A stretch of 64,000 bases of DNA, taken from positions 71,647 through 135,646 of the forward strand of contig JBBRTU010000003.1 in assembly GCA_038244115.1 (NCBI GenBank). Reading direction: 5' to 3'. This DNA comes from Burkholderiales bacterium (GTDB lineage Bacteria; Pseudomonadota; Gammaproteobacteria; Burkholderiales; JBBRTU01). Position 1 is the first letter of the stretch. Every line of letters begins with the position of its first letter. Positions 1 through 64,000 of the stretch are shown here, piece by piece. The notes under the pieces were generated by a model, which saw only the letters and a program-made list of their open reading frames with translations, was not told the DNA's origin and searched no databases. The translations under genes and the position numbers were made by a program.

Positions 1-3000
1 TGCCGGGATGGCCATGGCAAACCCAACCAATAACAACGACGCGAATAGTAACCAGGCTATTACTCAAGACGCGACGGCGACTTCAACCCAAGGTGGAACC
101 ACTAGCCCGCAGGCGAACGAAAATTCCACCGCCACGCAGAACAACAACTCTAATCAGGGCAACAACAGCAGTACCAATGCCGCTGATCAGGGCAACAACA
201 AGAGCACCAACAACGCTGATCAGAACAACAACAAGAGTACCAACAACAACTCTGACCAGGGCAACAACAAGAGTACCAATAATGCTGATCAGAACAACAA
301 CAAGAGCACCAACAACAACTCTGATCAGGGCAACAACAAGAGTACCAACACGGACAACTCTGATCAGGGCAACAACAAGAGCACCAACTCTGACCAGAAC
401 AACAACAAGAGCAGCGGCAACAACCGGGACAACAGCGGCGATGCCACGGCTAGTGCCTTTGGCGCGTCTGCCAATAACTCTTCCACTGCCTCTGTCTCGC
501 AGGACTCCCACAACTCCACCATTAACGCAACCACCAATCTGCTTGGAGAGGTTCACGGCGGCGCAGTGGATCACATCGGCAACGTTGGCGGCAATGGCGC
601 CAACGCAGGCGCCGGTGGCATAGGTGGCAGCAGCGGCGGTGCTACCGCAGGCGCAACCAGTGGCGGCGCAACAGCCGGCAACGGTGGCATCGGCAACGGC
701 GGCAATGGCAACGGCGGCACTGGCGGTGTTGGTGGCAACGGTGGGATTGGTGGCGCAGGCGGTAGCGGCGGTAGCGCCACTAACGGCAGTGCAACCGCAG
801 GCGCGGCAACGAATGGTAGCGCCAACAACGGCAGCAGCACTGCGGGCAATGGCTTCGGCGGTACCTCTACCTCTACTGGCGGCCAAAGTACCACCGGAAT
901 GGGCGGCACTGGAAATAATGGTTCTGCATCCAGTGGCGCCAGCGGCACAGGCGCAGGTGGCGGCACGACTGGAACGGCCAGCAGCGGTGGCAGCACCGGC
1001 GGCTCCAATGGTGATGTAAGCGGCTCGACCGCCAGCGGTAGCAGCAGCACGGGTGCAGGCGGCGGCGCAACAGCAGCTGACACCAACGGCGGCAATACCA
1101 GCGGCGCAGGCGGCGGCAATAACGGAACAGCCAGCAGCGGCGCCAGCGGTACCGGCGCAGGCGGCAACAATGGCGGAACAGCCAGCAGCGGCAGTGGTGG
1201 CGCAGGCACAGGCGGCGGCGCGACCGGAACAGCCAGCAGCGGTGCCAGCGGTACCGGCGCAGGCGGCGGCAATGGCGGAACAGCCAGCAGCGGTGCCAGC
1301 GGTACTGGTTCAGGCGGCGGTGCAACCAATACAGCCGGCACCGGATCAGGCGGTGGCATGACCAGCGCCTCCACCAGCGGCGGCAGCGGCACCGGCAACG
1401 GCGGCGGCGCAACCAATACAGCCGGCACGGGTGCAGGTGGTGGCACGACAGGCACGGCAGGTACGGGCAGCAGCGGCACCGGTAACGGCGGTGGTTCAAC
1501 CGCATCAGCCGGCACGGGCAGCACGGGCAGCACCGGTGGCGGCGCCACTGGCACTTCGTCCGGCGGACCTAGCACGGGTGGCGGCATGACCAGCGCTTCC
1601 ACCAGCGGCGGTAGCGGCAGCGGCAGCGGCGGCGGTGCCACCGGAACATCAGGCACAGGTAGCAGCGGCACTGGCAATGGCGGTGGCACGACGTCATCCG
1701 CCGGCACTGGCAGCAGTGGCAGCACCGGCGGCGGCGCGGCCGGCACGGTATCAAGCGGTTCAAGCACCGGCGGCGGCTCAACCGGCACAGCCGGCACTGG
1801 CAGCAGCGGCACTGGCGCAGGCGGCGGTTCTACCGCATCAGCCGGCACGGGCAGCAGCGGCAGCACTGGCGGCGGCTCAACCGGCACCTCAGGTACCGGC
1901 CCGAGCACCGGTGGCGGCACTACGGCCTCGGCCGGTAGTGGCACCAGCGGCACAGGCGCAGGTGGTGGTGCAAGTTCTAGCGGCGGCACGCAAGCTGCCA
2001 ATTCCAGCACGACTCCCTCAGGCGGATCTGCCTCGGGCGCCAATGGCGGCAATGCTGTACCGCCCGCACCTGGCGGTAATGGTGGAAACAATAACGCCAA
2101 TATGGGTAACGTAGCTGGCGGCGCATCTAGCGGCACAGGCGGCAACGGCGGCGGCTCTACCGCCGGCACCAGCGGCGGCGCAACATCAGGCACCGCTTCC
2201 GGTACCGGCACAGGTGGCGCAGGCAGCAGTGGCGGCGCTAGCAACACAGCCAGCGCAGGCGCGGGCGGCACCACCACTAGCGGCGGCGCTACCGGCACCG
2301 GCACTGGCGGCGGCAGCGGCACTGCTGCCACCGGTCAGGCATCGACTACGCCTACCGGCGGTGCAGGCAGCAGCACAGGCTCTACCACCAATACCGCAGC
2401 AGGTAATGGCGGCGCGGCCACCACCGGCGGAGCCAGCGGCACCGGCACCGGCGGAGCTAGCGGTACGGCATCAACCGGCCAGGCATCCAATACGCCTACC
2501 GGCGGAACCAGCGGTACTGCTTCAACCGGCACCTCGGCCAGCACTGGAACTGGCGGCACGGGCGGCAGCACAGGCTCTACCACCCTTACAGCAGCAGGTA
2601 ATGGCGGCACTTCAACAAGCGGTGGTGCATCAGGCACTGGAACCGGTGGAGCTAGCGGTAGCGCTGGAACCGGCACTGCTTCTGCAAGCGGTACAGGTGG
2701 CGCCAGCGGTGGCGCAACTGGAACCGGCATGGGTGGAGCTAGCGGTAGCGCTGCAACAGGCACCGCTTCTGCAACCGGTACAGCTGGAGCCAGCGGCGGC
2801 GCAACTGGAACCGGTACGGGTGGAGCTAGCGGTAGCGCTGCAACAGGCACTGCTTCCAACACCGGTACGGGTGGAGCCAGCGGCGGCGCTTCGAGCGGCA
2901 CTGCATCTGCCACACCTACGGGTGGAGCGGGCAGCGGCGCTGCGTCAGGCACTGCTTCCAATACCGGCACAGGTGGTGCTAGCGGCGGCGCTTCGACAGG

Positions 3001-3682
3001 CACCGCTTCCAACACCGGCACCGGTGGAGCCAGCGGTGGAGCAAGCAGCGGTACCTCCTCGGCAGCAGCAGCAGGCGGTCATAGTGGCGCAGCAGGAACC
3101 GGTACAGCATCAACCACCGGAACGGGTGGCACGGGCGGTGCAGCAGCAACCGGCACTGCTTCTGCTAACGGCACGGGTGGCAGCAGCGGTTCTGCATCGA
3201 CCGGTACTGCTTCCTCAAGTGGAACCGGTGGTGCTAGCGGCAGCGCCACCAGCACTTCCACGGCAAATGCTACGGGTGGTAGCGGCGGCAGCTCGACAAA
3301 CGGCAGCGCAACCAACGGCGGCTCTTCCACAACTGCTTCCAATGGTAGCGCGACAGCCGGTCATGGTGCAGTCGGTGCCGGCGGCGGTAGCGGCGGCACG
3401 GGTGGCCAGGGCGCAGGCGGCAGCGGCGGCACAGGTAATGGCGGCATGGGCGGAAGCGCTGCCACCGGCCAAGCCCTCGCATCTGCCACAACTGGCAACG
3501 GTGCTATGGGTGGTGCGGGCGGCAATGCCAACGGTGGTGATGCTGGCACTTACAATGCCAGCAACACCATCCAAAGCGGCTTCTCCAACGCTGCTGGTAT
3601 CTCAGTTGTAAGCCAGAACACCGGCGCGAACGCTCTGACTCAACAGGGTGTAACCGTGCAGGCTAATTTGGCTATCCATTAA
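1..3682 (+). CDS. Giant Gly/Ser/Thr/Ala-rich secreted Fap-like (FapC-type) fibre/amyloid subunit, 5'-truncated by the window edge
   Basis: The frame is open from base 2 (A-G-M-A-M-A|N-P-T, which reads like the end of a signal peptide). The C-terminus NASNTIQSGFSNAAGISVVSQNTGANALTQQGVTVQANL resembles the Fap amyloid repeat. A C39 peptidase and a FapF-like barrel lie nearby. Confidence 0.75.
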   Translation, partial: AGMAMANPTNNNDANSNQAITQDATATSTQGGTTSPQANENSTATQNNNSNQGNNSSTNAADQGNNKSTNNADQNNNKSTNNNSDQGNNKSTNNADQNNNKSTNNNSDQGNNKSTNTDNSDQGNNKSTNSDQNNNKSSGNNRDNSGDATASAFGASANNSSTASVSQDSHNSTINATTNLLGEVHGGAVDHIGNVGGNGANAGAGGIGGSSGGATAGATSGGATAGNGGIGNGGNGNGGTGGVGGNGGIGGAGGSGGSATNGSATAGAATNGSANNGSSTAGNGFGGTSTSTGGQSTTGMGGTGNNGSASSGASGTGAGGGTTGTASSGGSTGGSNGDVSGSTASGSSSTGAGGGATAADTNGGNTSGAGGGNNGTASSGASGTGAGGNNGGTASSGSGGAGTGGGATGTASSGASGTGAGGGNGGTASSGASGTGSGGGATNTAGTGSGGGMTSASTSGGSGTGNGGGATNTAGTGAGGGTTGTAGTGSSGTGNGGGSTASAGTGSTGSTGGGATGTSSGGPSTGGGMTSASTSGGSGSGSGGGATGTSGTGSSGTGNGGGTTSSAGTGSSGSTGGGAAGTVSSGSSTGGGSTGTAGTGSSGTGAGGGSTASAGTGSSGSTGGGSTGTSGTGPSTGGGTTASAGSGTSGTGAGGGASSSGGTQAANSSTTPSGGSASGANGGNAVPPAPGGNGGNNNANMGNVAGGASSGTGGNGGGSTAGTSGGATSGTASGTGTGGAGSSGGASNTASAGAGGTTTSGGATGTGTGGGSGTAATGQASTTPTGGAGSSTGSTTNTAAGNGGAATTGGASGTGTGGASGTASTGQASNTPTGGTSGTASTGTSASTGTGGTGGSTGSTTLTAAGNGGTSTSGGASGTGTGGASGSAGTGTASASGTGGASGGATGTGMGGASGSAATGTASATGTAGASGGATGTGTGGASGSAATGTASNTGTGGASGGASSGTASATPTGGAGSGAASGTASNTGTGGASGGASTGTASNTGTGGASGGASSGTSSAAAAGGHSGAAGTGTASTTGTGGTGGAAATGTASANGTGGSSGSASTGTASSSGTGGASGSATSTSTANATGGSGGSSTNGSATNGGSSTTASNGSATAGHGAVGAGGGSGGTGGQGAGGSGGTGNGGMGGSAATGQALASATTGNGAMGGAGGNANGGDAGTYNASNTIQSGFSNAAGISVVSQNTGANALTQQGVTVQANLAIH
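152..416 (+). repeat. Intragenic tandem repeat, ~8 units of DQ(G/N)NNKSTN(N)x (30-39 bp)
   Basis: Repeated tgatcagggcaacaacaagag(c/t)accaac; includes a 69-bp higher-order duplication encoding DQGNNKSTNNADQNNNKSTNNNS x2. Confidence 0.9.
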
Positions 3683-3693
3683 GTCGAAGTAAC

Positions 3694-3727
3694 CGCCAGG
3701 GGGTGCGGATGTTCGCACCTCTTGGCG
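3694..3727 (+). promoter_or_regulatory. Intergenic stem-loop after the giant subunit gene (mRNA stabiliser or weak terminator)
   Basis: cgccagggggtgcgga-tg-ttcgcacctcttggcg pairs over 16 bp with G-U wobbles; there is no clean U-tract. Confidence 0.55.
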
Positions 3728-3753
3728 TCTTCTCGGACGAGAGGAATATAGCC

Positions 3754-4107
3754 ATGAAAAAATTTACAACCATACCTATTCTAGGCGGACTGGTTCTATT
3801 GATGAACCTCCCTTTTTCCCCCCAAGCGTGGGGCGATGATTCAACCATGTCGAATGAAAGCGCATTTGGTGCGGCCATTTCAGACTCAGATCTTGGAACA
3901 CAACGCGGTGGCGATGTCCGCGTGACCAACACCAACAACCTGGACGCACAGTTGCATGACAACTCTGCGACAGCAAACGTTACAGGCAGCAATTTCGTCA
4001 CAAGTTCGGCATTTTCCGGCAGCAGTGGATTTTCGACGGTTGTACAAAATTCCGGCAACAACGTGATCATCCAGAATGCGACCGTTCTGAACCTGCAACT
4101 ACAGTAA
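3754..4107 (+). CDS. Small secreted Fap-motif protein (FapB-like minor subunit/nucleator)
   Basis: RBS gagga before ATG 3754; signal peptide ending QAWG; DLGTQRGG motif; C-terminal SAFSGSSGFSTVVQNSGNNVIIQNATVLNL repeat. Confidence 0.7.
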   Translation: MKKFTTIPILGGLVLLMNLPFSPQAWGDDSTMSNESAFGAAISDSDLGTQRGGDVRVTNTNNLDAQLHDNSATANVTGSNFVTSSAFSGSSGFSTVVQNSGNNVIIQNATVLNLQLQ

Positions 4108-4115
4108 GCGCTCTC

Positions 4116-4805
4116 ATGAAAGTAGCGAGCCTCTATCTCTTTATCCTTGCCGCGCTGCTGATCGCGACCACCGCCCAGGGCGGCGAGGTCGTGCTGGCCG
4201 GCAGCGACTATGGAAATGTCTCCATCAAAGCAACCAGTCTCAAGGAAGCGCGCTTCCGCACGACCGTGCGGCAACAATTCGATTACAGCTGCGGTTCGGC
4301 GGCAACAGCCACGCTGCTTACTTACCAATATGGCCGCCCAGTCAGCGAACAGGATATCTTCCAGGAAATGTGGGATGTGGGCGACAAGGAAAAAATTCGC
4401 CTGGAAGGTTTTTCACTGCTGGATATCAAACGCTATCTGGAGAACAACGGCTACCAGGCCGACGGCTATGTAGCGCCACTGGACAAACTTGTTCAGAATG
4501 GCATCCCGGCACTCGCATTGATCAGAGACAACGGTTACAACCACTTTGTGGTAATCAAGGGGCTGAATGAGCGAGAAGTACTCGCGGGCGACCCTTCCAT
4601 CGGTTCGCGGATTATTCCGCGCGCGGATTTCGAAAAAATGTGGATTAACCGCATTCTGTTCGTCATTCATAGCGATCAGGACAGGGCGGTTTTTAATAGC
4701 CGGCACGATTGGCATGTGCGCGAAACAGCGCCACTAGGGCTCGCCATGGGTTCGAGCAGCCTAGCCAATGTCACGTTATTGCGCCCCGGCGTAAACGATT
4801 TCTGA
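4116..4805 (+). CDS. Periplasmic C39-family peptidase (FapD-like)
   Basis: Signal peptide; QQFDYSCGSAA catalytic Cys motif; YNHFVV His; GDPS Asp. Confidence 0.9.
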   Translation: MKVASLYLFILAALLIATTAQGGEVVLAGSDYGNVSIKATSLKEARFRTTVRQQFDYSCGSAATATLLTYQYGRPVSEQDIFQEMWDVGDKEKIRLEGFSLLDIKRYLENNGYQADGYVAPLDKLVQNGIPALALIRDNGYNHFVVIKGLNEREVLAGDPSIGSRIIPRADFEKMWINRILFVIHSDQDRAVFNSRHDWHVRETAPLGLAMGSSSLANVTLLRPGVNDF

Positions 4806-4812
4806 GGCTGAC

Positions 4813-5574
4813 ATGAGAACCTTACTTGGCAAAAGCATTGTGGGCATATCGGCGGCGCTGAGCGCCGTTGCAATGGCTGGTCCAGGTTCAGTTGCCGACA
4901 TTCCCGACCATGATCCTGGCAGTTTTGTTCCACTCAAAATGTTGCTGCAGCTCGGTGGCCCACCGAAGTCGGAGCTTGCTCTATCTGACAAGAACAACCT
5001 TGGCTTTGAAGACTGTCGGCGGGTAGGTGAAAATGAATTGAATGATATGCGCGGCGGGTTTCAGATCAACGTGGGTGGACTGCCAGGGCTGTTGTCAATT
5101 GGTGTCGAGAAAATGACATTTGTAAATGGGGCGCTTGTGGCAAAAACCACATTTAATCTGCTTCCGCAACTGAATGCATCCGAGATGCGTGAGGTGATTG
5201 TCAATCAGATGGTATTGCCGAGCGCTGCGGGCATCAAATCGACTATCACCCCGGCGACTGCACCTACTGCGGCGACTGCACCTACTGCGGCAGCTGCACC
5301 TACTGCGGCGGCGCCTGCATCATCGACCCCCGTGGCTCAAACACAAAATTACCAACCGATTCAGGTGATACAAATTGGGCCAGGCAATACATTCACCCTT
5401 CCCAATATGACTAACCTGAATTCCGGAATGATGGCCGTTATCCAGAACACGCTGGACAACCAGGTAATTCGAAACATGACCATCATCAACGCAACCCTGG
5501 CGACCCAGGAAATGATCCGCTCCATGGCGATCAATTCCGCCTTGAGCCGGATAGCGCCTAACTTTGGACGCTGA
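4813..5574 (+). CDS. Secreted FapE-like protein
   Basis: Signal peptide (AVAMA); ELNDMRGG motif; C-terminal IQIGPGN...VIQNTLDNQVI motif; position directly after the C39 peptidase. Confidence 0.65.
   Translation: MRTLLGKSIVGISAALSAVAMAGPGSVADIPDHDPGSFVPLKMLLQLGGPPKSELALSDKNNLGFEDCRRVGENELNDMRGGFQINVGGLPGLLSIGVEKMTFVNGALVAKTTFNLLPQLNASEMREVIVNQMVLPSAAGIKSTITPATAPTAATAPTAAAAPTAAAPASSTPVAQTQNYQPIQVIQIGPGNTFTLPNMTNLNSGMMAVIQNTLDNQVIRNMTIINATLATQEMIRSMAINSALSRIAPNFGR
5252..5310 (+). repeat. 18-bp tandem repeat x3 encoding a TAPTAA linker
   Basis: cggcgactgcacctactg x2 followed by cggcagctgcacctactg. Confidence 0.9.
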
Positions 5575-5593
5575 GCGCCGGTCCAAAAATTCT

Positions 5594-6856
5594 CTAGAGA
5601 TTAAAAGGCATGCGCAGCGTTAACTGCATATTAGGTGCTTCGCTGGTCACACCCACGCCGAGCGAAAGATTGACACTGGATTTGCTGTTCAGCCGGTACG
5701 AGTAGCCGACCAGCAAGCTGCCCAACTGTCTCGTCTGTGACTGTGGAGCGGCGACACCATCGATCTTATCCTTACCGACTATGCTGTGATCGTAACCCAG
5801 ACTAAATGAAGATTTCTCGTTCAAGGCCAAGCCCATTCCAAAATTGAATCCTAAGGCATCACCCGGATCAACCGATCCATAATGCTCCACGTTGCGTTTG
5901 ACATTCCAGAGATAACTCACGCTGCCAAAGAATACTGCGGGATCGGAAGGGAAAATGGCCGTGACACTGGGTTGTATCCCATAAAATCCGGAGCCGGTTG
6001 GCAGTGTTTTCGCAAGATTGGTAGTGGGATCAATTTCCACCTCGAAAGGATCTTTTCCAGTGTGCGTTTTCACCCGTAGCCCACCAATGAAGTAGGGTTG
6101 ATCGCCGCCACCTTCGTTTAACTGATAGCGCGCGGCAAATTCCACGTCGCCAAGCCCTTTACCGCTTGAATCAAAAACACTGTCCGCATATGTCGGGGTG
6201 GCCCAGGGGCGCGTAACAGTGGAGTCGCTTCGATACACATAGGGTATCTTGGCTTCCACTTCAAATCGATTCGTCACGCCATAGCGTCCGGTCAGCGCAC
6301 CGATCATGGTGCTGCGGTTGACGCTTCTGACATCGATAAGCCCAATGACAATCGCGGGAATAACGGTGAAACCGACCAATGCCACCCGGTTATTTGACGA
6401 ATATGAATATTGTACCGAAGGTTCGAGGATAAAGCTGCCGCGCGGGGTTAACACGCCCGGCTGCTCGAAAATGGGCGCTATGGCCGGCGGCTTGCTGTCT
6501 CTGGTTGGATCCGGGGCGCGGCCAACAGGTTGCCGTGCTCCCCCTTCTGTTTGGGCAACTTCAGTGCGCGCTGCGGGTTCTGTGCCACCGACCAGCCGCG
6601 CTTTGATGGTTTCAAGCTGACGCTTGGTTTCCTGCAATGCACGTTTTTGGCTTTCGAGTCGTCGAACTTCATCCTCGAGTTCCCGCTGTTGAGATGCGAG
6701 CTGCCGGCTCTGTTCGTCCAGTTGTATTTTCAAATCCTCAACCGACACTTGCGATGGCGCTGAGCTTTCGCCGGCCAGAGGAGCGCTCGCCACACCTAGC
6801 GCACATACCACACCAACCAGTGAAAACAGACCACGTTGATTAGAATTTAATAACAT
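5594..6856 (-). CDS. FapF-like outer-membrane beta-barrel exporter with N-terminal coiled coil
   Basis: Signal peptide; heptad coiled coil (LKIQLDEQSRQLASQQREL); barrel motifs GLGDVEF, TGKDPF, LPTGSGF, PSDPAVFFG; ends in MPFNL. Confidence 0.8.
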   Translation of the reverse strand: MLLNSNQRGLFSLVGVVCALGVASAPLAGESSAPSQVSVEDLKIQLDEQSRQLASQQRELEDEVRRLESQKRALQETKRQLETIKARLVGGTEPAARTEVAQTEGGARQPVGRAPDPTRDSKPPAIAPIFEQPGVLTPRGSFILEPSVQYSYSSNNRVALVGFTVIPAIVIGLIDVRSVNRSTMIGALTGRYGVTNRFEVEAKIPYVYRSDSTVTRPWATPTYADSVFDSSGKGLGDVEFAARYQLNEGGGDQPYFIGGLRVKTHTGKDPFEVEIDPTTNLAKTLPTGSGFYGIQPSVTAIFPSDPAVFFGSVSYLWNVKRNVEHYGSVDPGDALGFNFGMGLALNEKSSFSLGYDHSIVGKDKIDGVAAPQSQTRQLGSLLVGYSYRLNSKSSVNLSLGVGVTSEAPNMQLTLRMPFNL

Positions 6857-6915
6857 TGCCGAGTCCTATAGAGTAGATAAACAAACGCTATGCCCACCAT
6901 TTGCCTGCTAGTGAA

Positions 6916-8295
6916 CTATAACTGGCTCTGCCCCAAGCCTTCGCTTATTCCCCTCAGGCGGCGATAAAGCGTTGCTCGTGATACGCCGAGCTGCCTGGCT
7001 GTTTCTGACACGTTATGATGATTTTTGCGCAATGTCGATCTTATCACTTCTTCTTCGGCAGAAGTTCGTGCAATGTCGAGCGTGAATGCTGACATTTGTG
7101 GAGCGCGTTTTTCCAGGCCCATATCCGCAGGCGTGATCAGTTTCTTCTCACTTAAAATGGTTGCGCGCCGAACACGATTGATTAACTCACGCACGTTGCC
7201 AGGCCAGCTATAGTTGCTCATCACACGCAGCGCTGCTTTGCTAAAGCCGCTGGCCAGTGAGCAATGCTCTTTATGAAATTTCTCGAAATAAGATTGCGCC
7301 AAAAGTTCGATGTCGCCTTCTCTCTCCTTTAAACTTGGCACATCTAGACGTAACACATTGATCCGGTAGTAGAGATCTTCACGGAATTTTCCTGATTCAA
7401 CAGCCCGTTCCAGATTGGCGTTGGTTGCCGCAACCACTCTCACGTCGACAGAGATTCGCGTGTTCGAACCGATGCGCTCAATGGTTTTTTCTTGCAAAAA
7501 ACGCAACAGATTGACCTGAATATCCAAAGACAAATCGCCGATTTCATCTAGGAAAATCGTTCCACCTACTGCCGCCTCAATACGCCCGATCTTGCGTGTG
7601 GCAGCGCCGGTAAATGCGCCTTTCTCGTAGCCGAACAACTCACTCTGGATTAATTGAGAAGGCAGTGCGCCACAATTCACCGCGACCAATGGCCCCTTGG
7701 CTTGACGCGAAAGTTGATGGAGCGCATTAGCCGCCAACTCCTTGCCTGTTCCGTTTTCACCTGTAATCAATACTGGCGCACCCGACCATGCCATTTTGCG
7801 CAGATTGCGATACAGCTCGCGCATCATCTGACTTGTGCCCAGCATGTTGAGAAATCCGGAGCTGGAGGAACTTTTTTCCAGCCGGACTTTCATTATTGCT
7901 TTGCCATACGCGTGTCCAAGTGTGGCCAGAAGCCGCTCAGGGTCAATAGGCAGGGTGTGGTAATCATGGCAAACATTTGAAATAAACTGGAGGCACTCAC
8001 GGCACCGAAGCGATGCCCGAGAAACAACAGCAACCCATTCGATCGGCGTATCAGCGGTCGCTAGCTCTTCCAAATCAGAGAAATTTACGTTACTTGCGTT
8101 GCCAAAACACGCGATCCCAATGCTGACCGCATGCTCCTCAATAAGGCGCTTTACTGATTGGGCATCTGATGCAATCAGCACCGCCCAACCGGCATCCAGA
8201 AGAATCTGAGCAGGAAAGGCTGTGTCTCGCTGATACACCACCACTTTTCGAGCGACCAATTCGTCGCCTGTTGTTAATCTTATTGGCAATGCCAT
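6916..8295 (-). CDS. Sigma54-dependent Fis-family activator with atypical VpsR-like N-terminal domain
   Basis: Walker A GENGTGKE; ELFGYEKGAFTGA; FLDEIG; WPGNVREL; C-terminal HTH; N-terminal CHDYHTLP segment typical of the VpsR type. Confidence 0.85.
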   Translation of the reverse strand: MALPIRLTTGDELVARKVVVYQRDTAFPAQILLDAGWAVLIASDAQSVKRLIEEHAVSIGIACFGNASNVNFSDLEELATADTPIEWVAVVSRASLRCRECLQFISNVCHDYHTLPIDPERLLATLGHAYGKAIMKVRLEKSSSSSGFLNMLGTSQMMRELYRNLRKMAWSGAPVLITGENGTGKELAANALHQLSRQAKGPLVAVNCGALPSQLIQSELFGYEKGAFTGAATRKIGRIEAAVGGTIFLDEIGDLSLDIQVNLLRFLQEKTIERIGSNTRISVDVRVVAATNANLERAVESGKFREDLYYRINVLRLDVPSLKEREGDIELLAQSYFEKFHKEHCSLASGFSKAALRVMSNYSWPGNVRELINRVRRATILSEKKLITPADMGLEKRAPQMSAFTLDIARTSAEEEVIRSTLRKNHHNVSETARQLGVSRATLYRRLRGISEGLGQSQL

Positions 8296-8578
8296 CCCCC
8301 AAACACAATTTATTTTTACCTATCACTAGAAGTCGTGATAAGTCTGAACGCTAAACACAGCGGGACTTTTCACCAGATGTGAATGGTGCTGATAGAGAGC
8401 ACGAGTTGTATTTATACGTTATAAACCACTTATTCTATATAAATAAAATCTATATTTTTCGCTTCTCAGCTTCTGCTATTCGATTCATCCCAGGTAAACG
8501 CACTAATAAAACACCCGCTGTAGGATATGCCATGAGCGTTTATACAATGCATTATCCGGCGACGGGTACAATAAAACT

Positions 8579-9346
8579 ATGTTGATCGACACTCACTGTC
8601 ACCTAGACGCTGCAGAATTCGACGCTGACCGCGACGCGGTGGCGCAGCGTGCGCTCGATGCCGGCGTGCAGCGGATCATCATCCCCGCTGTCGAGTTGGA
8701 CAATTTCGATGCGGTGCTGGCCACCTGTGCGCACCTTCCATTTTGTGTGCCCGCACTGGGCTTCCACCCCATGTATATCCACCGGCACCAGCCGCAACAT
8801 CTGGACGCGCTGCGTGCCGCCATCGTGCGCCATCGTCCCATAGCCGTGGGCGAAATTGGGCTGGATTTTTTCGTGCCCGATCTCGACCCAAAGGCGCAGG
8901 AATTTTACTTTGTCGAACAGCTCAAGATCGCCAAGGAATTCGATCTGCCGGTATTACTGCACATCCGTCGCGCCAACGACCAGGTATTAAAACAACTGCG
9001 CCGCATCAAGGTCAAAGGCGGCATCGCCCATGCCTTCAACGGTAGCGTTCAGCAAGCGCAGGAATTTATCAAGCTGGGGTTCAAGCTGGGCTTTGGTGGT
9101 GCCACGACCTACCCGCGCGCACTCAACCTGCGCCGTCTTGCTGCCGAGTTGCCGCTGGACAGCATCGTGCTGGAAACAGATGCGCCCGACATTCCGCCTG
9201 TCTTTGCCCACAGGCAGCGCAACAGTCCGGAGTATCTTGCGGCTATTGCGCAACAAATTGCAGATTTGCGGGGTGTCTCAGCCGATGAGATAGCCCAAGT
9301 CACGTCCGCCAACGCTACTTGCCTTCTTGGACTAGAGTTAGATTGA
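8579..9346 (+). CDS. tatD: TatD-family DNase
   Basis: DTHCH, GFHP, VGEIGLD, LLH, ETDAP motifs. Confidence 0.92.
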   Translation: MLIDTHCHLDAAEFDADRDAVAQRALDAGVQRIIIPAVELDNFDAVLATCAHLPFCVPALGFHPMYIHRHQPQHLDALRAAIVRHRPIAVGEIGLDFFVPDLDPKAQEFYFVEQLKIAKEFDLPVLLHIRRANDQVLKQLRRIKVKGGIAHAFNGSVQQAQEFIKLGFKLGFGGATTYPRALNLRRLAAELPLDSIVLETDAPDIPPVFAHRQRNSPEYLAAIAQQIADLRGVSADEIAQVTSANATCLLGLELD

Positions 9347-9481
9347 AGTCGTGCTGGCGCCTGCACTACCGTGGGGGCGAACATACTGTGGCTTGCGTTC
9401 AAGATCCTGCTGCATGAAGGAGATGCAGAAATGGAGAAACTGCGCGCGGTCATCTGGATCTTAAACACATGGAATAGCCAC

Positions 9482-9690
9482 AAGGTAAGCGTTGTCGGCC
9501 ATGCCAGCACTCGCGGTAGCGGCAACCTGCGCTGGGCTCGCAACCGTGCCCATATGGTTGCCCAATTGCTGAAGAACGCCGGGATTGATACAGAAGAAAA
9601 GGGGGAATACCCTGTTGCCAACCAGCGTAGTATGGAACGACAACTTGGCTTTGACGCCTTCCGCAACGTTGAAATTACGTTGCAGAAATT
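9482..9690 (+). pseudogene. Degenerate OmpA-like peptidoglycan-binding domain fragment
   Basis: VSVVGHASTRGSGNLRWARNRAHMVAQLL...GEYPVAN...RNVEIT follows the OmpA-C pattern (GHTD...N..LS..RA..V...L...G...P...N....RRVEI) but has no plausible N-terminus. Confidence 0.5.
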
Positions 9691-9737
9691 ACGTTGCAGT
9701 GAGAGACAACGGCAACCTCCCCGGAATATTCCTGACA

Positions 9738-10406
9738 ACGGGTGTAGCAGGGGGAGCCGGTATCGCATTCGCCTTGTAAGAAGTCATCGCCAGCGTGGCT
9801 GGCTGGGCCGCTATTTCGTTTGGCGGATTCCTCAAGGTTGGTGACCGGGTTCAGCTCGGCGGCTTCAAAGGCGACGAAACTGACATTGGACTGTTACGCA
9901 GCACGCTCATGGAAACAGGCGAATGGATTCGCGGTGATTTATATAATGGCCGCGTTGTCCGGGTGGCCAACAGCTTCGTGTTCAAGGGGCCGGTTTTCAA
10001 GTATTTAGGCGATTTCCATTTTTTATGGGCCGAAGTCGTTTTACCCGTTCATTTTGGCAGCGACTATGAGCTGATGCGTAACATCCTGCTCAATGCGGCG
10101 AATGAAATTGTCGGTGGTTTTGAGGCCGAGGCAGCCATCAACTGGTGGCAGATGTTGAACAAATATCTGCTTGAAGACGCTTCGCTAAAACCTATAGTCT
10201 CCATCACTTTCAACGAGAACTGGGTGAATTTCACTCTGCGCTATGTTACGCATTACAGGCGGCGCCGAATTATGCTCGATGCGATTTCTGTTAAGGTCTT
10301 AACCGATGTCAAAAAATCCGGCGGCAAGGTTCGTATAGGTGTCGCCTCAATGGAACTAAGTCATTTCATGCCAAGCTCTCTTACCGAACCAGTCAACAAG
10401 GCATAA
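9738..10406 (+). pseudogene. MscS-family mechanosensitive channel remnant (N-terminus lost, in-frame stop)
   Basis: GVAGGAGIAFAL*EVIASVAGW: TAA at 9777-9779 sits where MscS has AFALQE. The downstream KVGDRVQLGG..GD..DIG domain is in the same frame. Confidence 0.8.
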
Positions 10407-10426
10407 TCAAAATCAGGAGGTTCCTC

Positions 10427-10756
10427 ATGTCGTTCCGCATCGCAATGGTAATAATCGGGGTAGTTCTTGGCGCGGTATTCATGCTGCAAAATACGCTGCC
10501 CGTGTCAATTGTGTTTATCTCATGGCGCTTCGAAAGTCCATTATGGATAACCATGCTGCTCACCTTCGCCTTAGGCGCGGGCATCAGCGCCTTGCTGTTC
10601 CTGCCAACCGTCGTGAAGCGGGGATTTGAGCAGAAACGCCACAAGCGTCGCATTACGGAGCTGGAACAACAATCTTCCGCCCTTTCAGATCAGGTTAAAA
10701 AGGCACGTGCTGAAGCGCCATCACAGGACGACACAGCAGCACAACATAAGTTTTAG
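10427..10756 (+). CDS. LapA/DUF1049-family membrane protein
   Basis: F-M-L-Q-N...V-x-I-x-F..W pattern; two TM segments; C-terminal coiled coil; RBS aggagg. Confidence 0.75.
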   Translation: MSFRIAMVIIGVVLGAVFMLQNTLPVSIVFISWRFESPLWITMLLTFALGAGISALLFLPTVVKRGFEQKRHKRRITELEQQSSALSDQVKKARAEAPSQDDTAAQHKF

Positions 10757-12060
10757 GGCTTAGCGGCAGACGTCAGAAAGCGTATTGCTAGTGCCTTATA
10801 CAGCGGCACCGGACAGACCAGCCGGGAGGTTGCGTAGGCGATCACCGCCGCTGCCATCAGTGGAATAGCCATGGTGTGGTTGTCCGTCATCTCCATCACG
10901 ATCACAAAGGCAGTAATCGGTGCCTGTACCACTCCGGCGAAATACGCCACCATGCCAAGAATCACCACAGCACCCGCTGGTGCGAAAGGAAACAAGCCCG
11001 CAATGTTGGAACCGAAACCTGCGCCCACCGCCAGAGAGGGCGCAAAAATTCCGCCGGGTATCCCACTCAGATAGGACACAATGGTTGCGAGCATTTTGAG
11101 CATGCCGTAAGTTTCCGGCAACATGGAAGTACCTTCCATAATCTGCTTCGCTTCGTGGTAACCAGTGCCATAAGTCGTACTGCCCGACAGGATGCCGATC
11201 ACCGCAAGCAGCAAGCCGCATAAAGCGGCAAATAACACCGGGCGATGCTGCATGAGATGCGACACCCGAGCCGGCAGAAAATGCGCGGAGCGAATTAGTA
11301 CTTGGCTGAAAATTCCGCCCAACAAGCCACCGGCCACCCCGCAGGCAAGGACTGCCAGCCAGCCACGGTTGAGATCCAGCGATGCCGTGGTGTGACCGAA
11401 ATAGGTGTAATTTCCCAGCACTGCCAAAGAAGCGATACCCGCCATGATGACTGCGGTAAGTACGTTGCCGCTAGTGCGCTCTTCAAATGAGCGGCTCATT
11501 TCCTCAATGGCAAACACGATCCCGGCCAACGGCGTATTGAACGCCGCAGCCACTCCGGCCGCACCGCCTGCAAGGATTAACGCGCGCTCCGTTTCAAGGC
11601 GAGAGAAATGTCCAAAACGCCCTATTGCATGCATGATTGATGCGCCGATCTGCACTGTCGGCCCTTCGCGTCCAACCGAAGCACCAGCCAATAAGCTAAT
11701 TAAAGTAAGTACGATTTTCCCGGCAGAGATACGCAGGGATAGCAATTTTTCGCGTGCATCTGCATCGGTGATTTGTAGCGCGGCAATCGTCTGAGGAATA
11801 CCGCTGCCTTGCGAACCGGGAAAATATTTGCGCGTAATCCACACTACCAGCGCAAGCCCAGCAGGAGTTACCACCAATGGCAAATAGGGAGAAGTATTGA
11901 GTAGTTGATGCAGCGCACTATTCGCATACTCGCCGCCGAGAGCAAACAGAATGGCCGCAACACCGACAGCTACAGCCCCCGACCAGAAAATCAGTCGGCG
12001 CCTCCAGTGTCGCACTGATAGCCAGACTCGCTTCGAACGGATGAACGTTTTTTTAGGCAT
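10753..12060 (-). CDS. ClC-family chloride channel / Cl-:H+ antiporter
   Basis: GSGIPQ, GREGP, AAFNTPLAG, GGIFAP motifs. Confidence 0.92.
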   Translation of the reverse strand: MPKKTFIRSKRVWLSVRHWRRRLIFWSGAVAVGVAAILFALGGEYANSALHQLLNTSPYLPLVVTPAGLALVVWITRKYFPGSQGSGIPQTIAALQITDADAREKLLSLRISAGKIVLTLISLLAGASVGREGPTVQIGASIMHAIGRFGHFSRLETERALILAGGAAGVAAAFNTPLAGIVFAIEEMSRSFEERTSGNVLTAVIMAGIASLAVLGNYTYFGHTTASLDLNRGWLAVLACGVAGGLLGGIFSQVLIRSAHFLPARVSHLMQHRPVLFAALCGLLLAVIGILSGSTTYGTGYHEAKQIMEGTSMLPETYGMLKMLATIVSYLSGIPGGIFAPSLAVGAGFGSNIAGLFPFAPAGAVVILGMVAYFAGVVQAPITAFVIVMEMTDNHTMAIPLMAAAVIAYATSRLVCPVPLYKALAIRFLTSAAKP

Positions 12061-12230
12061 GGCTCGTTTGCTGAATAAGTTGGTTACAGGTTAATTTTAT
12101 GGCAAGCCCGCCATACCACCAAACCAACCATTCTCTTTCGATGATTAAGTTTCTACTGTTCGACCACTAGGTCACCCCTGCCGTTTTCGGAAGGGATGCG
12201 TGGAAAACCTGTGAGGCCTTGGAGGAAATT

Positions 12231-12914
12231 CTAGCGGCCGGGCTTGCGCTTTCTTTCCGCCAGTTTTTCAATAACCCCTGCGGCCCACTCCCTGCCGCCC
12301 AAGCCAAATGCCAGCGCCAGACCTAGACAAATGGCACCGAACAAAATGATGAAAGCTGCCGTCAACATTTGCGTGCCAATGTTAAGTTGCTCCAACGCAA
12401 CAAATAGCGCAAAAATTTGCACGCCATATTCAGCCGCGGTGCTAATGGTCAACGCACTATCAATGCCGAGGTTATTCAACCACGCAAACACCATGCGATT
12501 AATGAATCTGGCCATGAGCGTACCGAATACCAGTACCAGAATAGCTACGATAATATTGGGCAGATACAACACCACGCGATTAAACAATTCAGCCACTGCT
12601 TGCAGCCCCAGGCTGTTAGAGGTGGTGACAATCACCACCAGAATCACCAACCAATAACTGACTTCTGCAATGACACCGCTCAACGTGATACTCATGTCGC
12701 CGTGTTTGAGGAATTCTTCCACTCCGGATTTCTGCGCCAATGCATCGAAGTGCGCGACTTGTAACAATCGTTTAACGCCCGTTCGCACCACCTTAGCGAA
12801 CAGCCAACCAATGAATAAAAGCAGCAGTGCCGCTCCCAATTTCGGTATAAACATCGCGATCTGTCCCCAGAAGGTCATAAGCGAAGAAACGAAAATATCG
12901 ATTTGTTGTTGCAT
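12231..12914 (-). CDS. CmpX-like / MscS TM-helix repeat membrane protein
   Basis: Repeated YLPNIIVAILVLVFG-type helices; LALAFGLGGRE C-terminal motif. Confidence 0.75.
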   Translation of the reverse strand: MQQQIDIFVSSLMTFWGQIAMFIPKLGAALLLLFIGWLFAKVVRTGVKRLLQVAHFDALAQKSGVEEFLKHGDMSITLSGVIAEVSYWLVILVVIVTTSNSLGLQAVAELFNRVVLYLPNIIVAILVLVFGTLMARFINRMVFAWLNNLGIDSALTISTAAEYGVQIFALFVALEQLNIGTQMLTAAFIILFGAICLGLALAFGLGGREWAAGVIEKLAERKRKPGR

Positions 12915-12956
12915 AAGTGCCTCCTTACTTTCTAAAAAAATTGCTGAAAATCAAAC

Positions 12957-13478
12957 CTATGGCTCATAAAGCGGTTCGTGCGCCGCCTTTTCATCTTTCA
13001 TGTTTATCTGCGCTACCAGGCACTCCATATTTGTTCCCAGAATTTCCAAGACTTCGTCAGGAAGGCGCGACAAGGCGTCAGTCAGCACCCCTTGAGGTGG
13101 ATGGGGAGCGCGATTGACAATCGCGGCACCCTCGGCTGAAAGATACAGCCTGACCACGCGTTGATCCGGCCCTTTGCGTTCTCGCTTAATTAGCCCTTTT
13201 CTTTCCAGTTTATCGAGCAGATTACTGGTGGTGGACTGATGGATCGACATGGCTTTGGACAATTCACTAACCTTCAATCCCGGCGATGTCAGTAGCTCCC
13301 ACATCGCCCACAACTGCGCGCCGCTCAGGCCACACTGGGCCTCAACCCAGGCGGAGTGGTTTTGCACCGCACGAAAAGCGATCCTGAAATTCTTAAGCAC
13401 TTCGCTGATGCGTGCAGCGCGTCCATCTACATTTGGTTCGCTCGCAAAAGGCGTATTCAACGGGTGCTTTTCTGTCAT
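12957..13478 (-). CDS. MarR-family transcriptional regulator
   Basis: LSGAQLWAM, STTSNLLDKLERKGLIKR, DQRVVRLYLS winged-HTH; start placed at MTEKHP. Confidence 0.88.
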   Translation of the reverse strand: MTEKHPLNTPFASEPNVDGRAARISEVLKNFRIAFRAVQNHSAWVEAQCGLSGAQLWAMWELLTSPGLKVSELSKAMSIHQSTTSNLLDKLERKGLIKRERKGPDQRVVRLYLSAEGAAIVNRAPHPPQGVLTDALSRLPDEVLEILGTNMECLVAQINMKDEKAAHEPLYEP

Positions 13479-13640
13479 CACATGCCTCCGGCTTCTTTCC
13501 ATACACAATACTTACAGATTATTACAAGAAATATATTTGTGCAATAATGATTTGCCTAAATACTTTGTGTGGCCTAGCTTAAATCCGCTCCATTACGGCT
13601 TTACAAGGTAGTAACCATAAAATTGCAGGATGTCCGAATC

Positions 13641-14891
13641 ATGGAGTTACACGGCTTTTTTCTCATGCTGGCGGTATTACTGCTTAGCGCGCGCTTCCTG
13701 TCTGAGCTAGCGGCACGCTTTGGCGTGCCTGCAGTGATTGGTGAACTGACAGCTGGAATTCTGCTCGGCCCATCGTTGCTGGGCTGGGTAACACCGAACG
13801 ACACGCTAAAAATCCTGGCAGAGATCGGTATCGTGCTGCTGCTGTTCGAAGTGGGCATGGATACGGATGTATTCCGGCTGGCCAAGGCCGGCGCCAAGCC
13901 GGTCATCGTGGCATTAGCCGGCTTCATCCTGCCTTTCCTGCTGGGATTTGCGGCATCTCGTTACATGTTCGACCTGTCTCAGATTACCAGTCTGTTCGTC
14001 GGCGGCACGCTCACTGCGACCAGCATCGGCATTACCGTGCGCGTCCTGACCGACCTCCAGCGGCGTAGCTCGGATGAAGCGCAGATCGTCATCGGCGCAG
14101 CTGTATTGGACGATATCCTGGGCGTCATTGCCCTGGCTTTTTTGTATCAATTTGCCGTGCTGGGCGACGTAACTGCCGCCTCCATTGGCACGGTCGGATT
14201 GTATATCTTGCTATTCATGCTGGCAGCGCCGATCGCGGCTAAGGCGATGGCCTGGATGATCGACCACTTCGACCGCACAGCATCGTCGCCTGGCCTGCTG
14301 CTCACCATGGTGGTGAGCCTGATCATGCTGTTCAGCTATCTGGCTCACGTGGTTGGTGCGCCGGTCATCATGGGGGGCTTCGCTGCCGGCATTGCCATGG
14401 GACAACAGTTCCGCGTCACCATTGCCCGGCATTTGCGTGTGCCGTTTACTCCGCTTCTCAACAGAGTGCTGGCCGCCAGCCCGGAGCTGACAGAGCGGCT
14501 GGAGCATCAGGTGAGGCCGCTGATTCATTTGTTCTCGCCGATTTTCTTCGTGATGGTCGGCGTCTCCCTTAACTTGAAAACCGTGAACTGGGGTTCGACG
14601 TTTATCTGGCAGCTTGCCGGCGTACTGCTGCTGGTCGGCTTTGCCGGCAAAATGGCAGCAGGCTATCTGATCCGGGAGAACCGCCTGCGCCAGACAGCCA
14701 TCGGCCTATGCATGGTGCCACGTGGTGAAGTGGGGTTGATCTTCGCCCAGCTCGGGCTCAGCAATGGCATCTTGAATGCAGAGCTGTACGCCGCCCTGCT
14801 CATCGTGATCGCGCTCACTACATTGCTGCCGCCGTTCGCACTTAAATGGTTTTACAATACTTGGAGTGATCATCCTGGTTTAGCAAAATGA
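13641..14891 (+). CDS. Cation:proton antiporter (CPA2 family)
   Basis: GELTAGILLGPS, ATSIGIT, AAVLDDILG, MVPRGEVG motifs. Confidence 0.9.
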   Translation: MELHGFFLMLAVLLLSARFLSELAARFGVPAVIGELTAGILLGPSLLGWVTPNDTLKILAEIGIVLLLFEVGMDTDVFRLAKAGAKPVIVALAGFILPFLLGFAASRYMFDLSQITSLFVGGTLTATSIGITVRVLTDLQRRSSDEAQIVIGAAVLDDILGVIALAFLYQFAVLGDVTAASIGTVGLYILLFMLAAPIAAKAMAWMIDHFDRTASSPGLLLTMVVSLIMLFSYLAHVVGAPVIMGGFAAGIAMGQQFRVTIARHLRVPFTPLLNRVLAASPELTERLEHQVRPLIHLFSPIFFVMVGVSLNLKTVNWGSTFIWQLAGVLLLVGFAGKMAAGYLIRENRLRQTAIGLCMVPRGEVGLIFAQLGLSNGILNAELYAALLIVIALTTLLPPFALKWFYNTWSDHPGLAK

Positions 14892-15619
14892 CAACATTCC
14901 CGCCACAGTTCGAACGCTCCCATATCCTGCTTGGCGACGACGGACTGAAGAAACTCGCCAGCAAACATCTATTCGTCGCGGGACTCGGCGGGGTCGGCTC
15001 CTACTGCGTGGAAGCCTTCGCCCGCGCCGGAATCGGACGGCTGACGCTGGTCGATCACGATGTGGTGGCCGCCTCCAATATCAACCGGCAACTGCCCGCG
15101 CTGCTTTCCACCGTGGGGCAGTCCAAAGCCGACCTGATGCTGGCCCGTGTCCGCGATATCAATCCGGATTGCCACGTGACCATCGTCAAGGAATTTATCA
15201 ACACGGAAAACGTCAACCAGCTTGTGCCTGCCGATGCGGATTACGTGGTGGACTGCATCGATTCACTGGCTTGCAAGGTGGCATTGGTGGCGGAGAGTTT
15301 CACACGCGGCCTGAAGGTCGCATCCAGCATGGGTGCAGGCAACCGCCTCGACCCCGGCGCGATCAAGATCGTCGATATCAGCAAGACCGAAATGTGCCCG
15401 CTGGCACGCCAGATGAGAAAGCGCCTGCAACGCCACTACAACATTCGCAAGGGAATACTCACGGTATTTTCTGACGAACAACCCAGCGCACCACGCCCAC
15501 CCGAGCCGGTGCCTGGCCCCGGACGCCCACGCGCGGTGAACGGCACCATCAGCTATATGCCACCGTTATTTGGCTTCATGCTGGCGGGAGCGGTAATTAA
15601 GCGGCTGCTGGAAGAATAA
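14888..15619 (+). CDS. tcdA: tRNA threonylcarbamoyladenosine dehydratase (ThiF family)
   Basis: GLGGVGS, SNINRQL, DCIDS, SSMGAG, CPLAR, VFSDE motifs. Confidence 0.85.
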   Translation: MTTFPPQFERSHILLGDDGLKKLASKHLFVAGLGGVGSYCVEAFARAGIGRLTLVDHDVVAASNINRQLPALLSTVGQSKADLMLARVRDINPDCHVTIVKEFINTENVNQLVPADADYVVDCIDSLACKVALVAESFTRGLKVASSMGAGNRLDPGAIKIVDISKTEMCPLARQMRKRLQRHYNIRKGILTVFSDEQPSAPRPPEPVPGPGRPRAVNGTISYMPPLFGFMLAGAVIKRLLEE

Positions 15620-15747
15620 TTTTTTACTCCAAGGTGGCGTTTGATGTGGGATCATCAGAAGCTGCCATTATTGCCAATCGACCTTTGGGTAGATCAACGT
15701 CATAAGTTATTTTGGACAAGAGCGATCCGCGCCGATGTTCCAAAATA

Positions 15748-15762
15748 GTTCCAATATGGAAC
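15748..15762. promoter_or_regulatory. Putative enhancer (bEBP binding site) GTTCCA-N3-TGGAAC
   Basis: Perfect palindrome ~64 bp upstream of a sigma54 promoter; extra half-site at 15737-15742; same consensus at 25814 and 26529. Confidence 0.6.
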
Positions 15763-15825
15763 ATCTACGCGAAACAACGCGCTAGACACCTCGCCTAATC
15801 CCAATGAAAACAAGCCGTTTATCAA

Positions 15826-15841
15826 TGGCATGGTCTTTGCA
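15826..15841 (+). promoter_or_regulatory. Sigma54 (-24/-12) promoter of the MFP-MFP-RND operon
   Basis: TGGCAT-GGTCT-TTGCA with exact GG-N10-GC spacing, 41 bp before the ATG. Confidence 0.8.
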
Positions 15842-15881
15842 ATAGGTTTAACGTTATCTCTGCCTGGGTGCGGCATCAGCC

Positions 15882-16724
15882 ATGTTTCGACGCGCCATCT
15901 CATCGTTTATTTTTTGCACTGCCCTGGCGTTTAACGCGCAGGCGCAACCTGCCGCGCCTGCCGCAGACGATCACCATGATGATCACGATGACCATGCTGT
16001 GCCGCAACTCTATCCTGCCATTATCGTAATTGATCCGCGCCAAGTAGTGAGCGTGGTGGTCAAGATCAATGCGCGCCTGAAAAATCTGCGCAACCTTTAT
16101 GTCGGCCAGCGCGTTGCGCGCGACCAGGTGTTGGGAGAATTGGAGAGTGCTGAACTTGAAACCGTGCAGCGAACCTATCTCGGCCTCATTACCAACATGG
16201 ATGCGGTGCAGGCTTTTTCGATGACCTCTAACGAGAAGCTGATTGATGCGCGCATGAATCTGGCCTGGCGCGGCATGTCGGAAGCGGATATCAAGCAGCT
16301 GGATGCAACCAAAGAGCCGCTCAAGCTCATTGCTCTTAAAGCGCCGATCGCGGGTTATCTCTATAGCCTGAATGTCGTCAATGAGCAGATCGTCAACGCC
16401 GGCGGGCAAAGTGGTGTCTACACCACGACTGGTACTACCGTGGCTACCATCGCCAAGCCAGAGGCGGTGTATGTGGAGGCACAGATTCCGCTTACAGACG
16501 CGACGGGAATCAAGCCCGGTGCCGGCGCCGAGGTGTTGATGCCGACATCTGACGGCACGCGCATGACGGTCAAAGCAAAAGTAGAGCGCGTATTTTCCTT
16601 CGTTAACCCCGTGACCCAGCGCAAACGGGTACGTCTACTGTTGGCGCAACATCCAGAGCGACTGCCCTTGGCCGAGGGCTTGCCAGTCATGGTGCAGTTC
16701 AAAGGAAATGCACATGCGCCTTAA
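15882..16724 (+). CDS. Heavy-metal RND periplasmic adaptor (CusB/CzcB-like) 1, His/Asp-rich N-terminus
   Basis: Signal peptide; DDHHDDHDDH; lipoyl/hairpin motifs VGQRV..DQVLGELESAEL and LKAPIAG. Confidence 0.75.
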   Translation: MFRRAISSFIFCTALAFNAQAQPAAPAADDHHDDHDDHAVPQLYPAIIVIDPRQVVSVVVKINARLKNLRNLYVGQRVARDQVLGELESAELETVQRTYLGLITNMDAVQAFSMTSNEKLIDARMNLAWRGMSEADIKQLDATKEPLKLIALKAPIAGYLYSLNVVNEQIVNAGGQSGVYTTTGTTVATIAKPEAVYVEAQIPLTDATGIKPGAGAEVLMPTSDGTRMTVKAKVERVFSFVNPVTQRKRVRLLLAQHPERLPLAEGLPVMVQFKGNAHAP

Positions 16725-17868
16725 GCTTACCCGCTTGGCGGCATGGTCGATATGGGCCGTAGCGAGCTGCGCTTGGGGGCACGGCGATACCTCGCAGTTT
16801 GCAGGCGCGGCGCAGGAGGACAACGTCCCGCATGAACTGACCTTACCCGCGCAGGTAAAAGACGATCAGACAATATTCAATTTCGCCGCGGCGCAGCCAG
16901 GTAACCAGCAAACTGTGTTGCACACCTATGGTCAAGTGGCCCCAGATGCAAAAGCGGTGCTCGATATCAATGCTTACATCAGCGGCCAGATTCGGCAGGT
17001 ATTTGCTCGCGCCGGCGATGTGGTGCGCAAAGGCCAAGCCGTGGTTTCCATTTTCAACCCGGAATTCATCACCACGCAAAAAGGCTATTTGCAATTCCTG
17101 AAAAATGAAGAGCGATTACAGGTGCTGCGGGAAGAAGGGAGGCTGTCCGACTACATGAAAGACGCGCGCGAGAATTTGCGCTGGTGGGGCATGACTGATG
17201 CCCAGATTAAAGCATTGGTCGATAAAGGTGAGGTGGTGGAAGAGATACTTCTCCCCGCGCCGGCCGACGGTATTATTACCGACGTTTTCACCCAGCCCGG
17301 CACCTTGATCAATGCCGGCGACAAAACCATGAAGGCATTCGTAGTGATGGGTCGCTCAGTGGCGCGCATGGTGACGACACAAGGACCGTATTTAATCGAG
17401 GGCTTTCTGTATTTCGACCAGCAAGCCGCAGTGCGCCCCGGGGCACAGGTGGACATTGATCTCCCCAGCGGCAAGACTTTACACCGCACAATTAGCCAAG
17501 TCGTGCCGGCCATCGATAGCCGCGGCCAACGCGCGCGCTTCCTCGTGCCACTGGGACAGCCTGTGCCGGAACTGGCCATGGGGCAGGCAGTCAATCTCGC
17601 GGTGCACTTGCCTGCCGCTTATGGCGTGTGGGTACCGCGCAATGCGGTGTTGGGCCAACAACTGCGTCCCGTAGTTTATGTAAAGCGCGGCGCCAAGCAA
17701 TATTTGCGACAGCCGGTGAGTGTTTTATCGGAGAGTGCCGAAGCCCTGCGCATATCGGGTATCGCGCCGAATGCGATGGTGGTCACCGAAGGCAAGATGA
17801 TTCTGGAGGGACTCTATCGCATGACGGCAAACCCGGTTCCCGTGGGCGGACATCATCATGACGACTAA
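16714..17868 (+). CDS. Heavy-metal RND periplasmic adaptor (CusB-like) 2
   Basis: ISGQIRQVFARAGDVVRKGQ, NPEFITTQKGYL, APADG; C-terminal GGHHHDD. Confidence 0.82.
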   Translation: MRLKLTRLAAWSIWAVASCAWGHGDTSQFAGAAQEDNVPHELTLPAQVKDDQTIFNFAAAQPGNQQTVLHTYGQVAPDAKAVLDINAYISGQIRQVFARAGDVVRKGQAVVSIFNPEFITTQKGYLQFLKNEERLQVLREEGRLSDYMKDARENLRWWGMTDAQIKALVDKGEVVEEILLPAPADGIITDVFTQPGTLINAGDKTMKAFVVMGRSVARMVTTQGPYLIEGFLYFDQQAAVRPGAQVDIDLPSGKTLHRTISQVVPAIDSRGQRARFLVPLGQPVPELAMGQAVNLAVHLPAAYGVWVPRNAVLGQQLRPVVYVKRGAKQYLRQPVSVLSESAEALRISGIAPNAMVVTEGKMILEGLYRMTANPVPVGGHHHDD

Positions 17869-17992
17869 TTCCAATTCCAAATTAAAAGGAGAACAAGGCG
17901 GCGAGGATGAGGCGACGAAGACAGTACAACTAGTATGGCAAGGAGCCGAAGACGAAGCCAACGCGGTTATCGTTTTAATTTGGAATTGGATT
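17868..17992. mobile_element. 125-bp MITE/ERIC-like palindromic element, copy 1
   Basis: Perfect 18-bp inverted ends tccaattccaaattaaaa (17870-17887 / 17973-17990); near-identical copy at 34091-34215. Confidence 0.85.
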
Positions 17993-18008
17993 AAACGAGG
18001 TTGGCCGC

Positions 18009-21000
18009 ATGTTTGACTGGATCATTCGCTGGTCTTTGCATAACCGGTTGCCGGTGTTGTTGCTCTATGGCTTGCTGGCAGTGGCGGCGCTGATCGTAGC
18101 GGGACGCATGGCGGTCGATGTGTTTCCGGAATTCGCCCCGCCGCAGGTACAGATTCAAACCGAGGCGCCCGGTTACTCGGCTTCCGACGTCGAAGCGCTC
18201 GTCACGCGGCCGATTGAAGTCACGGTGCAAGGTGCACCCTTCATCGAGCACATTCGCTCCAATTCCTCGGTCGGCTTATCGCGCATCACCATTGTGTTCA
18301 AGTGGGGCGTGGATATTTACCGCGCGCGGCAGATCATCCAGGAGCGCCTGCAACTCGCGCAGAATCAATTGCCTTCGGCGGCGCTGACACCGCAATTGAT
18401 GCCGGTGACCTCGGCGGTGAGCTGGCTGCTCAAGTTCGCGCTGGTGGATTGGTCTGGCCAAAATCGCGAGCACGAATTGCGGGCGCTGGTGGATTGGGAT
18501 TTCCGCAACCGCCTGCTGGCGCAGCCGGGCGTCGCCTCTGTAGTGGCGGTCGGCGGCGGGGTCAAGCAATACCAAGTCATGATGGACCCCATCCGCATGC
18601 GCAAGCTCAGCGTCTCGGTAGATGACATCGGGCGCGCGGTGCGTGCCGCTAACGCTGCTGCGCCGGGCGGCTTCGTGTACCCGACGGCAGAAGAAGAATA
18701 TTTCCTGCGCGCCAATGGCTGGGTGAAGACCTTGCCGGATTTGAGCAACACCCTGGTGCTGCTGCGTGAAGGCCAGCCGATCCGCTTGTCGGATGTCGCG
18801 GATATCCAGCTCGGCAGCGAGATTAAGCGCGGCGACGGGCAGATGTATGGCGGCCCGGCCATTATCGCCACCGTGTCCAAGCTGTGGGGCGCGGATACAC
18901 TGGATACCACGCACCGCATTGAAAAAGTGCTGGCGCAACTGGGCGCGAATCTGCCCAAGGATGTGCAGCTCATTCCCAATGTATTCCGCCAGGCAAGTTT
19001 TATCGAAGCCTCCATCACTAACTTGAAAGATGCGCTGCTGCATTCGTCGATTATTGTGGCGCTGGTGTTGCTGCTATTTTTGTTCCGCTGGCGGCCCACC
19101 GTCATCAGCTTGATCGCGATCCCCACTTCCTTACTGGCGGGTGTGTTGGTGTTGTGGGCCTTCGATGCCAGCATTAATGCGTTGACCTTGGGCGGCTTGG
19201 TATTCGCCATTGGCGAGGTGGTCGACGATGCGATCATCGACGTGGAAAATATCCTGCGCCGCTTGCGTGAAAACAAGGCTGCCGCCAAGCCGCTTGCCGC
19301 GCTGGAAATTATCTACGAAGGATCGCGCGAGATTCGCAACTCAGTGGTGTTCGCCACTTTCATTATCATCGTGGCGTTCATGCCGATCTTTTTCCTGGAA
19401 GGCATCGAGGGCCGCATTTTCCGCCCCTTGGCATTCTCCTATATCGCCGCCATCGGCAGTTCGCTGTTGGTGGCGATTACCCTGATTCCCGTGCTCTGCT
19501 ACTACTTGATGGGCCGCACCCAGACTCAGTTGTCTTTCGATTTAAGCCCCATCTCCAAACACGTGCTGGTTTGGTATCGCGCGTTTCTGGCGCGCTGGCT
19601 TGACCGCCCGCTGCCCGTGATGAGCGCATTTCTAGTGTTGTTGCTCGTTGCGGCGCTGTTGGTTCCGACCTTGGGGCGTTCGTTTATCCCCGTGTTTCAT
19701 GAAGGTAATCTGGTGATTGCAACCACGCTGATGCCTGGTACCTCGCTCGAAGAAAACTTGCGCGTGGGCCGTCAGATTCAAGAATCCATCGGCGCCATGC
19801 CGGAAATTGCCAGTTTCGCGCAACGCGCCGGGCGTTCGCGCTTGGACGAGGATGCGCAGCCGGTTAATTTCAGCGAGTTCGATATCACTCTGAAATCTGG
19901 TGTGGCCGATGTGCCGGGGGTGATGCGTACCATCCGCGAAAAATTGGCGCAGATTCCAGGCATGTCCGCTAACGTTTCTCAATTCATCAGCCACCGCATG
20001 TCGGAAATTTTGTCCGGGGTGCGCTCGCAAGTGGTGGTTAAACTCTATGGGCAGGAGTTCGGCGTATTGCAACAGAAACAGCAGGAAATCTACGCCGCGA
20101 TCAAGGATGTGCCGGGCATCGCCGACTTGCAAATGGAACCGATGATTCTGGTGCCGGGCATCGATATCAAAGTAAAACGCGAAGCGGCGGCGGCTTATGG
20201 CTTCACCCCGGGCGCGATAGTGGCGCAAGTGACCCAGGCCTTGAATGGCGTTGCCGTGTCGCGGGTGTTGGAGCAGGATCGCACGTTCGATATCTTCTTG
20301 CGGGTCGACGAGAATGCACGCAACAACCTGCAAGTGCTGGGCGAGCTGCCGCTGATTAGCCCCAGCGGTAGCGCCGTGCCGCTGCGCGAGCTGGCGCAAT
20401 TTGCCGGCGTGCGCGAGCCGTATATGGTTAACCGTGACGATGGCGCGCGGCGTGCGGTAGTGCAATGGAATATTTCCGGTCGCGATCTAAATAGCGTGGT
20501 AAATGACGCCATGGCGCGCATTCAGCAGAAAGTGAAGCTGCCGCCTGGCTATTCGCTGGAACTTGGCGGCGATTATGAAGGCCAACAACGGGCGACGCGT
20601 TCGTTGCTCATTTCTTCCTCTGCGGCCTTGGTGCTGATGGCGGTGATCATGTACCAAGCGTTCCGGCGCTGGTCCTTGGTGTTGCTGGTGCTGCTGAATT
20701 TGCCGCTGGCTTTGATCGGCGGCGTGATCGCCTTGGCCATTGCCGGGGAAACTATCAATGTATCGTCTTTGATCGGCATGATTGCGTTGTTCGGCGTGGC
20801 GACACGCAATAGTTTGCTGCTGATTTCGCGGCTGCAATTTTTGGCGCGGCAGGGCGCGTTGCAAGACATCACCCAGCTTGCACTTCGGGGAGCGGCAGAC
20901 CGGCTATTGCCGATCCTCATGACAGCGTTCACCGCGGCTTTAGCGGTTATTCCGCTCATTCTCGGCAACCCGGTTGGTAAGGAGTTGGAGCGGCCTCTTG

Positions 21001-21119
21001 CCATCGTTCTGCTGGGTGGTATGCTAAGTTCGACGCTGCTAAATTTGATCGTAATTCCGACCTTGTTTGCCTGGATGGCGCGGCGCTGGCCGCAACGTTT
21101 TATACCGGCTTCAGCCTAG
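18009..21119 (+). CDS. CusA/CzcA-family heavy-metal RND transporter
   Basis: 1036 aa; DVFPEFAPPQVQIQTEAPG, VVDDAIIDVEN, EGRIFRPLA, RLLPILMTA motifs. Confidence 0.92.
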   Translation: MFDWIIRWSLHNRLPVLLLYGLLAVAALIVAGRMAVDVFPEFAPPQVQIQTEAPGYSASDVEALVTRPIEVTVQGAPFIEHIRSNSSVGLSRITIVFKWGVDIYRARQIIQERLQLAQNQLPSAALTPQLMPVTSAVSWLLKFALVDWSGQNREHELRALVDWDFRNRLLAQPGVASVVAVGGGVKQYQVMMDPIRMRKLSVSVDDIGRAVRAANAAAPGGFVYPTAEEEYFLRANGWVKTLPDLSNTLVLLREGQPIRLSDVADIQLGSEIKRGDGQMYGGPAIIATVSKLWGADTLDTTHRIEKVLAQLGANLPKDVQLIPNVFRQASFIEASITNLKDALLHSSIIVALVLLLFLFRWRPTVISLIAIPTSLLAGVLVLWAFDASINALTLGGLVFAIGEVVDDAIIDVENILRRLRENKAAAKPLAALEIIYEGSREIRNSVVFATFIIIVAFMPIFFLEGIEGRIFRPLAFSYIAAIGSSLLVAITLIPVLCYYLMGRTQTQLSFDLSPISKHVLVWYRAFLARWLDRPLPVMSAFLVLLLVAALLVPTLGRSFIPVFHEGNLVIATTLMPGTSLEENLRVGRQIQESIGAMPEIASFAQRAGRSRLDEDAQPVNFSEFDITLKSGVADVPGVMRTIREKLAQIPGMSANVSQFISHRMSEILSGVRSQVVVKLYGQEFGVLQQKQQEIYAAIKDVPGIADLQMEPMILVPGIDIKVKREAAAAYGFTPGAIVAQVTQALNGVAVSRVLEQDRTFDIFLRVDENARNNLQVLGELPLISPSGSAVPLRELAQFAGVREPYMVNRDDGARRAVVQWNISGRDLNSVVNDAMARIQQKVKLPPGYSLELGGDYEGQQRATRSLLISSSAALVLMAVIMYQAFRRWSLVLLVLLNLPLALIGGVIALAIAGETINVSSLIGMIALFGVATRNSLLLISRLQFLARQGALQDITQLALRGAADRLLPILMTAFTAALAVIPLILGNPVGKELERPLAIVLLGGMLSSTLLNLIVIPTLFAWMARRWPQRFIPASA

Positions 21120-21175
21120 CCAGACTGTGTGCCTAGAATTTAACCGTACGCGGCGCGTACACTGGAATCTCACTT

Positions 21176-23827
21176 ATGCTGGTTAAGACATCACGTTATG
21201 CGTTGCCGGCGCTTTCGTCTCTGACGAGGAGACCTCGTGTGCATCGCGATCCGCTGGAGATCGGTTTAGGCATCTGGGTGGCCGTGCTGGTGTTGTTTCC
21301 GGTACTGATGTTTCGCAGCATCAATCCAGAGATACTCAATACACTTTATATCGAGCCCAAGGCGCACTGGCTGGTCGAGATTTTTTGCGGCTTTGTCGCT
21401 GGCTTGATTGCTTGCCTGATCGGCGCGGTGGCTATTCGCCGGCGCGAACGTGCGCTGTGGCTATTCGCCGGCGCATTTATTGCTATGGCATCGCTGGACA
21501 TCCTCCATGCGTTCACCAACCCGGTGGACGCATCCGAGAGCTTCGTCGCCTTTCACACCGCTTCTACATTGGCAGGTGGAGCACTCATTACGCTGGGACT
21601 CATGCAGCAAATAAGACGCGTTTACCGGCTGACGGTAAACGACGTGAAATGGATTTTAGTTGGCCTGCTGTTCATGTTTGGAGTGGCGGTACTATATCGA
21701 TCCGTGCTGCCCGGTTATATCGTGCACGAGCCGTTGGAGGTTTATCGGTTCTCCGCCCAAGTGCACTTTTCCCATGGCCTGGCCGCGCTGCTTTATGCCA
21801 TCTCCGCGCTGCTGCTCTATAAAATTTACCGCGAAACCAGACATGTGTTGATGTTGGTGGTAGGGAGCTTTTTGCTGCTATTTGCGCAGAGCGCGCTCCT
21901 GTTTGGTTTTTCCAATATGTGGGATTTCCCCTGGTGGCTGTGGCATGGCGTCAAGGTTCTGTTCTATTTGGGGATGCTGGTCAGTCTGGCGGTGGGATTT
22001 CTCTTGGCGCTAGACGCCACGCAGCGCTCCCATGCCATGATTGTGCGTGCGAACATCCGAATTAAACGCTCCCAGCGCAAGATCCATAAAACCAATCGCG
22101 AACTACATACACGCAATCGCATGGTGCTGGAAGCGATTGGCGCGCTCGATGTTCCGCATGCATTGGAGGTCATCGGTCACGCGGTAAGCGAACAAATTGG
22201 GTTCAGTACCTATGAGTTGGTGCTGTTGGTTCCCGAGGACAGAGTGGCCGAATTAGCGCGCAGCCCGCGCTTCGCCGGATCCCGGCATCCAATCCGGGTG
22301 GAAGCTGAGAGCGCCACGCTCCCGGCGCACTGCCGATCCAAAGATCTGGTATGGACTTGTGTCGGCGTTGCGCGCGAGTCATCCTGGACTTGCCTTGATC
22401 TGGTGGCCCATGGCAATCGATTCGGCTATCTCAAGTTTTCGGGTGTCGCGCCAGAGGCGCTCGCGGCTTCGCATACTGAACTGAGCGCGCTGGCTTCGGA
22501 GGCAGGCCCGATTATCTATAACGCCTTGCTTTATCTCGATTGGCAGCAAGAAAACGCTTTCCGTGCCGCACTGTTACGCGTATCGACGATGTTGACTTCG
22601 ACGCTGGATCTGAGCGCCGTGCTATCGGCGGTCTGCCAGGAAAGCGCTGCACTGCTGGAGGCCGATGGTGCCGTGGTGTGGCTGCCGAATGACGCGGATG
22701 GCGCTTTCTCTATCGCGGCCCGTTGGTTCAATGTAAATCGCGATGGCTCATGTGAGCAGGCCCAGGCATGGTGCAAGGATGGCAAGTTGTGCGCCCAATT
22801 ACTCGCCGAGATCAATGGACAGTATCAGCCGCGGGCTTGGGCCATCGGGCCGGGTGGTGCAAGGGACGGGCTGGACGCGTATGGCCAAGATAAAGCGATT
22901 GCGCTGTTTCCATTGGTGGACGAAAACCAGCTCATCGGCGTAATGATGTTGGTGCGTAAAGCGTTAATACCTTTCAGCCAGATGACGCTCTCCAAAGGTG
23001 AGTTGCTCGCTGGCCAGGTGCGGATCGCGATCAGCAATGCAAGCAGTTACCGGAAAGTGGCTGAGATCAACCAGCAACTAGTGCTCGCGGAGGCCACCAA
23101 AATTCGCAGCGAGCGTCTTGCCGCGCTGGGGCAAATGGCGGCGTCGGTGGCGCACGAAGTCAGAAATCCCCTGAGCGCAATCGCCAACTGCGTGTCGGTG
23201 CTGAAAGCGGATTGCCCGCCCAATGGCAGGGCGCACACAGCGTTGGAGATTATCGAGGATGAAGTGTTTCGCCTGGATAAATTGACGCGTGATTTTCTTA
23301 CTTTTGGTAAGCCGCGTCCCGCCTCGCGTGACCCCGTGATCATGGAGGTTTTGTTGTACAAAGTCTGCGGTGCCTTGGAACATCACATCGAACGCGAAGG
23401 TATGTCCATCCAGGTCGACGTCGTGGTGCGCAATGGCGGAGGCGTGTTGATGTTCGATGCCGATGCGCTGGAAATGGTGCTGTGGAATTTGTTGCTGAAC
23501 GCGGCCCAGGCAATCCCGGGACGCGGTCGGATAAAAGCCAGTCTCACGATACGTCCGGGGTATTTGTTTTTTGCTATTACAGATACGGGCAAAGGCGTTT
23601 CGCTCGAAGAACGTAAGCGCATATTCGAGCCTTTCTACACTCAGCGTTCACATGGCGCGGGGTTGGGCTTGGCGATTGTGCAGCGCTTCGTCCAGGACTG
23701 GCGCGGCCGGATTCGCATTCTGAGCGTGCCAGGGCGCGGCACGACGTTCTTGTTGATGATTCCGATACCGAACCAACCAGTCGGTACGATGGAGCCCCAA
23801 TTTGGCTATGCGAATATTATTAGTTGA
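21176..23827 (+). CDS. Membrane sensor histidine kinase (multi-TM MASE-like input, GAF domains, HisKA/HATPase)
   Basis: ~8 TM helices incl. SLDILH; GAF-like STLDLSAVL; H-box AHEVRNPL; NLLLNAAQA; DTGKG; GAGLGL. Confidence 0.88.
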   Translation: MLVKTSRYALPALSSLTRRPRVHRDPLEIGLGIWVAVLVLFPVLMFRSINPEILNTLYIEPKAHWLVEIFCGFVAGLIACLIGAVAIRRRERALWLFAGAFIAMASLDILHAFTNPVDASESFVAFHTASTLAGGALITLGLMQQIRRVYRLTVNDVKWILVGLLFMFGVAVLYRSVLPGYIVHEPLEVYRFSAQVHFSHGLAALLYAISALLLYKIYRETRHVLMLVVGSFLLLFAQSALLFGFSNMWDFPWWLWHGVKVLFYLGMLVSLAVGFLLALDATQRSHAMIVRANIRIKRSQRKIHKTNRELHTRNRMVLEAIGALDVPHALEVIGHAVSEQIGFSTYELVLLVPEDRVAELARSPRFAGSRHPIRVEAESATLPAHCRSKDLVWTCVGVARESSWTCLDLVAHGNRFGYLKFSGVAPEALAASHTELSALASEAGPIIYNALLYLDWQQENAFRAALLRVSTMLTSTLDLSAVLSAVCQESAALLEADGAVVWLPNDADGAFSIAARWFNVNRDGSCEQAQAWCKDGKLCAQLLAEINGQYQPRAWAIGPGGARDGLDAYGQDKAIALFPLVDENQLIGVMMLVRKALIPFSQMTLSKGELLAGQVRIAISNASSYRKVAEINQQLVLAEATKIRSERLAALGQMAASVAHEVRNPLSAIANCVSVLKADCPPNGRAHTALEIIEDEVFRLDKLTRDFLTFGKPRPASRDPVIMEVLLYKVCGALEHHIEREGMSIQVDVVVRNGGGVLMFDADALEMVLWNLLLNAAQAIPGRGRIKASLTIRPGYLFFAITDTGKGVSLEERKRIFEPFYTQRSHGAGLGLAIVQRFVQDWRGRIRILSVPGRGTTFLLMIPIPNQPVGTMEPQFGYANIIS

Positions 23828-25184
23828 CGACCAGCGCAGCCTGCGCCGCAGCCTAGCGCTGATGCTGCAAAATGCGGGTTATGACACGGCTGACGCGGCC
23901 AGTGGCGAGGCGGCCTTGGCTTTGCTTGCGGGCGCGCCATTCGATTTGGTAATTAGCGATTTGCGCATGGAAGGCATGTCGGGGATCGATTTGCTGCGCG
24001 AAATTAAACAGATCCAACCCGGGCTTCCAGTCATCCTGATCACTGCCTACGGCAGCATTGAAACCGCAGTGGATGCGATGCGGCTGGGGGCGTTTGATTA
24101 TTTGGCCAAGCCTTTCAGTGAACGCGACATTCTCGACAAAATTCACGCCAGCCAAGTGATGCGGGTCATTTCTCCCGTCAGCGGTCAGACGCACTCCCGG
24201 CCGATCGAGGACGAAATCGTGGCGACAACGCCACCCATGCGCGCTTTACTGATTAAAATCGGACGGCTGGCCTATACCGATATCAGCGTACTGATTACCG
24301 GCGAAACCGGTACCGGCAAGACCAAAATCGCGCGCTTGATCCACGAACATAGTCATCGCAACGGCAAGCCTTTCGTTAGCATCAATTGCGCGAGCGTGCC
24401 GGAACAATTGTTGGAGAGCGAGTTATTCGGTCATATGCGCGGCAGTTTCACCGGCGCCACGGACTCGCGTGCCGGGCTGTTCGAAGAAGCGGACCAGGGC
24501 ACTATTTTCCTCGATGAAATCGACACGCTCTCTCCTGCGATGCAGGCAAAGTTACTCAGCGTTTTGCAAGACCGGCAAATCCGTCGCGTCGGATCGAACA
24601 AGCCGAAGACGATGGATGTGCGCGTGATTTCCGCCTCGAATCAAGACCTGGGCAATTTCATTGATCGCGGACATTTTCGTTCCGACCTGTACTTTCGCAT
24701 CAACGGCGTGCGCCTGCAATTACCCCCCTTGCGCGAGCGCTTGGAGGATTTGCGCCTGCTGTTGGAAGTCTTTATCAAACGCTACGGACGCAAGTATGGG
24801 CGCCACGGTCTGCACATTACGGCCCGCGCCATGACGCACGTCATGGCCTACCCCTATCCGGGCAATGTCCGCCAGCTTGAGAATTTTGTGGAGCAAATGG
24901 TGGTGTTCGCGGATGAAGCGGGCGCCATCGATCTCGATACGCTGCCAGAGGATTTGCTGCAGTACCGTCCGCAGGCGGTGGAGCATATGGCACCGCCTGA
25001 AGCGGTAGCCGTGGGTACGTTTGCCGGATCTGAGCGCGCCCTCATCGAGAATGCGCTGCGCAAATATCCCCACCTTTCAGATGCGGCACGAGAGTTGGGA
25101 ATCGGCCGTACGACGCTGTGGCGCAAGATACGCGAATACAATATTGCACGCCCTGCTGGCGGAGAGTTGAAACGCGGTATTTAA
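23808..25184 (+). CDS. Sigma54-dependent response regulator (AtoC/ZraR/NtrC type)
   Basis: Receiver LLVDD...SDLRM...KPF; GETGTGKT; GSFTGA; YPGNVRQL; HTH LGIGRTTLWRK. Confidence 0.92.
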   Translation: MRILLVDDQRSLRRSLALMLQNAGYDTADAASGEAALALLAGAPFDLVISDLRMEGMSGIDLLREIKQIQPGLPVILITAYGSIETAVDAMRLGAFDYLAKPFSERDILDKIHASQVMRVISPVSGQTHSRPIEDEIVATTPPMRALLIKIGRLAYTDISVLITGETGTGKTKIARLIHEHSHRNGKPFVSINCASVPEQLLESELFGHMRGSFTGATDSRAGLFEEADQGTIFLDEIDTLSPAMQAKLLSVLQDRQIRRVGSNKPKTMDVRVISASNQDLGNFIDRGHFRSDLYFRINGVRLQLPPLRERLEDLRLLLEVFIKRYGRKYGRHGLHITARAMTHVMAYPYPGNVRQLENFVEQMVVFADEAGAIDLDTLPEDLLQYRPQAVEHMAPPEAVAVGTFAGSERALIENALRKYPHLSDAARELGIGRTTLWRKIREYNIARPAGGELKRGI

Positions 25185-25210
25185 GCCCGCTTCTAATTTT
25201 TTCCATCTCC

Positions 25211-25226
25211 TGGCACGGACATTGCT
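25211..25226 (+). promoter_or_regulatory. Sigma54 promoter of DUF302 (-sodC)
   Basis: TGGCAC-GGACA-TTGCT with exact spacing. Confidence 0.78.
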
Positions 25227-25272
25227 GGCCTCCTCCTTAGTGGTACATTTTGTTTCAAGGGAGATTGTCCGG

Positions 25273-25806
25273 ATGAAGCATTTCTTAACAATATACTTTT
25301 CCAACTTACGCCGCCTGCTCATGCTGCTGGCGGTACTGGCTTGCGCGGGTGTTGTCACCGATGTAGCGGCGGGCGACAGCGCTGTGATGACCACCACCCG
25401 CATCAAGTACCAAGTGGAACTCAAAGACAATATCGAGTCGGTCAAGCAGTCCTTGGTCTCCGCCTTGGAGGCGAAAAATTACATGATCATCAACGTGCTG
25501 AACGTGCAAGAAGCCTTGCAGGGACGGGGTATCGAGACCAAGCCGGTGCAGCTCATTGAGTTTTGCAATCTGGTCAAAGCCTATGCGGTGACGCGCACGA
25601 CGCATGAGTTCGAACTGTTTGCACCGTGCCGACTGGCGTTGTTTGAGGAGAACGGGAAAACCATCGTGATGGTATTGCGCCCGTCATTTATTGCCATGAC
25701 GCTACCGAAAGAAACGCTGAGCAAGGAAGGACTGGCGGCGCTGCGCGCATTCGATCAAGACATGCGCGACATTTTGACTGCTGTCTCGCAGGGCGATTTT
25801 TTCTAG
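25273..25806 (+). CDS. Exported DUF302-domain protein
   Basis: IEFCN...LFAPCRLALFEENGKTIV...RPS pattern; hydrophobic N-terminus; start placed downstream of the sigma54 promoter. Confidence 0.75.
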   Translation: MKHFLTIYFSNLRRLLMLLAVLACAGVVTDVAAGDSAVMTTTRIKYQVELKDNIESVKQSLVSALEAKNYMIINVLNVQEALQGRGIETKPVQLIEFCNLVKAYAVTRTTHEFELFAPCRLALFEENGKTIVMVLRPSFIAMTLPKETLSKEGLAALRAFDQDMRDILTAVSQGDFF

Positions 25807-25925
25807 TTACCACGTTTCATTTTGAATCGGATATGAAACAAAGCTGGTCGATGCATGCTGATTTTTAGTGGCGCGGCTCTTAGTCTCCGCCCGTTGTGAC
25901 CTACATCAACCCCAAGGGAATCGCC

Positions 25926-26489
25926 ATGAAATTTTGTTTTGCGCCGCGCTCTGCTTGGCTACGCTTATCCCTCAGTCTTGCTACAGGTGCACTCCTGTTC
26001 GGCGGTGGCACCGCCTACGCGCATGAAGACATGACCACGGTCAGCGCCGAACTGGAGGCCAAATCGGGCAGCAAGGTAACGGGTATGCTGAAGTTCAAGG
26101 AATATGCGCCCAAAGTGCATATCACGGGCATCGTGAGCGGACTCACGCCCGGCAAGCATGGCATCCATGTGCATACCAATGGCAACTGCGACTCGCCAGA
26201 CGCGATGAGTGCAGGTGGCCACTATAGCCCATATGGCGGACGCCACAATGCGCCGACAAACCCGGACCGCCATCTCGGTGATCTCGGCAATATCGTTGCC
26301 GGCCCGGATGGAGTGGCGAATGTGGATCTGGTGGTAGAGGGCATGACGCTCGCGCTTATCGGTACCAACTCTATCATCGACCGCGCTATCGTGATTCATG
26401 CGAATGAAGACGACTTCTCCGATCCCACAGGCAACTCGGGGCCGCGAGTGGCCTGCGGCATCATCGATCAAGGCATGATGCGCATGTAA
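25926..26489 (+). CDS. sodC: Periplasmic Cu/Zn superoxide dismutase
   Basis: Metal ligands and active-site residues all present: HGIHVH, GNC, AGGHY, RH, RHLGDLGN, VIH, GNSGPRVACG. Confidence 0.93.
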   Translation: MKFCFAPRSAWLRLSLSLATGALLFGGGTAYAHEDMTTVSAELEAKSGSKVTGMLKFKEYAPKVHITGIVSGLTPGKHGIHVHTNGNCDSPDAMSAGGHYSPYGGRHNAPTNPDRHLGDLGNIVAGPDGVANVDLVVEGMTLALIGTNSIIDRAIVIHANEDDFSDPTGNSGPRVACGIIDQGMMRM

Positions 26490-26528
26490 GAAGCTGCCTT
26501 AAACCGTGCCCTGGCGAGCGGGGCCCGT

Positions 26529-26543
26529 GTTTCATGCTGAAAC
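26529..26543. promoter_or_regulatory. Putative enhancer GTTTCA-N3-TGAAAC
   Basis: Perfect palindrome ~73 bp upstream of the sigma54 promoter at 26616. Confidence 0.62.
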
Positions 26544-26615
26544 GATTTTCCTATCCGTTCATTGTGCGCGCACACGTCAGTTCCATAAGCGATTGTTTAC
26601 CATGTATTTAATAGT

Positions 26616-26631
26616 TGGCACGCCCTTTGCT
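26616..26631 (+). promoter_or_regulatory. Sigma54 promoter of the thioredoxin-like/TcDH operon
   Basis: TGGCAC-GCCCT-TTGCT consensus with exact spacing. Confidence 0.85.
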
Positions 26632-26753
26632 AAGGGTCACATGAGGGTGAATCAAAAGTGTGATTACAGAATATCCTGTTTCGCCGTCGGCTGGTCTGTT
26701 CGCTCGGGTCAAGTCAATTCGTAATTAGCAGCGTAATTTGAGGAGGAGACTTA

Positions 26754-27395
26754 ATGAATCGCGATATTCAGCTACAACGCCCAGCATGGCTGGGCATGCG
26801 GCGCAGCCAATTGGCCGCCGCTCTGGCCGCGCTAGGGTTGACCATAAGCTGCGCGCTACCCGCGCACGCCGATAGCAAGGACGGTACTTTCCCGACGGCG
26901 GAGCAAGTCGGCGGCGAAGTCTATCAGGCGCCACTCAAAATCGGTTCTATCCTGCCAACGGATTTCGAGGCCTATGACTCGCAGGCGAAGAAGGTCGACT
27001 TCGGCACGGTCATTCACGGCAAACGCTCCTTGGTGGTGTTCTTCATCTCCGCCGTGCCGGTTTCGGTGAATGAATTGAAGCGCATCGAGGAGTTCGTCGA
27101 CAAGAACGCGGCGAAGGTGAATTTGGTATTCGTCAATGCGGATACCGTCGGTGTCGCGCTGGAAGGCGGGCCGCAGAAGGCCATTAGCTCAACGGCCAGT
27201 ACCGTGCGGCTGATTGCGAAGGAGCATGGCTTGAAGCGCCCGATGTATGTCGCACCGAACGATGCCTTGAGCCCAACCGGCCTGTCCAATCGTCTTGCAT
27301 TCCGCGGTTTGCCGACGTCCTACTTAGTGAGTGATAAGGGTGCCATCGAGAAAATCTTTGTTGGCCCGCAGCAGTGGAAGAAGGGCGACATTTAA
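26754..27395 (+). CDS. Exported thioredoxin-fold (TlpA/redoxin-like) protein lacking the CxxC cysteines
   Basis: LVVFFISAVPVSVNELKRI aligns with the TlpA FWASWCPPC..E pattern; RGLPTSYLV...G.I....VGP cis-Pro region; signal peptide ending AHA; RBS gaggag. Confidence 0.75.
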   Translation: MNRDIQLQRPAWLGMRRSQLAAALAALGLTISCALPAHADSKDGTFPTAEQVGGEVYQAPLKIGSILPTDFEAYDSQAKKVDFGTVIHGKRSLVVFFISAVPVSVNELKRIEEFVDKNAAKVNLVFVNADTVGVALEGGPQKAISSTASTVRLIAKEHGLKRPMYVAPNDALSPTGLSNRLAFRGLPTSYLVSDKGAIEKIFVGPQQWKKGDI

Positions 27396-27453
27396 AGCAT
27401 TGTTCGACTCGTAACGAGTTGCGCGTTCAGTCATTATTAAGGAGGGACATCAG

Positions 27454-28920
27454 GTGCCTATATCTCGACGTGATTTTATGAAAAGGTCGCTTGCCGCCGG
27501 TATCGCCGGCGCTGGCGTAATGTTGAATTCCAGCTCAAGTTTCGCTGCACGCCATGATCCGGTTGGTGAAGCGCAGGCCGATTTTTTTAAGAAATTTGAA
27601 GGCAATGTCTTGTTGTTGCCCGGCAAATATAACGGTACGGTGTCGGCCTTGGATCTCGCTGTTCCGGAAACGCTCGCCTGGTTCAACTATGGTTTGACGG
27701 GTGTCAATATGCCGATTCCGCATCACATCGCCGCCATGCCCTCGGCCGACCCGTATAAGGGGTTCGACTTTTATCAGACGATGCAGCCGCCGATGTCGCC
27801 CTACGTCAACGAAAACTCTCCGGAGTGGCGCGATCGCGGCGACTTCAAAATGTTCAAGATGCGCTTCGACGGCTCGGGCAAGCAAAACTCGATTACGGTG
27901 GTGAACGACGTTGCCGCGACCACGGGCATGGCGCTTGGCGTGCATGTCTCGATCGGTGTGGGCGAGAATGCGAACAAATACGTTGCCTTCGCTGATGGGC
28001 AGAAAGACATGGTGCTGATTACGACGATTGATGACAACCCGAAGATCGTCAAGGCGCTGCGCGTGGACTATGACCCGATCGCACGCCAAGTCAATGTCAG
28101 CCATGTGTTCCCCGATCCCGCCACCGGCAAGTTCGATTTCCAGGGACGCAAGGGGATGAAAACCTCGCATGAAGCAATGCTGGGCGAAGAACTCATGCCG
28201 GCTGATCCGACCGCGGTATTCGTGGACGCGTTCACCTGGCATCCCACGCTGCCGCTAGGTGCGATCCTGATACGTCGTCTAGGTTGCTGTGCGATTATCG
28301 ATACCCGTACCTGGGAAGTTAAAGCACTGCTCTCGACCGCGAAAGGTTCGCCAGACAACTTCCCGCTGGTTAAGCAGCAAGGCTTCACTTGGACGTTTGC
28401 CGTACCATCGGTGCTTACCCCCTTGCATGAAGCAGGCTTCTTGCCGAGCGGGGAATATTTTGTCGCATGTAACAATGTGCTGCAAAACAACATCGCCGTT
28501 TACCGGGCAACCGATCCTAATCCGCTCAAGTGGAAAAAAGAAGCGTTCGTCGAAGGCTTTGGCAACAAATACTTGCCGCTGCACATGGGCAATGTGCCGG
28601 ATTCGCGTTGGGCCTACTTCACCATGTGGGCGCGCAAGCCGAACAATGGCTATATCGCCAAGGTGGACACCAAGTCCTGGCAGGTGGTCCACAAGTGGGA
28701 CACGGGACCCGATCCCCATACCTGCGATTGCACGGTGGATGGTAAATATATGACCACCGTATATAGCGGGAATCAGGGCGGGCAGTCGGGCTTGGTGGTG
28801 CTCAATGTTGATACCGACAAAATCGAAGCGCGTCTCCCCAGCGCCGCCGGCCATCACGATCATGTAGTGGTGCCGAAGGACTGGGAAGGCATGAAGGCCT
28901 CGCGCAGCACCTCTGTGTAA
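27454..28920 (+). CDS. tcdh: Thiocyanate dehydrogenase (TcDH) homolog, Tat-exported multicopper beta-propeller
   Basis: Tat signal SRRDFMK; motifs PGKYNGTV, PIPHHIAAMPSADPYK, LGVHVSI, ADGQKD, PLHEAGF, PLHM, GPDPHT, GHHDHVVVP and C-terminal SRST match Thioalkalivibrio TcDH as I recall it. Confidence 0.85.
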   Translation: MPISRRDFMKRSLAAGIAGAGVMLNSSSSFAARHDPVGEAQADFFKKFEGNVLLLPGKYNGTVSALDLAVPETLAWFNYGLTGVNMPIPHHIAAMPSADPYKGFDFYQTMQPPMSPYVNENSPEWRDRGDFKMFKMRFDGSGKQNSITVVNDVAATTGMALGVHVSIGVGENANKYVAFADGQKDMVLITTIDDNPKIVKALRVDYDPIARQVNVSHVFPDPATGKFDFQGRKGMKTSHEAMLGEELMPADPTAVFVDAFTWHPTLPLGAILIRRLGCCAIIDTRTWEVKALLSTAKGSPDNFPLVKQQGFTWTFAVPSVLTPLHEAGFLPSGEYFVACNNVLQNNIAVYRATDPNPLKWKKEAFVEGFGNKYLPLHMGNVPDSRWAYFTMWARKPNNGYIAKVDTKSWQVVHKWDTGPDPHTCDCTVDGKYMTTVYSGNQGGQSGLVVLNVDTDKIEARLPSAAGHHDHVVVPKDWEGMKASRSTSV

Positions 28921-28929
28921 TCTCCCCCT

Positions 28930-28968
28930 GCGTGCCGCAGTCCACCAGGGCGGTGGCACGCTTTTTTT
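28930..28968 (+). terminator. Rho-independent terminator/attenuator after tcdh
   Basis: gcgtgcc...ggcacgc stem followed by T7. Confidence 0.7.
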
Positions 28969-28978
28969 GGAGTGAGAA

Positions 28979-29422
28979 ATGCGAGCAATAAAATTCGATT
29001 TCACGCGCAGCTTGCAGCGACTGATGTTAGCCACCGGTTTTGTTTTGGCAAGCCTGCCGTCGGCCGTGTTGGCGCATAGCAATGAATACCTGGAAACCAT
29101 CACCGGTGCGCATGGCGGCAAGCTGCGCATGGCCGAGCAATACCATTTCGAAATGGTATTGGCGAATGGCGAATTACGCGTGTGGGTAACCGATCACGGC
29201 GACAATCCGCAATCGACCGTGGGTGCGACAGGGAATGTGAAATTAGTGATGGAAGCCGGCAATATCACGGTGAATCTTATCCCAAGCGGCGCGAACCTCC
29301 TGGTGGGCAAGGATCCGAAGATTCGCGCGAATGCTCCGGTTAAGGCAATTTTCTCCGTGACAATGAAAGGGCAGAAACCAGTTCAAACGCGCTTTGCGTT
29401 TGAAGCCACCACTAAGAAATAA
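28979..29422 (+). CDS. Conserved exported protein, possible copper chaperone
   Basis: Signal peptide ending AVLA|HSN; GAHGGKLRMAEQYHFEMV...VWVTDH His/Met motif of a kind seen next to metal-efflux genes. Confidence 0.55.
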   Translation: MRAIKFDFTRSLQRLMLATGFVLASLPSAVLAHSNEYLETITGAHGGKLRMAEQYHFEMVLANGELRVWVTDHGDNPQSTVGATGNVKLVMEAGNITVNLIPSGANLLVGKDPKIRANAPVKAIFSVTMKGQKPVQTRFAFEATTKK

Positions 29423-29447
29423 ATGGATCGCTACTGCTGGAGGAGAG

Positions 29448-30068
29448 ATGAAGACACGTCACCTCCTGTTTATCGCTGTGTTCGGGATACCGGTAGGCAC
29501 TGGCTGGGCGCAGGACCTTGCCGTGAAAAACGCAGCCACGCAATTGCTGCGCACCAATGCATGTAAGAACTGCAATCTGACCGAAGCGAATTTGGCTGGC
29601 ATTAATCTCATCGGCGCGAACCTGACCGGCGCTGATTTGAGCGGCGCCAACTTGGCTAGCACAGTGTTGATTGGGGCGGATATGCGCAACGCTATTCTGA
29701 ATGGCGCCAATTTATCGCGCGCCAATATCAGTGGCGCCAATCTGACCGGCAGCCAACTTGCCAAGATTATTTTAGACGATGCAGTGGCGAGCCGTGCCAA
29801 TTTGTATAAAGTCACCGCGACAGGCGCCAGTTTCCGGCGCACGAAATTGGAGTATGTGAATTTTGAAGGTGCAGAGTTAAAAGGAGCGAACTTCGAAGGT
29901 GGGGATTTTTACGAAGCACACTTTCTTTTTGCCGAGCTCACCAACGCGAACTTTGAAGGCGCAGATTTGAGTGCCGCCGATTTTTCCGATGCGAATATGC
30001 TGGGTGTACGAACCGACTCCAAGACGACCTGCCCGACTTTTCAAGCAGGGCCATGCAAATTCAAATAA
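29448..30068 (+). CDS. Exported pentapeptide-repeat protein
   Basis: Long A(N/D)LxG repeats; N-cap CKNCNL; signal peptide; RBS ggagg. Confidence 0.9.
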   Translation: MKTRHLLFIAVFGIPVGTGWAQDLAVKNAATQLLRTNACKNCNLTEANLAGINLIGANLTGADLSGANLASTVLIGADMRNAILNGANLSRANISGANLTGSQLAKIILDDAVASRANLYKVTATGASFRRTKLEYVNFEGAELKGANFEGGDFYEAHFLFAELTNANFEGADLSAADFSDANMLGVRTDSKTTCPTFQAGPCKFK

Positions 30069-30134
30069 CCATGTTGCGATCGACAGCCGCCGTGCTTTGT
30101 CGCGAAATAATTAAATATTAAAAATGAATTTGAA

Positions 30135-30734
30135 ATGAACCGGGATTATTTATTGTTTTACCGCTGGATCGCACTGAATGTGGTTGGATTTTCCATTCTG
30201 CTCGTATTCCACTTACATGGCATGATGGTGCCAGTTTATATTGCCGATACTTCATACATTGTTTATGTCATCACCGGACTTTTTTTGTACGGTTTAACGT
30301 TATGCGGCTATCGCGTATGGAAGACCAGCCGCGAACTGAATTGGGTCAAACTGGGCGGCCGGGGCAAGCTCAAAGAATTTCAGGATCTCAGCAAGCGGGC
30401 GGATAAGGAGAGTGTGAAGGAGGCATTTGAGATTAAATTGTTCGCGCGCATTGCGCACATTAAATATGTTTCTTCCAGTCTCGTCATGCTCGGGTTGTTG
30501 GGTACGGTGATTGGCTTCATCATGGTGCTTACTAACATACCTAGCAACGCAATCGGCGACACAGCGCAGGTGGGTAAGTTGGTCGGCGCGCTGACGAACG
30601 GCATGGGCGTCGCGCTCTACACTACGCTCGTGGGCGCGATTACCAATCTCTGGCTTAACGCCAACTACAACATGCTGCGCACAGGCGTGGTCAATCTGAT
30701 TGCCGCTATTCTCGAATCGCCGGATACAGATTAG
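30135..30734 (+). CDS. MotA/TolQ/ExbB proton-channel family protein
   Basis: LVMLGLLGTVIGF and GMGVALYTTLVGA helices. Confidence 0.88.
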   Translation: MNRDYLLFYRWIALNVVGFSILLVFHLHGMMVPVYIADTSYIVYVITGLFLYGLTLCGYRVWKTSRELNWVKLGGRGKLKEFQDLSKRADKESVKEAFEIKLFARIAHIKYVSSSLVMLGLLGTVIGFIMVLTNIPSNAIGDTAQVGKLVGALTNGMGVALYTTLVGAITNLWLNANYNMLRTGVVNLIAAILESPDTD

Positions 30735-30743
30735 AACCAAGCA

Positions 30744-31397
30744 ATGAGCAAGCACTTTTCTTTCGATGCGGAGGAACAGGACGACTCCGACGTTGTATTT
30801 CGGGATGTGATCACGCTGGCTTTGCTCGGGTTTGTATCGCTCGTGATTATCATGCTGCCGCACATCAACCCGGCGAAACCGAAACAAGAAGATAGCAAGG
30901 CGGCACAAGCGCCGGGAAATGTCATCGTGGAAGTGCGTTGGGACGATAAGATCGACGCTGATGTGGATCTCTGGGTGCAGGCGCCAGGCGATGTGCCAGT
31001 GGGTTACTCCAATCTGGGCGGTCAGGTATTCAATTTGTTGCGGGACGATATCGGCTTCCGCAACGATGCCTCGAATCTTAACTATGAGAATGCATTTTCG
31101 CGCAGCATTCCGGCGGGAGAATACGCCGTTAATCTGCACATGTATTTCAATCGCGCGAATTTGTGGCCTGTGAAAGCGAAAGTGCTGGTCTCCACCATTA
31201 AACCTAGCGGCATTTCCCGTGTCAGCCAGCAGATACTTGTTTCGGACGTGGCTCTTAAAAGGCAGGGCGAAGAAATTACTGTGTTCCGCTTTAAACTGGA
31301 TGATCACGGAGACTTGGTGCCGGGCAGCGTAAATGCCAATCCGAAAAAGCTGCGTACCGACGCACCGGGCGGCTACCACTTTGGTACCTACAAATGA
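30744..31397 (+). CDS. Single-TM partner of the MotA/TolQ protein (ExbD/MotB-like TM Asp, atypical periplasmic domain)
   Basis: VFRDVITLALLGF TM with Asp at the ExbD/MotB position; periplasmic DVDLWV..PG...LLRDD.G...NYE...PAGEY.VNLH (YfaP/DUF2135-like). Confidence 0.6.
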   Translation: MSKHFSFDAEEQDDSDVVFRDVITLALLGFVSLVIIMLPHINPAKPKQEDSKAAQAPGNVIVEVRWDDKIDADVDLWVQAPGDVPVGYSNLGGQVFNLLRDDIGFRNDASNLNYENAFSRSIPAGEYAVNLHMYFNRANLWPVKAKVLVSTIKPSGISRVSQQILVSDVALKRQGEEITVFRFKLDDHGDLVPGSVNANPKKLRTDAPGGYHFGTYK

Positions 31398-31933
31398 GCC
31401 ACTTGCTAGCACTGTTGGTCGGCTATCTGCTTATTTCGCTGGGGTACGCGTTGTTTTCGCTGAGAACGACGAGAAGCCTCTTGTTTCGGACTGTGGCGCT
31501 TGGCTATTTGTTGGTTTCCATCGGGTGGGTTTTATATTTTTACAACCAACTGTTGTCACTTCCCAAGCCTATCGACCAGGAATTCTTCAACAATGCTAAA
31601 GAAGCGGTAGTGCTGGCGGTTCGTCCGAAAAGCGATAGTGCGGTATATCTTTGGCTACAATTGCCGGATAGAGATTACCCGTCTTATTACGTCATGCCCT
31701 GGAATGGGCGAGCTGCCGAGGAGTTGGAGATAGCACAGCGCGAGGCGGCACAGCAAGAAGGGCTGGTAATCATGAAGCATCCCTTCCATCGCAATCCGCA
31801 GCAAGGAATACGCGGCGTCGACAAGGATCCAGTGTTCTACGCTGCACCGCCGCCGCGGCCACCGGAAAAAATGGGCGAGCTGCATCCTGACTCGCCCATC
31901 GTCTCGAACAATCTGTCTAGAGTGACTCCATGA
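31394..31933 (+). CDS. Hypothetical membrane-anchored protein, third gene of the MotA/TolQ module
   Basis: ATGA overlap with the previous gene; two TM helices; VYLWL...PSYYVMPW; Pro-rich tail APPPRPPEK. Confidence 0.65.
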   Translation: MSHLLALLVGYLLISLGYALFSLRTTRSLLFRTVALGYLLVSIGWVLYFYNQLLSLPKPIDQEFFNNAKEAVVLAVRPKSDSAVYLWLQLPDRDYPSYYVMPWNGRAAEELEIAQREAAQQEGLVIMKHPFHRNPQQGIRGVDKDPVFYAAPPPRPPEKMGELHPDSPIVSNNLSRVTP

Positions 31934-32152
31934 AATGCAGGCAGGCGGATAAGTGGCGTATTTACCCCATCCAGGCCGAAAGAGAAAGCAAGAGGAGCGA
32001 GAGCACGGCAGGAAACGCGCAGCGGGGTGGACAATCGCCCATTTCTCCGCAAACCGCATAATCCGCGTCGCCTGGCCGTGCTGCGATCGATCCACAACCC
32101 CCGTGTTTTGTCGCGGAATAGTACAAAAATTTTATCCTTTTGGGGAACCTAT

Positions 32153-33121
32153 ATGAGCCAATCCCACTACTGCCTGTCCCTATTGCCCCTCCTTGCAGCC
32201 ATGGGGACCGTCATAAGTGATGCTCATGCCTCCTGCGGCCAAGCATTCTGTGTCGTAAACACCAATTGGGCAATGCAGGGCGTACCGTCCGACCCAGAAA
32301 GCAGTCGTCTTGATCTGCATTATGAGTACATCAACCAGAACAAACTACGGCAGGGAAACCGGAAAATTTCGGCTGCTGATGACACGGCTGACACGCGGGA
32401 AAACCGTACACTCAACCACAATATCGTCGCCACTTATGACTACACGGCATCTAATGCCTGGGGGGTTTCGATTGCTGTGCCGCTGCAGCAGCGCATTCAC
32501 GACCATATTACTGACCCAACGGGCACTGCCAGTTACGAAAAGTGGGACTTCACCAAGATGGGCGACATCAAACTGATGGCAAGCTACAACATCACAAATG
32601 ACGAAGATCCTCTCAATAATTTCGGATTGCAGTTCGGACTAAAGCTCCCGTCTGGCAGCCACACAGTTGCCAACGGTGACGGCACCCGAGCGGAACGCGC
32701 ATTGCAGCCGGGTTCAGGCAGTACCGACGTGATCATAGGAACCTTCTATACACATCCCGGCTTCGGAGTCGGTTCGACCTGGTTCGCGCAAGGCACACAC
32801 CAGCAGGCTGTGATGACGCGTGATGACTTCCGCCCCGGCGGTGTCACCTCTCTCACCGCAGGCTATACACAGCCCTTAGCCGGCGCACTCGCCGGCACCC
32901 TCCAACTCAACGCCCTGTTCAAAGCCCGCGATGTTGGCGCTCAGGCAGAGCCGGATCTGTCCGGCGGAAAATACGTTTTCATCAGCCCCGGCCTCCGTTA
33001 CGCGGCATCCAAGTCCGTGCAGATATATGCTTACGCGCAATTGCCGATTTACCGTTTCGTCAATGGTATTCAGCTTACTGCCGACCTCGCTTTTGTCGGC
33101 GGCGTCACAATACGCTTCTAG
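32153..33121 (+). CDS. Outer-membrane beta-barrel transporter (SphA/MetA-pathway-like) with N-terminal Cys motif
   Basis: Signal ending AHA|SCGQAFC; MGDIKL; GLKLPSG; ERALQPGSGSTD; terminal Phe. Confidence 0.7.
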   Translation: MSQSHYCLSLLPLLAAMGTVISDAHASCGQAFCVVNTNWAMQGVPSDPESSRLDLHYEYINQNKLRQGNRKISAADDTADTRENRTLNHNIVATYDYTASNAWGVSIAVPLQQRIHDHITDPTGTASYEKWDFTKMGDIKLMASYNITNDEDPLNNFGLQFGLKLPSGSHTVANGDGTRAERALQPGSGSTDVIIGTFYTHPGFGVGSTWFAQGTHQQAVMTRDDFRPGGVTSLTAGYTQPLAGALAGTLQLNALFKARDVGAQAEPDLSGGKYVFISPGLRYAASKSVQIYAYAQLPIYRFVNGIQLTADLAFVGGVTIRF

Positions 33122-33240
33122 TTACTTCTTCCCAGCCATCGCAATATCCCTGCTGCAGCTATTCCTTTTGGCAACCAAATTTGCACGATGGAGAGCAACC
33201 GTAGATCATATAGGCTTAAAAAATTCCTTGGAGCATTCCC

Positions 33241-33672
33241 ATGAAAACGCTTTTTGCCATCCTGCTTGTCATTAGCACCGTGCCCGCATGGGCGCAATCC
33301 GACGTTTCAACAGCGGGCGCGCCAAAGGGCGCTGGGGCAGTCGTCACCAAAAGTGGGCTGATTTATTGGTCATTGAAAGACGGCACTGGCGCTAAACCTA
33401 CGGCAACCGATTCGGTGAAAGTTCACTACAAGGGAACGTTGATGGATGGTAAGGAATTCGACAGTTCGTACAAGCGCGGCCAACCCGCAGAATTCCCGCT
33501 GAACCATGTAATCAAGTGCTGGACAGAGGGTGTGCAACTCATGAAGATCGGTGGCAGGGCAAAGCTTATTTGCCCGCCGTCAATCGCCTATGGCGCGCAA
33601 GGTGCAGGTGATGTGATCCCACCTAATGCAACATTGCAGTTCGAGATCGAGTTGTTAGGCATAAATCGTTAA
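33241..33672 (+). CDS. FKBP-type peptidyl-prolyl isomerase
   Basis: VKVHYKGTLMDGKEFDSS, VIKCWTEG, AYG, IPPNATLQFEIELL. Confidence 0.95.
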   Translation: MKTLFAILLVISTVPAWAQSDVSTAGAPKGAGAVVTKSGLIYWSLKDGTGAKPTATDSVKVHYKGTLMDGKEFDSSYKRGQPAEFPLNHVIKCWTEGVQLMKIGGRAKLICPPSIAYGAQGAGDVIPPNATLQFEIELLGINR

Positions 33673-33688
33673 TGCGAATCTCCGTCAC

Positions 33689-33725
33689 CCCCTCTCCCGC
33701 CTGCGGGAGAGGGCTGGGGAGAGGG
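33689..33725. repeat. REP-like GC palindrome, left flank of DUF559
   Basis: cccctctcccgc-ct-gcgggagaggg-ct-ggggagaggg. Confidence 0.85.
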
Positions 33726-33728
33726 TAA

Positions 33729-34091
33729 ATGCTCAACAATGCCAAAACCTTGCGCAGCAACCAAACCGAAGCCGAGCAACGACTCTGGTATCACCTGCGG
33801 GCACATCGTTTCATGGGACTAAAATTTAAGCGGCAAAAACCCATGGGGCGCTACATTGTGGATTTTGTATGTCTGGAGCGACAGTTGATCATTGAGCTTG
33901 ACGGTGGCCAACATGCCGAACAAGTTGAATATGACCAGCAACGTGACGCATGGTTGCGCGGTCAAGGCTATACCGTGATGCGCTTCTGGAACAACGATGT
34001 TATGCAGCAGTTGGACGGGGTGCTGGAGCAGATTCGTGGTGTGCTTGCCCTCTCCCCCGGCCCCTCTCCCGCTAGCGGGAGAGGGGAGTAA
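33729..34091 (+). CDS. DUF559 (Vsr-like) endonuclease-domain protein
   Basis: LRSNQTEAEQRLW..LR, KFKRQKP.GRYIVDF.C, IELDGGQH, RDAWL...GY.VMRFWN. Confidence 0.92.
   Translation: MLNNAKTLRSNQTEAEQRLWYHLRAHRFMGLKFKRQKPMGRYIVDFVCLERQLIIELDGGQHAEQVEYDQQRDAWLRGQGYTVMRFWNNDVMQQLDGVLEQIRGVLALSPGPSPASGRGE
34048..34086. repeat. REP-like GC palindrome, right flank of DUF559 (inverted relative to the left copy)
   Basis: ccctctccccc-gg-cccctctcccgc-ta-gcgggagagggg; its reverse complement matches the left copy; it is translated as LSPGPSPASGRG. Confidence 0.85.
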
Positions 34092-34215
34092 TTCCATTTT
34101 CAAATTAAAAGGAGAACAAGGCGGCGAGGATGAGGCGACGAAGACAGTACAAATAGTACGGCTAGGAGCCGAAGACGAAGCCAACGCGGTTATCGTTTTA
34201 ATTTGGAAATGGAAT
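34091..34215. mobile_element. 125-bp MITE/ERIC-like palindromic element, copy 2
   Basis: 20-bp inverted ends with 1 mismatch (attccattttcaaattaaaa / ttttaatttggaaatggaat); body nearly identical to copy 1. Confidence 0.85.
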
Positions 34216-34217
34216 AG

Positions 34218-35258
34218 CTATTTCCACAAATCTATTTCCACACCCTTCTCGCGCAACGCATCACCACGCGCTTTGACGAAGCGCTGGAAACTTGGCTGGG
34301 TAAGGTATGCCCGGCTTGCCACGTAGTCGAGCGAAGACTGCAAATGAAAGGCCTTGAGATAAGCCTCCACACGAAATACTTCCTTGCCATGCTCATCGAA
34401 AAACACGATGGATGGGGTGTAAGCCAGCTTCAGCGCACGCGCCCACTCGGCTTCGTTGCTCTTGCTTCCATCGGGGGTGAGTACCGGCTGTCTGCCGAAT
34501 AAATTGAGGCGGACTACTTCGAATTTTTCAATCAGTTTTTTTGTTTCCGGTTCCTTTAGCGCATCCATGTGCATCTCGTCGCAAGCAGCGCAATGCGGCT
34601 GCTCGAAAAACACTGCCAGCGGTTTCTTGGCAGGAATTTTGTTGCGTTGCAACGCGTAGGGCGGACTGGTGAAGAAGGGCTCATCGTGCAGCAAGCCGGT
34701 ATCCGGTGTTGGGGCGGTCTTGCGTAGATAGTCGGAAAAACTCACCGTATTTTCCATATGCTTGGTCACGTAATCCAGCGCCACGCGAAACTTATGCGGT
34801 GGGTAATAGCCGTTCAGCCGCAGCACTACTTTTCCCTGCTCATCGAGGAACAACAGGGTCGGCGTGAAATTTACTTTGAGATATGCCGCCAGTTCTTTTT
34901 CGGAACGACGCTTCCCGTCCAGCCACACGGTTTCGCGGTCATCCCACATATCGATCGCTATAGCCTGGAAATGCCGGCGCGTGGTCTCCACAATATCTTT
35001 CTGGCTGAAATTCACCTGGACCAGTTCGCGGCAATAGGGGCAGCCTTGCTGCCCGAAATAAATCAGCAGGCGCCTCTTGGTCTTGGCAGCGTCGGCAACA
35101 TCCTCCCGAAAATCAAGGAAGGAATTCGCAAACCAGCGCGGAACCTCGATCCCCTGGGGGATGGGTGCTGTATTTTCAGTGGAAGGTTCAATTGCCAAGG
35201 CAGTGCCGATACTGCCAATAAGCAGCACAACAATCAGGATCAACCGTTTAGGATTCAT
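34218..35258 (-). CDS. SoxW-like tandem thioredoxin-fold periplasmic protein
   Basis: WFANSFLDFREDV; FGQQGCPYC; TPTLLF; second domain FEQPHCAAC...YTPSIVF. Confidence 0.8.
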   Translation of the reverse strand: MNPKRLILIVVLLIGSIGTALAIEPSTENTAPIPQGIEVPRWFANSFLDFREDVADAAKTKRRLLIYFGQQGCPYCRELVQVNFSQKDIVETTRRHFQAIAIDMWDDRETVWLDGKRRSEKELAAYLKVNFTPTLLFLDEQGKVVLRLNGYYPPHKFRVALDYVTKHMENTVSFSDYLRKTAPTPDTGLLHDEPFFTSPPYALQRNKIPAKKPLAVFFEQPHCAACDEMHMDALKEPETKKLIEKFEVVRLNLFGRQPVLTPDGSKSNEAEWARALKLAYTPSIVFFDEHGKEVFRVEAYLKAFHLQSSLDYVASRAYLTQPSFQRFVKARGDALREKGVEIDLWK

Positions 35259-35262
35259 CGAT

Positions 35263-35487
35263 TCACTTTTCTTGTTGTTCGGCAGCCTCGCGTTGCCGCT
35301 GTGCCTGCTCTTCCATTTGCGGGCCGACTCCTTTGGCTTTATCCAGCGCATTGCGCTGATCCTGGAACAAGCCAGGTGCTGGCTTGATATCGCCCATTTG
35401 CGGCACCGGCGGTTTGTTCGGGGGTGGTTTGTCGCAAGCGACCAACCCGCATGAAACCAAAACAGCGAATAACAAATTGAGTTTCAT
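35263..35487 (-). CDS. Small lipoprotein
   Basis: Lipobox LVAC; QRNALDKAKGV motif; RBS gagg. Confidence 0.7.
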   Translation of the reverse strand: MKLNLLFAVLVSCGLVACDKPPPNKPPVPQMGDIKPAPGLFQDQRNALDKAKGVGPQMEEQAQRQREAAEQQEK

Positions 35488-35516
35488 AGGCACCTCTCTT
35501 CTATTGCAACTATAGA

Positions 35517-36059
35517 TCATTCGGGCAAACCGGTGGGGAGACCATCGATACTGATACGATTTTTTTCCTGCTGGTATTCGCGTATTCCATCTTCGCCCTT
35601 TTTCTCCGCCCAGTTCAGCAACGAATCGCGCTCGCCCTGGTAATCATATAGCGGCACGCCCTCGCCACAAGAGGTTTGCACGGACTCGATCTGCAACACG
35701 ATGATTTGCCGCTCGCCGAGCTGCGCCTTGAACATGGCATGGTAATGCGTCCAATCATTATCTCCCGCCCGTACCACTCGCCCCTTCCCGTATAACCTTA
35801 AAATCAGCGCCTGTCCTTCGAAGCTGCAAAACATCAAGGTAAGCCGGCCATTCTCCTTGAGATGCGCGGCGGTTTCATTGCCGCTGCCAGTCAGATCCAG
35901 GTAGGCGACTTCATGCTCACTCACCACGCGCAGCCCGTCCAGCCCTTTGGGTGACAAGTTGATGCGTCCACTAATCGGAGCGGACGCGACGAAAAATAGG
36001 TGCTGCCGCTGAATGAAAGTTGTCAGCGCTTCCGTCAAAGCAGGATAAAATTTGGCCAT
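35517..36059 (-). CDS. Pyridoxamine 5'-phosphate oxidase-family FMN-binding protein
   Basis: FFVASAP, NLSPKG, YLDLTGSGNETAAHL, QTSCG motifs. Confidence 0.88.
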   Translation of the reverse strand: MAKFYPALTEALTTFIQRQHLFFVASAPISGRINLSPKGLDGLRVVSEHEVAYLDLTGSGNETAAHLKENGRLTLMFCSFEGQALILRLYGKGRVVRAGDNDWTHYHAMFKAQLGERQIIVLQIESVQTSCGEGVPLYDYQGERDSLLNWAEKKGEDGIREYQQEKNRISIDGLPTGLPE

Positions 36060-36236
36060 GGGTAATATGAGTTTTCAGAAAATTGAAGCATAGAGGCATG
36101 GGCTATAAACGTAAAGCGCGCATCGTGTTTCTCGCCGGGGGCGATAACGATCCGCTTTGATGGCAGCAGGATTCGCCAACTCGCTTGGCGCGCAGTGGAT
36201 AGAGGACTGCCGTTTTTGGAAAATAATCGTGTCTGG

Positions 36237-36887
36237 CTAGGCTGCCAGCCCTTGTTGGTGTAAAAATTTATGCAGAATCTTCAAGCGCATCATGCTGTCG
36301 TTCATCTCCAGCATGGCTTGTTTGGCGGGCAGTTTGAGCGGCAGTACCTCAGCCAGACGGTAGCCGACCCACACCGCATCGTCATAATACAGCGGCTTGT
36401 GGAAATTATCCTCACCGACCTTCTCGACAATGGATTTCAACACCGTTGCGCAGGCGATAAGTTCAGCCGGCACCGGTTGCGGTTCTTCGGCTGACAGGAA
36501 GGTAACCCGCGCAATCATCAAACCGCTCTTTTCGACGCGGTGCTCATCGATACTGAAACACTGCCCGCCCAACACGGTCAGGTTCAAAACGCCGAGCTGA
36601 TGCATATCCCAATCCACAATGCGCGCAAGGCAGCCCACTTCATTAGGCAATGCGCCGCCCACCTCTTCGCCTTCCTTGATCAGGCATACGCCGAAAGGTT
36701 TTTCTTCTTTCAGGCACGCTTTCACCATGTCCATATAGCGTTGTTCGAACACGCGTAAAGGCAATAGCCCGCCAGGAAACAGGACAGTATGAAGCGGAAA
36801 AATCGGCATCTCCATTTCTTGCCGAACACCGTCCGGCTCAAACAGCAAAGGCAGGGTGCGCTTCAACCAGTTTTTGCTGGCGCCCAT
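36237..36887 (-). CDS. LON peptidase N-terminal (substrate-binding) domain protein
   Basis: PIFPLHTVLFPGGLLPLRVFEQRY; start at 36887 overlaps the ubiX stop (TAATG). Confidence 0.85.
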   Translation of the reverse strand: MGASKNWLKRTLPLLFEPDGVRQEMEMPIFPLHTVLFPGGLLPLRVFEQRYMDMVKACLKEEKPFGVCLIKEGEEVGGALPNEVGCLARIVDWDMHQLGVLNLTVLGGQCFSIDEHRVEKSGLMIARVTFLSAEEPQPVPAELIACATVLKSIVEKVGEDNFHKPLYYDDAVWVGYRLAEVLPLKLPAKQAMLEMNDSMMRLKILHKFLHQQGLAA

Positions 36888-37501
36888 TAAGGCGTTTCTC
36901 CCCAACGCGGCAGCAGGTCGTGTTCGATGCCAAGCTGGTCGAGAATGCGCGCCACCACGAAATCCACCAGATCGGCAATGGTCCGCGGCGCCTGATAGAA
37001 ACCCGGATTGGGCGGTAATATCACGGCGCCGAGCTGCGCCAGCTTGAGCATGTTTTCCAGATGGATGGCGGAGAACGGGGTCTCGCGCGGCACCAGAATC
37101 AGCGTGCGGCGTTCCTTGATCATCACGTCCGCTGCCCGTTCGATCAGGTTATCCGACATGCCATGCGCTATCGCTGCACGCGCGCCCGTGGTACAGGGGC
37201 AGACCACCATAGCGTCTGCCGCGCCGGAGCCGGAAGCAATCGGCGCGAACCATTCTTCCCGACCGAATACTTGCAACTGCCCCGGCTTGGCATGGAAGCG
37301 TTCAGCCAATATTTTTTGCGCATCTTCACTGCGCGACGGCAAGGTGAGATCCATCTCCTGCTTGGCGACGATCTGCGCCGCCTGTGAATACAGCAGGTAA
37401 ACTCGGATATTCCGCTCCAGCAGGCATTCCAGCAGGCGCACGCCGTAAGGCATGCCGGAAGCGCCGGTTAGAGCGAGGGTAATAGTTTTATTGAAGGTCA
37501 T
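36887..37501 (-). CDS. ubiX: Flavin prenyltransferase
   Basis: [31 protein letters not shown] motifs. Confidence 0.93.
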
Positions 37502-37571
37502 GCAGGCATTGTATGGCAGGTGTTTAAAGCGCTCAAATTTTAGTTTGATTGTCCTTTCCGCTACAATGACG

Positions 37572-37906
37572 CACTTCGTTAGGTGCCCGTCATCCATTCA
37601 GGAGACGGGTAAACGGGAAACAGGTGAAATACCTGTGCTGCCCCCGCAACGGTAAGCAAGCGTGGGCGCGCCATTTAGCCCGGATGTTTCATGAATTCGC
37701 GTGATGATCGTGAAGGATTTTGTTTTGTAGGGGAATTTGGTGAGGGAGTGGCGTAGTGATTCATACGCCCGACTGAACGAAATTTCCATACGGAACAAAA
37801 GACCAGCGAGGGCACGTGTCAATTTATGAAACATCCGGGCTTGCCACTGGGGAAACCTGGGAAGACGGCGCGTCAAATCTTGTGAGCCCGGAGACCGGCC
37901 TGACGA
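37572..37906 (+). ncRNA. Cobalamin riboswitch upstream of the TonB-dependent receptor
   Basis: AGGTG...AAACGGGAAACAGGTGAAATACCTGTGCTGCCCCCGCAACGGTAA...GCCACTG...GGGAAG...GAGCCCGGAGACCGGCCT (B12 box). Confidence 0.92.
37677..37841. mobile_element. 165-bp MITE-like element inserted inside the riboswitch
   Basis: 21-bp inverted ends with 1 mismatch (agcccggatgtttcatgaatt / aatttatgaaacatccgggct); nested internal stems. Confidence 0.75.
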
Positions 37907-38027
37907 TTTAGCGGAAATACTGCGGGGCTGCAGTATCAGTGCGGATCGGACTTTTTCTCCCCACGGTATTTCCTTGTTTATACCCATCGGCACGCGGGGT
38001 CGCTTGCCGGAACAAGGACTATCTAAC

Positions 38028-39956
38028 GTGAATACCACCTTCAAACTAAGCTTGCTACTCGCATTGGCATCAACTGCCAATGCAGCAGAAACCATCCCGA
38101 CTTATATCGGCGATGAAATTGTCGTCACTGCAACCCGATTTCCTGCCAAGGTAAGGGATTTACCGATTGGCGTGCAAGTCGTGACGCAGGAAGAAATTGC
38201 ACAGAGCACCGCTTCCACTTTGCCAGAGCTCTTATCGCACCTTGCCGGTGTGGAAAAGCGTAACAACAGCGGCAGCCCCGACTCTCAAATCGATATGCGT
38301 GGCTTCGGTGTAACAGGAAACCAGAATACGCTGGTGTTACTCGACGGTCAGCGTCTCAGTGAGATCGAATTGGTGTCGCCCAAATGGTCGGCCATTCCTA
38401 TGGACTCGATCGAACGCATTGAAATCCTGCGCGGAAGTGGGTCTGTTCTCTATGGCGGCGGCGCTACGGGCGGTACCATCAACATCATCACGAAAGCGCC
38501 GAAGGCAGGGCAGCTTGAAGGAAGCGCCAGCGCTGGATATGGTACCTACAACACATCTGAAATTCGTGCTGGCGGCGTGTTCAGCGGCGACAGCCTCAGC
38601 CTGGCACTGCATGCCAACCGCTATGATTCTGACAATTATCGCAAGAACAATGATGTTACCCAGGAAAATACGGAAGCCGACCTGCGTTTCCACGTAGGAA
38701 GCACGGAATGGGCAGTAAAATTCGGCACGGATGACCAGCATTTACGTCTACCTGCTTCTCGCACAGAGGCTCAGCTTCAAACCGACCGGCGCGGCACCGC
38801 CACGCCAGATGACTGGAGCACGCGTTCTGGCGGGCATTTCAATCTAAGCGGTGGAACGCATCTCGGTGATGTAGATTTAGCTGCCGATATTTCCTATCGG
38901 GAGCGCAATGCGAAAGCGTTTTATGCCCCCGGTTACAACAGCGATACAGATGTAAATGTCCTGACTTTCAACCCACGCATGAAACTCCACCACGATTTAC
39001 TGGGTACCCGAAATGAACTGGTACTGGGCATAGACTTGGATGACTGGGACTACACTTCCACGAACACCTACGGTTCCTCGCTTGCTCGCCAGAAAAATCA
39101 GGCATTCTACTTTCAGAATCAAACAGCCCTGACTTCGGCTACCAATATCACATTGGGTGCCCGGCTACATCGGGTAGCGTTGTCAGTCGACACGCAAACC
39201 CAAACGCGATCCCCTCATGCCTTTGAGCTGGGCTTGCGTCAGGAATTGGGTAAGGATCTGGCACTATTTGCCAAAGCCGGGCAAAGCTTCCGCATCGCAA
39301 CGGTGGATGAAAACCAATTTCAGGTCTCATTATTGGAGCCCCAAACATCACATGACCACGAAATCGGTTTGGAGCAAAAATTTGGGGCAGGCTCGCTGCG
39401 TGCCTCGCTTTACCAAAGCCGACTGAATAACGAGATTGCATTCTTACCTTCGGCGCTTTTCACACCTTTTGGAGCAAATCTCAACCTGCCTCCAACTGAA
39501 CGCAAAGGTCTTGAGCTGGCAACAACCTGGCAAGTGACTCAGGGCACAGAAGCATTCGCAAATTACACGTACACCGAAGCAAAATTTCGCGAAGGTAGTT
39601 TCAATGGTGTGGATGTGACCGGAAAAAACATTCCTCTGGTGCCACGACATGCCTTTAACTTGGGGATGCTCTGGCACGTCGCCCCACAAACGAAACTGAG
39701 TGCCGATGCACAGTACGTTGGAGAACAATACTTTGATAACGACCAGTCCAACGCTTTTGGTCGCACAATGCCGAGCTATACCGTCATGAACGCCAAACTC
39801 ACCCATGACGTCGGTTCTTGGCAACTGGCAGCAACGATCAAAAATCTGTTGAACAAAAAATATTTCTCTTACGGCATCCAATCAGGCACATCGTTTAGCG
39901 CTTACCCGGAGGCGGAAAGAACATTATTTGTATCAGCAGAATATCGCTTTAAGTAA
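38028..39956 (+). CDS. btuB: TonB-dependent receptor, probably for cobalamin (BtuB-like)
   Basis: TonB box DEIVVTATR; plug motifs [28 protein letters not shown]; NLLNKKY; directly downstream of the B12 riboswitch. Confidence 0.85.
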
Positions 39957-39992
39957 CCTGCCTACGAATCGGAATACGTGAACAGAAAACTC

Positions 39993-40048
39993 GTAGCGCA
40001 GCGCTCTCGCCTGCAAGCAGGCCATGCAGGCGAGAGTGCCTGCGCTAC
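39993..40048. repeat. GTAG-type REP doublet (REPIN-like hairpin)
   Basis: gtagcgcagcgctctcgcctgca ... tgcaggcgagagtgcctgcgctac inverted pair. Confidence 0.7.
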
Positions 40049-40103
40049 CAAACCCAACGCCACAAGCCGCAGAAAATGCGCTCAAAGAGATAAAGCACTG
40101 CGA

Positions 40104-40988
40104 ATGAAATCTGCCTTGACATTTGCCCTGACGTTTTTTCTGTGCATCGCCGGCTCCGCTCACGCTGACGTATCAGTGTTGGATGACAGCGGCAAGACTG
40201 TGCATTTGAATCGTCCCGCACAACGCATTGTTACGCTGGCCCCCAATGCCACGGAATTGTTGTTCGCCATCGGCGCGGGCAGCCGTATTGTGGGTACCAT
40301 GGAATACAGCAATTTTCCCGAGGCCGCCAAACACATTCCCCGCATCGGCGGCTACCGAGGGCTGGACATGGAAGGCATTGCGGCTTTGCATCCAGACTTG
40401 ATCATCGCCTGGCCCAGCGGGAATACCTTGGCACAAGTTGAAAGACTCAAGAAGCTAGGCATTCCCCTGTATCTAAGTGAGCCTAAAAAAATTGCAGATA
40501 TTGCCAGCTCCCTGGAGCGCTTCGGCGCATTAACTGGTAATGCACCTGCTGCGCAACAAGCTGCAACGCATTTCCGCCGGAAACTGGAAGCGCTGCGCAA
40601 CAAATATCAAGGGCGAAGTAAAGTCCGTGTGTTCTATCAGGTGTGGGATCAACCCTTGATGACCATTAACGGCGAGCAAATTATCAGCGATGCGTTGCGG
40701 CAATGCGGCGGCGAAAACATCTTTGCGCAATTGCCGGTGCTCACCCCGACAGTCAGCGTCGAAGCGCTTTTGCAAGCCGATCCCGATGTCATCATCGGCA
40801 GTGACTCGGGCAACCGCCGTCCGCAGTGGCTGGACAATTGGAAGAAATGGCCGCGTCTACGCGCGGTGCAACATGACCATCTGTATTTTATTTCTGCGGG
40901 TTTGATCAGCCAGGCTACGCCGCGCATGCTGCAGGGCGTGGAGGTGATGTGTGAATTGCTTGAGAAAGTACGTCAGGGCAAGGAATAG
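40104..40988 (+). CDS. btuF: Periplasmic cobalamin-binding protein
   Basis: PAQRIVTLAPNATELLFAIGAG; PDLIIAW.SGN; CGGENIF; context. Confidence 0.85.
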   Translation: MKSALTFALTFFLCIAGSAHADVSVLDDSGKTVHLNRPAQRIVTLAPNATELLFAIGAGSRIVGTMEYSNFPEAAKHIPRIGGYRGLDMEGIAALHPDLIIAWPSGNTLAQVERLKKLGIPLYLSEPKKIADIASSLERFGALTGNAPAAQQAATHFRRKLEALRNKYQGRSKVRVFYQVWDQPLMTINGEQIISDALRQCGGENIFAQLPVLTPTVSVEALLQADPDVIIGSDSGNRRPQWLDNWKKWPRLRAVQHDHLYFISAGLISQATPRMLQGVEVMCELLEKVRQGKE

Positions 40989-41001
40989 GTGCGGATAGCT
41001 G

Positions 41002-41361
41002 CTACGCCGCCGACTTCAACACAAAATCCGTCCGAATCTCGGCAAAAGGAATTACCAGCTTCCCATCTTCGGTTTTTTCGATAAGGCCGATTTCGATCAG
41101 ACGATGGACGTCTTCATGCACGCGTTTCACATCTCTGCCCAAGTGGCGGGCAAGCGCGCGTAGACTCAGCGGCCCGGTTGTTTGAAGCGCCTCAATCAAT
41201 TCCCAGCGCTTTGGCGTGATCGCCTGGAACAATGCGGCCGGTGATTCGAATTCGAAATGCTCGCCGCCGTACTTGCCGGTTTTCCAGGCTTTGGCGAACC
41301 CTGTGCGCAAGCTATTCAGCGATTGGCGGGACTTTCGAATGACGATGGATGCGGTTCTCAT
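41002..41361 (-). CDS. HTH DNA-binding protein, putative antitoxin (HVO_A0114-like)
   Basis: FESPAALFQAITPKRWELI...SLRALARHLGRDVKRVHEDV; ATGA overlap with the upstream small gene. Confidence 0.7.
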   Translation of the reverse strand: MRTASIVIRKSRQSLNSLRTGFAKAWKTGKYGGEHFEFESPAALFQAITPKRWELIEALQTTGPLSLRALARHLGRDVKRVHEDVHRLIEIGLIEKTEDGKLVIPFAEIRTDFVLKSAA

Positions 41362-41645
41362 TTCAGCTCCCTTTCCGCCTCGATATCGGCGATGAAGTCG
41401 TCCAGCAATTTCTCCGGACTGACAAACCGGTAGGGCATTTCCTTGCCTCGATAATGGCGGTGATCGCCCTTTCCCCGTTCGTTGTCGTAACCGACAATGC
41501 GCTGTCCGGGGTGACCATAAAACAGCCGGTATTTGTACAAGTGGCGGCTGCCTTTGACCGACGCTGACAGTTTCCAGATGACCGCCTCGACGATAGTTCC
41601 ATCGTCAAAACCCTGCCGGTGCCGGTACAGCAATTCCGCTTTCAT
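41358..41645 (-). CDS. DUF6516/TumE-like putative toxin
   Basis: HLYKYRLFY...VGYDNERGKGDHRH...Y.FVS.EKLLDDF..DI. Confidence 0.7.
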   Translation of the reverse strand: MKAELLYRHRQGFDDGTIVEAVIWKLSASVKGSRHLYKYRLFYGHPGQRIVGYDNERGKGDHRHYRGKEMPYRFVSPEKLLDDFIADIEAERELK

Positions 41646-41690
41646 GTTGGCAGATTAGCCAACATACAGATTGTTGTCAATCCTGCCAAC
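41644..41690 (-). promoter_or_regulatory. Leaderless sigma70 promoter with two operator palindromes
   Basis: Minus strand reads TTGACA-17 nt-TAATCT-6 nt-ATG; inverted repeats atgttggc-N6-gccaacat (41644-41665) and gttgtc-N6-gccaac (41673-41690). Confidence 0.75.
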
Positions 41691-41720
41691 GACAAAAGCT
41701 TTTCCACTTGCTTCAACAAC

Positions 41721-42491
41721 CTACGCCGGGTAATACAGGGTTCTGTCACCCACATCCACACTGCGCACCGGATGATTATACAAGCGTTGCAAATTGGCCT
41801 CGTTCAACACCTCATGCACCGGGCCTTGCAGCGTTTCGCCGTCGCCGAACAGTAACAACAGAAAATCACAGTAGCGCACTGCGAGATTTACGTCGTGCAG
41901 CACCATCAATAGCGTTTTGCCATGTTGCGTCACCTGTTGCGTGAGCAACTCCAGCGTCTCGATCTGATGATGCAGATCCAGATGGTTGACCGGTTCATCC
42001 AGCAGAAACAGTGCCGGGTCTTGCGTAATCAGCGCGGCTAGCGCGAGGCGGCGTCTTTCGCCGCCGGACAGGGTATGCGTCAGGCGCTGCGCCATGTCGT
42101 CGAGGCCCACAGCGTGCAGCGCCTCTTTCGCAATACGTTCGTCCTCGGCGCTTTCCCATTCCCATACTTGCAAATGCGGGTGGCGCCCGATCAGTACGGT
42201 TTCCAACACGCTCGCTGGAAAAGCATCGTCGCTGTCTTGAAACATCACACCGCAAATCAGGGCTGCGGCGCGGCGCGACATCTCGGCGAGCGCTTCGCCG
42301 TTCAAGGATACTTGGCCCGACTCGGGCAGCTTCAAGCCACCCAGGGTATGCAGCAGCGTGGTCTTGCCCACACCATTGATGCCGAGAATGCCCCAGCGCT
42401 GGCCACGCTGTATGACGAAATTCAAATCGCGGCACACCTGTTTTCCTCCCACACTAACGGAGAGTGCGCGCGTTTCGAGCAGTGCGGTCAT
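41721..42491 (-). CDS. ABC ATPase for cobalamin/siderophore uptake (BtuD/FepC-like)
   Basis: GINGVGKT; LSGGERRR; LLDEPVNHLD; LHDVNLA. Confidence 0.9.
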   Translation of the reverse strand: MTALLETRALSVSVGGKQVCRDLNFVIQRGQRWGILGINGVGKTTLLHTLGGLKLPESGQVSLNGEALAEMSRRAAALICGVMFQDSDDAFPASVLETVLIGRHPHLQVWEWESAEDERIAKEALHAVGLDDMAQRLTHTLSGGERRRLALAALITQDPALFLLDEPVNHLDLHHQIETLELLTQQVTQHGKTLLMVLHDVNLAVRYCDFLLLLFGDGETLQGPVHEVLNEANLQRLYNHPVRSVDVGDRTLYYPA

Positions 42492-43468
42492 CGCTGCGCT
42501 CGCGCCAAGAGATACAAAAACAATGGCACGCCAAGCAAGGCGGTGACGATGCCGACTGGAAGCTGTTGCGGCGCCAGCGCGGTGCGTGCCAGCGTATCTG
42601 CCAGCATCAGCAGGCTGCCGCCGAACAATGCCGCACCGGGCAGCAGGATGCGGTGGTCGCTGCCGACAGCCAGCCGCAGCATGTGCGGCGCAACCAAACC
42701 AATGAACCCTATGCTGCCGGCGGTCATCACTGCGATTGCAGTTAGTAGAGAGGCCACCACGTAGAGATGAATGCGCAAACCGGCCACCGGCACACCGAGC
42801 GAACGCGCAGTCAGTTCGCCACGCGCCATCACGTTGAGGCTGCGCGCCAACGGCAAGCTTAGCAACAATCCTGCTGCGAGACCCACGACTCCCGGCCCGT
42901 AGCCTGGCGCATTATCCAGGTCGCCCATCATCCAAAACAGCATGCCGCGCAGCTTGGCATCGGGCGATACCGTCAACAGAAAACTGATCGCCGCACCCCA
43001 GCCCGCCGCCACGATCACACCCGTCAACAACAGCCGCGTCGACGACCATGCGCCGGCGCCGCGCGCCAGGCCAAACACCAGTAACATCGTCAGGATCGCT
43101 CCGACAAAGGCAGCACCGTTCAGCCACGCTCCGCCGATGCCGAGCAACATGGCACCCAGCGCCGCTACCGCAGCGCCGCCAGAAATGCCCAGCACGTAAG
43201 GATCGGCCAACGGATTGCGCAGCAACACCTGCATTAGCGTTCCAGCCAATGCGAGCATCGCGCCGGTAGTAAACGCATTGACGGTTCTTGGCAGGCGCAA
43301 TTGCATAACGAGTTCGTAGGATAGGCCCCGCTCATGCCCGGTAAACGTCTGCCAGACCGTCGCAAAATCCGTATGTACGCTACCGAAAGACAGCGCCAGC
43401 AGCGCACAGGCAAAGGCCAGGGCGGTCAGGCTCAGAAGTAGAATAGCGGCGCGTTTCAAGGGGGTCAT
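42488..43468 (-). CDS. FecCD/BtuC-family ABC permease
   Basis: LRLPR, RNPLADPYVLGISGGA, GSIGFIGLVAPH, LPVG motifs. Confidence 0.9.
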   Translation of the reverse strand: MTPLKRAAILLLSLTALAFACALLALSFGSVHTDFATVWQTFTGHERGLSYELVMQLRLPRTVNAFTTGAMLALAGTLMQVLLRNPLADPYVLGISGGAAVAALGAMLLGIGGAWLNGAAFVGAILTMLLVFGLARGAGAWSSTRLLLTGVIVAAGWGAAISFLLTVSPDAKLRGMLFWMMGDLDNAPGYGPGVVGLAAGLLLSLPLARSLNVMARGELTARSLGVPVAGLRIHLYVVASLLTAIAVMTAGSIGFIGLVAPHMLRLAVGSDHRILLPGAALFGGSLLMLADTLARTALAPQQLPVGIVTALLGVPLFLYLLARAQR

Positions 43469-43595
43469 GATGGGGTAGGCTACGTGATGCAGGGATGCCA
43501 AAGGAGAATAGCAGCGTGCAGGATAGCAATCAAGGCAGGACACCCCGACAACCGTTAGCCTTTTTCTTTTGCTCCATATTTGGTATCGTGCGCGC

Positions 43596-44681
43596 ATGTC
43601 TAACAATACCATCGACTTCAGTACCATCCGTCGCGTCCTCGTCATAAAATTGCGTCACCACGGCGATGTACTGCTCAGCTCGCCGGTATTCAGCGTATTG
43701 AAAAATCATGCGCCGCATCTGGAAATCGATGCCTTGGTCTACCACGATACGGTTGATATGCTATCCATGCACCCTGCCATTCGACAGGTCTATAGCATCG
43801 ATCAGAACTGGAAAAGCCTGGGCATACTGCAACGGGCACAAAATGAATGGCGGCTTCTGTCCGCACTGCGTGCGCGTCACTACGATCTGGTTATTCACCT
43901 TACCGAGCATCCGCGCGGAGCATGGCTAAAATACCTGATTGGCGCGCCCTATGGCGTGGCGCGCAAACTGACTGACAAAAAGGGGTGGTTCTGGAGGAAT
44001 AGCTTTACCCATTATTATCCGTGGCTCGTTGGCAATCGCCGGCATACGGTCGAGCTGCATCTGGATGCCTTGCGCCGCATCGGTATTCAGCCGAGTGAAA
44101 ATGAGAAGCGCCTTACCCTGATAGCGGGCGAAGCTGCGGAGGCCCGCGTCGCCGCTCTGCTTACGCAGCATGGGTTGTGTGGTAAAGATTTCATCCACAT
44201 CCACCCGACATCCCGTTGGCTGTTCAAATGCTGGTCGGAAAAAAACGTAACCCGGCTAATTAAAACCTTACAAGAACGCGGACACACTGTGGTTCTCAGC
44301 GCTGCGCCAGATAGCGAAGAACTCGCCATGGTTGAACGTATCCTCGCCCCGCTTGCGACGCCACCGGTTAACCTGGCAGGGCAGCTCAGCCTCAAGGAGT
44401 TGGCTGCACTCACCAGCCAGGCGCGCTGTTTCGTCGGTGTGGACTCAGCCCCAATGCACATCGCCGCCGCCATGCAAACGCCGGTCGTTGCCCTGTTCGG
44501 GCCCAGCGGCGACAAGGAGTGGGGGCCGTGGCACACGCCGCACCAGACCCTGACTTCCGACTACCCTTGCCGCCCCTGCGGGCAGGATGGTTGCGGCGGC
44601 GGTAAAATCAGCGAATGCCTGACAACGATCCCGGTAGAGCGCGTCCTAGACGCAATCGATACGCTGCTGCAAACTGCATGA
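43596..44681 (+). CDS. rfaQ: LPS heptosyltransferase III (GT9)
   Basis: LVIKLRHHGDVLL, HPTSRWLFKCW, GVDSAPMH, ALFGPS. Confidence 0.85.
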   Translation: MSNNTIDFSTIRRVLVIKLRHHGDVLLSSPVFSVLKNHAPHLEIDALVYHDTVDMLSMHPAIRQVYSIDQNWKSLGILQRAQNEWRLLSALRARHYDLVIHLTEHPRGAWLKYLIGAPYGVARKLTDKKGWFWRNSFTHYYPWLVGNRRHTVELHLDALRRIGIQPSENEKRLTLIAGEAAEARVAALLTQHGLCGKDFIHIHPTSRWLFKCWSEKNVTRLIKTLQERGHTVVLSAAPDSEELAMVERILAPLATPPVNLAGQLSLKELAALTSQARCFVGVDSAPMHIAAAMQTPVVALFGPSGDKEWGPWHTPHQTLTSDYPCRPCGQDGCGGGKISECLTTIPVERVLDAIDTLLQTA

Positions 44682-45811
44682 AAATCGCACTGGTTCGCCA
44701 GCGCTACACCCCTTTCGGCGGTGCTGAACGGTTTGTTGCCCGCGCCATGGAAGCGTTGGAAAAAGAAGGCACACAACTCACCGTTGTCGCCCGAAAGTGG
44801 CAAAACAGCGGCAATATTCCATCCCTGATCTGTAACCCTTTCTATCTTGGCAACCTATGGCGCGACTGGAGCTTTGCCCGTTGCGTTTGCCGCGCCCTTG
44901 AACAGCAGCGCTTCGACCTGGTGCAATCCCACGAGCGCATCGCCTGCTGCGACATCTACCGCGCAGGCGACGGTGTGCACCGCGAGTGGCTCAAACAACG
45001 ACGGCGCATATTAAGTTTCTCCAGCAGCTTAGGCATTGCACTCAATCCTTTCCATCGTTACGTGCTGGCTGCTGAAAAACGCTTATTTGCAAGCCCCCGG
45101 CTGAAAGCGGTGATCTGTAATTCCGCCATGGTCAAGAATGAAATCATGGCATATTTCGACATGCCGGCAGAAAAACTCCATGTGATTTACAGCGGGGTAG
45201 ACACGGCTGCTTTCCACCCTCGCCTCAAAGAACAGCACCGCGCCGGAATACGCCGTCAGTATGCTATCCCCGACAACGCACCTTTATTTCTTTTTATCGG
45301 TTCAGGCTTTGAACGCAAGGGGCTGGCAGCAGTGTTGCATGCCCTGGAAATAGTGTCGGATGCACATCTGTTGATAGTGGGGACCGACAAGAAGCTGCGG
45401 GCCTATCAGCGCCTGGCCAAATCAGCGGGCCTTTCGCAGCGCACCTATTTCGCCGGCGGGCAGCAGGACACCGCGCCGTTTTACGGCGCAGCGGATGCGT
45501 TTGTACTGCCCACGTTGTACGATCCCTTCCCCAATGCCGCCCTTGAAGCCATGGCTGCGGGTTTGCCCGTTATCACCAGCACCAAGAGTGGTGCCGCCGA
45601 GCTGATTGCAGACGGCCGCAACGGGTTTGTCTGCGACGCCCTCGACATCTCGGCGTTGGCGCGTTGCATGACGACGCTCACCCAACCGGCCACCACCAAA
45701 AATATGGGTGCGGCAGCCCGCATCACGGTAGAACCCTACACGCTGGCAAACATGAGCTCCGCTCTTGTGTCCCTCTATCAACAGCTGCTCGCCCAGCGCA
45801 GCATGATATAA
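44678..45811 (+). CDS. GT4 LPS core glycosyltransferase (WaaG/WabG-like)
   Basis: RQRYTPFGGAERF, QSHERI, YRAGDGVH, GSGFERKG, YDPFPNAALEA. Confidence 0.88.
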   Translation: MKIALVRQRYTPFGGAERFVARAMEALEKEGTQLTVVARKWQNSGNIPSLICNPFYLGNLWRDWSFARCVCRALEQQRFDLVQSHERIACCDIYRAGDGVHREWLKQRRRILSFSSSLGIALNPFHRYVLAAEKRLFASPRLKAVICNSAMVKNEIMAYFDMPAEKLHVIYSGVDTAAFHPRLKEQHRAGIRRQYAIPDNAPLFLFIGSGFERKGLAAVLHALEIVSDAHLLIVGTDKKLRAYQRLAKSAGLSQRTYFAGGQQDTAPFYGAADAFVLPTLYDPFPNAALEAMAAGLPVITSTKSGAAELIADGRNGFVCDALDISALARCMTTLTQPATTKNMGAAARITVEPYTLANMSSALVSLYQQLLAQRSMI

Positions 45812-45874
45812 TTTTGATTTATCTAAAGTTATCAGAATTAGGCGCTATTAAATCCCCTCGCTAGCGCTTGCAAA

Positions 45875-47620
45875 ATGAACAGCAAAGACCTTTATCTCCG
45901 CCTCCTGGGCTACGTCAAACCCTACTGGAAGGTATTTCTCGCTTCCATTCTTAGCACCGTTCTGGTTGCCGCCACTGAACCCGCCTTCCCGGCATTGCTC
46001 AAACCCATGCTGGACGGCAGTTTCGTCAACAAGGACCCGACCTGGATAAAACTGGTGCCGCTGCTGTTGGTCGCCATTTTCCTGGTGCGCGGCATCGCCA
46101 CCTTTATCAGTTCTTACAGCATGAGCTGGGTCGCGAACAAGGTTGTGTTTGACCTCCGCGGAGACATGTTCCGCAGGCTGATCAATCTCCCTACCAGCTA
46201 TTTCGAAAATAACTCATCAGGCGCCCTGATCTCCAAGGTGTCCTACGATGTGTCTCAGGTTACAGGCGCCGCCACCAGTGCGCTAACCGTGCTGGTGGGT
46301 GATTCTCTGACCATCCTCGGCTTGCTTGCCTGGCTGATATATCTTAACTGGAAGCTTTCCCTCATTGCCCTTGCCGTCATGCCCGCCATTCTTCTATCCA
46401 TCACTGTGTTCAGCAAGCGCCTGAGGAAAATGAGCCGTGGCACCCAACGTGCAAATGGCGAAGTAATTCACGTGCTGGAAGAATCCATCGAGTGCCACAA
46501 GGTGGTGAAAATTTTCGGCGGGCAGGAATACGAGTCCAACCGTTTTGGCCAAGTGAGCAACGCCTTGCGCCATTTCAATATGAAACAGACGGTTGCGGCC
46601 TCGGCCACCGTGCCGCTGGTGCAAATCTTCGCTGCCATTGCTCTGGCCATCATCGTGTATATCGCCACGCTACAATCCGCGCACAACGAAACTACCGTGG
46701 GTGGTTTCGTATCCTTCATTACTGCCATGCTGATGTTGCTTTCCCCCCTCAAGCGGCTCACCGGCGTCAACGAATCGCTGCAAAGAGGACTGGCAGCCGC
46801 AGAAAGCGTGTTCGCCCTGATTGATGAAAAACCCGAAACAGACAGCGGCACGATCAGCCTGGGTCGCGCCCAAGGGGTGCTGGAATTCCGGGAAGTCAGC
46901 TTCGCCTACCCCGGCGCCGAGCGCGATGCCTTGAAGCATATCTCGCTCAATGTAAAACAAGGCGAGGTCATCGCCCTGGTGGGCGCCTCCGGCAGCGGCA
47001 AAACCACACTGGTGAATCTGATCCCGCGCTTTCACCAGCCCACGGGGGGCAGCATTCTGCTCGATGGCCATGACCTGCAAACCATCAAGCTAGCCGACCT
47101 GCGCGACAACGTGGCCCTGGTCAGCCAGGACGTGGTGCTGTTCAACGACACCATTGCCGCCAATATCGCCTACGGTAAGCAAAGCACTGCCAGCGAAGCG
47201 GAAATCATTGCCGCAGCGGAGGCGGCGCATGTCATGGAGTTCATCCGCGAAATGCCGGACGGTCTGCAAACCTTCATCGGCGAAAACGGTACGCGTCTCT
47301 CCGGAGGCCAGCGCCAGCGCCTCGCCATCGCCCGTGCGCTACTCAAGAACGCCGCCATCTTGATTCTCGACGAAGCCACCTCGGCCCTGGATTCCGAGTC
47401 GGAACGCCATATCCAGGAAGCATTGGAAACCCTGATGAAGGATCGTACCACCCTGGTAATCGCGCACCGCCTGTCTACTATCGAAAATGCGGATCGCATT
47501 GTCGTGATACAAAAAGGACGTGTCGTGGAATCCGGCCGTCACGGCGAACTCCTGGCCGCCAATGGCGTTTACGCCAACCTTTACCGCATTCAATTTGCCG
47601 CGGAAACTTTGGCCCAATGA
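45875..47620 (+). CDS. msbA: Lipid A export ABC transporter
   Basis: YLRLLGYVKPYW; PLKRLT; GLAAAES; GASGSGKT; LSGGQRQR; DEATSALD. Confidence 0.93.
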   Translation: MNSKDLYLRLLGYVKPYWKVFLASILSTVLVAATEPAFPALLKPMLDGSFVNKDPTWIKLVPLLLVAIFLVRGIATFISSYSMSWVANKVVFDLRGDMFRRLINLPTSYFENNSSGALISKVSYDVSQVTGAATSALTVLVGDSLTILGLLAWLIYLNWKLSLIALAVMPAILLSITVFSKRLRKMSRGTQRANGEVIHVLEESIECHKVVKIFGGQEYESNRFGQVSNALRHFNMKQTVAASATVPLVQIFAAIALAIIVYIATLQSAHNETTVGGFVSFITAMLMLLSPLKRLTGVNESLQRGLAAAESVFALIDEKPETDSGTISLGRAQGVLEFREVSFAYPGAERDALKHISLNVKQGEVIALVGASGSGKTTLVNLIPRFHQPTGGSILLDGHDLQTIKLADLRDNVALVSQDVVLFNDTIAANIAYGKQSTASEAEIIAAAEAAHVMEFIREMPDGLQTFIGENGTRLSGGQRQRLAIARALLKNAAILILDEATSALDSESERHIQEALETLMKDRTTLVIAHRLSTIENADRIVVIQKGRVVESGRHGELLAANGVYANLYRIQFAAETLAQ

Positions 47621-48717
47621 ACATCGTGCATACCGAAGCATCGTGCGGATGGGGCGGGCAGGAAATTCGCATCCTGGAGGAATCACGCGGCATGCTGGCG
47701 CGCGGCCACCAAGTAGTGGTGTTGTGCCCGCCTGAGTCGCGCATTTTTGCCGAAGCAAAACGCCGCGGCATCCCGGTTGAGGCCTTGCCCATCGGACGCA
47801 AAAATCTAAAAGGTTTTTTTGCCCTGCGCCGCTGGCTCGCCACGCATCCGGCCGATGTGATCAATACCCACAGTTCGACCGATTCCTGGCTTGCCGCCCT
47901 GGCATGCAAAACCCTTCACGATGCCCCGCCCATCGTGCGCACCCGCCATATTTCCGCACCGATTCCGGCCAACCGCGCCAGCCGCTGGCTCTACACCCAT
48001 GCCGTGCGCCACGTCGCCACCACGGGCGAAAGCCTGCGCCAGACCCTGATTCGGCATAACCGCTTTCCTGCAAAACAGATCACCTCGGTACCGACCGGCA
48101 TAGATGCCTCCCGCTTTGCCCCTACGGCAGACAAAGCAGCGATGCGGCACGCGCTCGGACTCGATCCGGCGCGCCGTTATCTCGGCATCGTTGCCACCTT
48201 GCGCAGCTGGAAAGGACATCTTTTCCTGCTCGACGCATTTGCGAGCCTGGCCAAAGACCATCCTGACCTGATCTTGCTCATCGTGGGCGAGGGGCCCATG
48301 CGCAACGTGATCGAAGACAAAATAGCGGAACTGCATCTCGCTGATCGTGTTCAACTGGCTGGGCAGCAGGACCGGCCCGAGGATTGGTTGAAAGCACTCG
48401 ACGTTTTCTGCCTGCCTTCCTATGCCAACGAAGGTGTGCCCCAAGCCGTGCTGCAGGCTATGCTGACCGGTCTGCCCATAGTCAGTACGCCGGTCGGTGC
48501 CATTACCGAAGCAATAGCCGACGGCAAGACCGGGCTCATCGTGCCGCCCAAAGACTCGCAGGCATTGGCCGCAGCCATCAGCCGCCTTCTCGACGACGCT
48601 GTAATGGCTAATTCCCTTGGTGCACAAGCGCGGGAGGATGCCATTAACCGCTTCGGCTTCGAGCATATGCTGGACCGCATGGAAACCATCTTCCGCGCTG
48701 CCGTGGAGCCTCTCTGA
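47617..48717 (+). CDS. GT4 glycosyltransferase
   Basis: HTEASCGWGGQE; NTHSSTDSW; LRSWKGH; NEGVPQAVLQA. Confidence 0.88.
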   Translation: MNIVHTEASCGWGGQEIRILEESRGMLARGHQVVVLCPPESRIFAEAKRRGIPVEALPIGRKNLKGFFALRRWLATHPADVINTHSSTDSWLAALACKTLHDAPPIVRTRHISAPIPANRASRWLYTHAVRHVATTGESLRQTLIRHNRFPAKQITSVPTGIDASRFAPTADKAAMRHALGLDPARRYLGIVATLRSWKGHLFLLDAFASLAKDHPDLILLIVGEGPMRNVIEDKIAELHLADRVQLAGQQDRPEDWLKALDVFCLPSYANEGVPQAVLQAMLTGLPIVSTPVGAITEAIADGKTGLIVPPKDSQALAAAISRLLDDAVMANSLGAQAREDAINRFGFEHMLDRMETIFRAAVEPL

Positions 48718-48770
48718 AAGCATATAAACGTGAACACTATTAGCCACGCCAACCAAGAGCGGCCTACAAC

Positions 48771-49499
48771 ATGAGCACACATTACGATTGGACCACCGTC
48801 TCGGATGATCCTAACAATTCACGCGCCAAGCGCGAAGTTAAAACCCACTTGCTGGCAATGCGTCAGGTTCACCTTGACACGGATTTACTGGGTTTTGTGA
48901 TTGATGCCGCTCGTGACAAGCGGGTGCTCGACATAGGCGTGGTCTCGCATGCTGCCCGTTACATGGATCAGGAAGGGTGGCGCCATGGCCATATTCATCG
49001 TGTTGCAGCTCGTTGTGTTGGCATAGACATTCTTGAACCGCTTGTCCAAGAACTGAACTCGCGGGGCTTTGATGTGCGCTGCGTCGATGCTACTTCCGAG
49101 GCGGACCTTGGTGAACGCTTCGATTTTATTTTTATCGGTGATGTCGTTGAGCATGTTGACAACCCTGTTGCACTCTTGCGTTTTGCGAAACGACATCTTG
49201 CCAGTGGTGGCCGTATTCTTGTGGCCACACCGAACCCTTTCAGTCGCAAGTTTTTCCGGCGCTTCCGGCGCGATGGCACAGCAATCGTCAACCTTGACCA
49301 TCTTGCATGGTTCACGCCCACAATGGCACTCGAACTTGGCCGTCGCGCGGGTCTTTCGCTCCGCGCTTACCATTTGATCAAACCAATATCCGGCTTCAGG
49401 CGGGCATGGAAACAATTGGCTTGGCGCTATACGCCTGTGGAGTACTCGTTCCCGGATTTTATCTTTGAATATTCCCTGCCGCAGCCGGAAGTCGACTGA
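48771..49499 (+). CDS. Class I SAM-dependent methyltransferase
   Basis: VLDIG, VGIDI, FDFIFIGDVVEH, ATPNP. Confidence 0.8.
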   Translation: MSTHYDWTTVSDDPNNSRAKREVKTHLLAMRQVHLDTDLLGFVIDAARDKRVLDIGVVSHAARYMDQEGWRHGHIHRVAARCVGIDILEPLVQELNSRGFDVRCVDATSEADLGERFDFIFIGDVVEHVDNPVALLRFAKRHLASGGRILVATPNPFSRKFFRRFRRDGTAIVNLDHLAWFTPTMALELGRRAGLSLRAYHLIKPISGFRRAWKQLAWRYTPVEYSFPDFIFEYSLPQPEVD

Positions 49500-49518
49500 A
49501 CGACTTCGTAAAAAAAAT

Positions 49519-50562
49519 ATGCAGGCTAAATCCATACTCATCATTCAGGTCTCCCGCATTGGCGACACGCTGCTGTCCACCCCCACCATCAGGGCCATTG
49601 CATCAGCCTTTCCGCAAGCAAAAATCACTTGCCTTGGCCACCCGAAACGGATGGAGATTCTGCAGAACCTTCCTTTCATTCACCACGTCGGCGCCATAAC
49701 CAAGCATTCTGCATTCTTTCGCGGGCGTGGATTTGGGAAATGCTACGACCTCGCTTTCGTCTTTGGTCACGACCTGCCACTGGTTAAATACGCACTGCGC
49801 GTCGCACACCGGGTCGTGGCTTTCCGCCAGAATAATGCGACAGTGGATGCTCGTCTTTTCCACGCCGCAGAAGTCCCCGCCTTCCAAAGCCGCCATGCTG
49901 TAATGATGCAGTATGCGTTAGTGGAGGCGCTGGAAATCCCGCTTGCCGGACGTCATCTTTTCTATGGTGTTACCGAAGAAGAGGCCGCCTGGGCGGAAAG
50001 TGAACTACGCAAGCGGCTAGGGGAAAATAGCGTTCCTCCTGCCCCGCTGATCGGCCTGCAAGTTGCCAGCTTTCCCACCAAGGGCTACCGGGACTGGCCG
50101 ATCGAACGTTTCGCCGAGTTATGCGATCGTATCCGGCAAAGTTATCCGAATGTGCATTTCCTCATCTTCGGTGGCCCGCTTGAAAAATCACGTACCCAGT
50201 TCTTGCATACCCATCTTGCCGGCTGCTCAACGCACTATGCTGGCAGCCTCAGCTTGCGCCAAACGGCGGCGCTGATGGCTCGGCTGGATCTCTACATCGG
50301 CGTGGATACCGGCCCCACGCATATCATGGGCGCGCTACACCGTCCGATGGTGGCGCTGTACCATCCCTATTCGCCTAGCCGCCTACTGGCACCACTGGAT
50401 CACCCTTGCCTCTATATTGTCGACCACCCCCGTGTCGAAGAAGCCTGCGGGCCGGAGACTTCCATGGCGGAAGTGTCGGTGGAAACGGTGTGGGCACAGG
50501 TGCAAGCTGCGCTCACCAATCACTATAAATATCATTCGACGCCCGCCGGAGAGCCAGCTTGA
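49519..50562 (+). CDS. GT9 glycosyltransferase
   Basis: SRIGDTLL; YRDWP; GVDTGPTH. Confidence 0.87.
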   Translation: MQAKSILIIQVSRIGDTLLSTPTIRAIASAFPQAKITCLGHPKRMEILQNLPFIHHVGAITKHSAFFRGRGFGKCYDLAFVFGHDLPLVKYALRVAHRVVAFRQNNATVDARLFHAAEVPAFQSRHAVMMQYALVEALEIPLAGRHLFYGVTEEEAAWAESELRKRLGENSVPPAPLIGLQVASFPTKGYRDWPIERFAELCDRIRQSYPNVHFLIFGGPLEKSRTQFLHTHLAGCSTHYAGSLSLRQTAALMARLDLYIGVDTGPTHIMGALHRPMVALYHPYSPSRLLAPLDHPCLYIVDHPRVEEACGPETSMAEVSVETVWAQVQAALTNHYKYHSTPAGEPA

Positions 50563-51647
50563 AGTTTGCCTTTGTCACCACCAACCTGCGTGGCGGCGGA
50601 GCAGAAAAAGCCATGCTTAACCTTGCCAGCTTGCTCGCTTCGCGCGGGCATGAAACCCAGATTTGGTTACTGGAAAATTTGGTCGAGCACGCTATTCCAT
50701 CTGGCGTGACCGTGCACAATCTGCACGTCTGCCACATAACCAAGAAGGGTTGGCTTGGCAAGCGTTTAGCTGCTTGGTCATTAAAACGGAAATTATCGGC
50801 AGCAGGCCCCTTCGATTTAATCGTCTCCACCCTGCCATTCGCCGACGAAGTGGTGTCGCTGGCACGCCTGCCGAACGTGTGCTTCCGTATCGCCAACACC
50901 TTATCCGCCGAGATCGACTCCCTCTCCGCACGCGACCCAAAAAAAGCCGCGCGGCGGCGCCAACGTTACCGTCACCTGTATAACCGGCAACAGCTCATTG
51001 CCGTGTCCGATGGCGTGGCTGCTGATCTGAAAGCAACACTGGGATTGTCCGATGCGCGGATAGCACGTATTTACAACCCTTTCGACTTTGCGCACATTCG
51101 CCAGCAAGCAAAGCAGCCCGATCCCGATCTGCCGCATGAACCTTACGTTATTCACGTCGGCCGCTTCATGCCGCAGAAACGGCATGACGTCCTGCTGGCA
51201 GCCTGGCGTGAAGCAGCCTTGCCACATCGTCTGGTGCTGCTGACGTCCGCTTCGCCACAACTTGACCAGATGATTCACGCCCACGGTTTGGCACAACAAG
51301 TGACGGTGGCGGGTTTCCGGCCCAACCCGTATCCATGGATCGCCGGCGCGGAACTGCTTGTGCTCGCTTCCGACCGGGAAGGCATGCCGAATGTGCTGGT
51401 AGAAGGCCTGCTGTGCGGAACGCGGGTGGTCAGCACCGACTGCCCCTCCGGCCCGCGCGAGGTGCTCACCGGGCCGCTCGCGCGCTGGCTGGTGCCGTGT
51501 GGAGACCCGCACGCGCTGGCCAGCGCCATGCGCGATGCCTTGGCCTCGCCTCGTCCTTCCATGCCAGAAGATTTTGCTAAATTCTCTGCGGAAAAAGTCG
51601 CTCAGGCTTATGAAGCATTGGCATTAGAGAATCGGGGGAATAGCTGA
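50559..51647 (+). CDS. GT4 glycosyltransferase
   Basis: GGGAEK; HVGRFMPQKRHD; SDREGMPNVLVE; STDCPSGPRE. Confidence 0.87.
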   Translation: MKFAFVTTNLRGGGAEKAMLNLASLLASRGHETQIWLLENLVEHAIPSGVTVHNLHVCHITKKGWLGKRLAAWSLKRKLSAAGPFDLIVSTLPFADEVVSLARLPNVCFRIANTLSAEIDSLSARDPKKAARRRQRYRHLYNRQQLIAVSDGVAADLKATLGLSDARIARIYNPFDFAHIRQQAKQPDPDLPHEPYVIHVGRFMPQKRHDVLLAAWREAALPHRLVLLTSASPQLDQMIHAHGLAQQVTVAGFRPNPYPWIAGAELLVLASDREGMPNVLVEGLLCGTRVVSTDCPSGPREVLTGPLARWLVPCGDPHALASAMRDALASPRPSMPEDFAKFSAEKVAQAYEALALENRGNS

Positions 51648-51648
51648 C

Positions 51649-53493
51649 ATGTGCGGCATTTTTGGCCTGATCGGCACGCCATGGCGCGAATCCGCCAAGG
51701 CCGCGCTCACAACCTTGAACAGCCGCGGGCCTGACGAACAGAACTTGGTGGAAATGGGCGAAGCCATGCTCGGCCACACCCGTCTTGCCATTATCGACCT
51801 GGTCACCGGCCACCAGCCAATGCGCTCCCCGGATGGCCGTTATTGCATTGTCTTTAACGGCGAGATTTACAATTTCCAGGCATTGCGCACAGAACTAACC
51901 AGTCTCGGCTATGCCTTCTTGACTACCTCTGACACTGAGGTACTGCTACACGGGTTTGCTGCTTGGGGTGAGAAATTATTAGCGCGCCTCGACGGCATGT
52001 TCGCCTTTGCCATCTGGGACGCCCGCGAACGCATCCTGTTTGCCGCCCGCGACCGCATCGGCATCAAGCCGTTTTTCTATTCAACGGTAGCTGGCTTCAG
52101 CTTTGCTTCGACGCTCGCTCCGTTTTTCCGTCTTGAGGGTTTCCCACGCAAGATGGACTACGCAGCCTTGCGCGACTACCTCGCCTTCCAGACCCCGCTT
52201 GCACCGCATACCTTCCTTGCGGATGTGCATCAGATGCCGCCAGCATCCTGGCTCCGCTATGAGGCTGCAACGGGAAACACGAAGCTGGAGCGCTACTGGT
52301 CAATCCCGACCCCTTCCTCCGGCCCGGCGCCATCGCACGAAGAACGGCTTGCTCAAGTAGAAGCCGTGTTAGCCGCAAGTGTGCGCCGCCAGCTTGTCGC
52401 CGATGTTCCCTTGGGCGCATTTCTGAGCGGCGGCATCGACAGCAGCCTGATGGTGCATTACATGGCTGAAGCAGGCGCAAAGCCGCTGCGCACATTCAGC
52501 ATGCGCTTTGCCGAGAAGGGCTTTGACGAAACTGCCGCCGCGCTGGCAGTCGCCACACGCTACGGTACCGAACACACGCTCATCGACGCGCCCGACATCG
52601 GCGGCGACAGCCTTCTAGCAGCCATCCGCAACCTCGACCAGCCGCTTGCCGATCCTTCCTACGTCATGGTTGCCGAGCTATCCCGGGCAACGCGCCAGCA
52701 GGTAAAAGTTGCCATTAGCGGCGACGGCGGCGATGAGCTGTTTGCCGGTTATGCCCGCTACCGCGTGCAGGAATCCGATTTCCCGGATTCCTCACCCAAG
52801 CAGTTGATGCGCTGGCTGGTACGCCATCGCATGCTGCCAGGCGCCCTTCTGCGCCGCAGCCTGGCCGGCAAGGAAATGATGCTATACCGCCAGGTCGAGT
52901 TGGGGCCTTTCGATCCATCCCGCAAAGGGTTGGGGCGTTACATGCATGAAGATGCTTTGCATGCATGCCAGCCTGAGAGAACCCTTGGCTTATGGCAGGA
53001 CTTGATCCAGGAGTTCGGCGGCAGCGCAACTACGGCAGCCTTGATGCGCGCAGATTTATGGACTTACCTGAGTGAGAACTGCCTGGTGAAAACGGACCGG
53101 GCCAGCATGGCCCACGGCTTGGAAATACGCGTGCCGCTGCTGGGCAAGGAGGTGCTTGATACAGTGCTGGGCTGGCCCGCCAGCGTCCACTTCGATAACG
53201 CCGGAGGAAAGGCCATCCTGCGCGATCTAGCCAAACGCCATCTACCGGAAGAAGTATGGAACCGTCCCAAGCACGGCTTTTCGGTGCCGTTGAGTGATTA
53301 TTTCAACGGCCAGTGGCGCACAGTATGCGAAGATTACGTGCACCGATGCGGCCAACTAGCGCCCTTCCTCAATGCTGCGGCAGTTCGCAAAACCTGGGAA
53401 AATGCCAAATGCGGACGTGCCTCGCGCCGTCTTGCCTATACCCTGGTGGCCTTGCTGATGTGGCTTGAAGCACATCCTTTGGTCTCAATTTGA
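51649..53493 (+). CDS. Glutamine-hydrolysing asparagine synthase-family amidotransferase (LPS amidation, WbpS-like)
   Basis: N-terminal MCGI; RGPD; FNGEIYN; SDTE; LSGGIDSS; SGDGGDE; KTDRASMAHGLE. Confidence 0.9.
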   Translation: MCGIFGLIGTPWRESAKAALTTLNSRGPDEQNLVEMGEAMLGHTRLAIIDLVTGHQPMRSPDGRYCIVFNGEIYNFQALRTELTSLGYAFLTTSDTEVLLHGFAAWGEKLLARLDGMFAFAIWDARERILFAARDRIGIKPFFYSTVAGFSFASTLAPFFRLEGFPRKMDYAALRDYLAFQTPLAPHTFLADVHQMPPASWLRYEAATGNTKLERYWSIPTPSSGPAPSHEERLAQVEAVLAASVRRQLVADVPLGAFLSGGIDSSLMVHYMAEAGAKPLRTFSMRFAEKGFDETAAALAVATRYGTEHTLIDAPDIGGDSLLAAIRNLDQPLADPSYVMVAELSRATRQQVKVAISGDGGDELFAGYARYRVQESDFPDSSPKQLMRWLVRHRMLPGALLRRSLAGKEMMLYRQVELGPFDPSRKGLGRYMHEDALHACQPERTLGLWQDLIQEFGGSATTAALMRADLWTYLSENCLVKTDRASMAHGLEIRVPLLGKEVLDTVLGWPASVHFDNAGGKAILRDLAKRHLPEEVWNRPKHGFSVPLSDYFNGQWRTVCEDYVHRCGQLAPFLNAAAVRKTWENAKCGRASRRLAYTLVALLMWLEAHPLVSI

Positions 53494-54227
53494 AAGGAAT
53501 CGCAATGCTAAGAAAAGGTGGCCGGACCGAGAAACGCTTGAAGAAATTTGCCAGGCACTTTCATTCGCCCGCATTTGCCGATAACTTCGGCATCCGCTTG
53601 CCGCTCAAGCACTCCGCCATCACTGCCGCCATTCACCGCGACATCTACTTTGGTGACTACGAGCGCAAAGAGAAGGAGATCATCAGTAGCCGGCTGGAAA
53701 AGAACGACATCGTAATGGAGGTCGGGGCCGGCATCGGATTTCTCGCGGCTTTCTGTGCAAAACGCATTGGGAGCGAAAGGGTATTCGCCTACGAGGCCAA
53801 CCCGGCATTGATGGAAATTATTCATCAGATTCACGCTGACAATGGCGTTTCCCCGACGGTGCGCAATGTTCTTTTAGGCGATGGCGATGGCGAACGTGAT
53901 TTTTTTCTTGAAAAAGATTTCTGGGCGTCTTCCCTGATTCCACAAACAAAAGACGCGAAATCCATCCGCGTTCCTCAAGAAGACCTCAACGCTGAAATTC
54001 GGCGCATTGCTCCCACCTTCATGATTGTCGATATCGAGGGAGGCGAGGAAGAATTCTTTCGGATTGCGAAGCTGGATCCTGTACGCAAGCTCTGCATCGA
54101 GTTCCACCCGCATACGTTGGGCAATCACCGCATTTCAGCAATCATCGCCCACCTTATCAGTCAGGGCTTTGCCATTGATTTTGGCTGCATGCGGAAAAAT
54201 GTCCTGTTCTTCTCCCGTGAAGCATGA
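53490..54227 (+). CDS. FkbM-family methyltransferase
   Basis: MEVGAGIG; AYEANP; VDIEGGE; IEFH. Confidence 0.85.
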   Translation: MKGIAMLRKGGRTEKRLKKFARHFHSPAFADNFGIRLPLKHSAITAAIHRDIYFGDYERKEKEIISSRLEKNDIVMEVGAGIGFLAAFCAKRIGSERVFAYEANPALMEIIHQIHADNGVSPTVRNVLLGDGDGERDFFLEKDFWASSLIPQTKDAKSIRVPQEDLNAEIRRIAPTFMIVDIEGGEEEFFRIAKLDPVRKLCIEFHPHTLGNHRISAIIAHLISQGFAIDFGCMRKNVLFFSREA

Positions 54228-55240
54228 CCATGGCCGATGATCGACCAGCAAACACCCCGGAGAACTCTGCCCCGCTCCTGAGTTTGGTGGTGCCCGTCTA
54301 CAACGTGGCGCCTTTTCTGCCGCGCTGCTTGGATAGCCTGATAGACACCGGCGGCATCTCCACCGAAGTCATTCTGGTGGATGACGGCTCTACCGACGAG
54401 TGTCCGGCCATTCTTGCCCGCTATGCGGCGCAATACCCTCATTTCCATGTCATCCGGCAGGAAAACGGCGGGCTGTCCGCTGCCCGCAACACGGGTATCG
54501 AGCACGCCCGTGGAGAATATATCGCTTTCGTCGATTCCGACGACTATGTGGCCCCCGGCTACCACGCCAATCTTGTCCGCCTCGCCTCGTCTCTTGACGT
54601 ACCCATGGCGGTGGGCAACGGCATCTACGAATTCAATGGCAATCGTGACAACTTTTCCATGTATTTGGATAACCTGCCGCGCGGCATCATGGCTTCCCAT
54701 GATCTGCTTAAACGCCGCCTGCGCGATCGAACTTTCCTGCATATGGTATGGCTGCATCTATATCGCCGCGATTTTATTGAAAGCCACGAGCTGCGCTTTG
54801 TGCCCCGGCTTATCCACGAAGATGTGCCGTGGACGACCCGCGCCCTGTTATTGGCAAAAAATATCGCCTACGATCCAACGCCCGGCTATTTTTACCGCCA
54901 GCGTATCCGCCGTTTTGAGGCATACAAACCTGCCGATCTTGATAATCGCATGACGGCAATTATCAAGAGTTCGGTATTCAATGCCCGTGAATTATCCAAC
55001 ATGGCGACAGAGGTCCGCGATGATCCTGAATTGCAAAGCTTGCTGCGATGGCAATTGGTCGACGGCGGCCTGTCAATTTTTCACAAGCTGGAGAAAATTT
55101 CATCGTCCGCGTTACGCCGCGCAATATATCGATACCTTAGAGAGGAAAAACTTTTTGCACTTCTCTGGGCACATGCGGCGGATTTCCGGCAGCACCGGAA
55201 GATTGCCCGAAACTACCTGAAAAGCTGTCTGCTAGGCTAA
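54224..55240 (+). CDS. GT2 glycosyltransferase
   Basis: VVPVYNV, DDGSTD, NGGLSAARN, FVDSDD, HED. Confidence 0.9.
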   Translation: MTMADDRPANTPENSAPLLSLVVPVYNVAPFLPRCLDSLIDTGGISTEVILVDDGSTDECPAILARYAAQYPHFHVIRQENGGLSAARNTGIEHARGEYIAFVDSDDYVAPGYHANLVRLASSLDVPMAVGNGIYEFNGNRDNFSMYLDNLPRGIMASHDLLKRRLRDRTFLHMVWLHLYRRDFIESHELRFVPRLIHEDVPWTTRALLLAKNIAYDPTPGYFYRQRIRRFEAYKPADLDNRMTAIIKSSVFNARELSNMATEVRDDPELQSLLRWQLVDGGLSIFHKLEKISSSALRRAIYRYLREEKLFALLWAHAADFRQHRKIARNYLKSCLLG

Positions 55241-55250
55241 GGAACAACCG

Positions 55251-55397
55251 GTGCCATCAATCTGTTACCAAATCAACCTGCATCGCGGTTTCGGCGGCGG
55301 CGAGGTCTATACTGCAATCTTTGCCAAGGCGGCGGAACATCTTCGGATTTTTTCGAAAGATGCTTTTATATATACTGCGCGTACAGTACTTAATTGA
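55251..55397 (+). pseudogene. N-terminal remnant of a GT4 glycosyltransferase
   Basis: RBS aagga + GTG; translates as VPSICYQINLHRGFGGGEVYTAIFAKA (GT4 GGxE motif) and stops after 48 codons; absent from the ORF track. Confidence 0.55.
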
Positions 55398-55463
55398 ACT
55401 ATTGAACTTCTGGCCGGGAAATCTTTGACAGCCCTGCACAAGCAACCATTCAAAAGCCCAACC

Positions 55464-56444
55464 ATGAGTCGTCAGACCATTATCCTGAACTACAAAAAAG
55501 GGTTTTCCCCCTTGAAGGAAGCATTCGAGAATCTCGGCTTCCGGGTAGTGGAAGATGTTTGGGCGCTAGATGAAGCGTTGGCACAACAAACCGAACTGTG
55601 CGTCACCAATCTTTATGAAGCGGCGCGGCACCCTTTCCGGACACTCCGGCTCAGACGACATTTAAAGCGTCATGCCATACCGTTTATTGCGCTTGACCGG
55701 GATGCGCCATGGCATATGGGCCTGCTCCACCGCCGTTTGTGGCTGCTTCAATTGTTAAAGCCTTTTGACGTGTATGCAACGCATACCATGCAACCCACTT
55801 TTGAGTTTGCTCCCGTCAAGATTTATAGTCCGAACGCTGTCTGGGTTCGAAACTTCAATTTGCACGGCCGTACCTTGGAAGAAATGCGCGACCCGAAGTT
55901 TTTCGAAATCGATGTCTCGTTCATAGGCAACATGAATGGCGCACGTTTTAAAGAACATGCCGAGAGAGAGCAATTTTTTAATGCCTTGGCGCAGCGCCTC
56001 GCCCCACTCGGTCTGAAGTATCTGTTTTCGAATTCGACAGGCATTTCGGAAGAGGAACAAATCCGGGTCATTCAGCGTAGCCGGATCAACTTGAGTTTTC
56101 GCTCTTCTTGCGACTACACCCCAGGAAAAAGTTGGGGGCTCCCAGAAAGATGCTATGGTGTTCCGGCAAGGGGAGGCTTCCTGCTAACCGATGCGCGCCA
56201 GCATGCGGCTGATGATTTCGACCTATCAACAGAATGGGCCGGCTTCACCGATCTGGATAACTGCATAGATAGAATTTTGTATTACCTGGCGCACTTCGAC
56301 GAAACCAGAAACATCGCGGAAGCAGCCCATGCTCGCGTAATGCGCGAACACACCTACGAACACCGCGCTCAAAATCTGCTCCTGGCGGCATCGGGCATCA
56401 GAAATATGCGCAATATTCCCGACACCGGAAACGCGTCACGATGA
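55464..56444 (+). CDS. CgeB-like glycosyltransferase (Glyco_trans_1_2)
   Basis: DVSFIGN; SRINL; PERCYGVPARGGFLLTD; HTYEHRA C-terminal motif. Confidence 0.8.
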   Translation: MSRQTIILNYKKGFSPLKEAFENLGFRVVEDVWALDEALAQQTELCVTNLYEAARHPFRTLRLRRHLKRHAIPFIALDRDAPWHMGLLHRRLWLLQLLKPFDVYATHTMQPTFEFAPVKIYSPNAVWVRNFNLHGRTLEEMRDPKFFEIDVSFIGNMNGARFKEHAEREQFFNALAQRLAPLGLKYLFSNSTGISEEEQIRVIQRSRINLSFRSSCDYTPGKSWGLPERCYGVPARGGFLLTDARQHAADDFDLSTEWAGFTDLDNCIDRILYYLAHFDETRNIAEAAHARVMREHTYEHRAQNLLLAASGIRNMRNIPDTGNASR

Positions 56445-56752
56445 GCATTAAATCCTCTCATTTACTCATGCGTATTCGCATCGCCCTGGGGAAATTTCTG
56501 CGCCTATTTTGGCGGCCACCGATACCAAAATTAAAGAATGGCGAAATTCGGCTGCATCTCGGCTGCGGGAAAATAAACCACCCCGGTTTCGTCAACATCT
56601 ACGCTATCCCGCGGCGGCATGTGCACTATGTCCAGTCGGGAACCACGCTTCGCAATTTCAAGAATGACGCCGTCGATTTCTCGCTGAACCTCGAAAAATT
56701 TAACCGCTGTCGCAACACTTTTAGCACTTGTTACTTCCCGCGACCAACCTGA
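56441..56752 (+). pseudogene. Truncated SAM-dependent methyltransferase
   Basis: LHLGCG motif I and GFVNI(D>Y) are present, but similarity ends after FKNDAVD with no SH.LEH motif. Confidence 0.6.
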
Positions 56753-56760
56753 GTCTTTCC

Positions 56761-57759
56761 GTGCTTAACCCCAAAATTCTTATTATCCGACGAGATAATA
56801 TCGGTGATCTGATTTGCACTACGCCTCTTATTCAGGCTTTAAGACATCAATTGCCCTCTGCATGGATTGCCGCACTGGTCAATCGCTACAATGAACCGGT
56901 TCTGGCTGGCAACCCCGATGTAAACAAAATTTATTCCTACCAAAAAGCCAAGCACCGTGGTTCTGAAGAAACCGTTCTGAGCATATACTGGCAGCGGCTT
57001 AAAATGCTGGCCGACTTACGCCGCCAACATTTCGACTGGGTGCTCTTGCCAGGCGGCCCACAGGCCAGTGCGCTTAGATTCGCCAAGTTGATTGCCGCCA
57101 AACACACGCTCATACGCGGCCTGGCAGATGCGACGGCGGGTGCGCACGAAGTCGAGCAGACGTGTCATCTCCTGACAAGGATGGGATTGCACTATGAAAC
57201 ACCTAAATGTCGCATCATAGCGAACCAGGAAATAATCAAGGTCACCGCTACCCAAGTGCGCTCACATTTAGGCTGGACACCGACCCGTATCATCGGCATT
57301 CACATTAGCGCACGGAAACCATCCCAACGCTGGCCTGCGGAACGATTTATTGAATTGATACAAAACTTCCCAACTCCACCTGGCACTGCTTTCCTATTGC
57401 TATGGGCACCTGGTTCCGCCTCCGACCCCAAGCATCCAGGTGATGATGAAAAGGCTGCGACCATCCGTTCGCAGCTAACCGCTTACCCAGTAGTTCCAGT
57501 TCCCACAAAGAAGCTTGATGAGTTAATCGGGGCGCTTGCTCTGTGCGATAATGTTGTCTGCGCTGACGGTGGAGCAATGCATATTGCTGCCGCCCTCGGA
57601 AAACCCATTGTTTGTCTGTTTGGGCAATCATCTGCCGACCAATGGCGGCCATGGGGAGTACCTTATGCGCTACTGCAAAAAGATAGCCATCAAGTAGCGG
57701 ATATCTCAGTTGAGGAAGTCTTGCATAGCATCAAAACTCTAATTTCAGCACCATGTTAA
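56761..57759 (+). CDS. GT9 glycosyltransferase
   Basis: IRRDNIGDLICTTP; HISARKPSQRW; DGGAMH; LFG. Confidence 0.87.
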   Translation: MLNPKILIIRRDNIGDLICTTPLIQALRHQLPSAWIAALVNRYNEPVLAGNPDVNKIYSYQKAKHRGSEETVLSIYWQRLKMLADLRRQHFDWVLLPGGPQASALRFAKLIAAKHTLIRGLADATAGAHEVEQTCHLLTRMGLHYETPKCRIIANQEIIKVTATQVRSHLGWTPTRIIGIHISARKPSQRWPAERFIELIQNFPTPPGTAFLLLWAPGSASDPKHPGDDEKAATIRSQLTAYPVVPVPTKKLDELIGALALCDNVVCADGGAMHIAAALGKPIVCLFGQSSADQWRPWGVPYALLQKDSHQVADISVEEVLHSIKTLISAPC

Positions 57760-59021
57760 AAAATCCTCTTAACAATAAACCTTCACACTTACTGGAAACA
57801 ATAGGGTGGATACTCCTTTCCGCCTACGTCATGGTTCTACCCATCGGCCACACAGTTGCATTACGCAACCTGCTGTTTTTTTCCTTGATAGCCATAACCA
57901 TATGGCTAGCCCTGCGCAGCAGAATTCAAATTTCCGTGCCTATTGTCAAACCTTGGCTACTCTATGCTGCAATAGCATTCATTTCACTTACCTACGCAAT
58001 TGATCCTTGGTATTCGCTTGGTGAAATAAAAACGGAAATCGGATTTGGGTTTATGGCAATGGTATTGGGAGCAACCTGGGTCAGGACACCTGCGCAACTT
58101 TCCCGGTTGATGTGGGTTGTCATCGCTTGCAATGTATTTCTTGTCGCCGGTTCTTTGTATTATGCCTTGCCGGTACTTGCTCAAACCAACATGCCCCTGA
58201 TCGGCAGCTTTAATATTGGCATAGGCAAGCTTAGCACTTATATCATAATGGCATTACCATTCATTGCCGCCCAATGGGCTCAACTACCGGAACGGCATCG
58301 CGGATTTAAGAGACTGCTCTTGGGCTTGATTGTGGGAAACATCGTTTCCCTTTATTTCACCGGCAATCGCGCCGGCCTAGTAGCGCTTATTGTGGAAATT
58401 GCCGTGCTGGCAACCCTTCTTCTGAAATATCACATCCTCTCGCATACTGGAAAAAGAATGGCGGCTTTCCTCCCGCTATTCATTCTATTGCTGGCCGCTG
58501 TATCGTTAGGTATTCTCGAGATCAAACAAATGGGCAACCGGGCCTCCTCAGCAACTACAGATATCTCCGCAGCGATATCCGCCGACGCGCGTTGGGAAGT
58601 ATGGGGCTTTGCGGCAAAAAATATTCAATCCCGCCCGCTCACTGGCGGCGGCTTTGGGTTGCACGCATTCAAATTGCTCAACCCTCGCTACCAAAAAGAC
58701 AATCCTAAACATAATACTCAGCTATGGCATGCCCACAACACTCTGCTGAATATTGGTGTGCAGATGGGACTTCCTGGCATGATCGCTTTCATCATTTTGA
58801 TAGCTACGGCATTGTTGCAGGTAAGCGTGCCTCTCAGGAAAACACATGGGCAGAGAAAAGTCTTAGTGTATTCCGCAACAACCATAATCATGTTCGTAGG
58901 CCTCGCCATCAAACTGCAAACCGACGATTATTTCAACCGCGATATCGCTCTTTTCTTCTGGCTAATTGTTGGTGCACTCACATTCACAATGGCCAACCCC
59001 AACACTGAAATCCAATATTAA
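57753..59021 (+). CDS. waaL: O-antigen ligase
   Basis: Multi-TM; TGNRAG; R..W; PLTGGGFG; HAHN; QMGLPG. Confidence 0.85.
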   Translation: MLKNPLNNKPSHLLETIGWILLSAYVMVLPIGHTVALRNLLFFSLIAITIWLALRSRIQISVPIVKPWLLYAAIAFISLTYAIDPWYSLGEIKTEIGFGFMAMVLGATWVRTPAQLSRLMWVVIACNVFLVAGSLYYALPVLAQTNMPLIGSFNIGIGKLSTYIIMALPFIAAQWAQLPERHRGFKRLLLGLIVGNIVSLYFTGNRAGLVALIVEIAVLATLLLKYHILSHTGKRMAAFLPLFILLLAAVSLGILEIKQMGNRASSATTDISAAISADARWEVWGFAAKNIQSRPLTGGGFGLHAFKLLNPRYQKDNPKHNTQLWHAHNTLLNIGVQMGLPGMIAFIILIATALLQVSVPLRKTHGQRKVLVYSATTIIMFVGLAIKLQTDDYFNRDIALFFWLIVGALTFTMANPNTEIQY

Positions 59022-59881
59022 TGTTCGGCCTTTCTAAACATATTATGCAGGAAAACCAAGAATACTGTCCCCAAAAAACCTGCCAAAGCAGCTAGAAAAA
59101 CCACCAATCCTTTTCTTGGCGACACAGGCTGGTCGCTAACATCAATATTGCCTCTCAACCCCGTCGAAAAAGTTCGGGATGGGATCAACTGTTCTTCAAG
59201 TACACGCTTGTTTGTTTCCATTTCACGAATCCCTGTTACTTTCTGCTGATAGAGCATGAGATAAAGTACTGTCCCAGTATCACTCACTTTACCAAGAGCT
59301 AACCTCTGTTCTAACTCTTTCATGGCTGTTTTCTCGCTCTGCATATTTTTTTCAAGCGCCACAAGCTGCATTTTCATACTGTTAACACTGGCTGCCGCCA
59401 ATTCGTCATGCATTGCTCGTAGCTGATCCACTGTTGCAAGCGCCCATTTTTCTGCCAACTCGCTCGAATAAGCTCTGAGCTTAATTTCGATTAGATCTGT
59501 ATCTGGAATTTGTTTGGCTTTGAAACTGTTTTTATAAAGCAATTGCTCCGGCAATCCCGCCGAGGGTTTTATAACTCCCACTGATCGGCTGAATAGTTTA
59601 TGCATAAAAACTTGACTATTCAGCCGTGCCACTACACGTGAAATTGGCTCAACCAACTGTGGTCCAACCTGGCCAACCTGGCCAACCTGACCAACCTGAC
59701 CAACCTGAATAAAAGCAGAAGCTTCCCAAACAGACCGCATCTGAGTCACGACCACCAGCGCAACAACCATGCAAATAACCGGTACGGCCAAAAGCAATAT
59801 TCTATACCGTCCCAACACATGGAATATATCCGTCAAGCTAATTTCATCGTTAGCTGTTGCATGCTGCATCTGCTCCGACAT
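59018..59881 (-). CDS. wzz: O-antigen chain-length determinant (Wzz family)
   Basis: DEISL..IF N-terminus; two TMs; coiled coil; PVSPRK before TM2. Confidence 0.8.
   Translation of the reverse strand: MSEQMQHATANDEISLTDIFHVLGRYRILLLAVPVICMVVALVVVTQMRSVWEASAFIQVGQVGQVGQVGQVGPQLVEPISRVVARLNSQVFMHKLFSRSVGVIKPSAGLPEQLLYKNSFKAKQIPDTDLIEIKLRAYSSELAEKWALATVDQLRAMHDELAAASVNSMKMQLVALEKNMQSEKTAMKELEQRLALGKVSDTGTVLYLMLYQQKVTGIREMETNKRVLEEQLIPSRTFSTGLRGNIDVSDQPVSPRKGLVVFLAALAGFLGTVFLVFLHNMFRKAEH
59664..59708 (-). repeat. 9-bp tandem repeat x5 encoding QVG in wzz
   Basis: ccaacctgg x2 + ccaacctga x3 on the + strand. Confidence 0.9.
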
Positions 59882-59925
59882 ATATCTTTCCCTTATTTCA
59901 TCCTGAAAAACCCGTTGACCATTTA

Positions 59926-61836
59926 TTACTTATTCAATAATACCTTCCAAACATGGTCACTGATCCCGCATTGAGGCTGATAACCTTCTACCGCCTCCAA
60001 CAATATCTGCCTGACCTCCTGATATGCAAACTGGTGACAAGCCTGATCAAGCTTGCCCAGGAGTTTTTGCAGCACCGCCCACGGCAACTCGGTCTCTTCC
60101 GCCCGCATGATCAATGGATGCTCCGTTCCGGATACATTTTCACCGATAAGCAACTCTTCAAAGAGTTTCTCACCGGGTCGCAAACCCATAAACCTGATGG
60201 CGATATCGCCATCAGGATGTGCTTCATCGCGTACCTCGAGGCCGCTCAAATGTATCATCCTGTGGGCGAGGGCAAGAATTTTAACAGGGTTGCCCATATC
60301 GAGCACAAAAACATCCCCGCCCAGCCCCATGGAACCTGCCTGCAACACTAACTGCGCCGCTTCGGGAATAGTCATGAAATAACGAACAATTTCCGGGTGG
60401 GTCACCGTGATCGGCCCGCCCCCTTGAATCTGTTTTCTGAACAGTGGTACAACAGAACCGGACGAGCCCAGCACATTTCCAAAGCGCACCATGCAAAACC
60501 GCGTCGGCCCACCCTGACGCGCCAGCCCCTGCAAGATCAACTCCGCAAAACGCTTGCTTGCCCCCATTACATTGGTAGGCCGTACAGCTTTATCGGTCGA
60601 GATCAGCACAAATGTTTCGACACCCGCGCTCCGCGCTGCTTCCGCAACATGCCATGTACCGAAGACATTATTGCGTACCCCTTCGATCGGATTATGCTCG
60701 ACCAGCGGTACATGTTTATAGGCGGCCGCATGATAAATCGTCTGAATTTCGAAGCTACGCAAAACAGCCTCAACCCGATGCCGATGCGTAACCGACCCCA
60801 GTATTGAAATCACTTCCACATCGCTGCTGGCCTTGGTATTAATCGCATTCAGTTCTTGTTCGATCTGATACAAGGCAAGCTCAGATGATTCAAACAGTAC
60901 CACCCGCTTGGGCTCTTGCAACAAAATCTGACGGCAAAGCTCCGACCCGATAGAACCCCCCGCACCCGTCACCATTACCGCTTTGCCCTGAATACACCTG
61001 GAAAGCAACTGGGGGGCCGGTGGCACAGAATCTCTGCCAAGTAAGTCTTCGATTCCCACATCCCTGATCTCGTCAATCTTGGCTTTGCCACTTACTAAAT
61101 CGACGATGCCCGGGATTGTTTTTATGGATACGCGGAAGTCCTCAATTTGCCGAATAATTTCCTGGCGACGCTTGCGGGAGATAGATGGCAGCGCTAACAA
61201 AACCGTAGAAAATTCCTCTTCCTCTAAAACTTCAGAAAAATCGTCTGGTGAATAAACGGGGATACCGCTAATCTCACATCCATGAAGATCGTGTTTTTCG
61301 TCAAAAAAAGCCACTGGCAAAAAATTTCGCAACGTGTGCTGTAATGTCGCGGCTAATTGCACCCCGGCCTGACCCGCGCCATAAATCGCAACCCGCGTTC
61401 TTACCGCCCCGGTAATATTAAATTCAAGCCGTCTAATATAGGCCCGGGCAAGCAACCTGCTACCCCCGATATAGAGCAGCGCGATCAGCCAATAAATAAT
61501 ATACGAGGACCGTGGAACTCCTTCGACGCGGACAAGGGCAACAAGCGCCACCAGCAGCAGGACGGCGAGCGTAACCCCCCAAAAAATCGCAAAAATAACC
61601 TTATCGTCCATGTACCGGACAACGGCCCGGTATAAGTTGATTTTAATAAAAATCGGGATAGCTATCACGGGCGCCGCCAATAGCACCCACCACAAATTGA
61701 TCAGATTGGGGGACCAGCTTCCCAGCCGTAGCGCGATAGCAGACCAAAGCGCCATGGGCAACAACACCAAGTCAGACGCCAGCATAATAAAGCGCTTCGA
61801 TTTTCTAGGTAATTTTGTGAGGAGGTTATTGTGCAT
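59926..61836 (-). CDS. wbpM: Membrane-bound UDP-GlcNAc 4,6-dehydratase (WbpM/PglF/CapD family)
   Basis: IEDLLGR; TGAGGSIGSELCRQ; HAAAYKHVP; STDKAVRPTNVMGASK; RFGNVLGSSGSV. Confidence 0.9.
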   Translation of the reverse strand: MHNNLLTKLPRKSKRFIMLASDLVLLPMALWSAIALRLGSWSPNLINLWWVLLAAPVIAIPIFIKINLYRAVVRYMDDKVIFAIFWGVTLAVLLLVALVALVRVEGVPRSSYIIYWLIALLYIGGSRLLARAYIRRLEFNITGAVRTRVAIYGAGQAGVQLAATLQHTLRNFLPVAFFDEKHDLHGCEISGIPVYSPDDFSEVLEEEEFSTVLLALPSISRKRRQEIIRQIEDFRVSIKTIPGIVDLVSGKAKIDEIRDVGIEDLLGRDSVPPAPQLLSRCIQGKAVMVTGAGGSIGSELCRQILLQEPKRVVLFESSELALYQIEQELNAINTKASSDVEVISILGSVTHRHRVEAVLRSFEIQTIYHAAAYKHVPLVEHNPIEGVRNNVFGTWHVAEAARSAGVETFVLISTDKAVRPTNVMGASKRFAELILQGLARQGGPTRFCMVRFGNVLGSSGSVVPLFRKQIQGGGPITVTHPEIVRYFMTIPEAAQLVLQAGSMGLGGDVFVLDMGNPVKILALAHRMIHLSGLEVRDEAHPDGDIAIRFMGLRPGEKLFEELLIGENVSGTEHPLIMRAEETELPWAVLQKLLGKLDQACHQFAYQEVRQILLEAVEGYQPQCGISDHVWKVLLNK

Positions 61837-61946
61837 CCTGCTCTATCCTGTTTCATTAACTGGCAAACAACTATCATCAACACACGAAATTCGGGCAAAC
61901 TTTTTCATACAACGATTGGCGATAACGCCCCTTGAGAAATTGGCGC

Positions 61947-62678
61947 TTAGGTCACACCACGTCTCGAATCAATCAACTTTCGGATATTTCTTTGCAGCCG
62001 GGTAATTAATAAAAACAATATGGGCTGCAAATAAAAAAGGGTAACCATACCGAAGCCGCTTGCACCATAGAGTATGTCCTTTTTCCCCTCATGATAAGCA
62101 CGGAATGTGGCAGCAGACAGCTTACCCGCCTCGTCAGAATCACTTTCGGGAGCGATCACTTTTCCCACCCGGACAACAAACACGTTCAATCTTCGATTCC
62201 TTTCCTGCATCCGGGCCAGCGAGCTCTCCTGCAACAGCTTCAAGGAGCTGTATATTGTGCGGTTTGGGCTTTTGACGAGAGTCAGCACTGTAGAAACGAA
62301 AACGACATGTAGCGGATTGAGCTGCGTTGCAAGAATATTCTCAACGATCCGAATCGGCCCCAAGAGATCGGCCTCGACGTAGGACGGAATTTTGTCCGCA
62401 TCGATCTGATCGTCCCGCAATCTCGAGGTTGCGGATACCGCATTAATTAGTAGGTCGATTGGCACCAGTTCAGTCACCGCTGCAGAGATACCGTCCCATC
62501 CTGAGCTATCTGGGCTGATGACATCAACCCTAACAGCGCCACTGGCATTGCATCGCTCCACCGCTTGCTGCAAGCGCCTAAGATCCCGCCCAATCAGCAC
62601 CAGATGATTCCCAGACGAAAAGGCTGCGGCCAATTCCATTCCGATTCGGGAAGACGCGCCAAGAAGCACGATTTTCAT
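61947..62678 (-). CDS. SDR-family oxidoreductase
   Basis: LLGASSRIG Rossmann motif; YSSLK catalytic YxxxK. Confidence 0.75.
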   Translation of the reverse strand: MKIVLLGASSRIGMELAAAFSSGNHLVLIGRDLRRLQQAVERCNASGAVRVDVISPDSSGWDGISAAVTELVPIDLLINAVSATSRLRDDQIDADKIPSYVEADLLGPIRIVENILATQLNPLHVVFVSTVLTLVKSPNRTIYSSLKLLQESSLARMQERNRRLNVFVVRVGKVIAPESDSDEAGKLSAATFRAYHEGKKDILYGASGFGMVTLFYLQPILFLLITRLQRNIRKLIDSRRGVT

Positions 62679-62684
62679 GAGAGA

Positions 62685-63353
62685 TCAGTCTGTTTTAATC
62701 GAGTGCAGCATTAACTGACGTGCAGCCTCGATGGAAAGTGGTTTCCTGAACAAAATCATGCGCACGGTATGCCATGCAATGAGAAAATCGCACTTGAGGA
62801 CATTTCCATTCCGGTACAACGCGGAATAGAGTCGTTCCAATTCGATGCGTTCTTCCGGCTGCTGTTGCATCTTGCCCACAACCTGCGTAATCCCGGTAAT
62901 GCCGGCCGGACTGCCAAACCGTTCCTCCCATCCATCAAATTTTTTCAGAAGCTCGATGTTTTCCCTGGGCAGGGGACGATTCCCTATCAAACTAACCCCG
63001 TGAAAAATAACATTGAACAATTGCAAAATCTCTACCAATTGGGTTTTTTCAAGCAGTCTGCCAATAGGGGTATAGACCTCACAATCCAAAGGAATATCCA
63101 GGTAACCATCCCGCATAAAGCGCTCGTTCAACCGGTACTTGGGCGATTTTGCATCTTTGACCATGGTCCTGAATTTGTATATCGAAATGTTGCGGTTCAG
63201 GGAGATAAAGCGCTTGGAAATATAAAAGATCGGCCATCCTTCTAGAACGAGGATCAACAACCCCACCAGCACCAGCAATGGAGAAATCAGGATCAACAGC
63301 AGGGAGGCAACCGTGACATCAAGTATTCTTTTAAGGGTGTGAGACAAACTCAT
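62685..63353 (-). CDS. Bacterial sugar transferase (initiating phosphoglycosyltransferase)
   Basis: LKRILD; YKFRTM; TPIGRLL; SLIGNRP; GITGITQV. Confidence 0.85.
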   Translation of the reverse strand: MSLSHTLKRILDVTVASLLLILISPLLVLVGLLILVLEGWPIFYISKRFISLNRNISIYKFRTMVKDAKSPKYRLNERFMRDGYLDIPLDCEVYTPIGRLLEKTQLVEILQLFNVIFHGVSLIGNRPLPRENIELLKKFDGWEERFGSPAGITGITQVVGKMQQQPEERIELERLYSALYRNGNVLKCDFLIAWHTVRMILFRKPLSIEAARQLMLHSIKTD

Positions 63354-63441
63354 GTGCCGATTTAAACCAATCTATATAGAAAGTTACGGATTATACGCGG
63401 TTACCCGCAATTCTAAGAACCAATCGGACATCGCGAGACCA

Positions 63442-64000
63442 TTAATGCCGGGAAAAATCTGTGTATTCGTTCAAAACGAGGCGGTTGACGGCGGCAGAAT
63501 CGAACAGCGCCCGAGCCCGTGCCTGCGCCGCCAACCCCAGTTCTCGCCTTAACTGTGGATTGCCCAGCAAGCGGGCCAACGCTTCTGCAAGCGCGTTCGC
63601 ATCTTTGGGGGGCACCAACAAACCCGTCTCGTTTTCAACCACCGAATCCACGATACCGACCACCCGGGTTGCGACCGTCGGCACACCCATGGCGGCCGCC
63701 TCCACCACCACACTGCCGAACCCTTCCCGATAACTTGGCAAACAAAATATGTCCGTAGCCGCCAAGTATTTTTCCGGCGTATCGGTGTAACCAACTATCC
63801 GAATATGTGGGTTCTGCTCCAGATTATTTTTAGTAGTCTCCGGCAAATGGCTGTCCGATTCAACCGGTCCGATAAGCAATAGGAATATGTTATCAAAACC
63901 CTTTTGCGACAGTAGGTTGAAAGCCGTCACCAATTCTACGATACCTTTTTCCCGTGTGATGCGCCCGATGAAAACGATCACCAGTGCGTCAATAGGGATT
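63442..64000 (-). CDS. GT4 glycosyltransferase, partial (starts beyond the window)
   Basis: FIGRITREKG; PSYREGFGSVVVEA. Confidence 0.85.
   Translation of the reverse strand, partial: IPIDALVIVFIGRITREKGIVELVTAFNLLSQKGFDNIFLLLIGPVESDSHLPETTKNNLEQNPHIRIVGYTDTPEKYLAATDIFCLPSYREGFGSVVVEAAAMGVPTVATRVVGIVDSVVENETGLLVPPKDANALAEALARLLGNPQLRRELGLAAQARARALFDSAAVNRLVLNEYTDFSRH

What the first reader, a model, noticed from the sequence alone, without database searches (positions are those of the whole stretch)
587..3547. Mirror-ordered ~987-aa glycine-rich insert: a candidate giant protein hairpin on a Fap-like fibre subunit
Seen in the sequence: the Gly-rich tract runs from nt 587 to 3547, and its midpoint (2067) falls inside the only PPAP segment (2060-2071). 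Motif blocks are ordered symmetrically about that point. The SATNG/SSTAG block occurs at ~773-848 and again at ~3290-3361 (centre ~2068). The GGIG/GGNG/GGMG run occurs at both extreme ends. Three irregular units on the left arm (GPSTGGG 1901, GSSTGGG 1760, GPSTGGG 1568; spacing 141 and 192 nt) are matched by three irregular units on the right arm (AGAGG 2255, AGNGG 2399, AGNGG 2594; spacing 144 and 195 nt). The arms use different repeat units (GGG-TTGTA-SSGASGTGA on the left, GGASG-SAATG-TASNTGT on the right), so this is order symmetry in the protein and not a DNA palindrome. Inference: the two ~490-aa arms run antiparallel in register (polyglycine-II or beta ribbon) and have expanded together, forming a very long thin bristle on an amyloid core. 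I am not aware of this architecture being described for Fap systems.
Basis: partly seen in the sequence, partly recalled or inferred. Interest (0 to 1): 0.85.

Follow-up and report, generated by a model that had tools for sequence, protein, structure and literature searches.

The report
Length-matched glycine-rich protein hairpin
A secreted bacterial matrix protein carries a nearly 1,000-residue glycine-rich insert whose two halves stay equal in length in dozens of relatives of very different size, which suggests that they zip together as one long hairpin, an architecture I could not find described.

Summary
The tract (window 587-3547, 987 aa) has its only PPAP at the midpoint (arms 491/492 aa). 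Both arms are built of 17-aa units of different sequence, and the short 12- and 14-aa units lie in mirror order (permutation P about 1e-4). There is no residue-level palindrome and no DNA palindrome.

The gene is cut by the window start. The full protein has 1242 aa and a signal peptide. It is the first gene of a Fap/Fil-like export operon (small paralog, C39 peptidase, FapF-like barrel), but it matches no FapB/C/E model.

About 90 homologs decide the matter. The tract is an insertion into a loop of a small conserved domain. Its length ranges from 119 to 984 aa, and a tip marker (a Pro cluster, or an R[ED]RG motif in the family reached from Pseudoxanthomonas locus L054) stays at the midpoint: arms 57/58 up to 492/488. 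Three of six close pairs differ by paired indels of equal size at mirror positions (7+7; 5+21 | 21+5; 14+14 and 13+13). Both arms share a lineage-specific repeat period.

The two arms therefore almost certainly pair antiparallel in register. The actual fold is unknown, because AlphaFold2 gave low confidence. The fibre or amyloid role is an inference.

The parts
1..3682 (+). Coding sequence of the 1242-aa secreted protein. It is 5'-truncated by the window: the ATG lies 46 nt upstream, at L005 9954. The stop is at 3680-3682.
   Evidence: The signal-peptide-like N-terminus MNKTILSTAIAMAFSAAGMAMA is seen in the translation.
153..413 (+). N-terminal Asn-rich repeats (33/36/69-nt periods; DQGNNKSTNN-type units).
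   Evidence: Tandem Repeats Finder; translation.
464..583 (+). Left conserved flank (about 40 aa, ending ...VDHIGN), the first half of the split conserved domain.
   Evidence: A left-flank HMM built from 57 homologs matches 64 of 71 Gly-rich homologs.
584..955 (+). Base of the left arm: GGxG runs, then the NGSAT/SSTAG block (773-848).
   Evidence: The block's offset from the tract start (66 aa) matches the right-hand offset (60 aa). The same difference of 6-8 aa is seen across nearly all of 28 homologs.
956..1960 (+). Left arm array of 17-aa units (GGG-x-T-x-T-A...), with 12-aa units at 1313 and 1400 and 14-aa units at 1535, 1727 and 1868.
   Evidence: period 17, z 7.4.
1961..2212 (+). Non-repetitive central linker or tip, holding the only PPAP (2060-2071) at the tract midpoint.
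2213..3274 (+). Right arm array of 17-aa units (GGASG-SAATG-TASNTGT type), with 14-aa units at 2264, 2408 and 2603 and 12-aa units at 2696 and 2783.
   Evidence: period 17, z 9.6. The copy number of the 87-nt repeat at 2645-2889 is the least certain part of the assembly.
3275..3535 (+). Base of the right arm: NGSAT block (3290-3361), then GGxG runs.
3536..3679 (+). Right conserved flank, the C-terminal 48 aa (...AGTYNASNTIQSGFSNAAGISVVSQNTGANALTQQGVTVQANLAIH). This is the second half of the split domain.
   Evidence: The C-terminal HMM matches 139 ORFs in 83 loci. The same motif ends the two neighbouring proteins.
3751..4107 (+). Small secreted paralog (118 aa) that carries the conserved domain without any insert.
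   Evidence: It is conserved next to the C39 gene in 54 ORFs of the loci examined.
4116..4805 (+). C39-family peptidase, FapD/FilB-like.
   Evidence: Pfam PF03412, 4.3e-20. NCBIfam FapD 125.5 bits (cut-off 330) and FilB 114.5 bits (cut-off 475).
4813..5574 (+). 253-aa secreted protein with a related C-terminal motif (...VIQNTLDNQVIRNMTIINATL...).
   Evidence: No family match.
5594..6856 (-). FapF-like outer-membrane barrel with an N-terminal coiled coil, convergent to the operon.
   Evidence: NCBIfam FapF 4.6e-46, 157.5 bits (cut-off 700); FilC 68.5 bits; Pfam PF13557.
6916..8295 (-). Sigma-54 enhancer-binding protein with a VpsR-type N-terminal domain.
   Evidence: Pfam PF00158 2.9e-69 and PF20161 9.2e-20.

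Best explanation
The tract is a very large insertion into one loop of a small conserved domain (about 40 aa before it and 48 aa after it). That domain belongs to the first substrate of a Fap/Fil-like outer-membrane export operon. The insert most likely folds back on itself at a short tip, which is PPAP in this protein. Its N-terminal and C-terminal halves then run antiparallel and in register, forming a two-stranded stalk. The stalk's length is set by the number of matched repeat units on the two arms.

Shown: the two arms are kept equal in length across relatives over an eight-fold range of size. Length changes come as mirror-placed pairs of equal size in three of six close pairs. The arms share a repeat period.

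Inferred: the arms touch each other, within one chain or between neighbouring subunits. The protein is exported unfolded through the FapF-like barrel. It builds or decorates an extracellular fibre or matrix, with the hairpin as a length-tunable projection.

Not known: whether the arms are beta, polyglycine-II or something else, and whether the ribbon is extended or coiled.
For: (1) Loop insertion. The two flanks are contiguous in the small paralog next door and in tract-less first genes of related operons (G031 locus L017, L080, L039).

(2) Central tip marked by Pro. In 64 of 71 Gly-rich homologs the tract ends were set by HMMs; one with an N run was dropped, leaving 63. In 49 clusters at 80% identity, 44 of 96 Pro residues lie at 0.46-0.54 of the tract, against 7.7 expected. 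Of the 30 clusters that have any Pro, 18 have one within 0.03 of the midpoint. Arms defined by the densest Pro cluster are 492/488, 289/295, 214/208, 204/197, 195/191, 169/164, 160/163 (two proteins), 157/154, 84/97 and 69/69, with one outlier at 58/208.

(3) Central tip marked by a second motif. In a lineage that mostly lacks Pro (the family of the genome that holds Pseudoxanthomonas locus L054), a conserved motif R[ED]RG splits the tract into 57/58, 65/66, 70/71, 71/72, 71/73, 74/76, 75/76, 78/80, 79/81, 89/92, 134/134, 160/160 and 162/161. By my reading of the rows, all 26 distinct tracts with this motif have arms equal within 3 aa.

(4) Paired indels in close pairs, confirmed with exact shared blocks. 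L075 vs L060: +7 and +7. L091 vs L054: +5 and +21 on the left, +21 and +5 on the right. L101 vs L064: +28 and +27, including 14+14 and 13+13. Net gains in the outer left and outer right parts correlate (r = 0.86 over 14 pairs).

(5) Basal offsets. The NGSAT block lies 45/39, 50/44, 54/46, 55/49, 58/52 and 66/60 (this protein) aa from the left and right ends. The difference is 6-8 aa in nearly all of 28 homologs (r = 0.81).

(6) Shared period. Periods are 17/17 here, 22/22, 20/20, 18/18, 11/11 and 18/19 in other lineages. Among the 12 tracts with clear periodicity in both arms, 8 have the same period within 1 aa. When right arms were dealt to other proteins, 0 of 20,000 shuffles reached the observed number of matches.

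(7) Mirror order of the 12- and 14-aa units within this protein.
Against: - There is no direct structural evidence. The sequence is low-complexity, and residue-level mirror identity is at background.
- Exceptions exist. The two paralogs in L035 differ by about 23 aa in the left arm and 10 aa at the centre, with nothing in the right arm. One protein (L104, 277-aa tract) has a Pro pair at 0.21-0.25 as well as one at 0.44-0.46. Of the 30 clusters with Pro, 12 have none within 0.03 of the midpoint. Four of the 12 clearly periodic tracts differ in their top period between the arms.
- In this protein the 14-aa units are mirrored only to within about 15 aa.
- One contig of another sample (X3, depth 3.7) lacks one 87-nt unit in the right arm, with no matching gap in the left-arm piece laid from the same run. 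It is either a repeat collapse or a real one-arm variant.
- Relatives are not independent, so the P values overstate the case.
- Export, fibre formation and expression are untested.
Confidence: 0.7

Rival explanations
1. Each arm folds on its own into a repeat stack (for example a beta-solenoid with one 17-aa unit per rung). The two rods lie side by side only because both are tied at the base and at the tip. Alternatively, the left arm of one subunit pairs with the right arm of the next subunit in a fibre. Lengths must still match, but there is no residue-by-residue intramolecular hairpin.
For: Both arms share the same period, and arm lengths are equal. A compact rod about 14 nm long (29 rungs at 0.48 nm, my estimate from general knowledge of beta-solenoids) is physically more plausible than a two-stranded ribbon of 490 pairs.
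Against: Small paired indels that are not whole repeat units (5+5, 7+7, 13+13, 14+14 aa) and exactly tracking basal offsets are expected for residue-level register. They are not required for two independent stacks. The data cannot separate pairing within a chain from pairing between chains.
Confidence: 0.17
2. The tract is a disordered, hydrated low-complexity spacer, like the variable FapC linkers. Its symmetry is inherited or accidental, and the arms never interact.
For: The composition is extreme (G/T/S/A = 91% of residues). AlphaFold2 gave no confident structure. FapC linkers are described as highly variable and exposed (PMC3792158, passages read).
Against: A spacer has no reason to keep two halves of different sequence equal within 3 aa over 13 distinct lengths and from 69 to 492 aa. 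It has no reason to fix indels in mirror pairs of equal size, nor to keep one period in both arms.
Confidence: 0.08
3. Assembly artefact: the repeat tract of this metagenome-assembled genome is mis-joined, and the equal arms are accidental.
For: The genome is a 121-contig assembly, and the best-holding run, which may be its source, is a sediment metagenome. The 87-nt array at 2645-2889 is not bridged in two other samples, and one contig skips a unit.
Against: Independent contigs from sample X2 are colinear over 689-2647, across the tip, and over 2751-3700 without indels. The equal-arm rule is met here as in complete genomes of isolates, for example Ralstonia sp. R-29 (L044). An error of one 29-aa unit would change the arm ratio by only 3%.
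Confidence: 0.03

Closest known systems
Fap functional-amyloid system of Pseudomonas (FapC major subunit, FapD C39 peptidase, FapF barrel)
   Same: A secreted repeat protein is encoded with a small paralog, a C39 peptidase and a barrel that has an N-terminal coiled coil. FapD and FapF models match at 1.9e-36 and 4.6e-46. FapC size varies mainly through its linkers (PMC3792158, passages read).
   Different: No FapB/C/E model matches any of the three substrates, while a canonical Fap locus of a relative scores 1e-20 to 1e-30. The FapD and FapF scores are far below the equivalog cut-offs. No FapA was identified, and the barrel gene is convergent. The subunit has one split domain with a single giant symmetric insert, not three repeats with two linkers.
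Acinetobacter Fil putative pilus system (NCBIfam FilB and FilC models)
   Same: The C39 peptidase and barrel models match at 5.5e-33 and 6.3e-19.
   Different: Scores are below the cut-offs (114.5 against 475; 68.5 against 630). I did not examine Fil substrates. My searches found no functional account beyond papers on FilF as a vaccine candidate (listing only).
Antiparallel coiled-coil arms of SMC/Rad50 proteins and the helical hairpin of colicin Ia (recalled, not tested here)
   Same: It works like these. Two distant segments of one chain pair antiparallel into a long stalk that folds back at a tip or hinge, so their lengths must match and covary in evolution.
   Different: Those arms are alpha-helical heptad coiled coils that carry functional domains at both ends. 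Here the arms are 38% glycine, have no heptads, use 11- to 24-aa lineage-specific periods, and the tip carries only a few residues.
Glycine-rich repeat folds: polyglycine-II bundles (snow-flea antifreeze protein, phage S16 gp38) and mycobacterial PE_PGRS (recalled, not tested here)
   Same: Very high Gly content with small side chains. Short Gly-rich segments pack against each other in an antiparallel way.
   Different: Those use GxxGxx or GGx triplets in short segments of about 10 residues joined by turns. In this protein the Gly spectrum shows harmonics of 17 (4.2 and 2.8 residues) and no period of exactly 3. The symmetry here is one global fold-back, not many short ones.

Membership tests
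FapC/FapB/FapE amyloid subunits (NCBIfam NF058558, NF058557, NF058559) | Match to the subunit models (imperfect Fap repeats) | tested here: not met
   No match at E <= 0.1 for the full protein, the small protein or the 253-aa protein. No match at E <= 0.01 for the domain of this protein or of homologs L019 and L044. Control: ORFs of a canonical Fap locus (L024) match FapB at 8e-27, FapC at 3e-30 and FapE at 6e-20. HMMER's bias filter may penalise the Gly-rich proteins, but the two non-Gly-rich neighbours also fail.
Fap system (operon level) | FapD equivalog score at or above the cut-off | tested here: not met
   125.5 bits against a cut-off of 330.
Fap system (operon level) | FapF equivalog score at or above the cut-off | tested here: not met
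   157.5 bits against a cut-off of 700, with nearly the full length aligned (28-418 of 420).
Fap system (operon level) | fapABCDEF order with FapA | tested here: not met
   The order here is big protein, small protein, C39 peptidase, 253-aa protein, then a convergent barrel gene. No FapA-like gene was identified. PMC3792158 notes that loss of fapA and separation of fapF occur in some taxa.
Acinetobacter Fil system | FilB and FilC model scores at or above the cut-offs | tested here: not met
   114.5 against 475 and 68.5 against 630.
Polyglycine-II repeat proteins | Glycine at every third position over the paired segments | tested here: inconclusive
   Fourier peaks of the Gly indicator lie at 4.2, 2.4 and 15.9 residues (left arm) and 2.8, 4.2 and 17.1 (right arm), with no clean period 3. 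Some homologs have lag 3 among their top three autocorrelation lags, in the left arm (L019, L071 second gene, L104 second gene, L095, L028, L036) and in two of them also in the right arm.
Length-matched antiparallel two-arm stalk (functional analogy, not a family) | Arm lengths covary and the tip stays central in homologs | tested here: met
   with paired indels.
Length-matched antiparallel two-arm stalk (functional analogy, not a family) | Physical contact between the arms | not testable with these tools
   AlphaFold2 mean pLDDT was 39.9.

The most novel reading that the evidence does not exclude
This would be a new protein architecture: a single two-stranded, glycine-rich, non-helical hairpin with up to about 490 residues per arm, grown from a loop of a small extracellular polymerising domain. 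Its length would evolve by compensatory indels on the two arms, much as RNA stems evolve by compensatory base changes. On Fap-like fibres these hairpins would form length-tunable blades or bristles. My estimate is tens of nanometres up to about 150 nm if fully extended. They could stack from subunit to subunit into silk-like sheets.
Probability: 0.4. Interest if true: 0.92.

Novelty: new variant of a known kind. Interest (0 to 1): 0.85.

Why it matters
If the arms pair, this family shows a way to build a protein rod of adjustable length from almost side-chain-free sequence. It also gives a rare case where protein structure can be read from indel covariation alone.

The family is widespread. 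In the genome-contig scan, 583 stretches encode a relative of the operon's C39 peptidase. Among the best 80 loci, most carry such a Gly-rich first gene: 71 Gly-rich ORFs were found in the 83 loci examined (Thiobacillus, Ralstonia, Lysobacter, Pseudoxanthomonas, Aromatoleum, Massilia and others). It is annotated only as hypothetical protein.

It sits in an export system related to the Fap functional-amyloid machinery that shapes biofilms. It could therefore be an undescribed matrix component of environmental and plant- or host-associated bacteria, and a template for designed silk-like or brush-like materials.

Several carriers are cultured strains, so the idea can be tested directly. Examples are Lysobacter soli KCTC 22011, Pseudoxanthomonas dokdonensis DSM 21858 and Thiobacillus denitrificans RG.

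Tried and rejected
- Structure prediction gave nothing usable. AlphaFold2 on the 336-aa domain of the Ralstonia homolog L044, with a 48-row alignment, gave mean pLDDT 39.9, pTM 0.19 and no secondary structure. AlphaFold2 on the 92-aa insert-free domain of the small protein, with 56 rows, gave pLDDT 58.1 and no strands.
- Complex prediction on the two halves of the L044 domain returned 'no answer' (score 0.09 against a mark of 0.32). It counts neither way.
- The search for homologous proteins with the last 60 residues found nothing at E <= 1e-3 among proteins of 683-2174 aa. The threshold was probably too strict for a 60-aa query, so this is not evidence of absence.
- The first hmmsearch with default filters lost all Gly-rich proteins to the bias filter. 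I repeated it with --max.
- The composition change-point fell within 0.45-0.55 in 40 of 64 tracts at k = 3. I did not calibrate its null, so I do not use it as evidence.
- Mapping the midpoint of the shorter protein onto the longer one gave r = 0.36. This measure is dominated by where central insertions are placed, so I replaced it with net gains in the outer thirds and with exact-block anchors.
- An apparent one-sided 41-aa indel (L086 against L085) falls at an X, that is an N run, in L086. I set it aside as an assembly gap.
- DNA palindrome rejected. Residue palindrome rejected.
- Pfam and NCBIfam found no family for the big protein. The Atlas gave only unnamed clusters.
- Literature searches (listings and abstract starts only; PMC3792158 read in passages) found no description of this family or of length-matched Gly-rich arms. 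Supplements were not seen.
- No RNA holder was listed among the sequencing runs.
- Contigs of X2-X4 also show other joints inside the tract, for example 1274 to 1621 with 34 other letters between. I could not tell strain variants from cross-matches of other organisms' repeats.
- L027, the closest relative by its C-terminus, has the gene in at least two frames and was not used.

Full report
WHAT IS THERE. The finding lies in a long ORF that runs off the 5' end of the window. The window is G000:C3:71647-135646. With 10 kb of upstream sequence (L005) the gene starts 46 nt before window position 1 and encodes 1242 aa. The protein has these parts:
- a signal-peptide-like N-terminus;
- Asn-rich 11/12-aa repeats (Tandem Repeats Finder, window 153-413);
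- the Gly-rich tract;
- a 48-aa C-terminal motif.
Downstream lie a 118-aa protein and a 253-aa protein that end in related motifs, and a C39 peptidase. Convergent to these are a FapF-like barrel with a coiled-coil N-terminus and a sigma-54 activator with a VpsR-type domain. Pfam and NCBIfam give no family for the big protein.

CHECK OF THE OBSERVATION. The tract at 587-3547 has 987 aa: G 375, T 183, S 176, A 160. The only PPAP (2060-2071) leaves 491 aa on the left and 492 on the right.

Both arms are arrays of 17-aa units of different sequence (autocorrelation z 7.4 and 9.6), with 12-, 14- and 16-aa variants. Measured from PPAP, the two 12-aa units lie 216 and 245 aa out on both sides. The three 14-aa units lie at 59/106/170 aa on the left and 73/121/186 aa on the right.

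Free permutation of the units gives P of about 1e-4 for the mirror arrangement and 0.92 for the direct one. That null ignores block duplication. The block of three higher-order repeats (47-64-47 aa on the left, 48-65-48 aa on the right) is symmetric in either direction, so the single-protein evidence is moderate, not overwhelming.

Residue-level anti-diagonal identity about PPAP (0.253) is at background (0.239 +/- 0.028). There is no DNA palindrome.

RELATIVES. The C39 peptidase led to syntenic operons in genomes of the same order. An alignment of four C39 proteins then found 583 related stretches in the genome collection, and the best 80 loci were kept. With HMMs of the C-terminal motif and of the left flank (run with --max, because the bias filter removes these proteins), 71 Gly-rich first-gene products were found in the 83 loci. 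In 64 of them the tract ends could be set objectively. A further search of 200 genomes, drawn from the family of the genome that holds Pseudoxanthomonas locus L054, found the protein in 31 and added 30 tracts. Tracts range from 119 to 984 aa, and this protein has the longest.

The family plan is constant:
- signal peptide;
- polar N/D/S/T-rich region;
- left flank (...L.G.V..N.V..IGN);
- GGxG runs;
- an NGSAT-type block;
- a variable arm, a tip, and a second variable arm;
- an NGSAT-type block;
- GGxG runs;
- right flank (AG.F.MSN...QSAAGI.V..QN.G.....QQ..VQANL).

In the small paralog, and in tract-less first genes of related operons (L017 of G031, L080, L039), the two flanks are contiguous. 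The tract is therefore an insertion into one loop, and its two ends must lie side by side.

THE ARMS COVARY. Four lines of evidence agree.

1. Tip markers stay at the midpoint. Of 96 Pro residues in 49 dereplicated tracts, 44 lie at 0.46-0.54 of the tract, against 7.7 expected. Of the 30 tracts with any Pro, 18 have one within 0.03 of the midpoint. Arms defined by the densest Pro cluster run from 69/69 to 492/488, with one outlier. In the family reached from L054, which mostly lacks Pro, a conserved tip motif R[ED]RG gives arms of 57/58, 65/66, 70/71, 71/72, 71/73, 74/76, 75/76, 78/80, 79/81, 89/92, 134/134, 160/160 and 162/161. By my reading of the rows, all 26 tracts with the motif have arms equal within 3 aa.

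2. Close relatives differ by paired indels of equal size at mirror positions. Exact shared blocks confirm this without any gapped alignment.
- Ralstonia L075 against L060: 7 aa at 0.18 and 7 aa at 0.82.
- L091 against L054: 5 aa at 0.09 and 5 aa at 0.90, plus 21 aa at 0.30 and 21 aa at about 0.65.
- L101 against L064: 13 aa near each end, plus 14 aa at 0.33 and 14 aa at 0.68.

3. The NGSAT block's distance from the left end tracks its distance from the right end (45/39, 50/44, 54/46, 55/49, 58/52, 66/60) with a difference of 6-8 aa in nearly all of 28 homologs.

4. The repeat period differs between lineages but is the same in both arms: 17/17, 22/22, 20/20, 18/18, 11/11, 18/19. Of the 12 clearly periodic tracts, 8 match. 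In 20,000 shuffles that dealt right arms to other proteins, none reached the observed number of matches.

EXCEPTIONS. The two paralogs in L035 differ on the left and at the centre only. One L104 protein has a second Pro pair at 0.21-0.25. Twelve of 30 Pro-bearing tracts have no central Pro. Four of 12 periodic tracts differ in top period between the arms. At lower identity the left and right gains agree only roughly.

WHAT IT MOST LIKELY IS. No mutational process I know produces non-homologous insertions of equal size at two mirror sites hundreds of codons apart. Selection to keep two interacting strands in register is the simplest explanation. It is the same logic as compensatory changes in RNA stems, or matched coiled-coil arms in SMC proteins (the latter recalled, not tested).

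The ends of the insert are held together by the host domain and the tip is short, so an antiparallel fold-back is the natural geometry. Small paired indels that are not whole repeat units (5, 7, 13 and 14 aa) favour residue-level register over two independent stacks that merely need equal height. I cannot exclude the stack model, nor pairing between neighbouring subunits.

The fold itself is open. Two AlphaFold2 runs were uninformative. The Gly spectrum here shows harmonics of 17 and not a clean period of 3.

SYSTEM AND FUNCTION (INFERRED). The C39 peptidase and the barrel match FapD/FilB and FapF/FilC models clearly, but far below the equivalog cut-offs. The substrates match no FapB/C/E model, although those models recognise a canonical Fap locus in a relative. 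This is therefore a sister system that shares the Fap export chassis, not a Fap operon. By analogy with Fap (PMC3792158 passages; abstracts in the listing), the substrates would cross the outer membrane unfolded and assemble outside the cell.

A sigma-54-type site (TGGCAC-N5-ATGC) lies at L005 9863-9877, 77 to 91 nt upstream of the ATG. It sits beside a VpsR-like activator, which points to matrix-type regulation. Expression could not be checked, because no RNA run was listed.

ASSEMBLY. The genome is a 121-contig assembly, and the best-holding run, which may be its source, is a sediment metagenome. Contigs of an independent sample are colinear with 689-2647 and with 2751-3700 without indels. 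The 87-nt array at 2645-2889 is not bridged in two samples, and one low-depth contig skips a unit. The exact mirror position of the right-hand 12-aa units rests on that array. The equal-arm result would change by at most 3% per unit.

NOVELTY. Four literature searches and the Atlas ('hypothetical protein') gave no description of this family or of length-matched Gly-rich arms. I class it as a new variant of a known kind: substrates of Fap-like export with variable linkers. The bolder reading, a new hairpin architecture, stays open at about 40%.

UNPUBLISHED DATA. G026 is marked unpublished.

Noticed in passing
L005 9863-9877 (137 to 123 nt before window position 1): A sigma-54-type -24/-12 site, TGGCACGAATCATGC (one mismatch to TGGCAC-N5-TTGC), lies 77 to 91 nt upstream of the big gene's ATG. 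The locus also holds a VpsR-like sigma-54 activator. At 2 mismatches the pattern has 52 matches in the locus against 30 expected, so the site alone is weak evidence.
   Followed up: partly
window 153-413: The N-terminal part of the protein has Asn-rich 11/12-aa repeats (DQGNNKSTNN-type; 69-nt higher-order period, 87% matches). Comparable N/D/S/T-rich repeats precede the conserved domain in many homologs. Their role is unknown.
   Followed up: no
window 2644-2732, in run X3: One contig (depth 3.7) joins 2644 to 2732 and so skips one 87-nt (29-aa) unit of the right arm. Contigs of X2-X4 also join 1274 to 1621 with 34 other letters between. These could be strain variants in arm length or repeat collapses.
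   Followed up: partly
L027 6731-9531: The relative with the most similar C-terminus (a Gammaproteobacteria MAG on a 665-kb contig) has its Gly-rich gene spread over at least two reading frames. These are probably frameshift errors in repeats. Its arms also use units of about 17-18 aa (NGDSTSGNGGDTSGTAS and NGPADASGGTGGASGTAS types).
   Followed up: partly
L035 6723-9515; L071 936-5455; L104 8052-9563 and 14143-16632: Some genomes carry two Gly-rich genes of this family. They are in tandem in L035 and L071 and about 4.6 kb apart in L104. In L071 both tracts have exactly 536 aa although the sequences differ.
   Followed up: no
L105-L136 and L049-L101 (family reached from L054): The hairpin tip in this lineage is a conserved charged motif (..G-R-V-R-E-R-G-A-G-D..). 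It sits between an Asp/Gly-rich left arm and a Thr/Ser/Gly-rich right arm. The two arms differ in charge as well as in sequence.
   Followed up: partly
L005 7834-9507 (upstream of the window): The gene before the operon encodes a 557-aa membrane protein that contains the letters GGEEF. I recall this as the signature of diguanylate cyclases. No family search was run on it.
   Followed up: no
window 10753-61836: The rest of the window looks ordinary: a CLC channel, a Na/H exchanger, an RND efflux pump with its HlyD-type partner, a GAF histidine kinase with a sigma-54 response regulator, a TonB-dependent receptor, an ABC exporter, and a polysaccharide biosynthesis protein (Pfam PF02719, Polysacc_synt_2).
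   Followed up: partly

Follow-up and report, generated by a model that had tools for sequence, protein, structure and literature searches.

The open reading frame at 27454-28920 of the 64,000-nucleotide stretch of DNA analyzed here (the window) encodes a homologue of thiocyanate dehydrogenase (TcDH) that is a further member of an already reported, neutrophile type of this enzyme. In the reading we prefer, to which we assign a probability of about 0.8, it is a functional periplasmic TcDH that belongs to a sigma-54 regulon, with roles for a neighboring metal pump, for the small secreted proteins encoded by genes J and L, and for the Sox pathway of the organism. This reading builds on observed homology, conserved residues, the order of the genes, promoter motifs and folds from prediction; activity, copper routing and a complex between J and TcDH are what we infer from it.

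The TcDH gene, its product and its clade

The gene starts with GTG, and a strong ribosome-binding site (AGGAGG) lies 8 nt upstream. The Tat signal that a preliminary description had read in the product is present: the motif is SRRDFMK, and the TIGR01409 model reaches 20.6 bits (cut-off 16.7), with the Pfam TAT_signal model at 15, under its cut-off of 22.7. Apart from this signal, no Pfam or NCBIfam family matched the protein, and its relatives are named 'hypothetical protein' in the source records, in keeping with the remark that such enzymes often go unannotated. Weak matches to L-NosZ and to PQQ propellers, far under their cut-offs, were rejected. The family is also rare, as had been stated, with 119 representatives at E ≤ 1e-3 and 11 at E ≤ 1e-30 among 1.84 billion cluster representatives.

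A search of 177,635 PDB sequences returned 8q9x as the best match (E = 2.6e-80, query residues 43-487); we take this entry, together with 8you and 8z75, to be the Pelomicrobium enzyme, which carries the PDB title 'Twin-arginine translocation signal domain-containing protein'. The Thioalkalivibrio paradoxus enzyme (5f75) aligned over its full length (E = 1.3e-72, query residues 42-487), and the first match outside the TcDHs came only at E = 0.49. Judged by sequence, the match to the solved enzymes is far beyond chance, and the fold would be a beta-propeller like that of these homologues.

All of the Lys, His, Glu and Asp motifs listed in the preliminary description are found in the protein, namely K58 (PGK), H90 and H91 (PHHI), H164 (GVH), E240 (HEA) and D258 (VDA), followed in the C-terminal half by H325 (PLHE), H377 (PLHM), H422 (DPH), and H467, H468 and D469 (GHHD). 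The published active-site set, in 5f75 numbering, comprises Lys103, His135, His136, Gln156, His206, Glu288, Asp314, His381, His437, His482, His528, Asp529 and Arg544 (PMC6504805, Fig. 4 legend). When the window TcDH was aligned to 5f75 with phmmer, all 13 of these residues were in register (K58, H90, H91, Q111, H164, E240, D258, H325, H377, H422, H468, D469 and R484), with ligands neither missing nor misregistered; across 27 clade members they are invariant, R484 being at least 90% conserved. The 13 residues and the Tat signal are thus common to the window protein and T. paradoxus TcDH (5f75, 6i3q, 5oex, 6uwe, 6sji), which is described as a homodimer of seven-bladed propellers with three copper ions that converts SCN- to cyanate and sulfur (PMC9456337).

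Differences from the Thioalkalivibrio enzyme had been noted in several loops, and the alignment bears them out. Residues 111-125 (QPPMSPYVNENSPEW) align to the solved enzymes without gaps yet are dissimilar, and the shorter segment downstream of the Glu corresponds to an 8-residue deletion after residue 251 relative to 5f75. Within the clade, the loop that follows Gln111 and the segment that follows Glu240 do not vary, and both are unlike those of the characterized enzymes.

That clade was delimited in a tree of 84 rows, the window TcDH and 83 loci, from which Guyparkeria is absent. One locus, L046, with a best HSP of <400 aa, was left out of the tree, and L047 (partial) and L050-L084 (repeats of the L002-L047 contigs, with less flanking sequence) were not used. 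The window TcDH falls within a 40-row clade (SH-aLRT 99) whose rows include Thiohalobacter thiocyanaticus, Paracoccus thiocyanatus, Thiobacillus thioparus, and Afipia and Thiobacillus from SCN- bioreactors. This neutrophile clade is set apart from the Thioalkalivibrio clade by branches of 1.09 and 0.41, longer than any other internal branch in the tree. Identity to the window TcDH ranges from 76 to 96% within the clade, whose hosts are Thiobacillus, Thiohalobacter, Guyparkeria, P. thiocyanatus, Afipia and others, and is 78% for the Guyparkeria SCN-R1 protein and 79% for that of Thiohalobacter HRh1. The earlier label 'divergent' therefore holds against the solved clade (33-38% identity) and fails within its own widespread clade, of which the protein is a typical member. 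A homologue from a Pelomicrobium MAG belongs to the other deep clade and is 38% identical, and a 'novel thiocyanate dehydrogenase' from Afipia has been reported to be 33.7% identical to 5f75 (bioRxiv 10.1101/2020.04.29.067207). Judged from the nearest TcDH relatives and from the presence of SoxB in the genome (888.5 bits against a cut-off of 550), the window host is probably a betaproteobacterial sulfur oxidizer.

The gene cluster and its promoters

The TcDH gene lies within a co-directional cluster on the forward strand that extends from 15882 to 33121, about 17.2 kb, close to the ~17 kb first estimated (Table 1). The accompanying term 'copper island' survives in part. A link to copper or metal is arguable for the pump, its two adaptors, SodC, TcDH and the CrdA-like product of gene L; the other genes have no demonstrated link to copper, the pump is as near to ZneA as to CusA, and genes N-Q are mostly missing elsewhere. 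As for 'island', the rise in GC is small (0.54-0.58 in the cluster against 0.50-0.53 upstream) and the open reading frames scanned included no integrase or transposase, on which grounds a mobile island was rejected.

Table 1 Features of the TcDH gene cluster in the window.
Feature	Coordinates	Strand	Basis
Sigma-54-type element TGGCAT-N5-TTGCA, 1 mismatch, 41 nt before cusB1-like	15826..15841	+	motif scan
RND adaptor 1, CusB1-like, 280 aa, mature N-terminus His/Asp-rich	15882..16724	+	PF16576 HlyD_D23 1.2e-26
RND adaptor 2, CusB2-like, 386 aa	16708..17868	+	PF16576 4.6e-25
Heavy-metal-efflux RND pump, CusA/CzcA family, 1036 aa	18009..21119	+	TIGR00914 774.3 bits vs cut-off 701.45
Membrane sensor histidine kinase, 883 aa	21176..23827	+	polytopic N-terminus, GAF, HisKA, HATPase
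NtrC-type sigma-54-dependent response regulator, 460 aa	23802..25184	+	Response_reg, Sigma54_activat, HTH_8
Exact sigma-54 -24/-12 promoter TGGCAC-N5-TTGCT before DUF302-SodC	25211..25226	+	motif scan
DUF302 protein	25222..25806	+	PF03625 5.8e-12
Periplasmic Cu,Zn superoxide dismutase SodC	25896..26489	+	PF00080 5.7e-42
Exact sigma-54 -24/-12 promoter TGGCAC-N5-TTGCT, 122 nt before gene J	26616..26631	+	motif scan
Gene J, secreted Cys-less TlpA/ResA-like thioredoxin-fold protein, 213 aa	26754..27395	+	Redoxin 3.4e-5
TcDH, neutrophile clade, Tat-exported, 488 aa	27454..28920	+	full-length homology, active-site residues, tree
Terminator-like hairpin then T-run, just after TcDH stop codon	28942..28956	+	hairpin scan
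Gene L, secreted 147-aa beta-sandwich, N-terminal His after signal peptide	28979..29422	+	alignment, model
Gene M, secreted pentapeptide-repeat protein, invariant CxxC, C-terminal Cys pair	29394..30068	+	PF00805 3.4e-46
Genes N-O-P, MotA/ExbB-like membrane protein and two membrane proteins	30135..31933	+	PF01618 1.1e-10 (N)
Gene Q, 364-aa secreted protein, final residue Phe	32027..33121	+	sequence

Against the PDB, the pump matched ZneA (1.5e-140) and CusA (4.6e-139) alike, which bears on whether it handles copper or zinc. Matches of the first adaptor to the CusB and CzcB models of NCBIfam were weak and under cut-off, as were those of the second to TIGR01730 and CusB, and no outer-membrane factor of the CusC/TolC type was matched among the cluster open reading frames scanned. 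The listed DUF302 frame overlaps the promoter before it, and its start is probably the ATG at 25273. Toward the 3' end, genes O and P had no match in Pfam or NCBIfam, and neither had gene Q, which possibly encodes an outer-membrane barrel. Genes N-Q (30135-33121) are missing from most related loci: N and O (80-85% identical) and P (64-72%) recur in 9 of 46, the others being without them, and weak homologues of Q (34-41%) occur in 3 of the 46. The cluster encodes no c-type cytochrome motif (CxxCH).

The two exact sigma-54 promoters inside the cluster are a new observation. They are the only exact matches in the 64 kb, both are intergenic, 0.18 would be expected, and two or more arose in 0 of 100 shuffles; of 40 related loci, 27 have a similar element ahead of gene J. 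The element at 15826 is weak on its own, given 64 matches at up to 2 mismatches against 51.9 by chance. Terminator-like sites (14 found, 11.2 expected) and the sigma-70 promoter scan did not rise above chance, and the inverted or direct repeats sought as binding sites for the regulator amounted to one pair, before cusB1.

An order of cusB1-, cusB2- and cusA-like genes, histidine kinase, sigma-54 regulator, thioredoxin-like gene and TcDH was described in 2019 for Thiohalobacter and Guyparkeria (PMC6504805). The operons of Thiohalobacter thiocyanaticus HRh1/FOKN1 and Guyparkeria SCN-R1 have the same order as the window, including a GAF-containing membrane kinase of ~880 aa, and the Thiohalobacter locus also carries L and M. 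The window differs from both in that DUF302 and SodC, with a sigma-54 promoter of their own, are inserted between the regulator and J, and in the addition of N-Q downstream; cyanase was not found in the window genome, whereas both of those genomes are reported to have one. The DUF302-SodC insertion is likewise seen in Thiobacillus loci. Afipia from SCN- bioreactors has an 82% identical TcDH, the same J-TcDH-L-M core and cus genes, and its genome is reported to encode cyanase (bioRxiv 10.1101/2020.04.29.067207), which the window genome apparently lacks. As had been proposed, the neighborhood is unlike that of Thioalkalivibrio, in which the gene is described as flanked by copC and copD (PMC6504805) instead of by a Cus-type pump, and in which the electron acceptor is given as cytochrome c552 (PMC9456337), a protein that the window cluster does not encode.

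Genes J, L and M

In 43 of 46 clade loci, J is the gene immediately ahead of TcDH; the remaining three are cut <320 nt before TcDH, which makes 43 of 43 with upstream sequence. None of 39 loci from the other TcDH clade has J. Its Pfam matches, to Redoxin and AhpC-TSA, are under their cut-offs. The model of the protein (pLDDT 81) is closest to ResA (Z 15.5, rmsd 2.3, 129 aa aligned), followed by a DsbE-like protein (Z 15.3) and TlpA (Z 13.4). It thus shares both fold and secretion with the TlpA/ResA/CcmG thiol-disulfide oxidoreductases and is missing their catalytic CxxC, in place of which it has SAVPVS; the mature part has no Cys in 28 of 28 homologues. A persulfide-carrier role has been proposed for the thioredoxin-like protein upstream of TcDH (PMC6504805). 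Since no homologue has a Cys in its mature part, gene J cannot encode a thiol oxidoreductase, and such a carrier is unlikely as well.

Gene J is predicted to bind TcDH. Three runs of complex prediction gave ipSAE values of 0.14, 0.71 and 0.72 (median 0.71), and the best of three controls gave 0.00; the ipSAE mark applied is one that 58 of 80 solved complexes attain, as do 2 of 110 mismatched pairs, a calibration that is rough for home-made alignments. The runs share at least 38% of contacts, with a partner pLDDT of at least 78. Nine of the 18 invariant J residues fall within the 41-residue predicted interface (174 residues in all; hypergeometric p = 0.009), and the predicted contacts of J fall on the clade-specific loops of TcDH, the ones that the preliminary description had picked out.

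Downstream of TcDH, gene L is a candidate periplasmic copper chaperone, as judged from its modeled fold and its conserved residues. All 29 aligned sequences keep the candidate ligands H33, which is the first mature residue, H56, E58 and D72, and conservation of H73 is 90% or more. In some homologues the C-terminal tail is rich in His. The model (pLDDT 89) superimposed best on CrdA (Z 11.2, rmsd 2.4, 94 of 108 residues aligned), and the top fold matches (VIA, 48,161 chains) continued with DUF4426 (10.2), HftA (9.4), FtrA-P19 (9.1) and Tp34 (8.9), all of them examples of a common beta-sandwich. This sandwich is shared with Helicobacter pylori CrdA, CopC/PcoC (Z 6.5-7.3 for CopC) and P19/FtrA, to which identity is only 6-14% over the structural matches. 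CopC is known to have an N-terminal His ligand. No sequence family matched gene L at E ≤ 0.01 in Pfam or E ≤ 0.001 in NCBIfam, those at E ≤ 5 being at chance level, and the best Foldseek match in the PDB, at E = 1.2e-3, missed the limit of 0.001. Atlas leads to CzcB_N and YtkA at 0.82 were under the evidence level and were dropped; unnamed clusters reached 0.94.

Gene M probably starts at 29448, and its C39, C42, C195 and C203 are kept in 21 of 21 aligned sequences. The main text of PMC6504805 does not mention L or M, and none of the matches listed in our literature search ties TcDH to a pentapeptide-repeat protein or to CrdA; beside the main-text description of the published operon, the two conserved downstream genes are new. 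No homologue of J, L or M was found within 6 kb of TcDH in the Pelomicrobium MAG locus.

Proposed function, alternatives and significance

Thiohalobacter and Guyparkeria are reported to oxidize SCN- via cyanate, and Thiohalobacter overproduces TcDH on SCN- (PMC6504805, PMC6934394), to 2.455% of the proteome in FOKN1 (PMC6934394). The window organism would, by this kinship in sequence, oxidize thiocyanate as well. In the mechanism that we propose, the TcDH product would be exported by the Tat pathway and act in the periplasm as a trinuclear-copper enzyme. The membrane histidine kinase and the NtrC-type regulator encoded nearby would run a sigma-54 regulon, with promoters ahead of three units: the pump with its two adaptors, the DUF302-SodC pair, and a core of four genes, J-TcDH-L-M. 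The HME-RND pump would bring metal, probably Cu(I), to the periplasm, from which gene L may pass copper to apo-TcDH; gene J would dock, as a subunit or an assembly factor, onto TcDH through the loops that surround its active-site side; and the sulfur product may enter the Sox pathway of the organism. Cyanate is probably not hydrolyzed by the cell, because no cyanase was found by two models in a genome rated 100% complete, a search of uncertain sensitivity in that only Synechococcus matched among the controls. With no CxxCH cytochrome in the cluster and no cyanase found, the proposed mechanism accounts for neither the electron acceptor nor the fate of cyanate, which counts against it.

The TcDH purified from FOKN1, a member of the same clade, did not oxidize SCN-, nor did cell-free extracts (PMC6934394), and the literature searched reports no in vitro activity for any neutrophile-clade TcDH. 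The real substrate of this TcDH-fold, trinuclear-copper enzyme might thus be a small sulfur or C-S compound other than SCN-, oxidation of which would be at best a side activity, and the clade-invariant loops after Gln111 and Glu240, the occurrence of the clade in genomes without known SCN- oxidation (a Nitrospira defluvii MAG and Rhodoplanes serenus, for example) and the cyanase not found in the window genome would all fit. We regard it as unlikely, in view of the 13 active-site residues kept, the overproduction of the Thiohalobacter protein on SCN- with accumulation of cyanate (PMC6504805, PMC6934394), and the enrichment of the clade in SCN- bioreactor genomes and named SCN- oxidizers. SCN--oxidizing Thioalkalivibrio are likewise described as being without cyanase (PMC6504805), and failure in vitro is equally explicable by lost copper or a lost partner. 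The Nos-type alternative, another copper beta-propeller resembling nitrous-oxide reductase, draws on an NCBIfam match to lactonase-type NosZ (E = 4.3e-4, 18.9 bits, residues 375-436); this covers only ~60 residues far under the 700-bit cut-off, the strong PDB matches are all TcDHs with the next at E = 0.49, and the alternative is effectively refuted.

Acquisition of the gene by transfer is likely, because the tree mixes classes and phyla and no homologue turned up in any of the 40 genomes searched from the same order. The gene could then be a passenger, unexpressed or unmatured in its host and conferring no thiocyanate metabolism, and neither a cyanase nor a dedicated cytochrome was found. Against this stand an intact frame with its strong ribosome-binding site, a regulator pair, pump, promoters and accessory genes that are all intact and co-directional, and 96% identity to the copy of a relative, which suggests purifying selection; we consider a silent passenger very improbable. 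A functional neutrophile TcDH remains our preferred reading. Some observations count against it: the inactivity of the FOKN1 preparations on SCN-, the identity of 33-38% to the characterized clade with differing loops beside the active site, the metal of the pump given that ZneA and CusA match alike, the one J-TcDH run of three at 0.14, and a gene L that has no sequence family.

We tentatively extend this reading, at less than even odds, to a TcDH that works in a complex with J, which would cap the active-site side via loops 114-123 and 235-254, and that is matured by L and M, such that J-TcDH-L-M under sigma-54 control would be the true transferred functional unit of SCN- oxidation at neutral pH. 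If this is true, loss of the J, L and M partners would account for the inactivity of the purified Thiohalobacter enzyme.

Thiocyanate is a major pollutant that gold mining and coke ovens release. Treatment bioreactors are dominated by Thiobacillus and Afipia strains, and it is the neutrophile type of TcDH that is reported from these. One more carrier of TcDH would by itself be routine annotation. The small genes that neighbor TcDH in this conserved operon have hardly been studied, and the useful part is the anatomy of the conserved core, with a predicted complex of J and TcDH formed on the very loops that set the clade apart, a candidate copper chaperone, a CxxC repeat protein and sigma-54 promoters. 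This anatomy offers a recipe by which an active neutrophile enzyme might be reconstituted, namely the co-expression of J, L and M with TcDH, and the J-TcDH-L-M module may be a better genomic marker for thiocyanate oxidation in metagenomes.

The dehydrogenase, its active site and its host

The thiocyanate dehydrogenase (TcDH) gene of the window opens with a GTG codon, has the ribosome-binding site AGGAGG 8 nt 5' of this start, and encodes 488 residues. Its product carries SRRDFMK at the N-terminus and scores 20.6 bits against the Tat-signal model TIGR01409 (cut-off 16.7); the protein body is matched by no family model in Pfam or NCBIfam, in agreement with the preliminary remark that such genes often go unannotated. 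When the protein was searched against the PDB, the significant matches comprised nine distinct sequences, all from TcDH structures and led by 8q9x (E 2.6e-80) and the Thioalkalivibrio paradoxus enzyme 5f75 (E 1.3e-72), with residues 42/43-487 aligned, and the next match had an E-value of 0.49. Tsallagov et al. 2019 (PMC6504805, legend to Fig. 4) name 13 active-site residues for the T. paradoxus enzyme, and all of them are retained in the 5f75 alignment at verified positions (5f75/window: K103/K58, H135/H90, H136/H91, Q156/Q111, H206/H164, E288/E240, D314/D258, H381/H325, H437/H377, H482/H422, H528/H468, D529/D469 and R544/R484). Residues 111-125 align without gaps to the solved enzymes and are dissimilar in sequence, and eight residues are deleted after position 251 (5f75 alignment). 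The preliminary description of a TcDH with a Tat signal and the expected ligand set, differing in loops from the Thioalkalivibrio enzyme, was thus confirmed in each of these respects. We consider the TcDH identity well supported and assign a probability of roughly 0.8 to the ORF encoding a functional, SCN--oxidizing enzyme.

The host genome (3.49 Mb in 121 contigs, rated 100% complete) encodes SoxB (888.5 bits), and the host is therefore probably a sulfur oxidizer. A search of this genome for cyanase (PF02560, TIGR00673) found none. SCN--oxidizing Thioalkalivibrio are likewise reported without cyanase (PMC6504805), and we regard its absence as no argument against TcDH function. The nitrile-hydratase-type subunit of thiocyanate hydrolase was also not found in the host genome, in a search whose control gave no signal, and the TcDH cluster has no gene for a CxxCH protein.

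Distribution of the family and its conserved gene core

A word-indexed search returned 235 proteins at E<=0.001 among 8000 candidates scored. These fell into three identity bands: a tight one at 73-96%, including a Sulfuriferula MAG (89%), Sulfuricella (85%) and Guyparkeria sp. SCN-R1 (78%); a small middle one at 59-64%; and a large distant one at 31-39%, some members of which carry the JGI name 'thiocyanate desulfurase'. Exhaustive searching of 1.84 billion cluster representatives gave 119 matches at an E-value cut-off of 1e-3, of which 11 reach 1e-30 or lower, mostly fragments; the family is rare. Scanning 185,579 species genomes with the single protein yielded 46 loci, and a profile scan of the same genomes yielded 250, the best 80 of which were retained. 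Named carriers in the tight band include Thiobacillus thioparus DSM 505 (85% identity), T. denitrificans DSM 12475 (84%), Thermithiobacillus tepidarius (80%), Thiohalobacter thiocyanaticus HRh1 (79%), Paracoccus thiocyanatus (77%), and Afipia and Thiobacillus bins from SCN- pilot reactors (82-84%).

In a maximum-likelihood tree of 84 rows (quick search, LG+G4; locus L046 left out), separating branches of 1.09 and 0.41 divided the sequences into two deep clades. The Pelomicrobium-type sequence falls in one of them, of 39 rows; the second comprises 45, and within it the window belongs to a 40-row subclade (SH-aLRT 99), next to three sequences from betaproteobacterial MAGs, of which the closest shares 96% identity. 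Sequences from different classes and phyla intermix in the tree, and a search of 40 genomes of the same order gave no homologue; on both grounds, horizontal spread of the gene is likely. The TcDH of L017, a contig titled as a Rhizobium sp. MAG, is nearly identical to that of T. thioparus DSM 505 (L015; branches 0.0024 and 0) and lies in the same gene order, so that L017 has the appearance of a Thiobacillus contig placed in the wrong bin, and its TcDH would then not be a Rhizobium gene.

We compared gene order by tblastn of the window's proteins against the 46 related loci. The gene for J, a Cys-less thioredoxin-like protein, immediately precedes TcDH in 43; the other three (L002, L013 and L020) each start less than 320 nt before TcDH. 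Gene L follows TcDH in 38 of the 46, being absent from the Nitrospira locus, from four uncut loci of the ~61% subclade, and from L017, L039 and L047, which end at a contig end. The pentapeptide-repeat gene M follows L in 35. Searching 6 kb to each side at 39 loci from the second deep clade recovered neither J nor L, and M gave one weak opposite-strand match. This contrast marks J-TcDH(-L-M) as the clade-specific core. The remaining genes are more restricted: DUF302 and SodC recur chiefly in betaproteobacterial loci, and N and O (80-85% identity) with P (64-72%) occur in nine Thiobacillus-type loci and are absent from the remaining related loci, the closest relative included. Between these Thiobacillus-type loci, N and O are better conserved than J, L or M.

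Two variant arrangements were observed. The locus of a Nitrospira defluvii MAG (L031), a nitrite-oxidizer bin, has J and a 77% identical TcDH, with no L, M or Cus-type pump nearby at comparable identity; it represents either a pared-down module or an error in binning. In T. denitrificans DSM 12475 (L021:2755-9308) and similar Thiobacillus loci, an insert of ~6.5 kb between SodC and J encodes a BNR-repeat protein, a TonB-dependent receptor, ExbB, ExbD and one unassigned protein, and in DSM 12475 a SoxA/TsdA-type cytochrome c gene lies downstream of the pentapeptide gene. The insert may be a copper-uptake module, and the cytochrome may be the electron acceptor for TcDH.

Cluster organization and predicted sigma-54 promoters

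Features of the TcDH cluster and other loci in the window
Feature	Position	Strand	Remarks
ORF, 1224 aa	8-3682		64-65% GC stretch
Sigma-54-type element	15826-15841	+	one mismatch; 41 nt before first adaptor gene
Two HlyD-type adaptors	from 15882 (first, 15882-16724)	+	cluster start
RND pump	after adaptors	+	passes CusA/CzcA subfamily cut-off (774.3 vs 701.45)
Membrane histidine kinase	after pump	+	883 aa, with GAF
NtrC-type sigma-54 activator	after kinase	+	
Predicted sigma-54 promoter	25211-25226	+	exact; precedes DUF302-SodC
DUF302, then Cu,Zn-SOD (SodC)	between activator and J	+	
Palindrome	26563-26574		42 nt upstream of J's -24 element
Predicted sigma-54 promoter	26616-26631	+	exact; 122 nt before J
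J	26754-27395	+	thioredoxin-like
TcDH	27454-28920	+	
L	28979-29422	+	147 aa; no family
M	29394-30068	+	pentapeptide-repeat
N, O, P	30135-31933	+	N MotA/ExbB-like; O, P no assigned family
Q	32027-33121	+	no assigned family; cluster end
FKBP gene	33241		downstream of cluster
DUF559 endonuclease-like gene	33729-34091		directly after FKBP gene; PF04480 E 3.9e-46

All genes from 15882 to 33121 share one strand; upstream are an unrelated Na+/H+ exchanger and a ThiF-family gene. The Thiohalobacter and Guyparkeria operons of Tsallagov et al. show the same arrangement from the adaptors to TcDH, and that paper (PMC6504805) contrasts this Cus-type arrangement with the copC/copD flanks of Thioalkalivibrio. 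The earlier proposal of a maturation system unlike that of Thioalkalivibrio is therefore correct and was already published. Its description of the region as a copper island is justified in part only: the pump matches the zinc pump ZneA (E 1.5e-140) and CusA (E 4.6e-139) equally well, and copper therefore stays an assumption as the pump's substrate.

The pattern TGGCAC-N5-TTGCW has exactly two matches in the 64-kb window (0.18 expected; two or more in 0 of 100 shuffles), both intergenic, on the + strand and inside the TcDH cluster. Of 40 related loci, 6 have TGGCAY-N5-TTGC ahead of J and 21 more the relaxed form TGGYAY-N6-TGC (at -95 to -175), leaving 13 with neither. Together with the adjoining sigma-54 activator, the promoter matches support a predicted three-promoter sigma-54 regulon.

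Several further features were noted. The perfect 12-nt palindrome TGTGCGCGCACA could be a binding site of the NtrC-type regulator. The first adaptor has an acidic, His-rich stretch, DDHHDDHDDH, immediately after its signal peptide, which could be a metal-binding N-terminal arm. N-O-P-Q encode the MotA/ExbB-like protein, two family-less membrane proteins and a secreted protein of 364 residues (Q) with a CGQAFC motif and a C-terminal Phe. At the window's start, the 1224-aa ORF is internally repeated, with a 16-mer recurring in its region at 227, 263 and 332 on the minus strand; it probably encodes a large protein of repetitive sequence that is secreted or exposed at the surface.

Accessory proteins and a predicted J-TcDH complex

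The model of J (pLDDT 81) has a fold of the TlpA/ResA/CcmG type, matching ResA with a Z-score of 15.5 (rmsd 2.3 over 129 aa) and TlpA with 13.4. None of 28 homologues has a Cys outside the signal peptide, and SAVPVS occupies the CxxC position; J is therefore excluded as a thiol oxidoreductase. The persulfide-carrier role proposed for the thioredoxin-like protein in PMC6504805 is likewise hard to reconcile with these Cys-less sequences.

In 29 sequences of L, the signal peptide always ends immediately before the invariant H33; G46, G47, H56, E58, W69, D72 and P102 are also invariant, H73 is nearly so, and several homologues have His-rich C-terminal tails. The model of L is a β-sandwich (pLDDT 89) for which Foldseek gave no match at E<=0.001. 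An all-against-representatives structure search placed H. pylori CrdA at the top (Z 11.2, rmsd 2.4, 94 aa), followed by DUF4426 (10.2) and the copper/iron proteins HftA (9.4), FtrA-P19 (9.1) and Tp34 (8.9); CopC scored 6.5-7.3. L is thus a candidate periplasmic copper chaperone by likeness of fold and not by membership of a family. For M, 21 sequences show a pentapeptide-repeat protein with a signal for secretion; a CxxC close to its N-terminus and a Cys pair at its C-terminus (TTCP...GPC) are both invariant.

We then modeled mature TcDH (33-488) with mature J (40-213), using alignments of 27 rows each. Three runs scored 0.14, 0.71 and 0.72 (median 0.71), and the best of three controls 0.00. 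Among solved complexes 58 of 80 reached this mark, against 2 of 110 for mismatched pairs, a calibration only approximate for self-made alignments. At least 38% of contacts agreed between runs, and partner pLDDT was at least 78. The predicted TcDH interface (114-115, 119-123, 208-211, 235-239, 244-254, 275-277, 319-323, 341-345, 371-374 and 393-397) takes in both clade-specific features noted in the preliminary description, as well as positions 1-4 residues along the chain from Q111, E240, D258, H325 and H377. On J it comprises 41 of 174 residues; these contain 9 of the 18 invariant positions (hypergeometric p 0.009) and the loop at 98-104 that corresponds to the lost CxxC. Predicted contacts include TcDH 247-254 and, on J, R184 and N169. 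Interface-loop residues of TcDH are invariant in 27 clade members, the ~61% subclade included, and every one of their loci has a J homologue. Judging from the titles of the PDB matches, we are aware of no experimental structure of TcDH with a thioredoxin that might have been memorized by the model. The prediction supports docking of J on TcDH; a pass of this test is support for binding, not demonstration.

Published evidence on this clade includes a TcDH-sized protein overproduced in SCN--grown Thiohalobacter (Tsallagov et al., PMC6504805), an orthologue making up 2.455% of the proteome of the Thiohalobacter strain FOKN1, with cyanate accumulation and with a purified TcDH that, like cell-free extracts, failed to oxidize SCN- (Oshiki et al., PMC6934394), and an Afipia homologue predicted by modelling as a 'novel thiocyanate dehydrogenase' (Huddy et al., bioRxiv 10.1101/2020.04.29.067207). 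The literature searched, whose coverage leaves out many journals, yielded no later biochemical work on TcDH of the neutrophile clade, the group with Thiohalobacter and Thiobacillus. The enzyme type and the Cus-type operon arrangement were already known from Tsallagov et al. (PMC6504805); added here are the J-TcDH-L-M core with the sigma-54 promoters predicted for it, two accessory proteins (one CrdA-like, one with CxxC and pentapeptide repeats) and the predicted complex of J with TcDH. This complex could explain, in a way open to experiment, why the neutrophile enzyme was inactive once purified.
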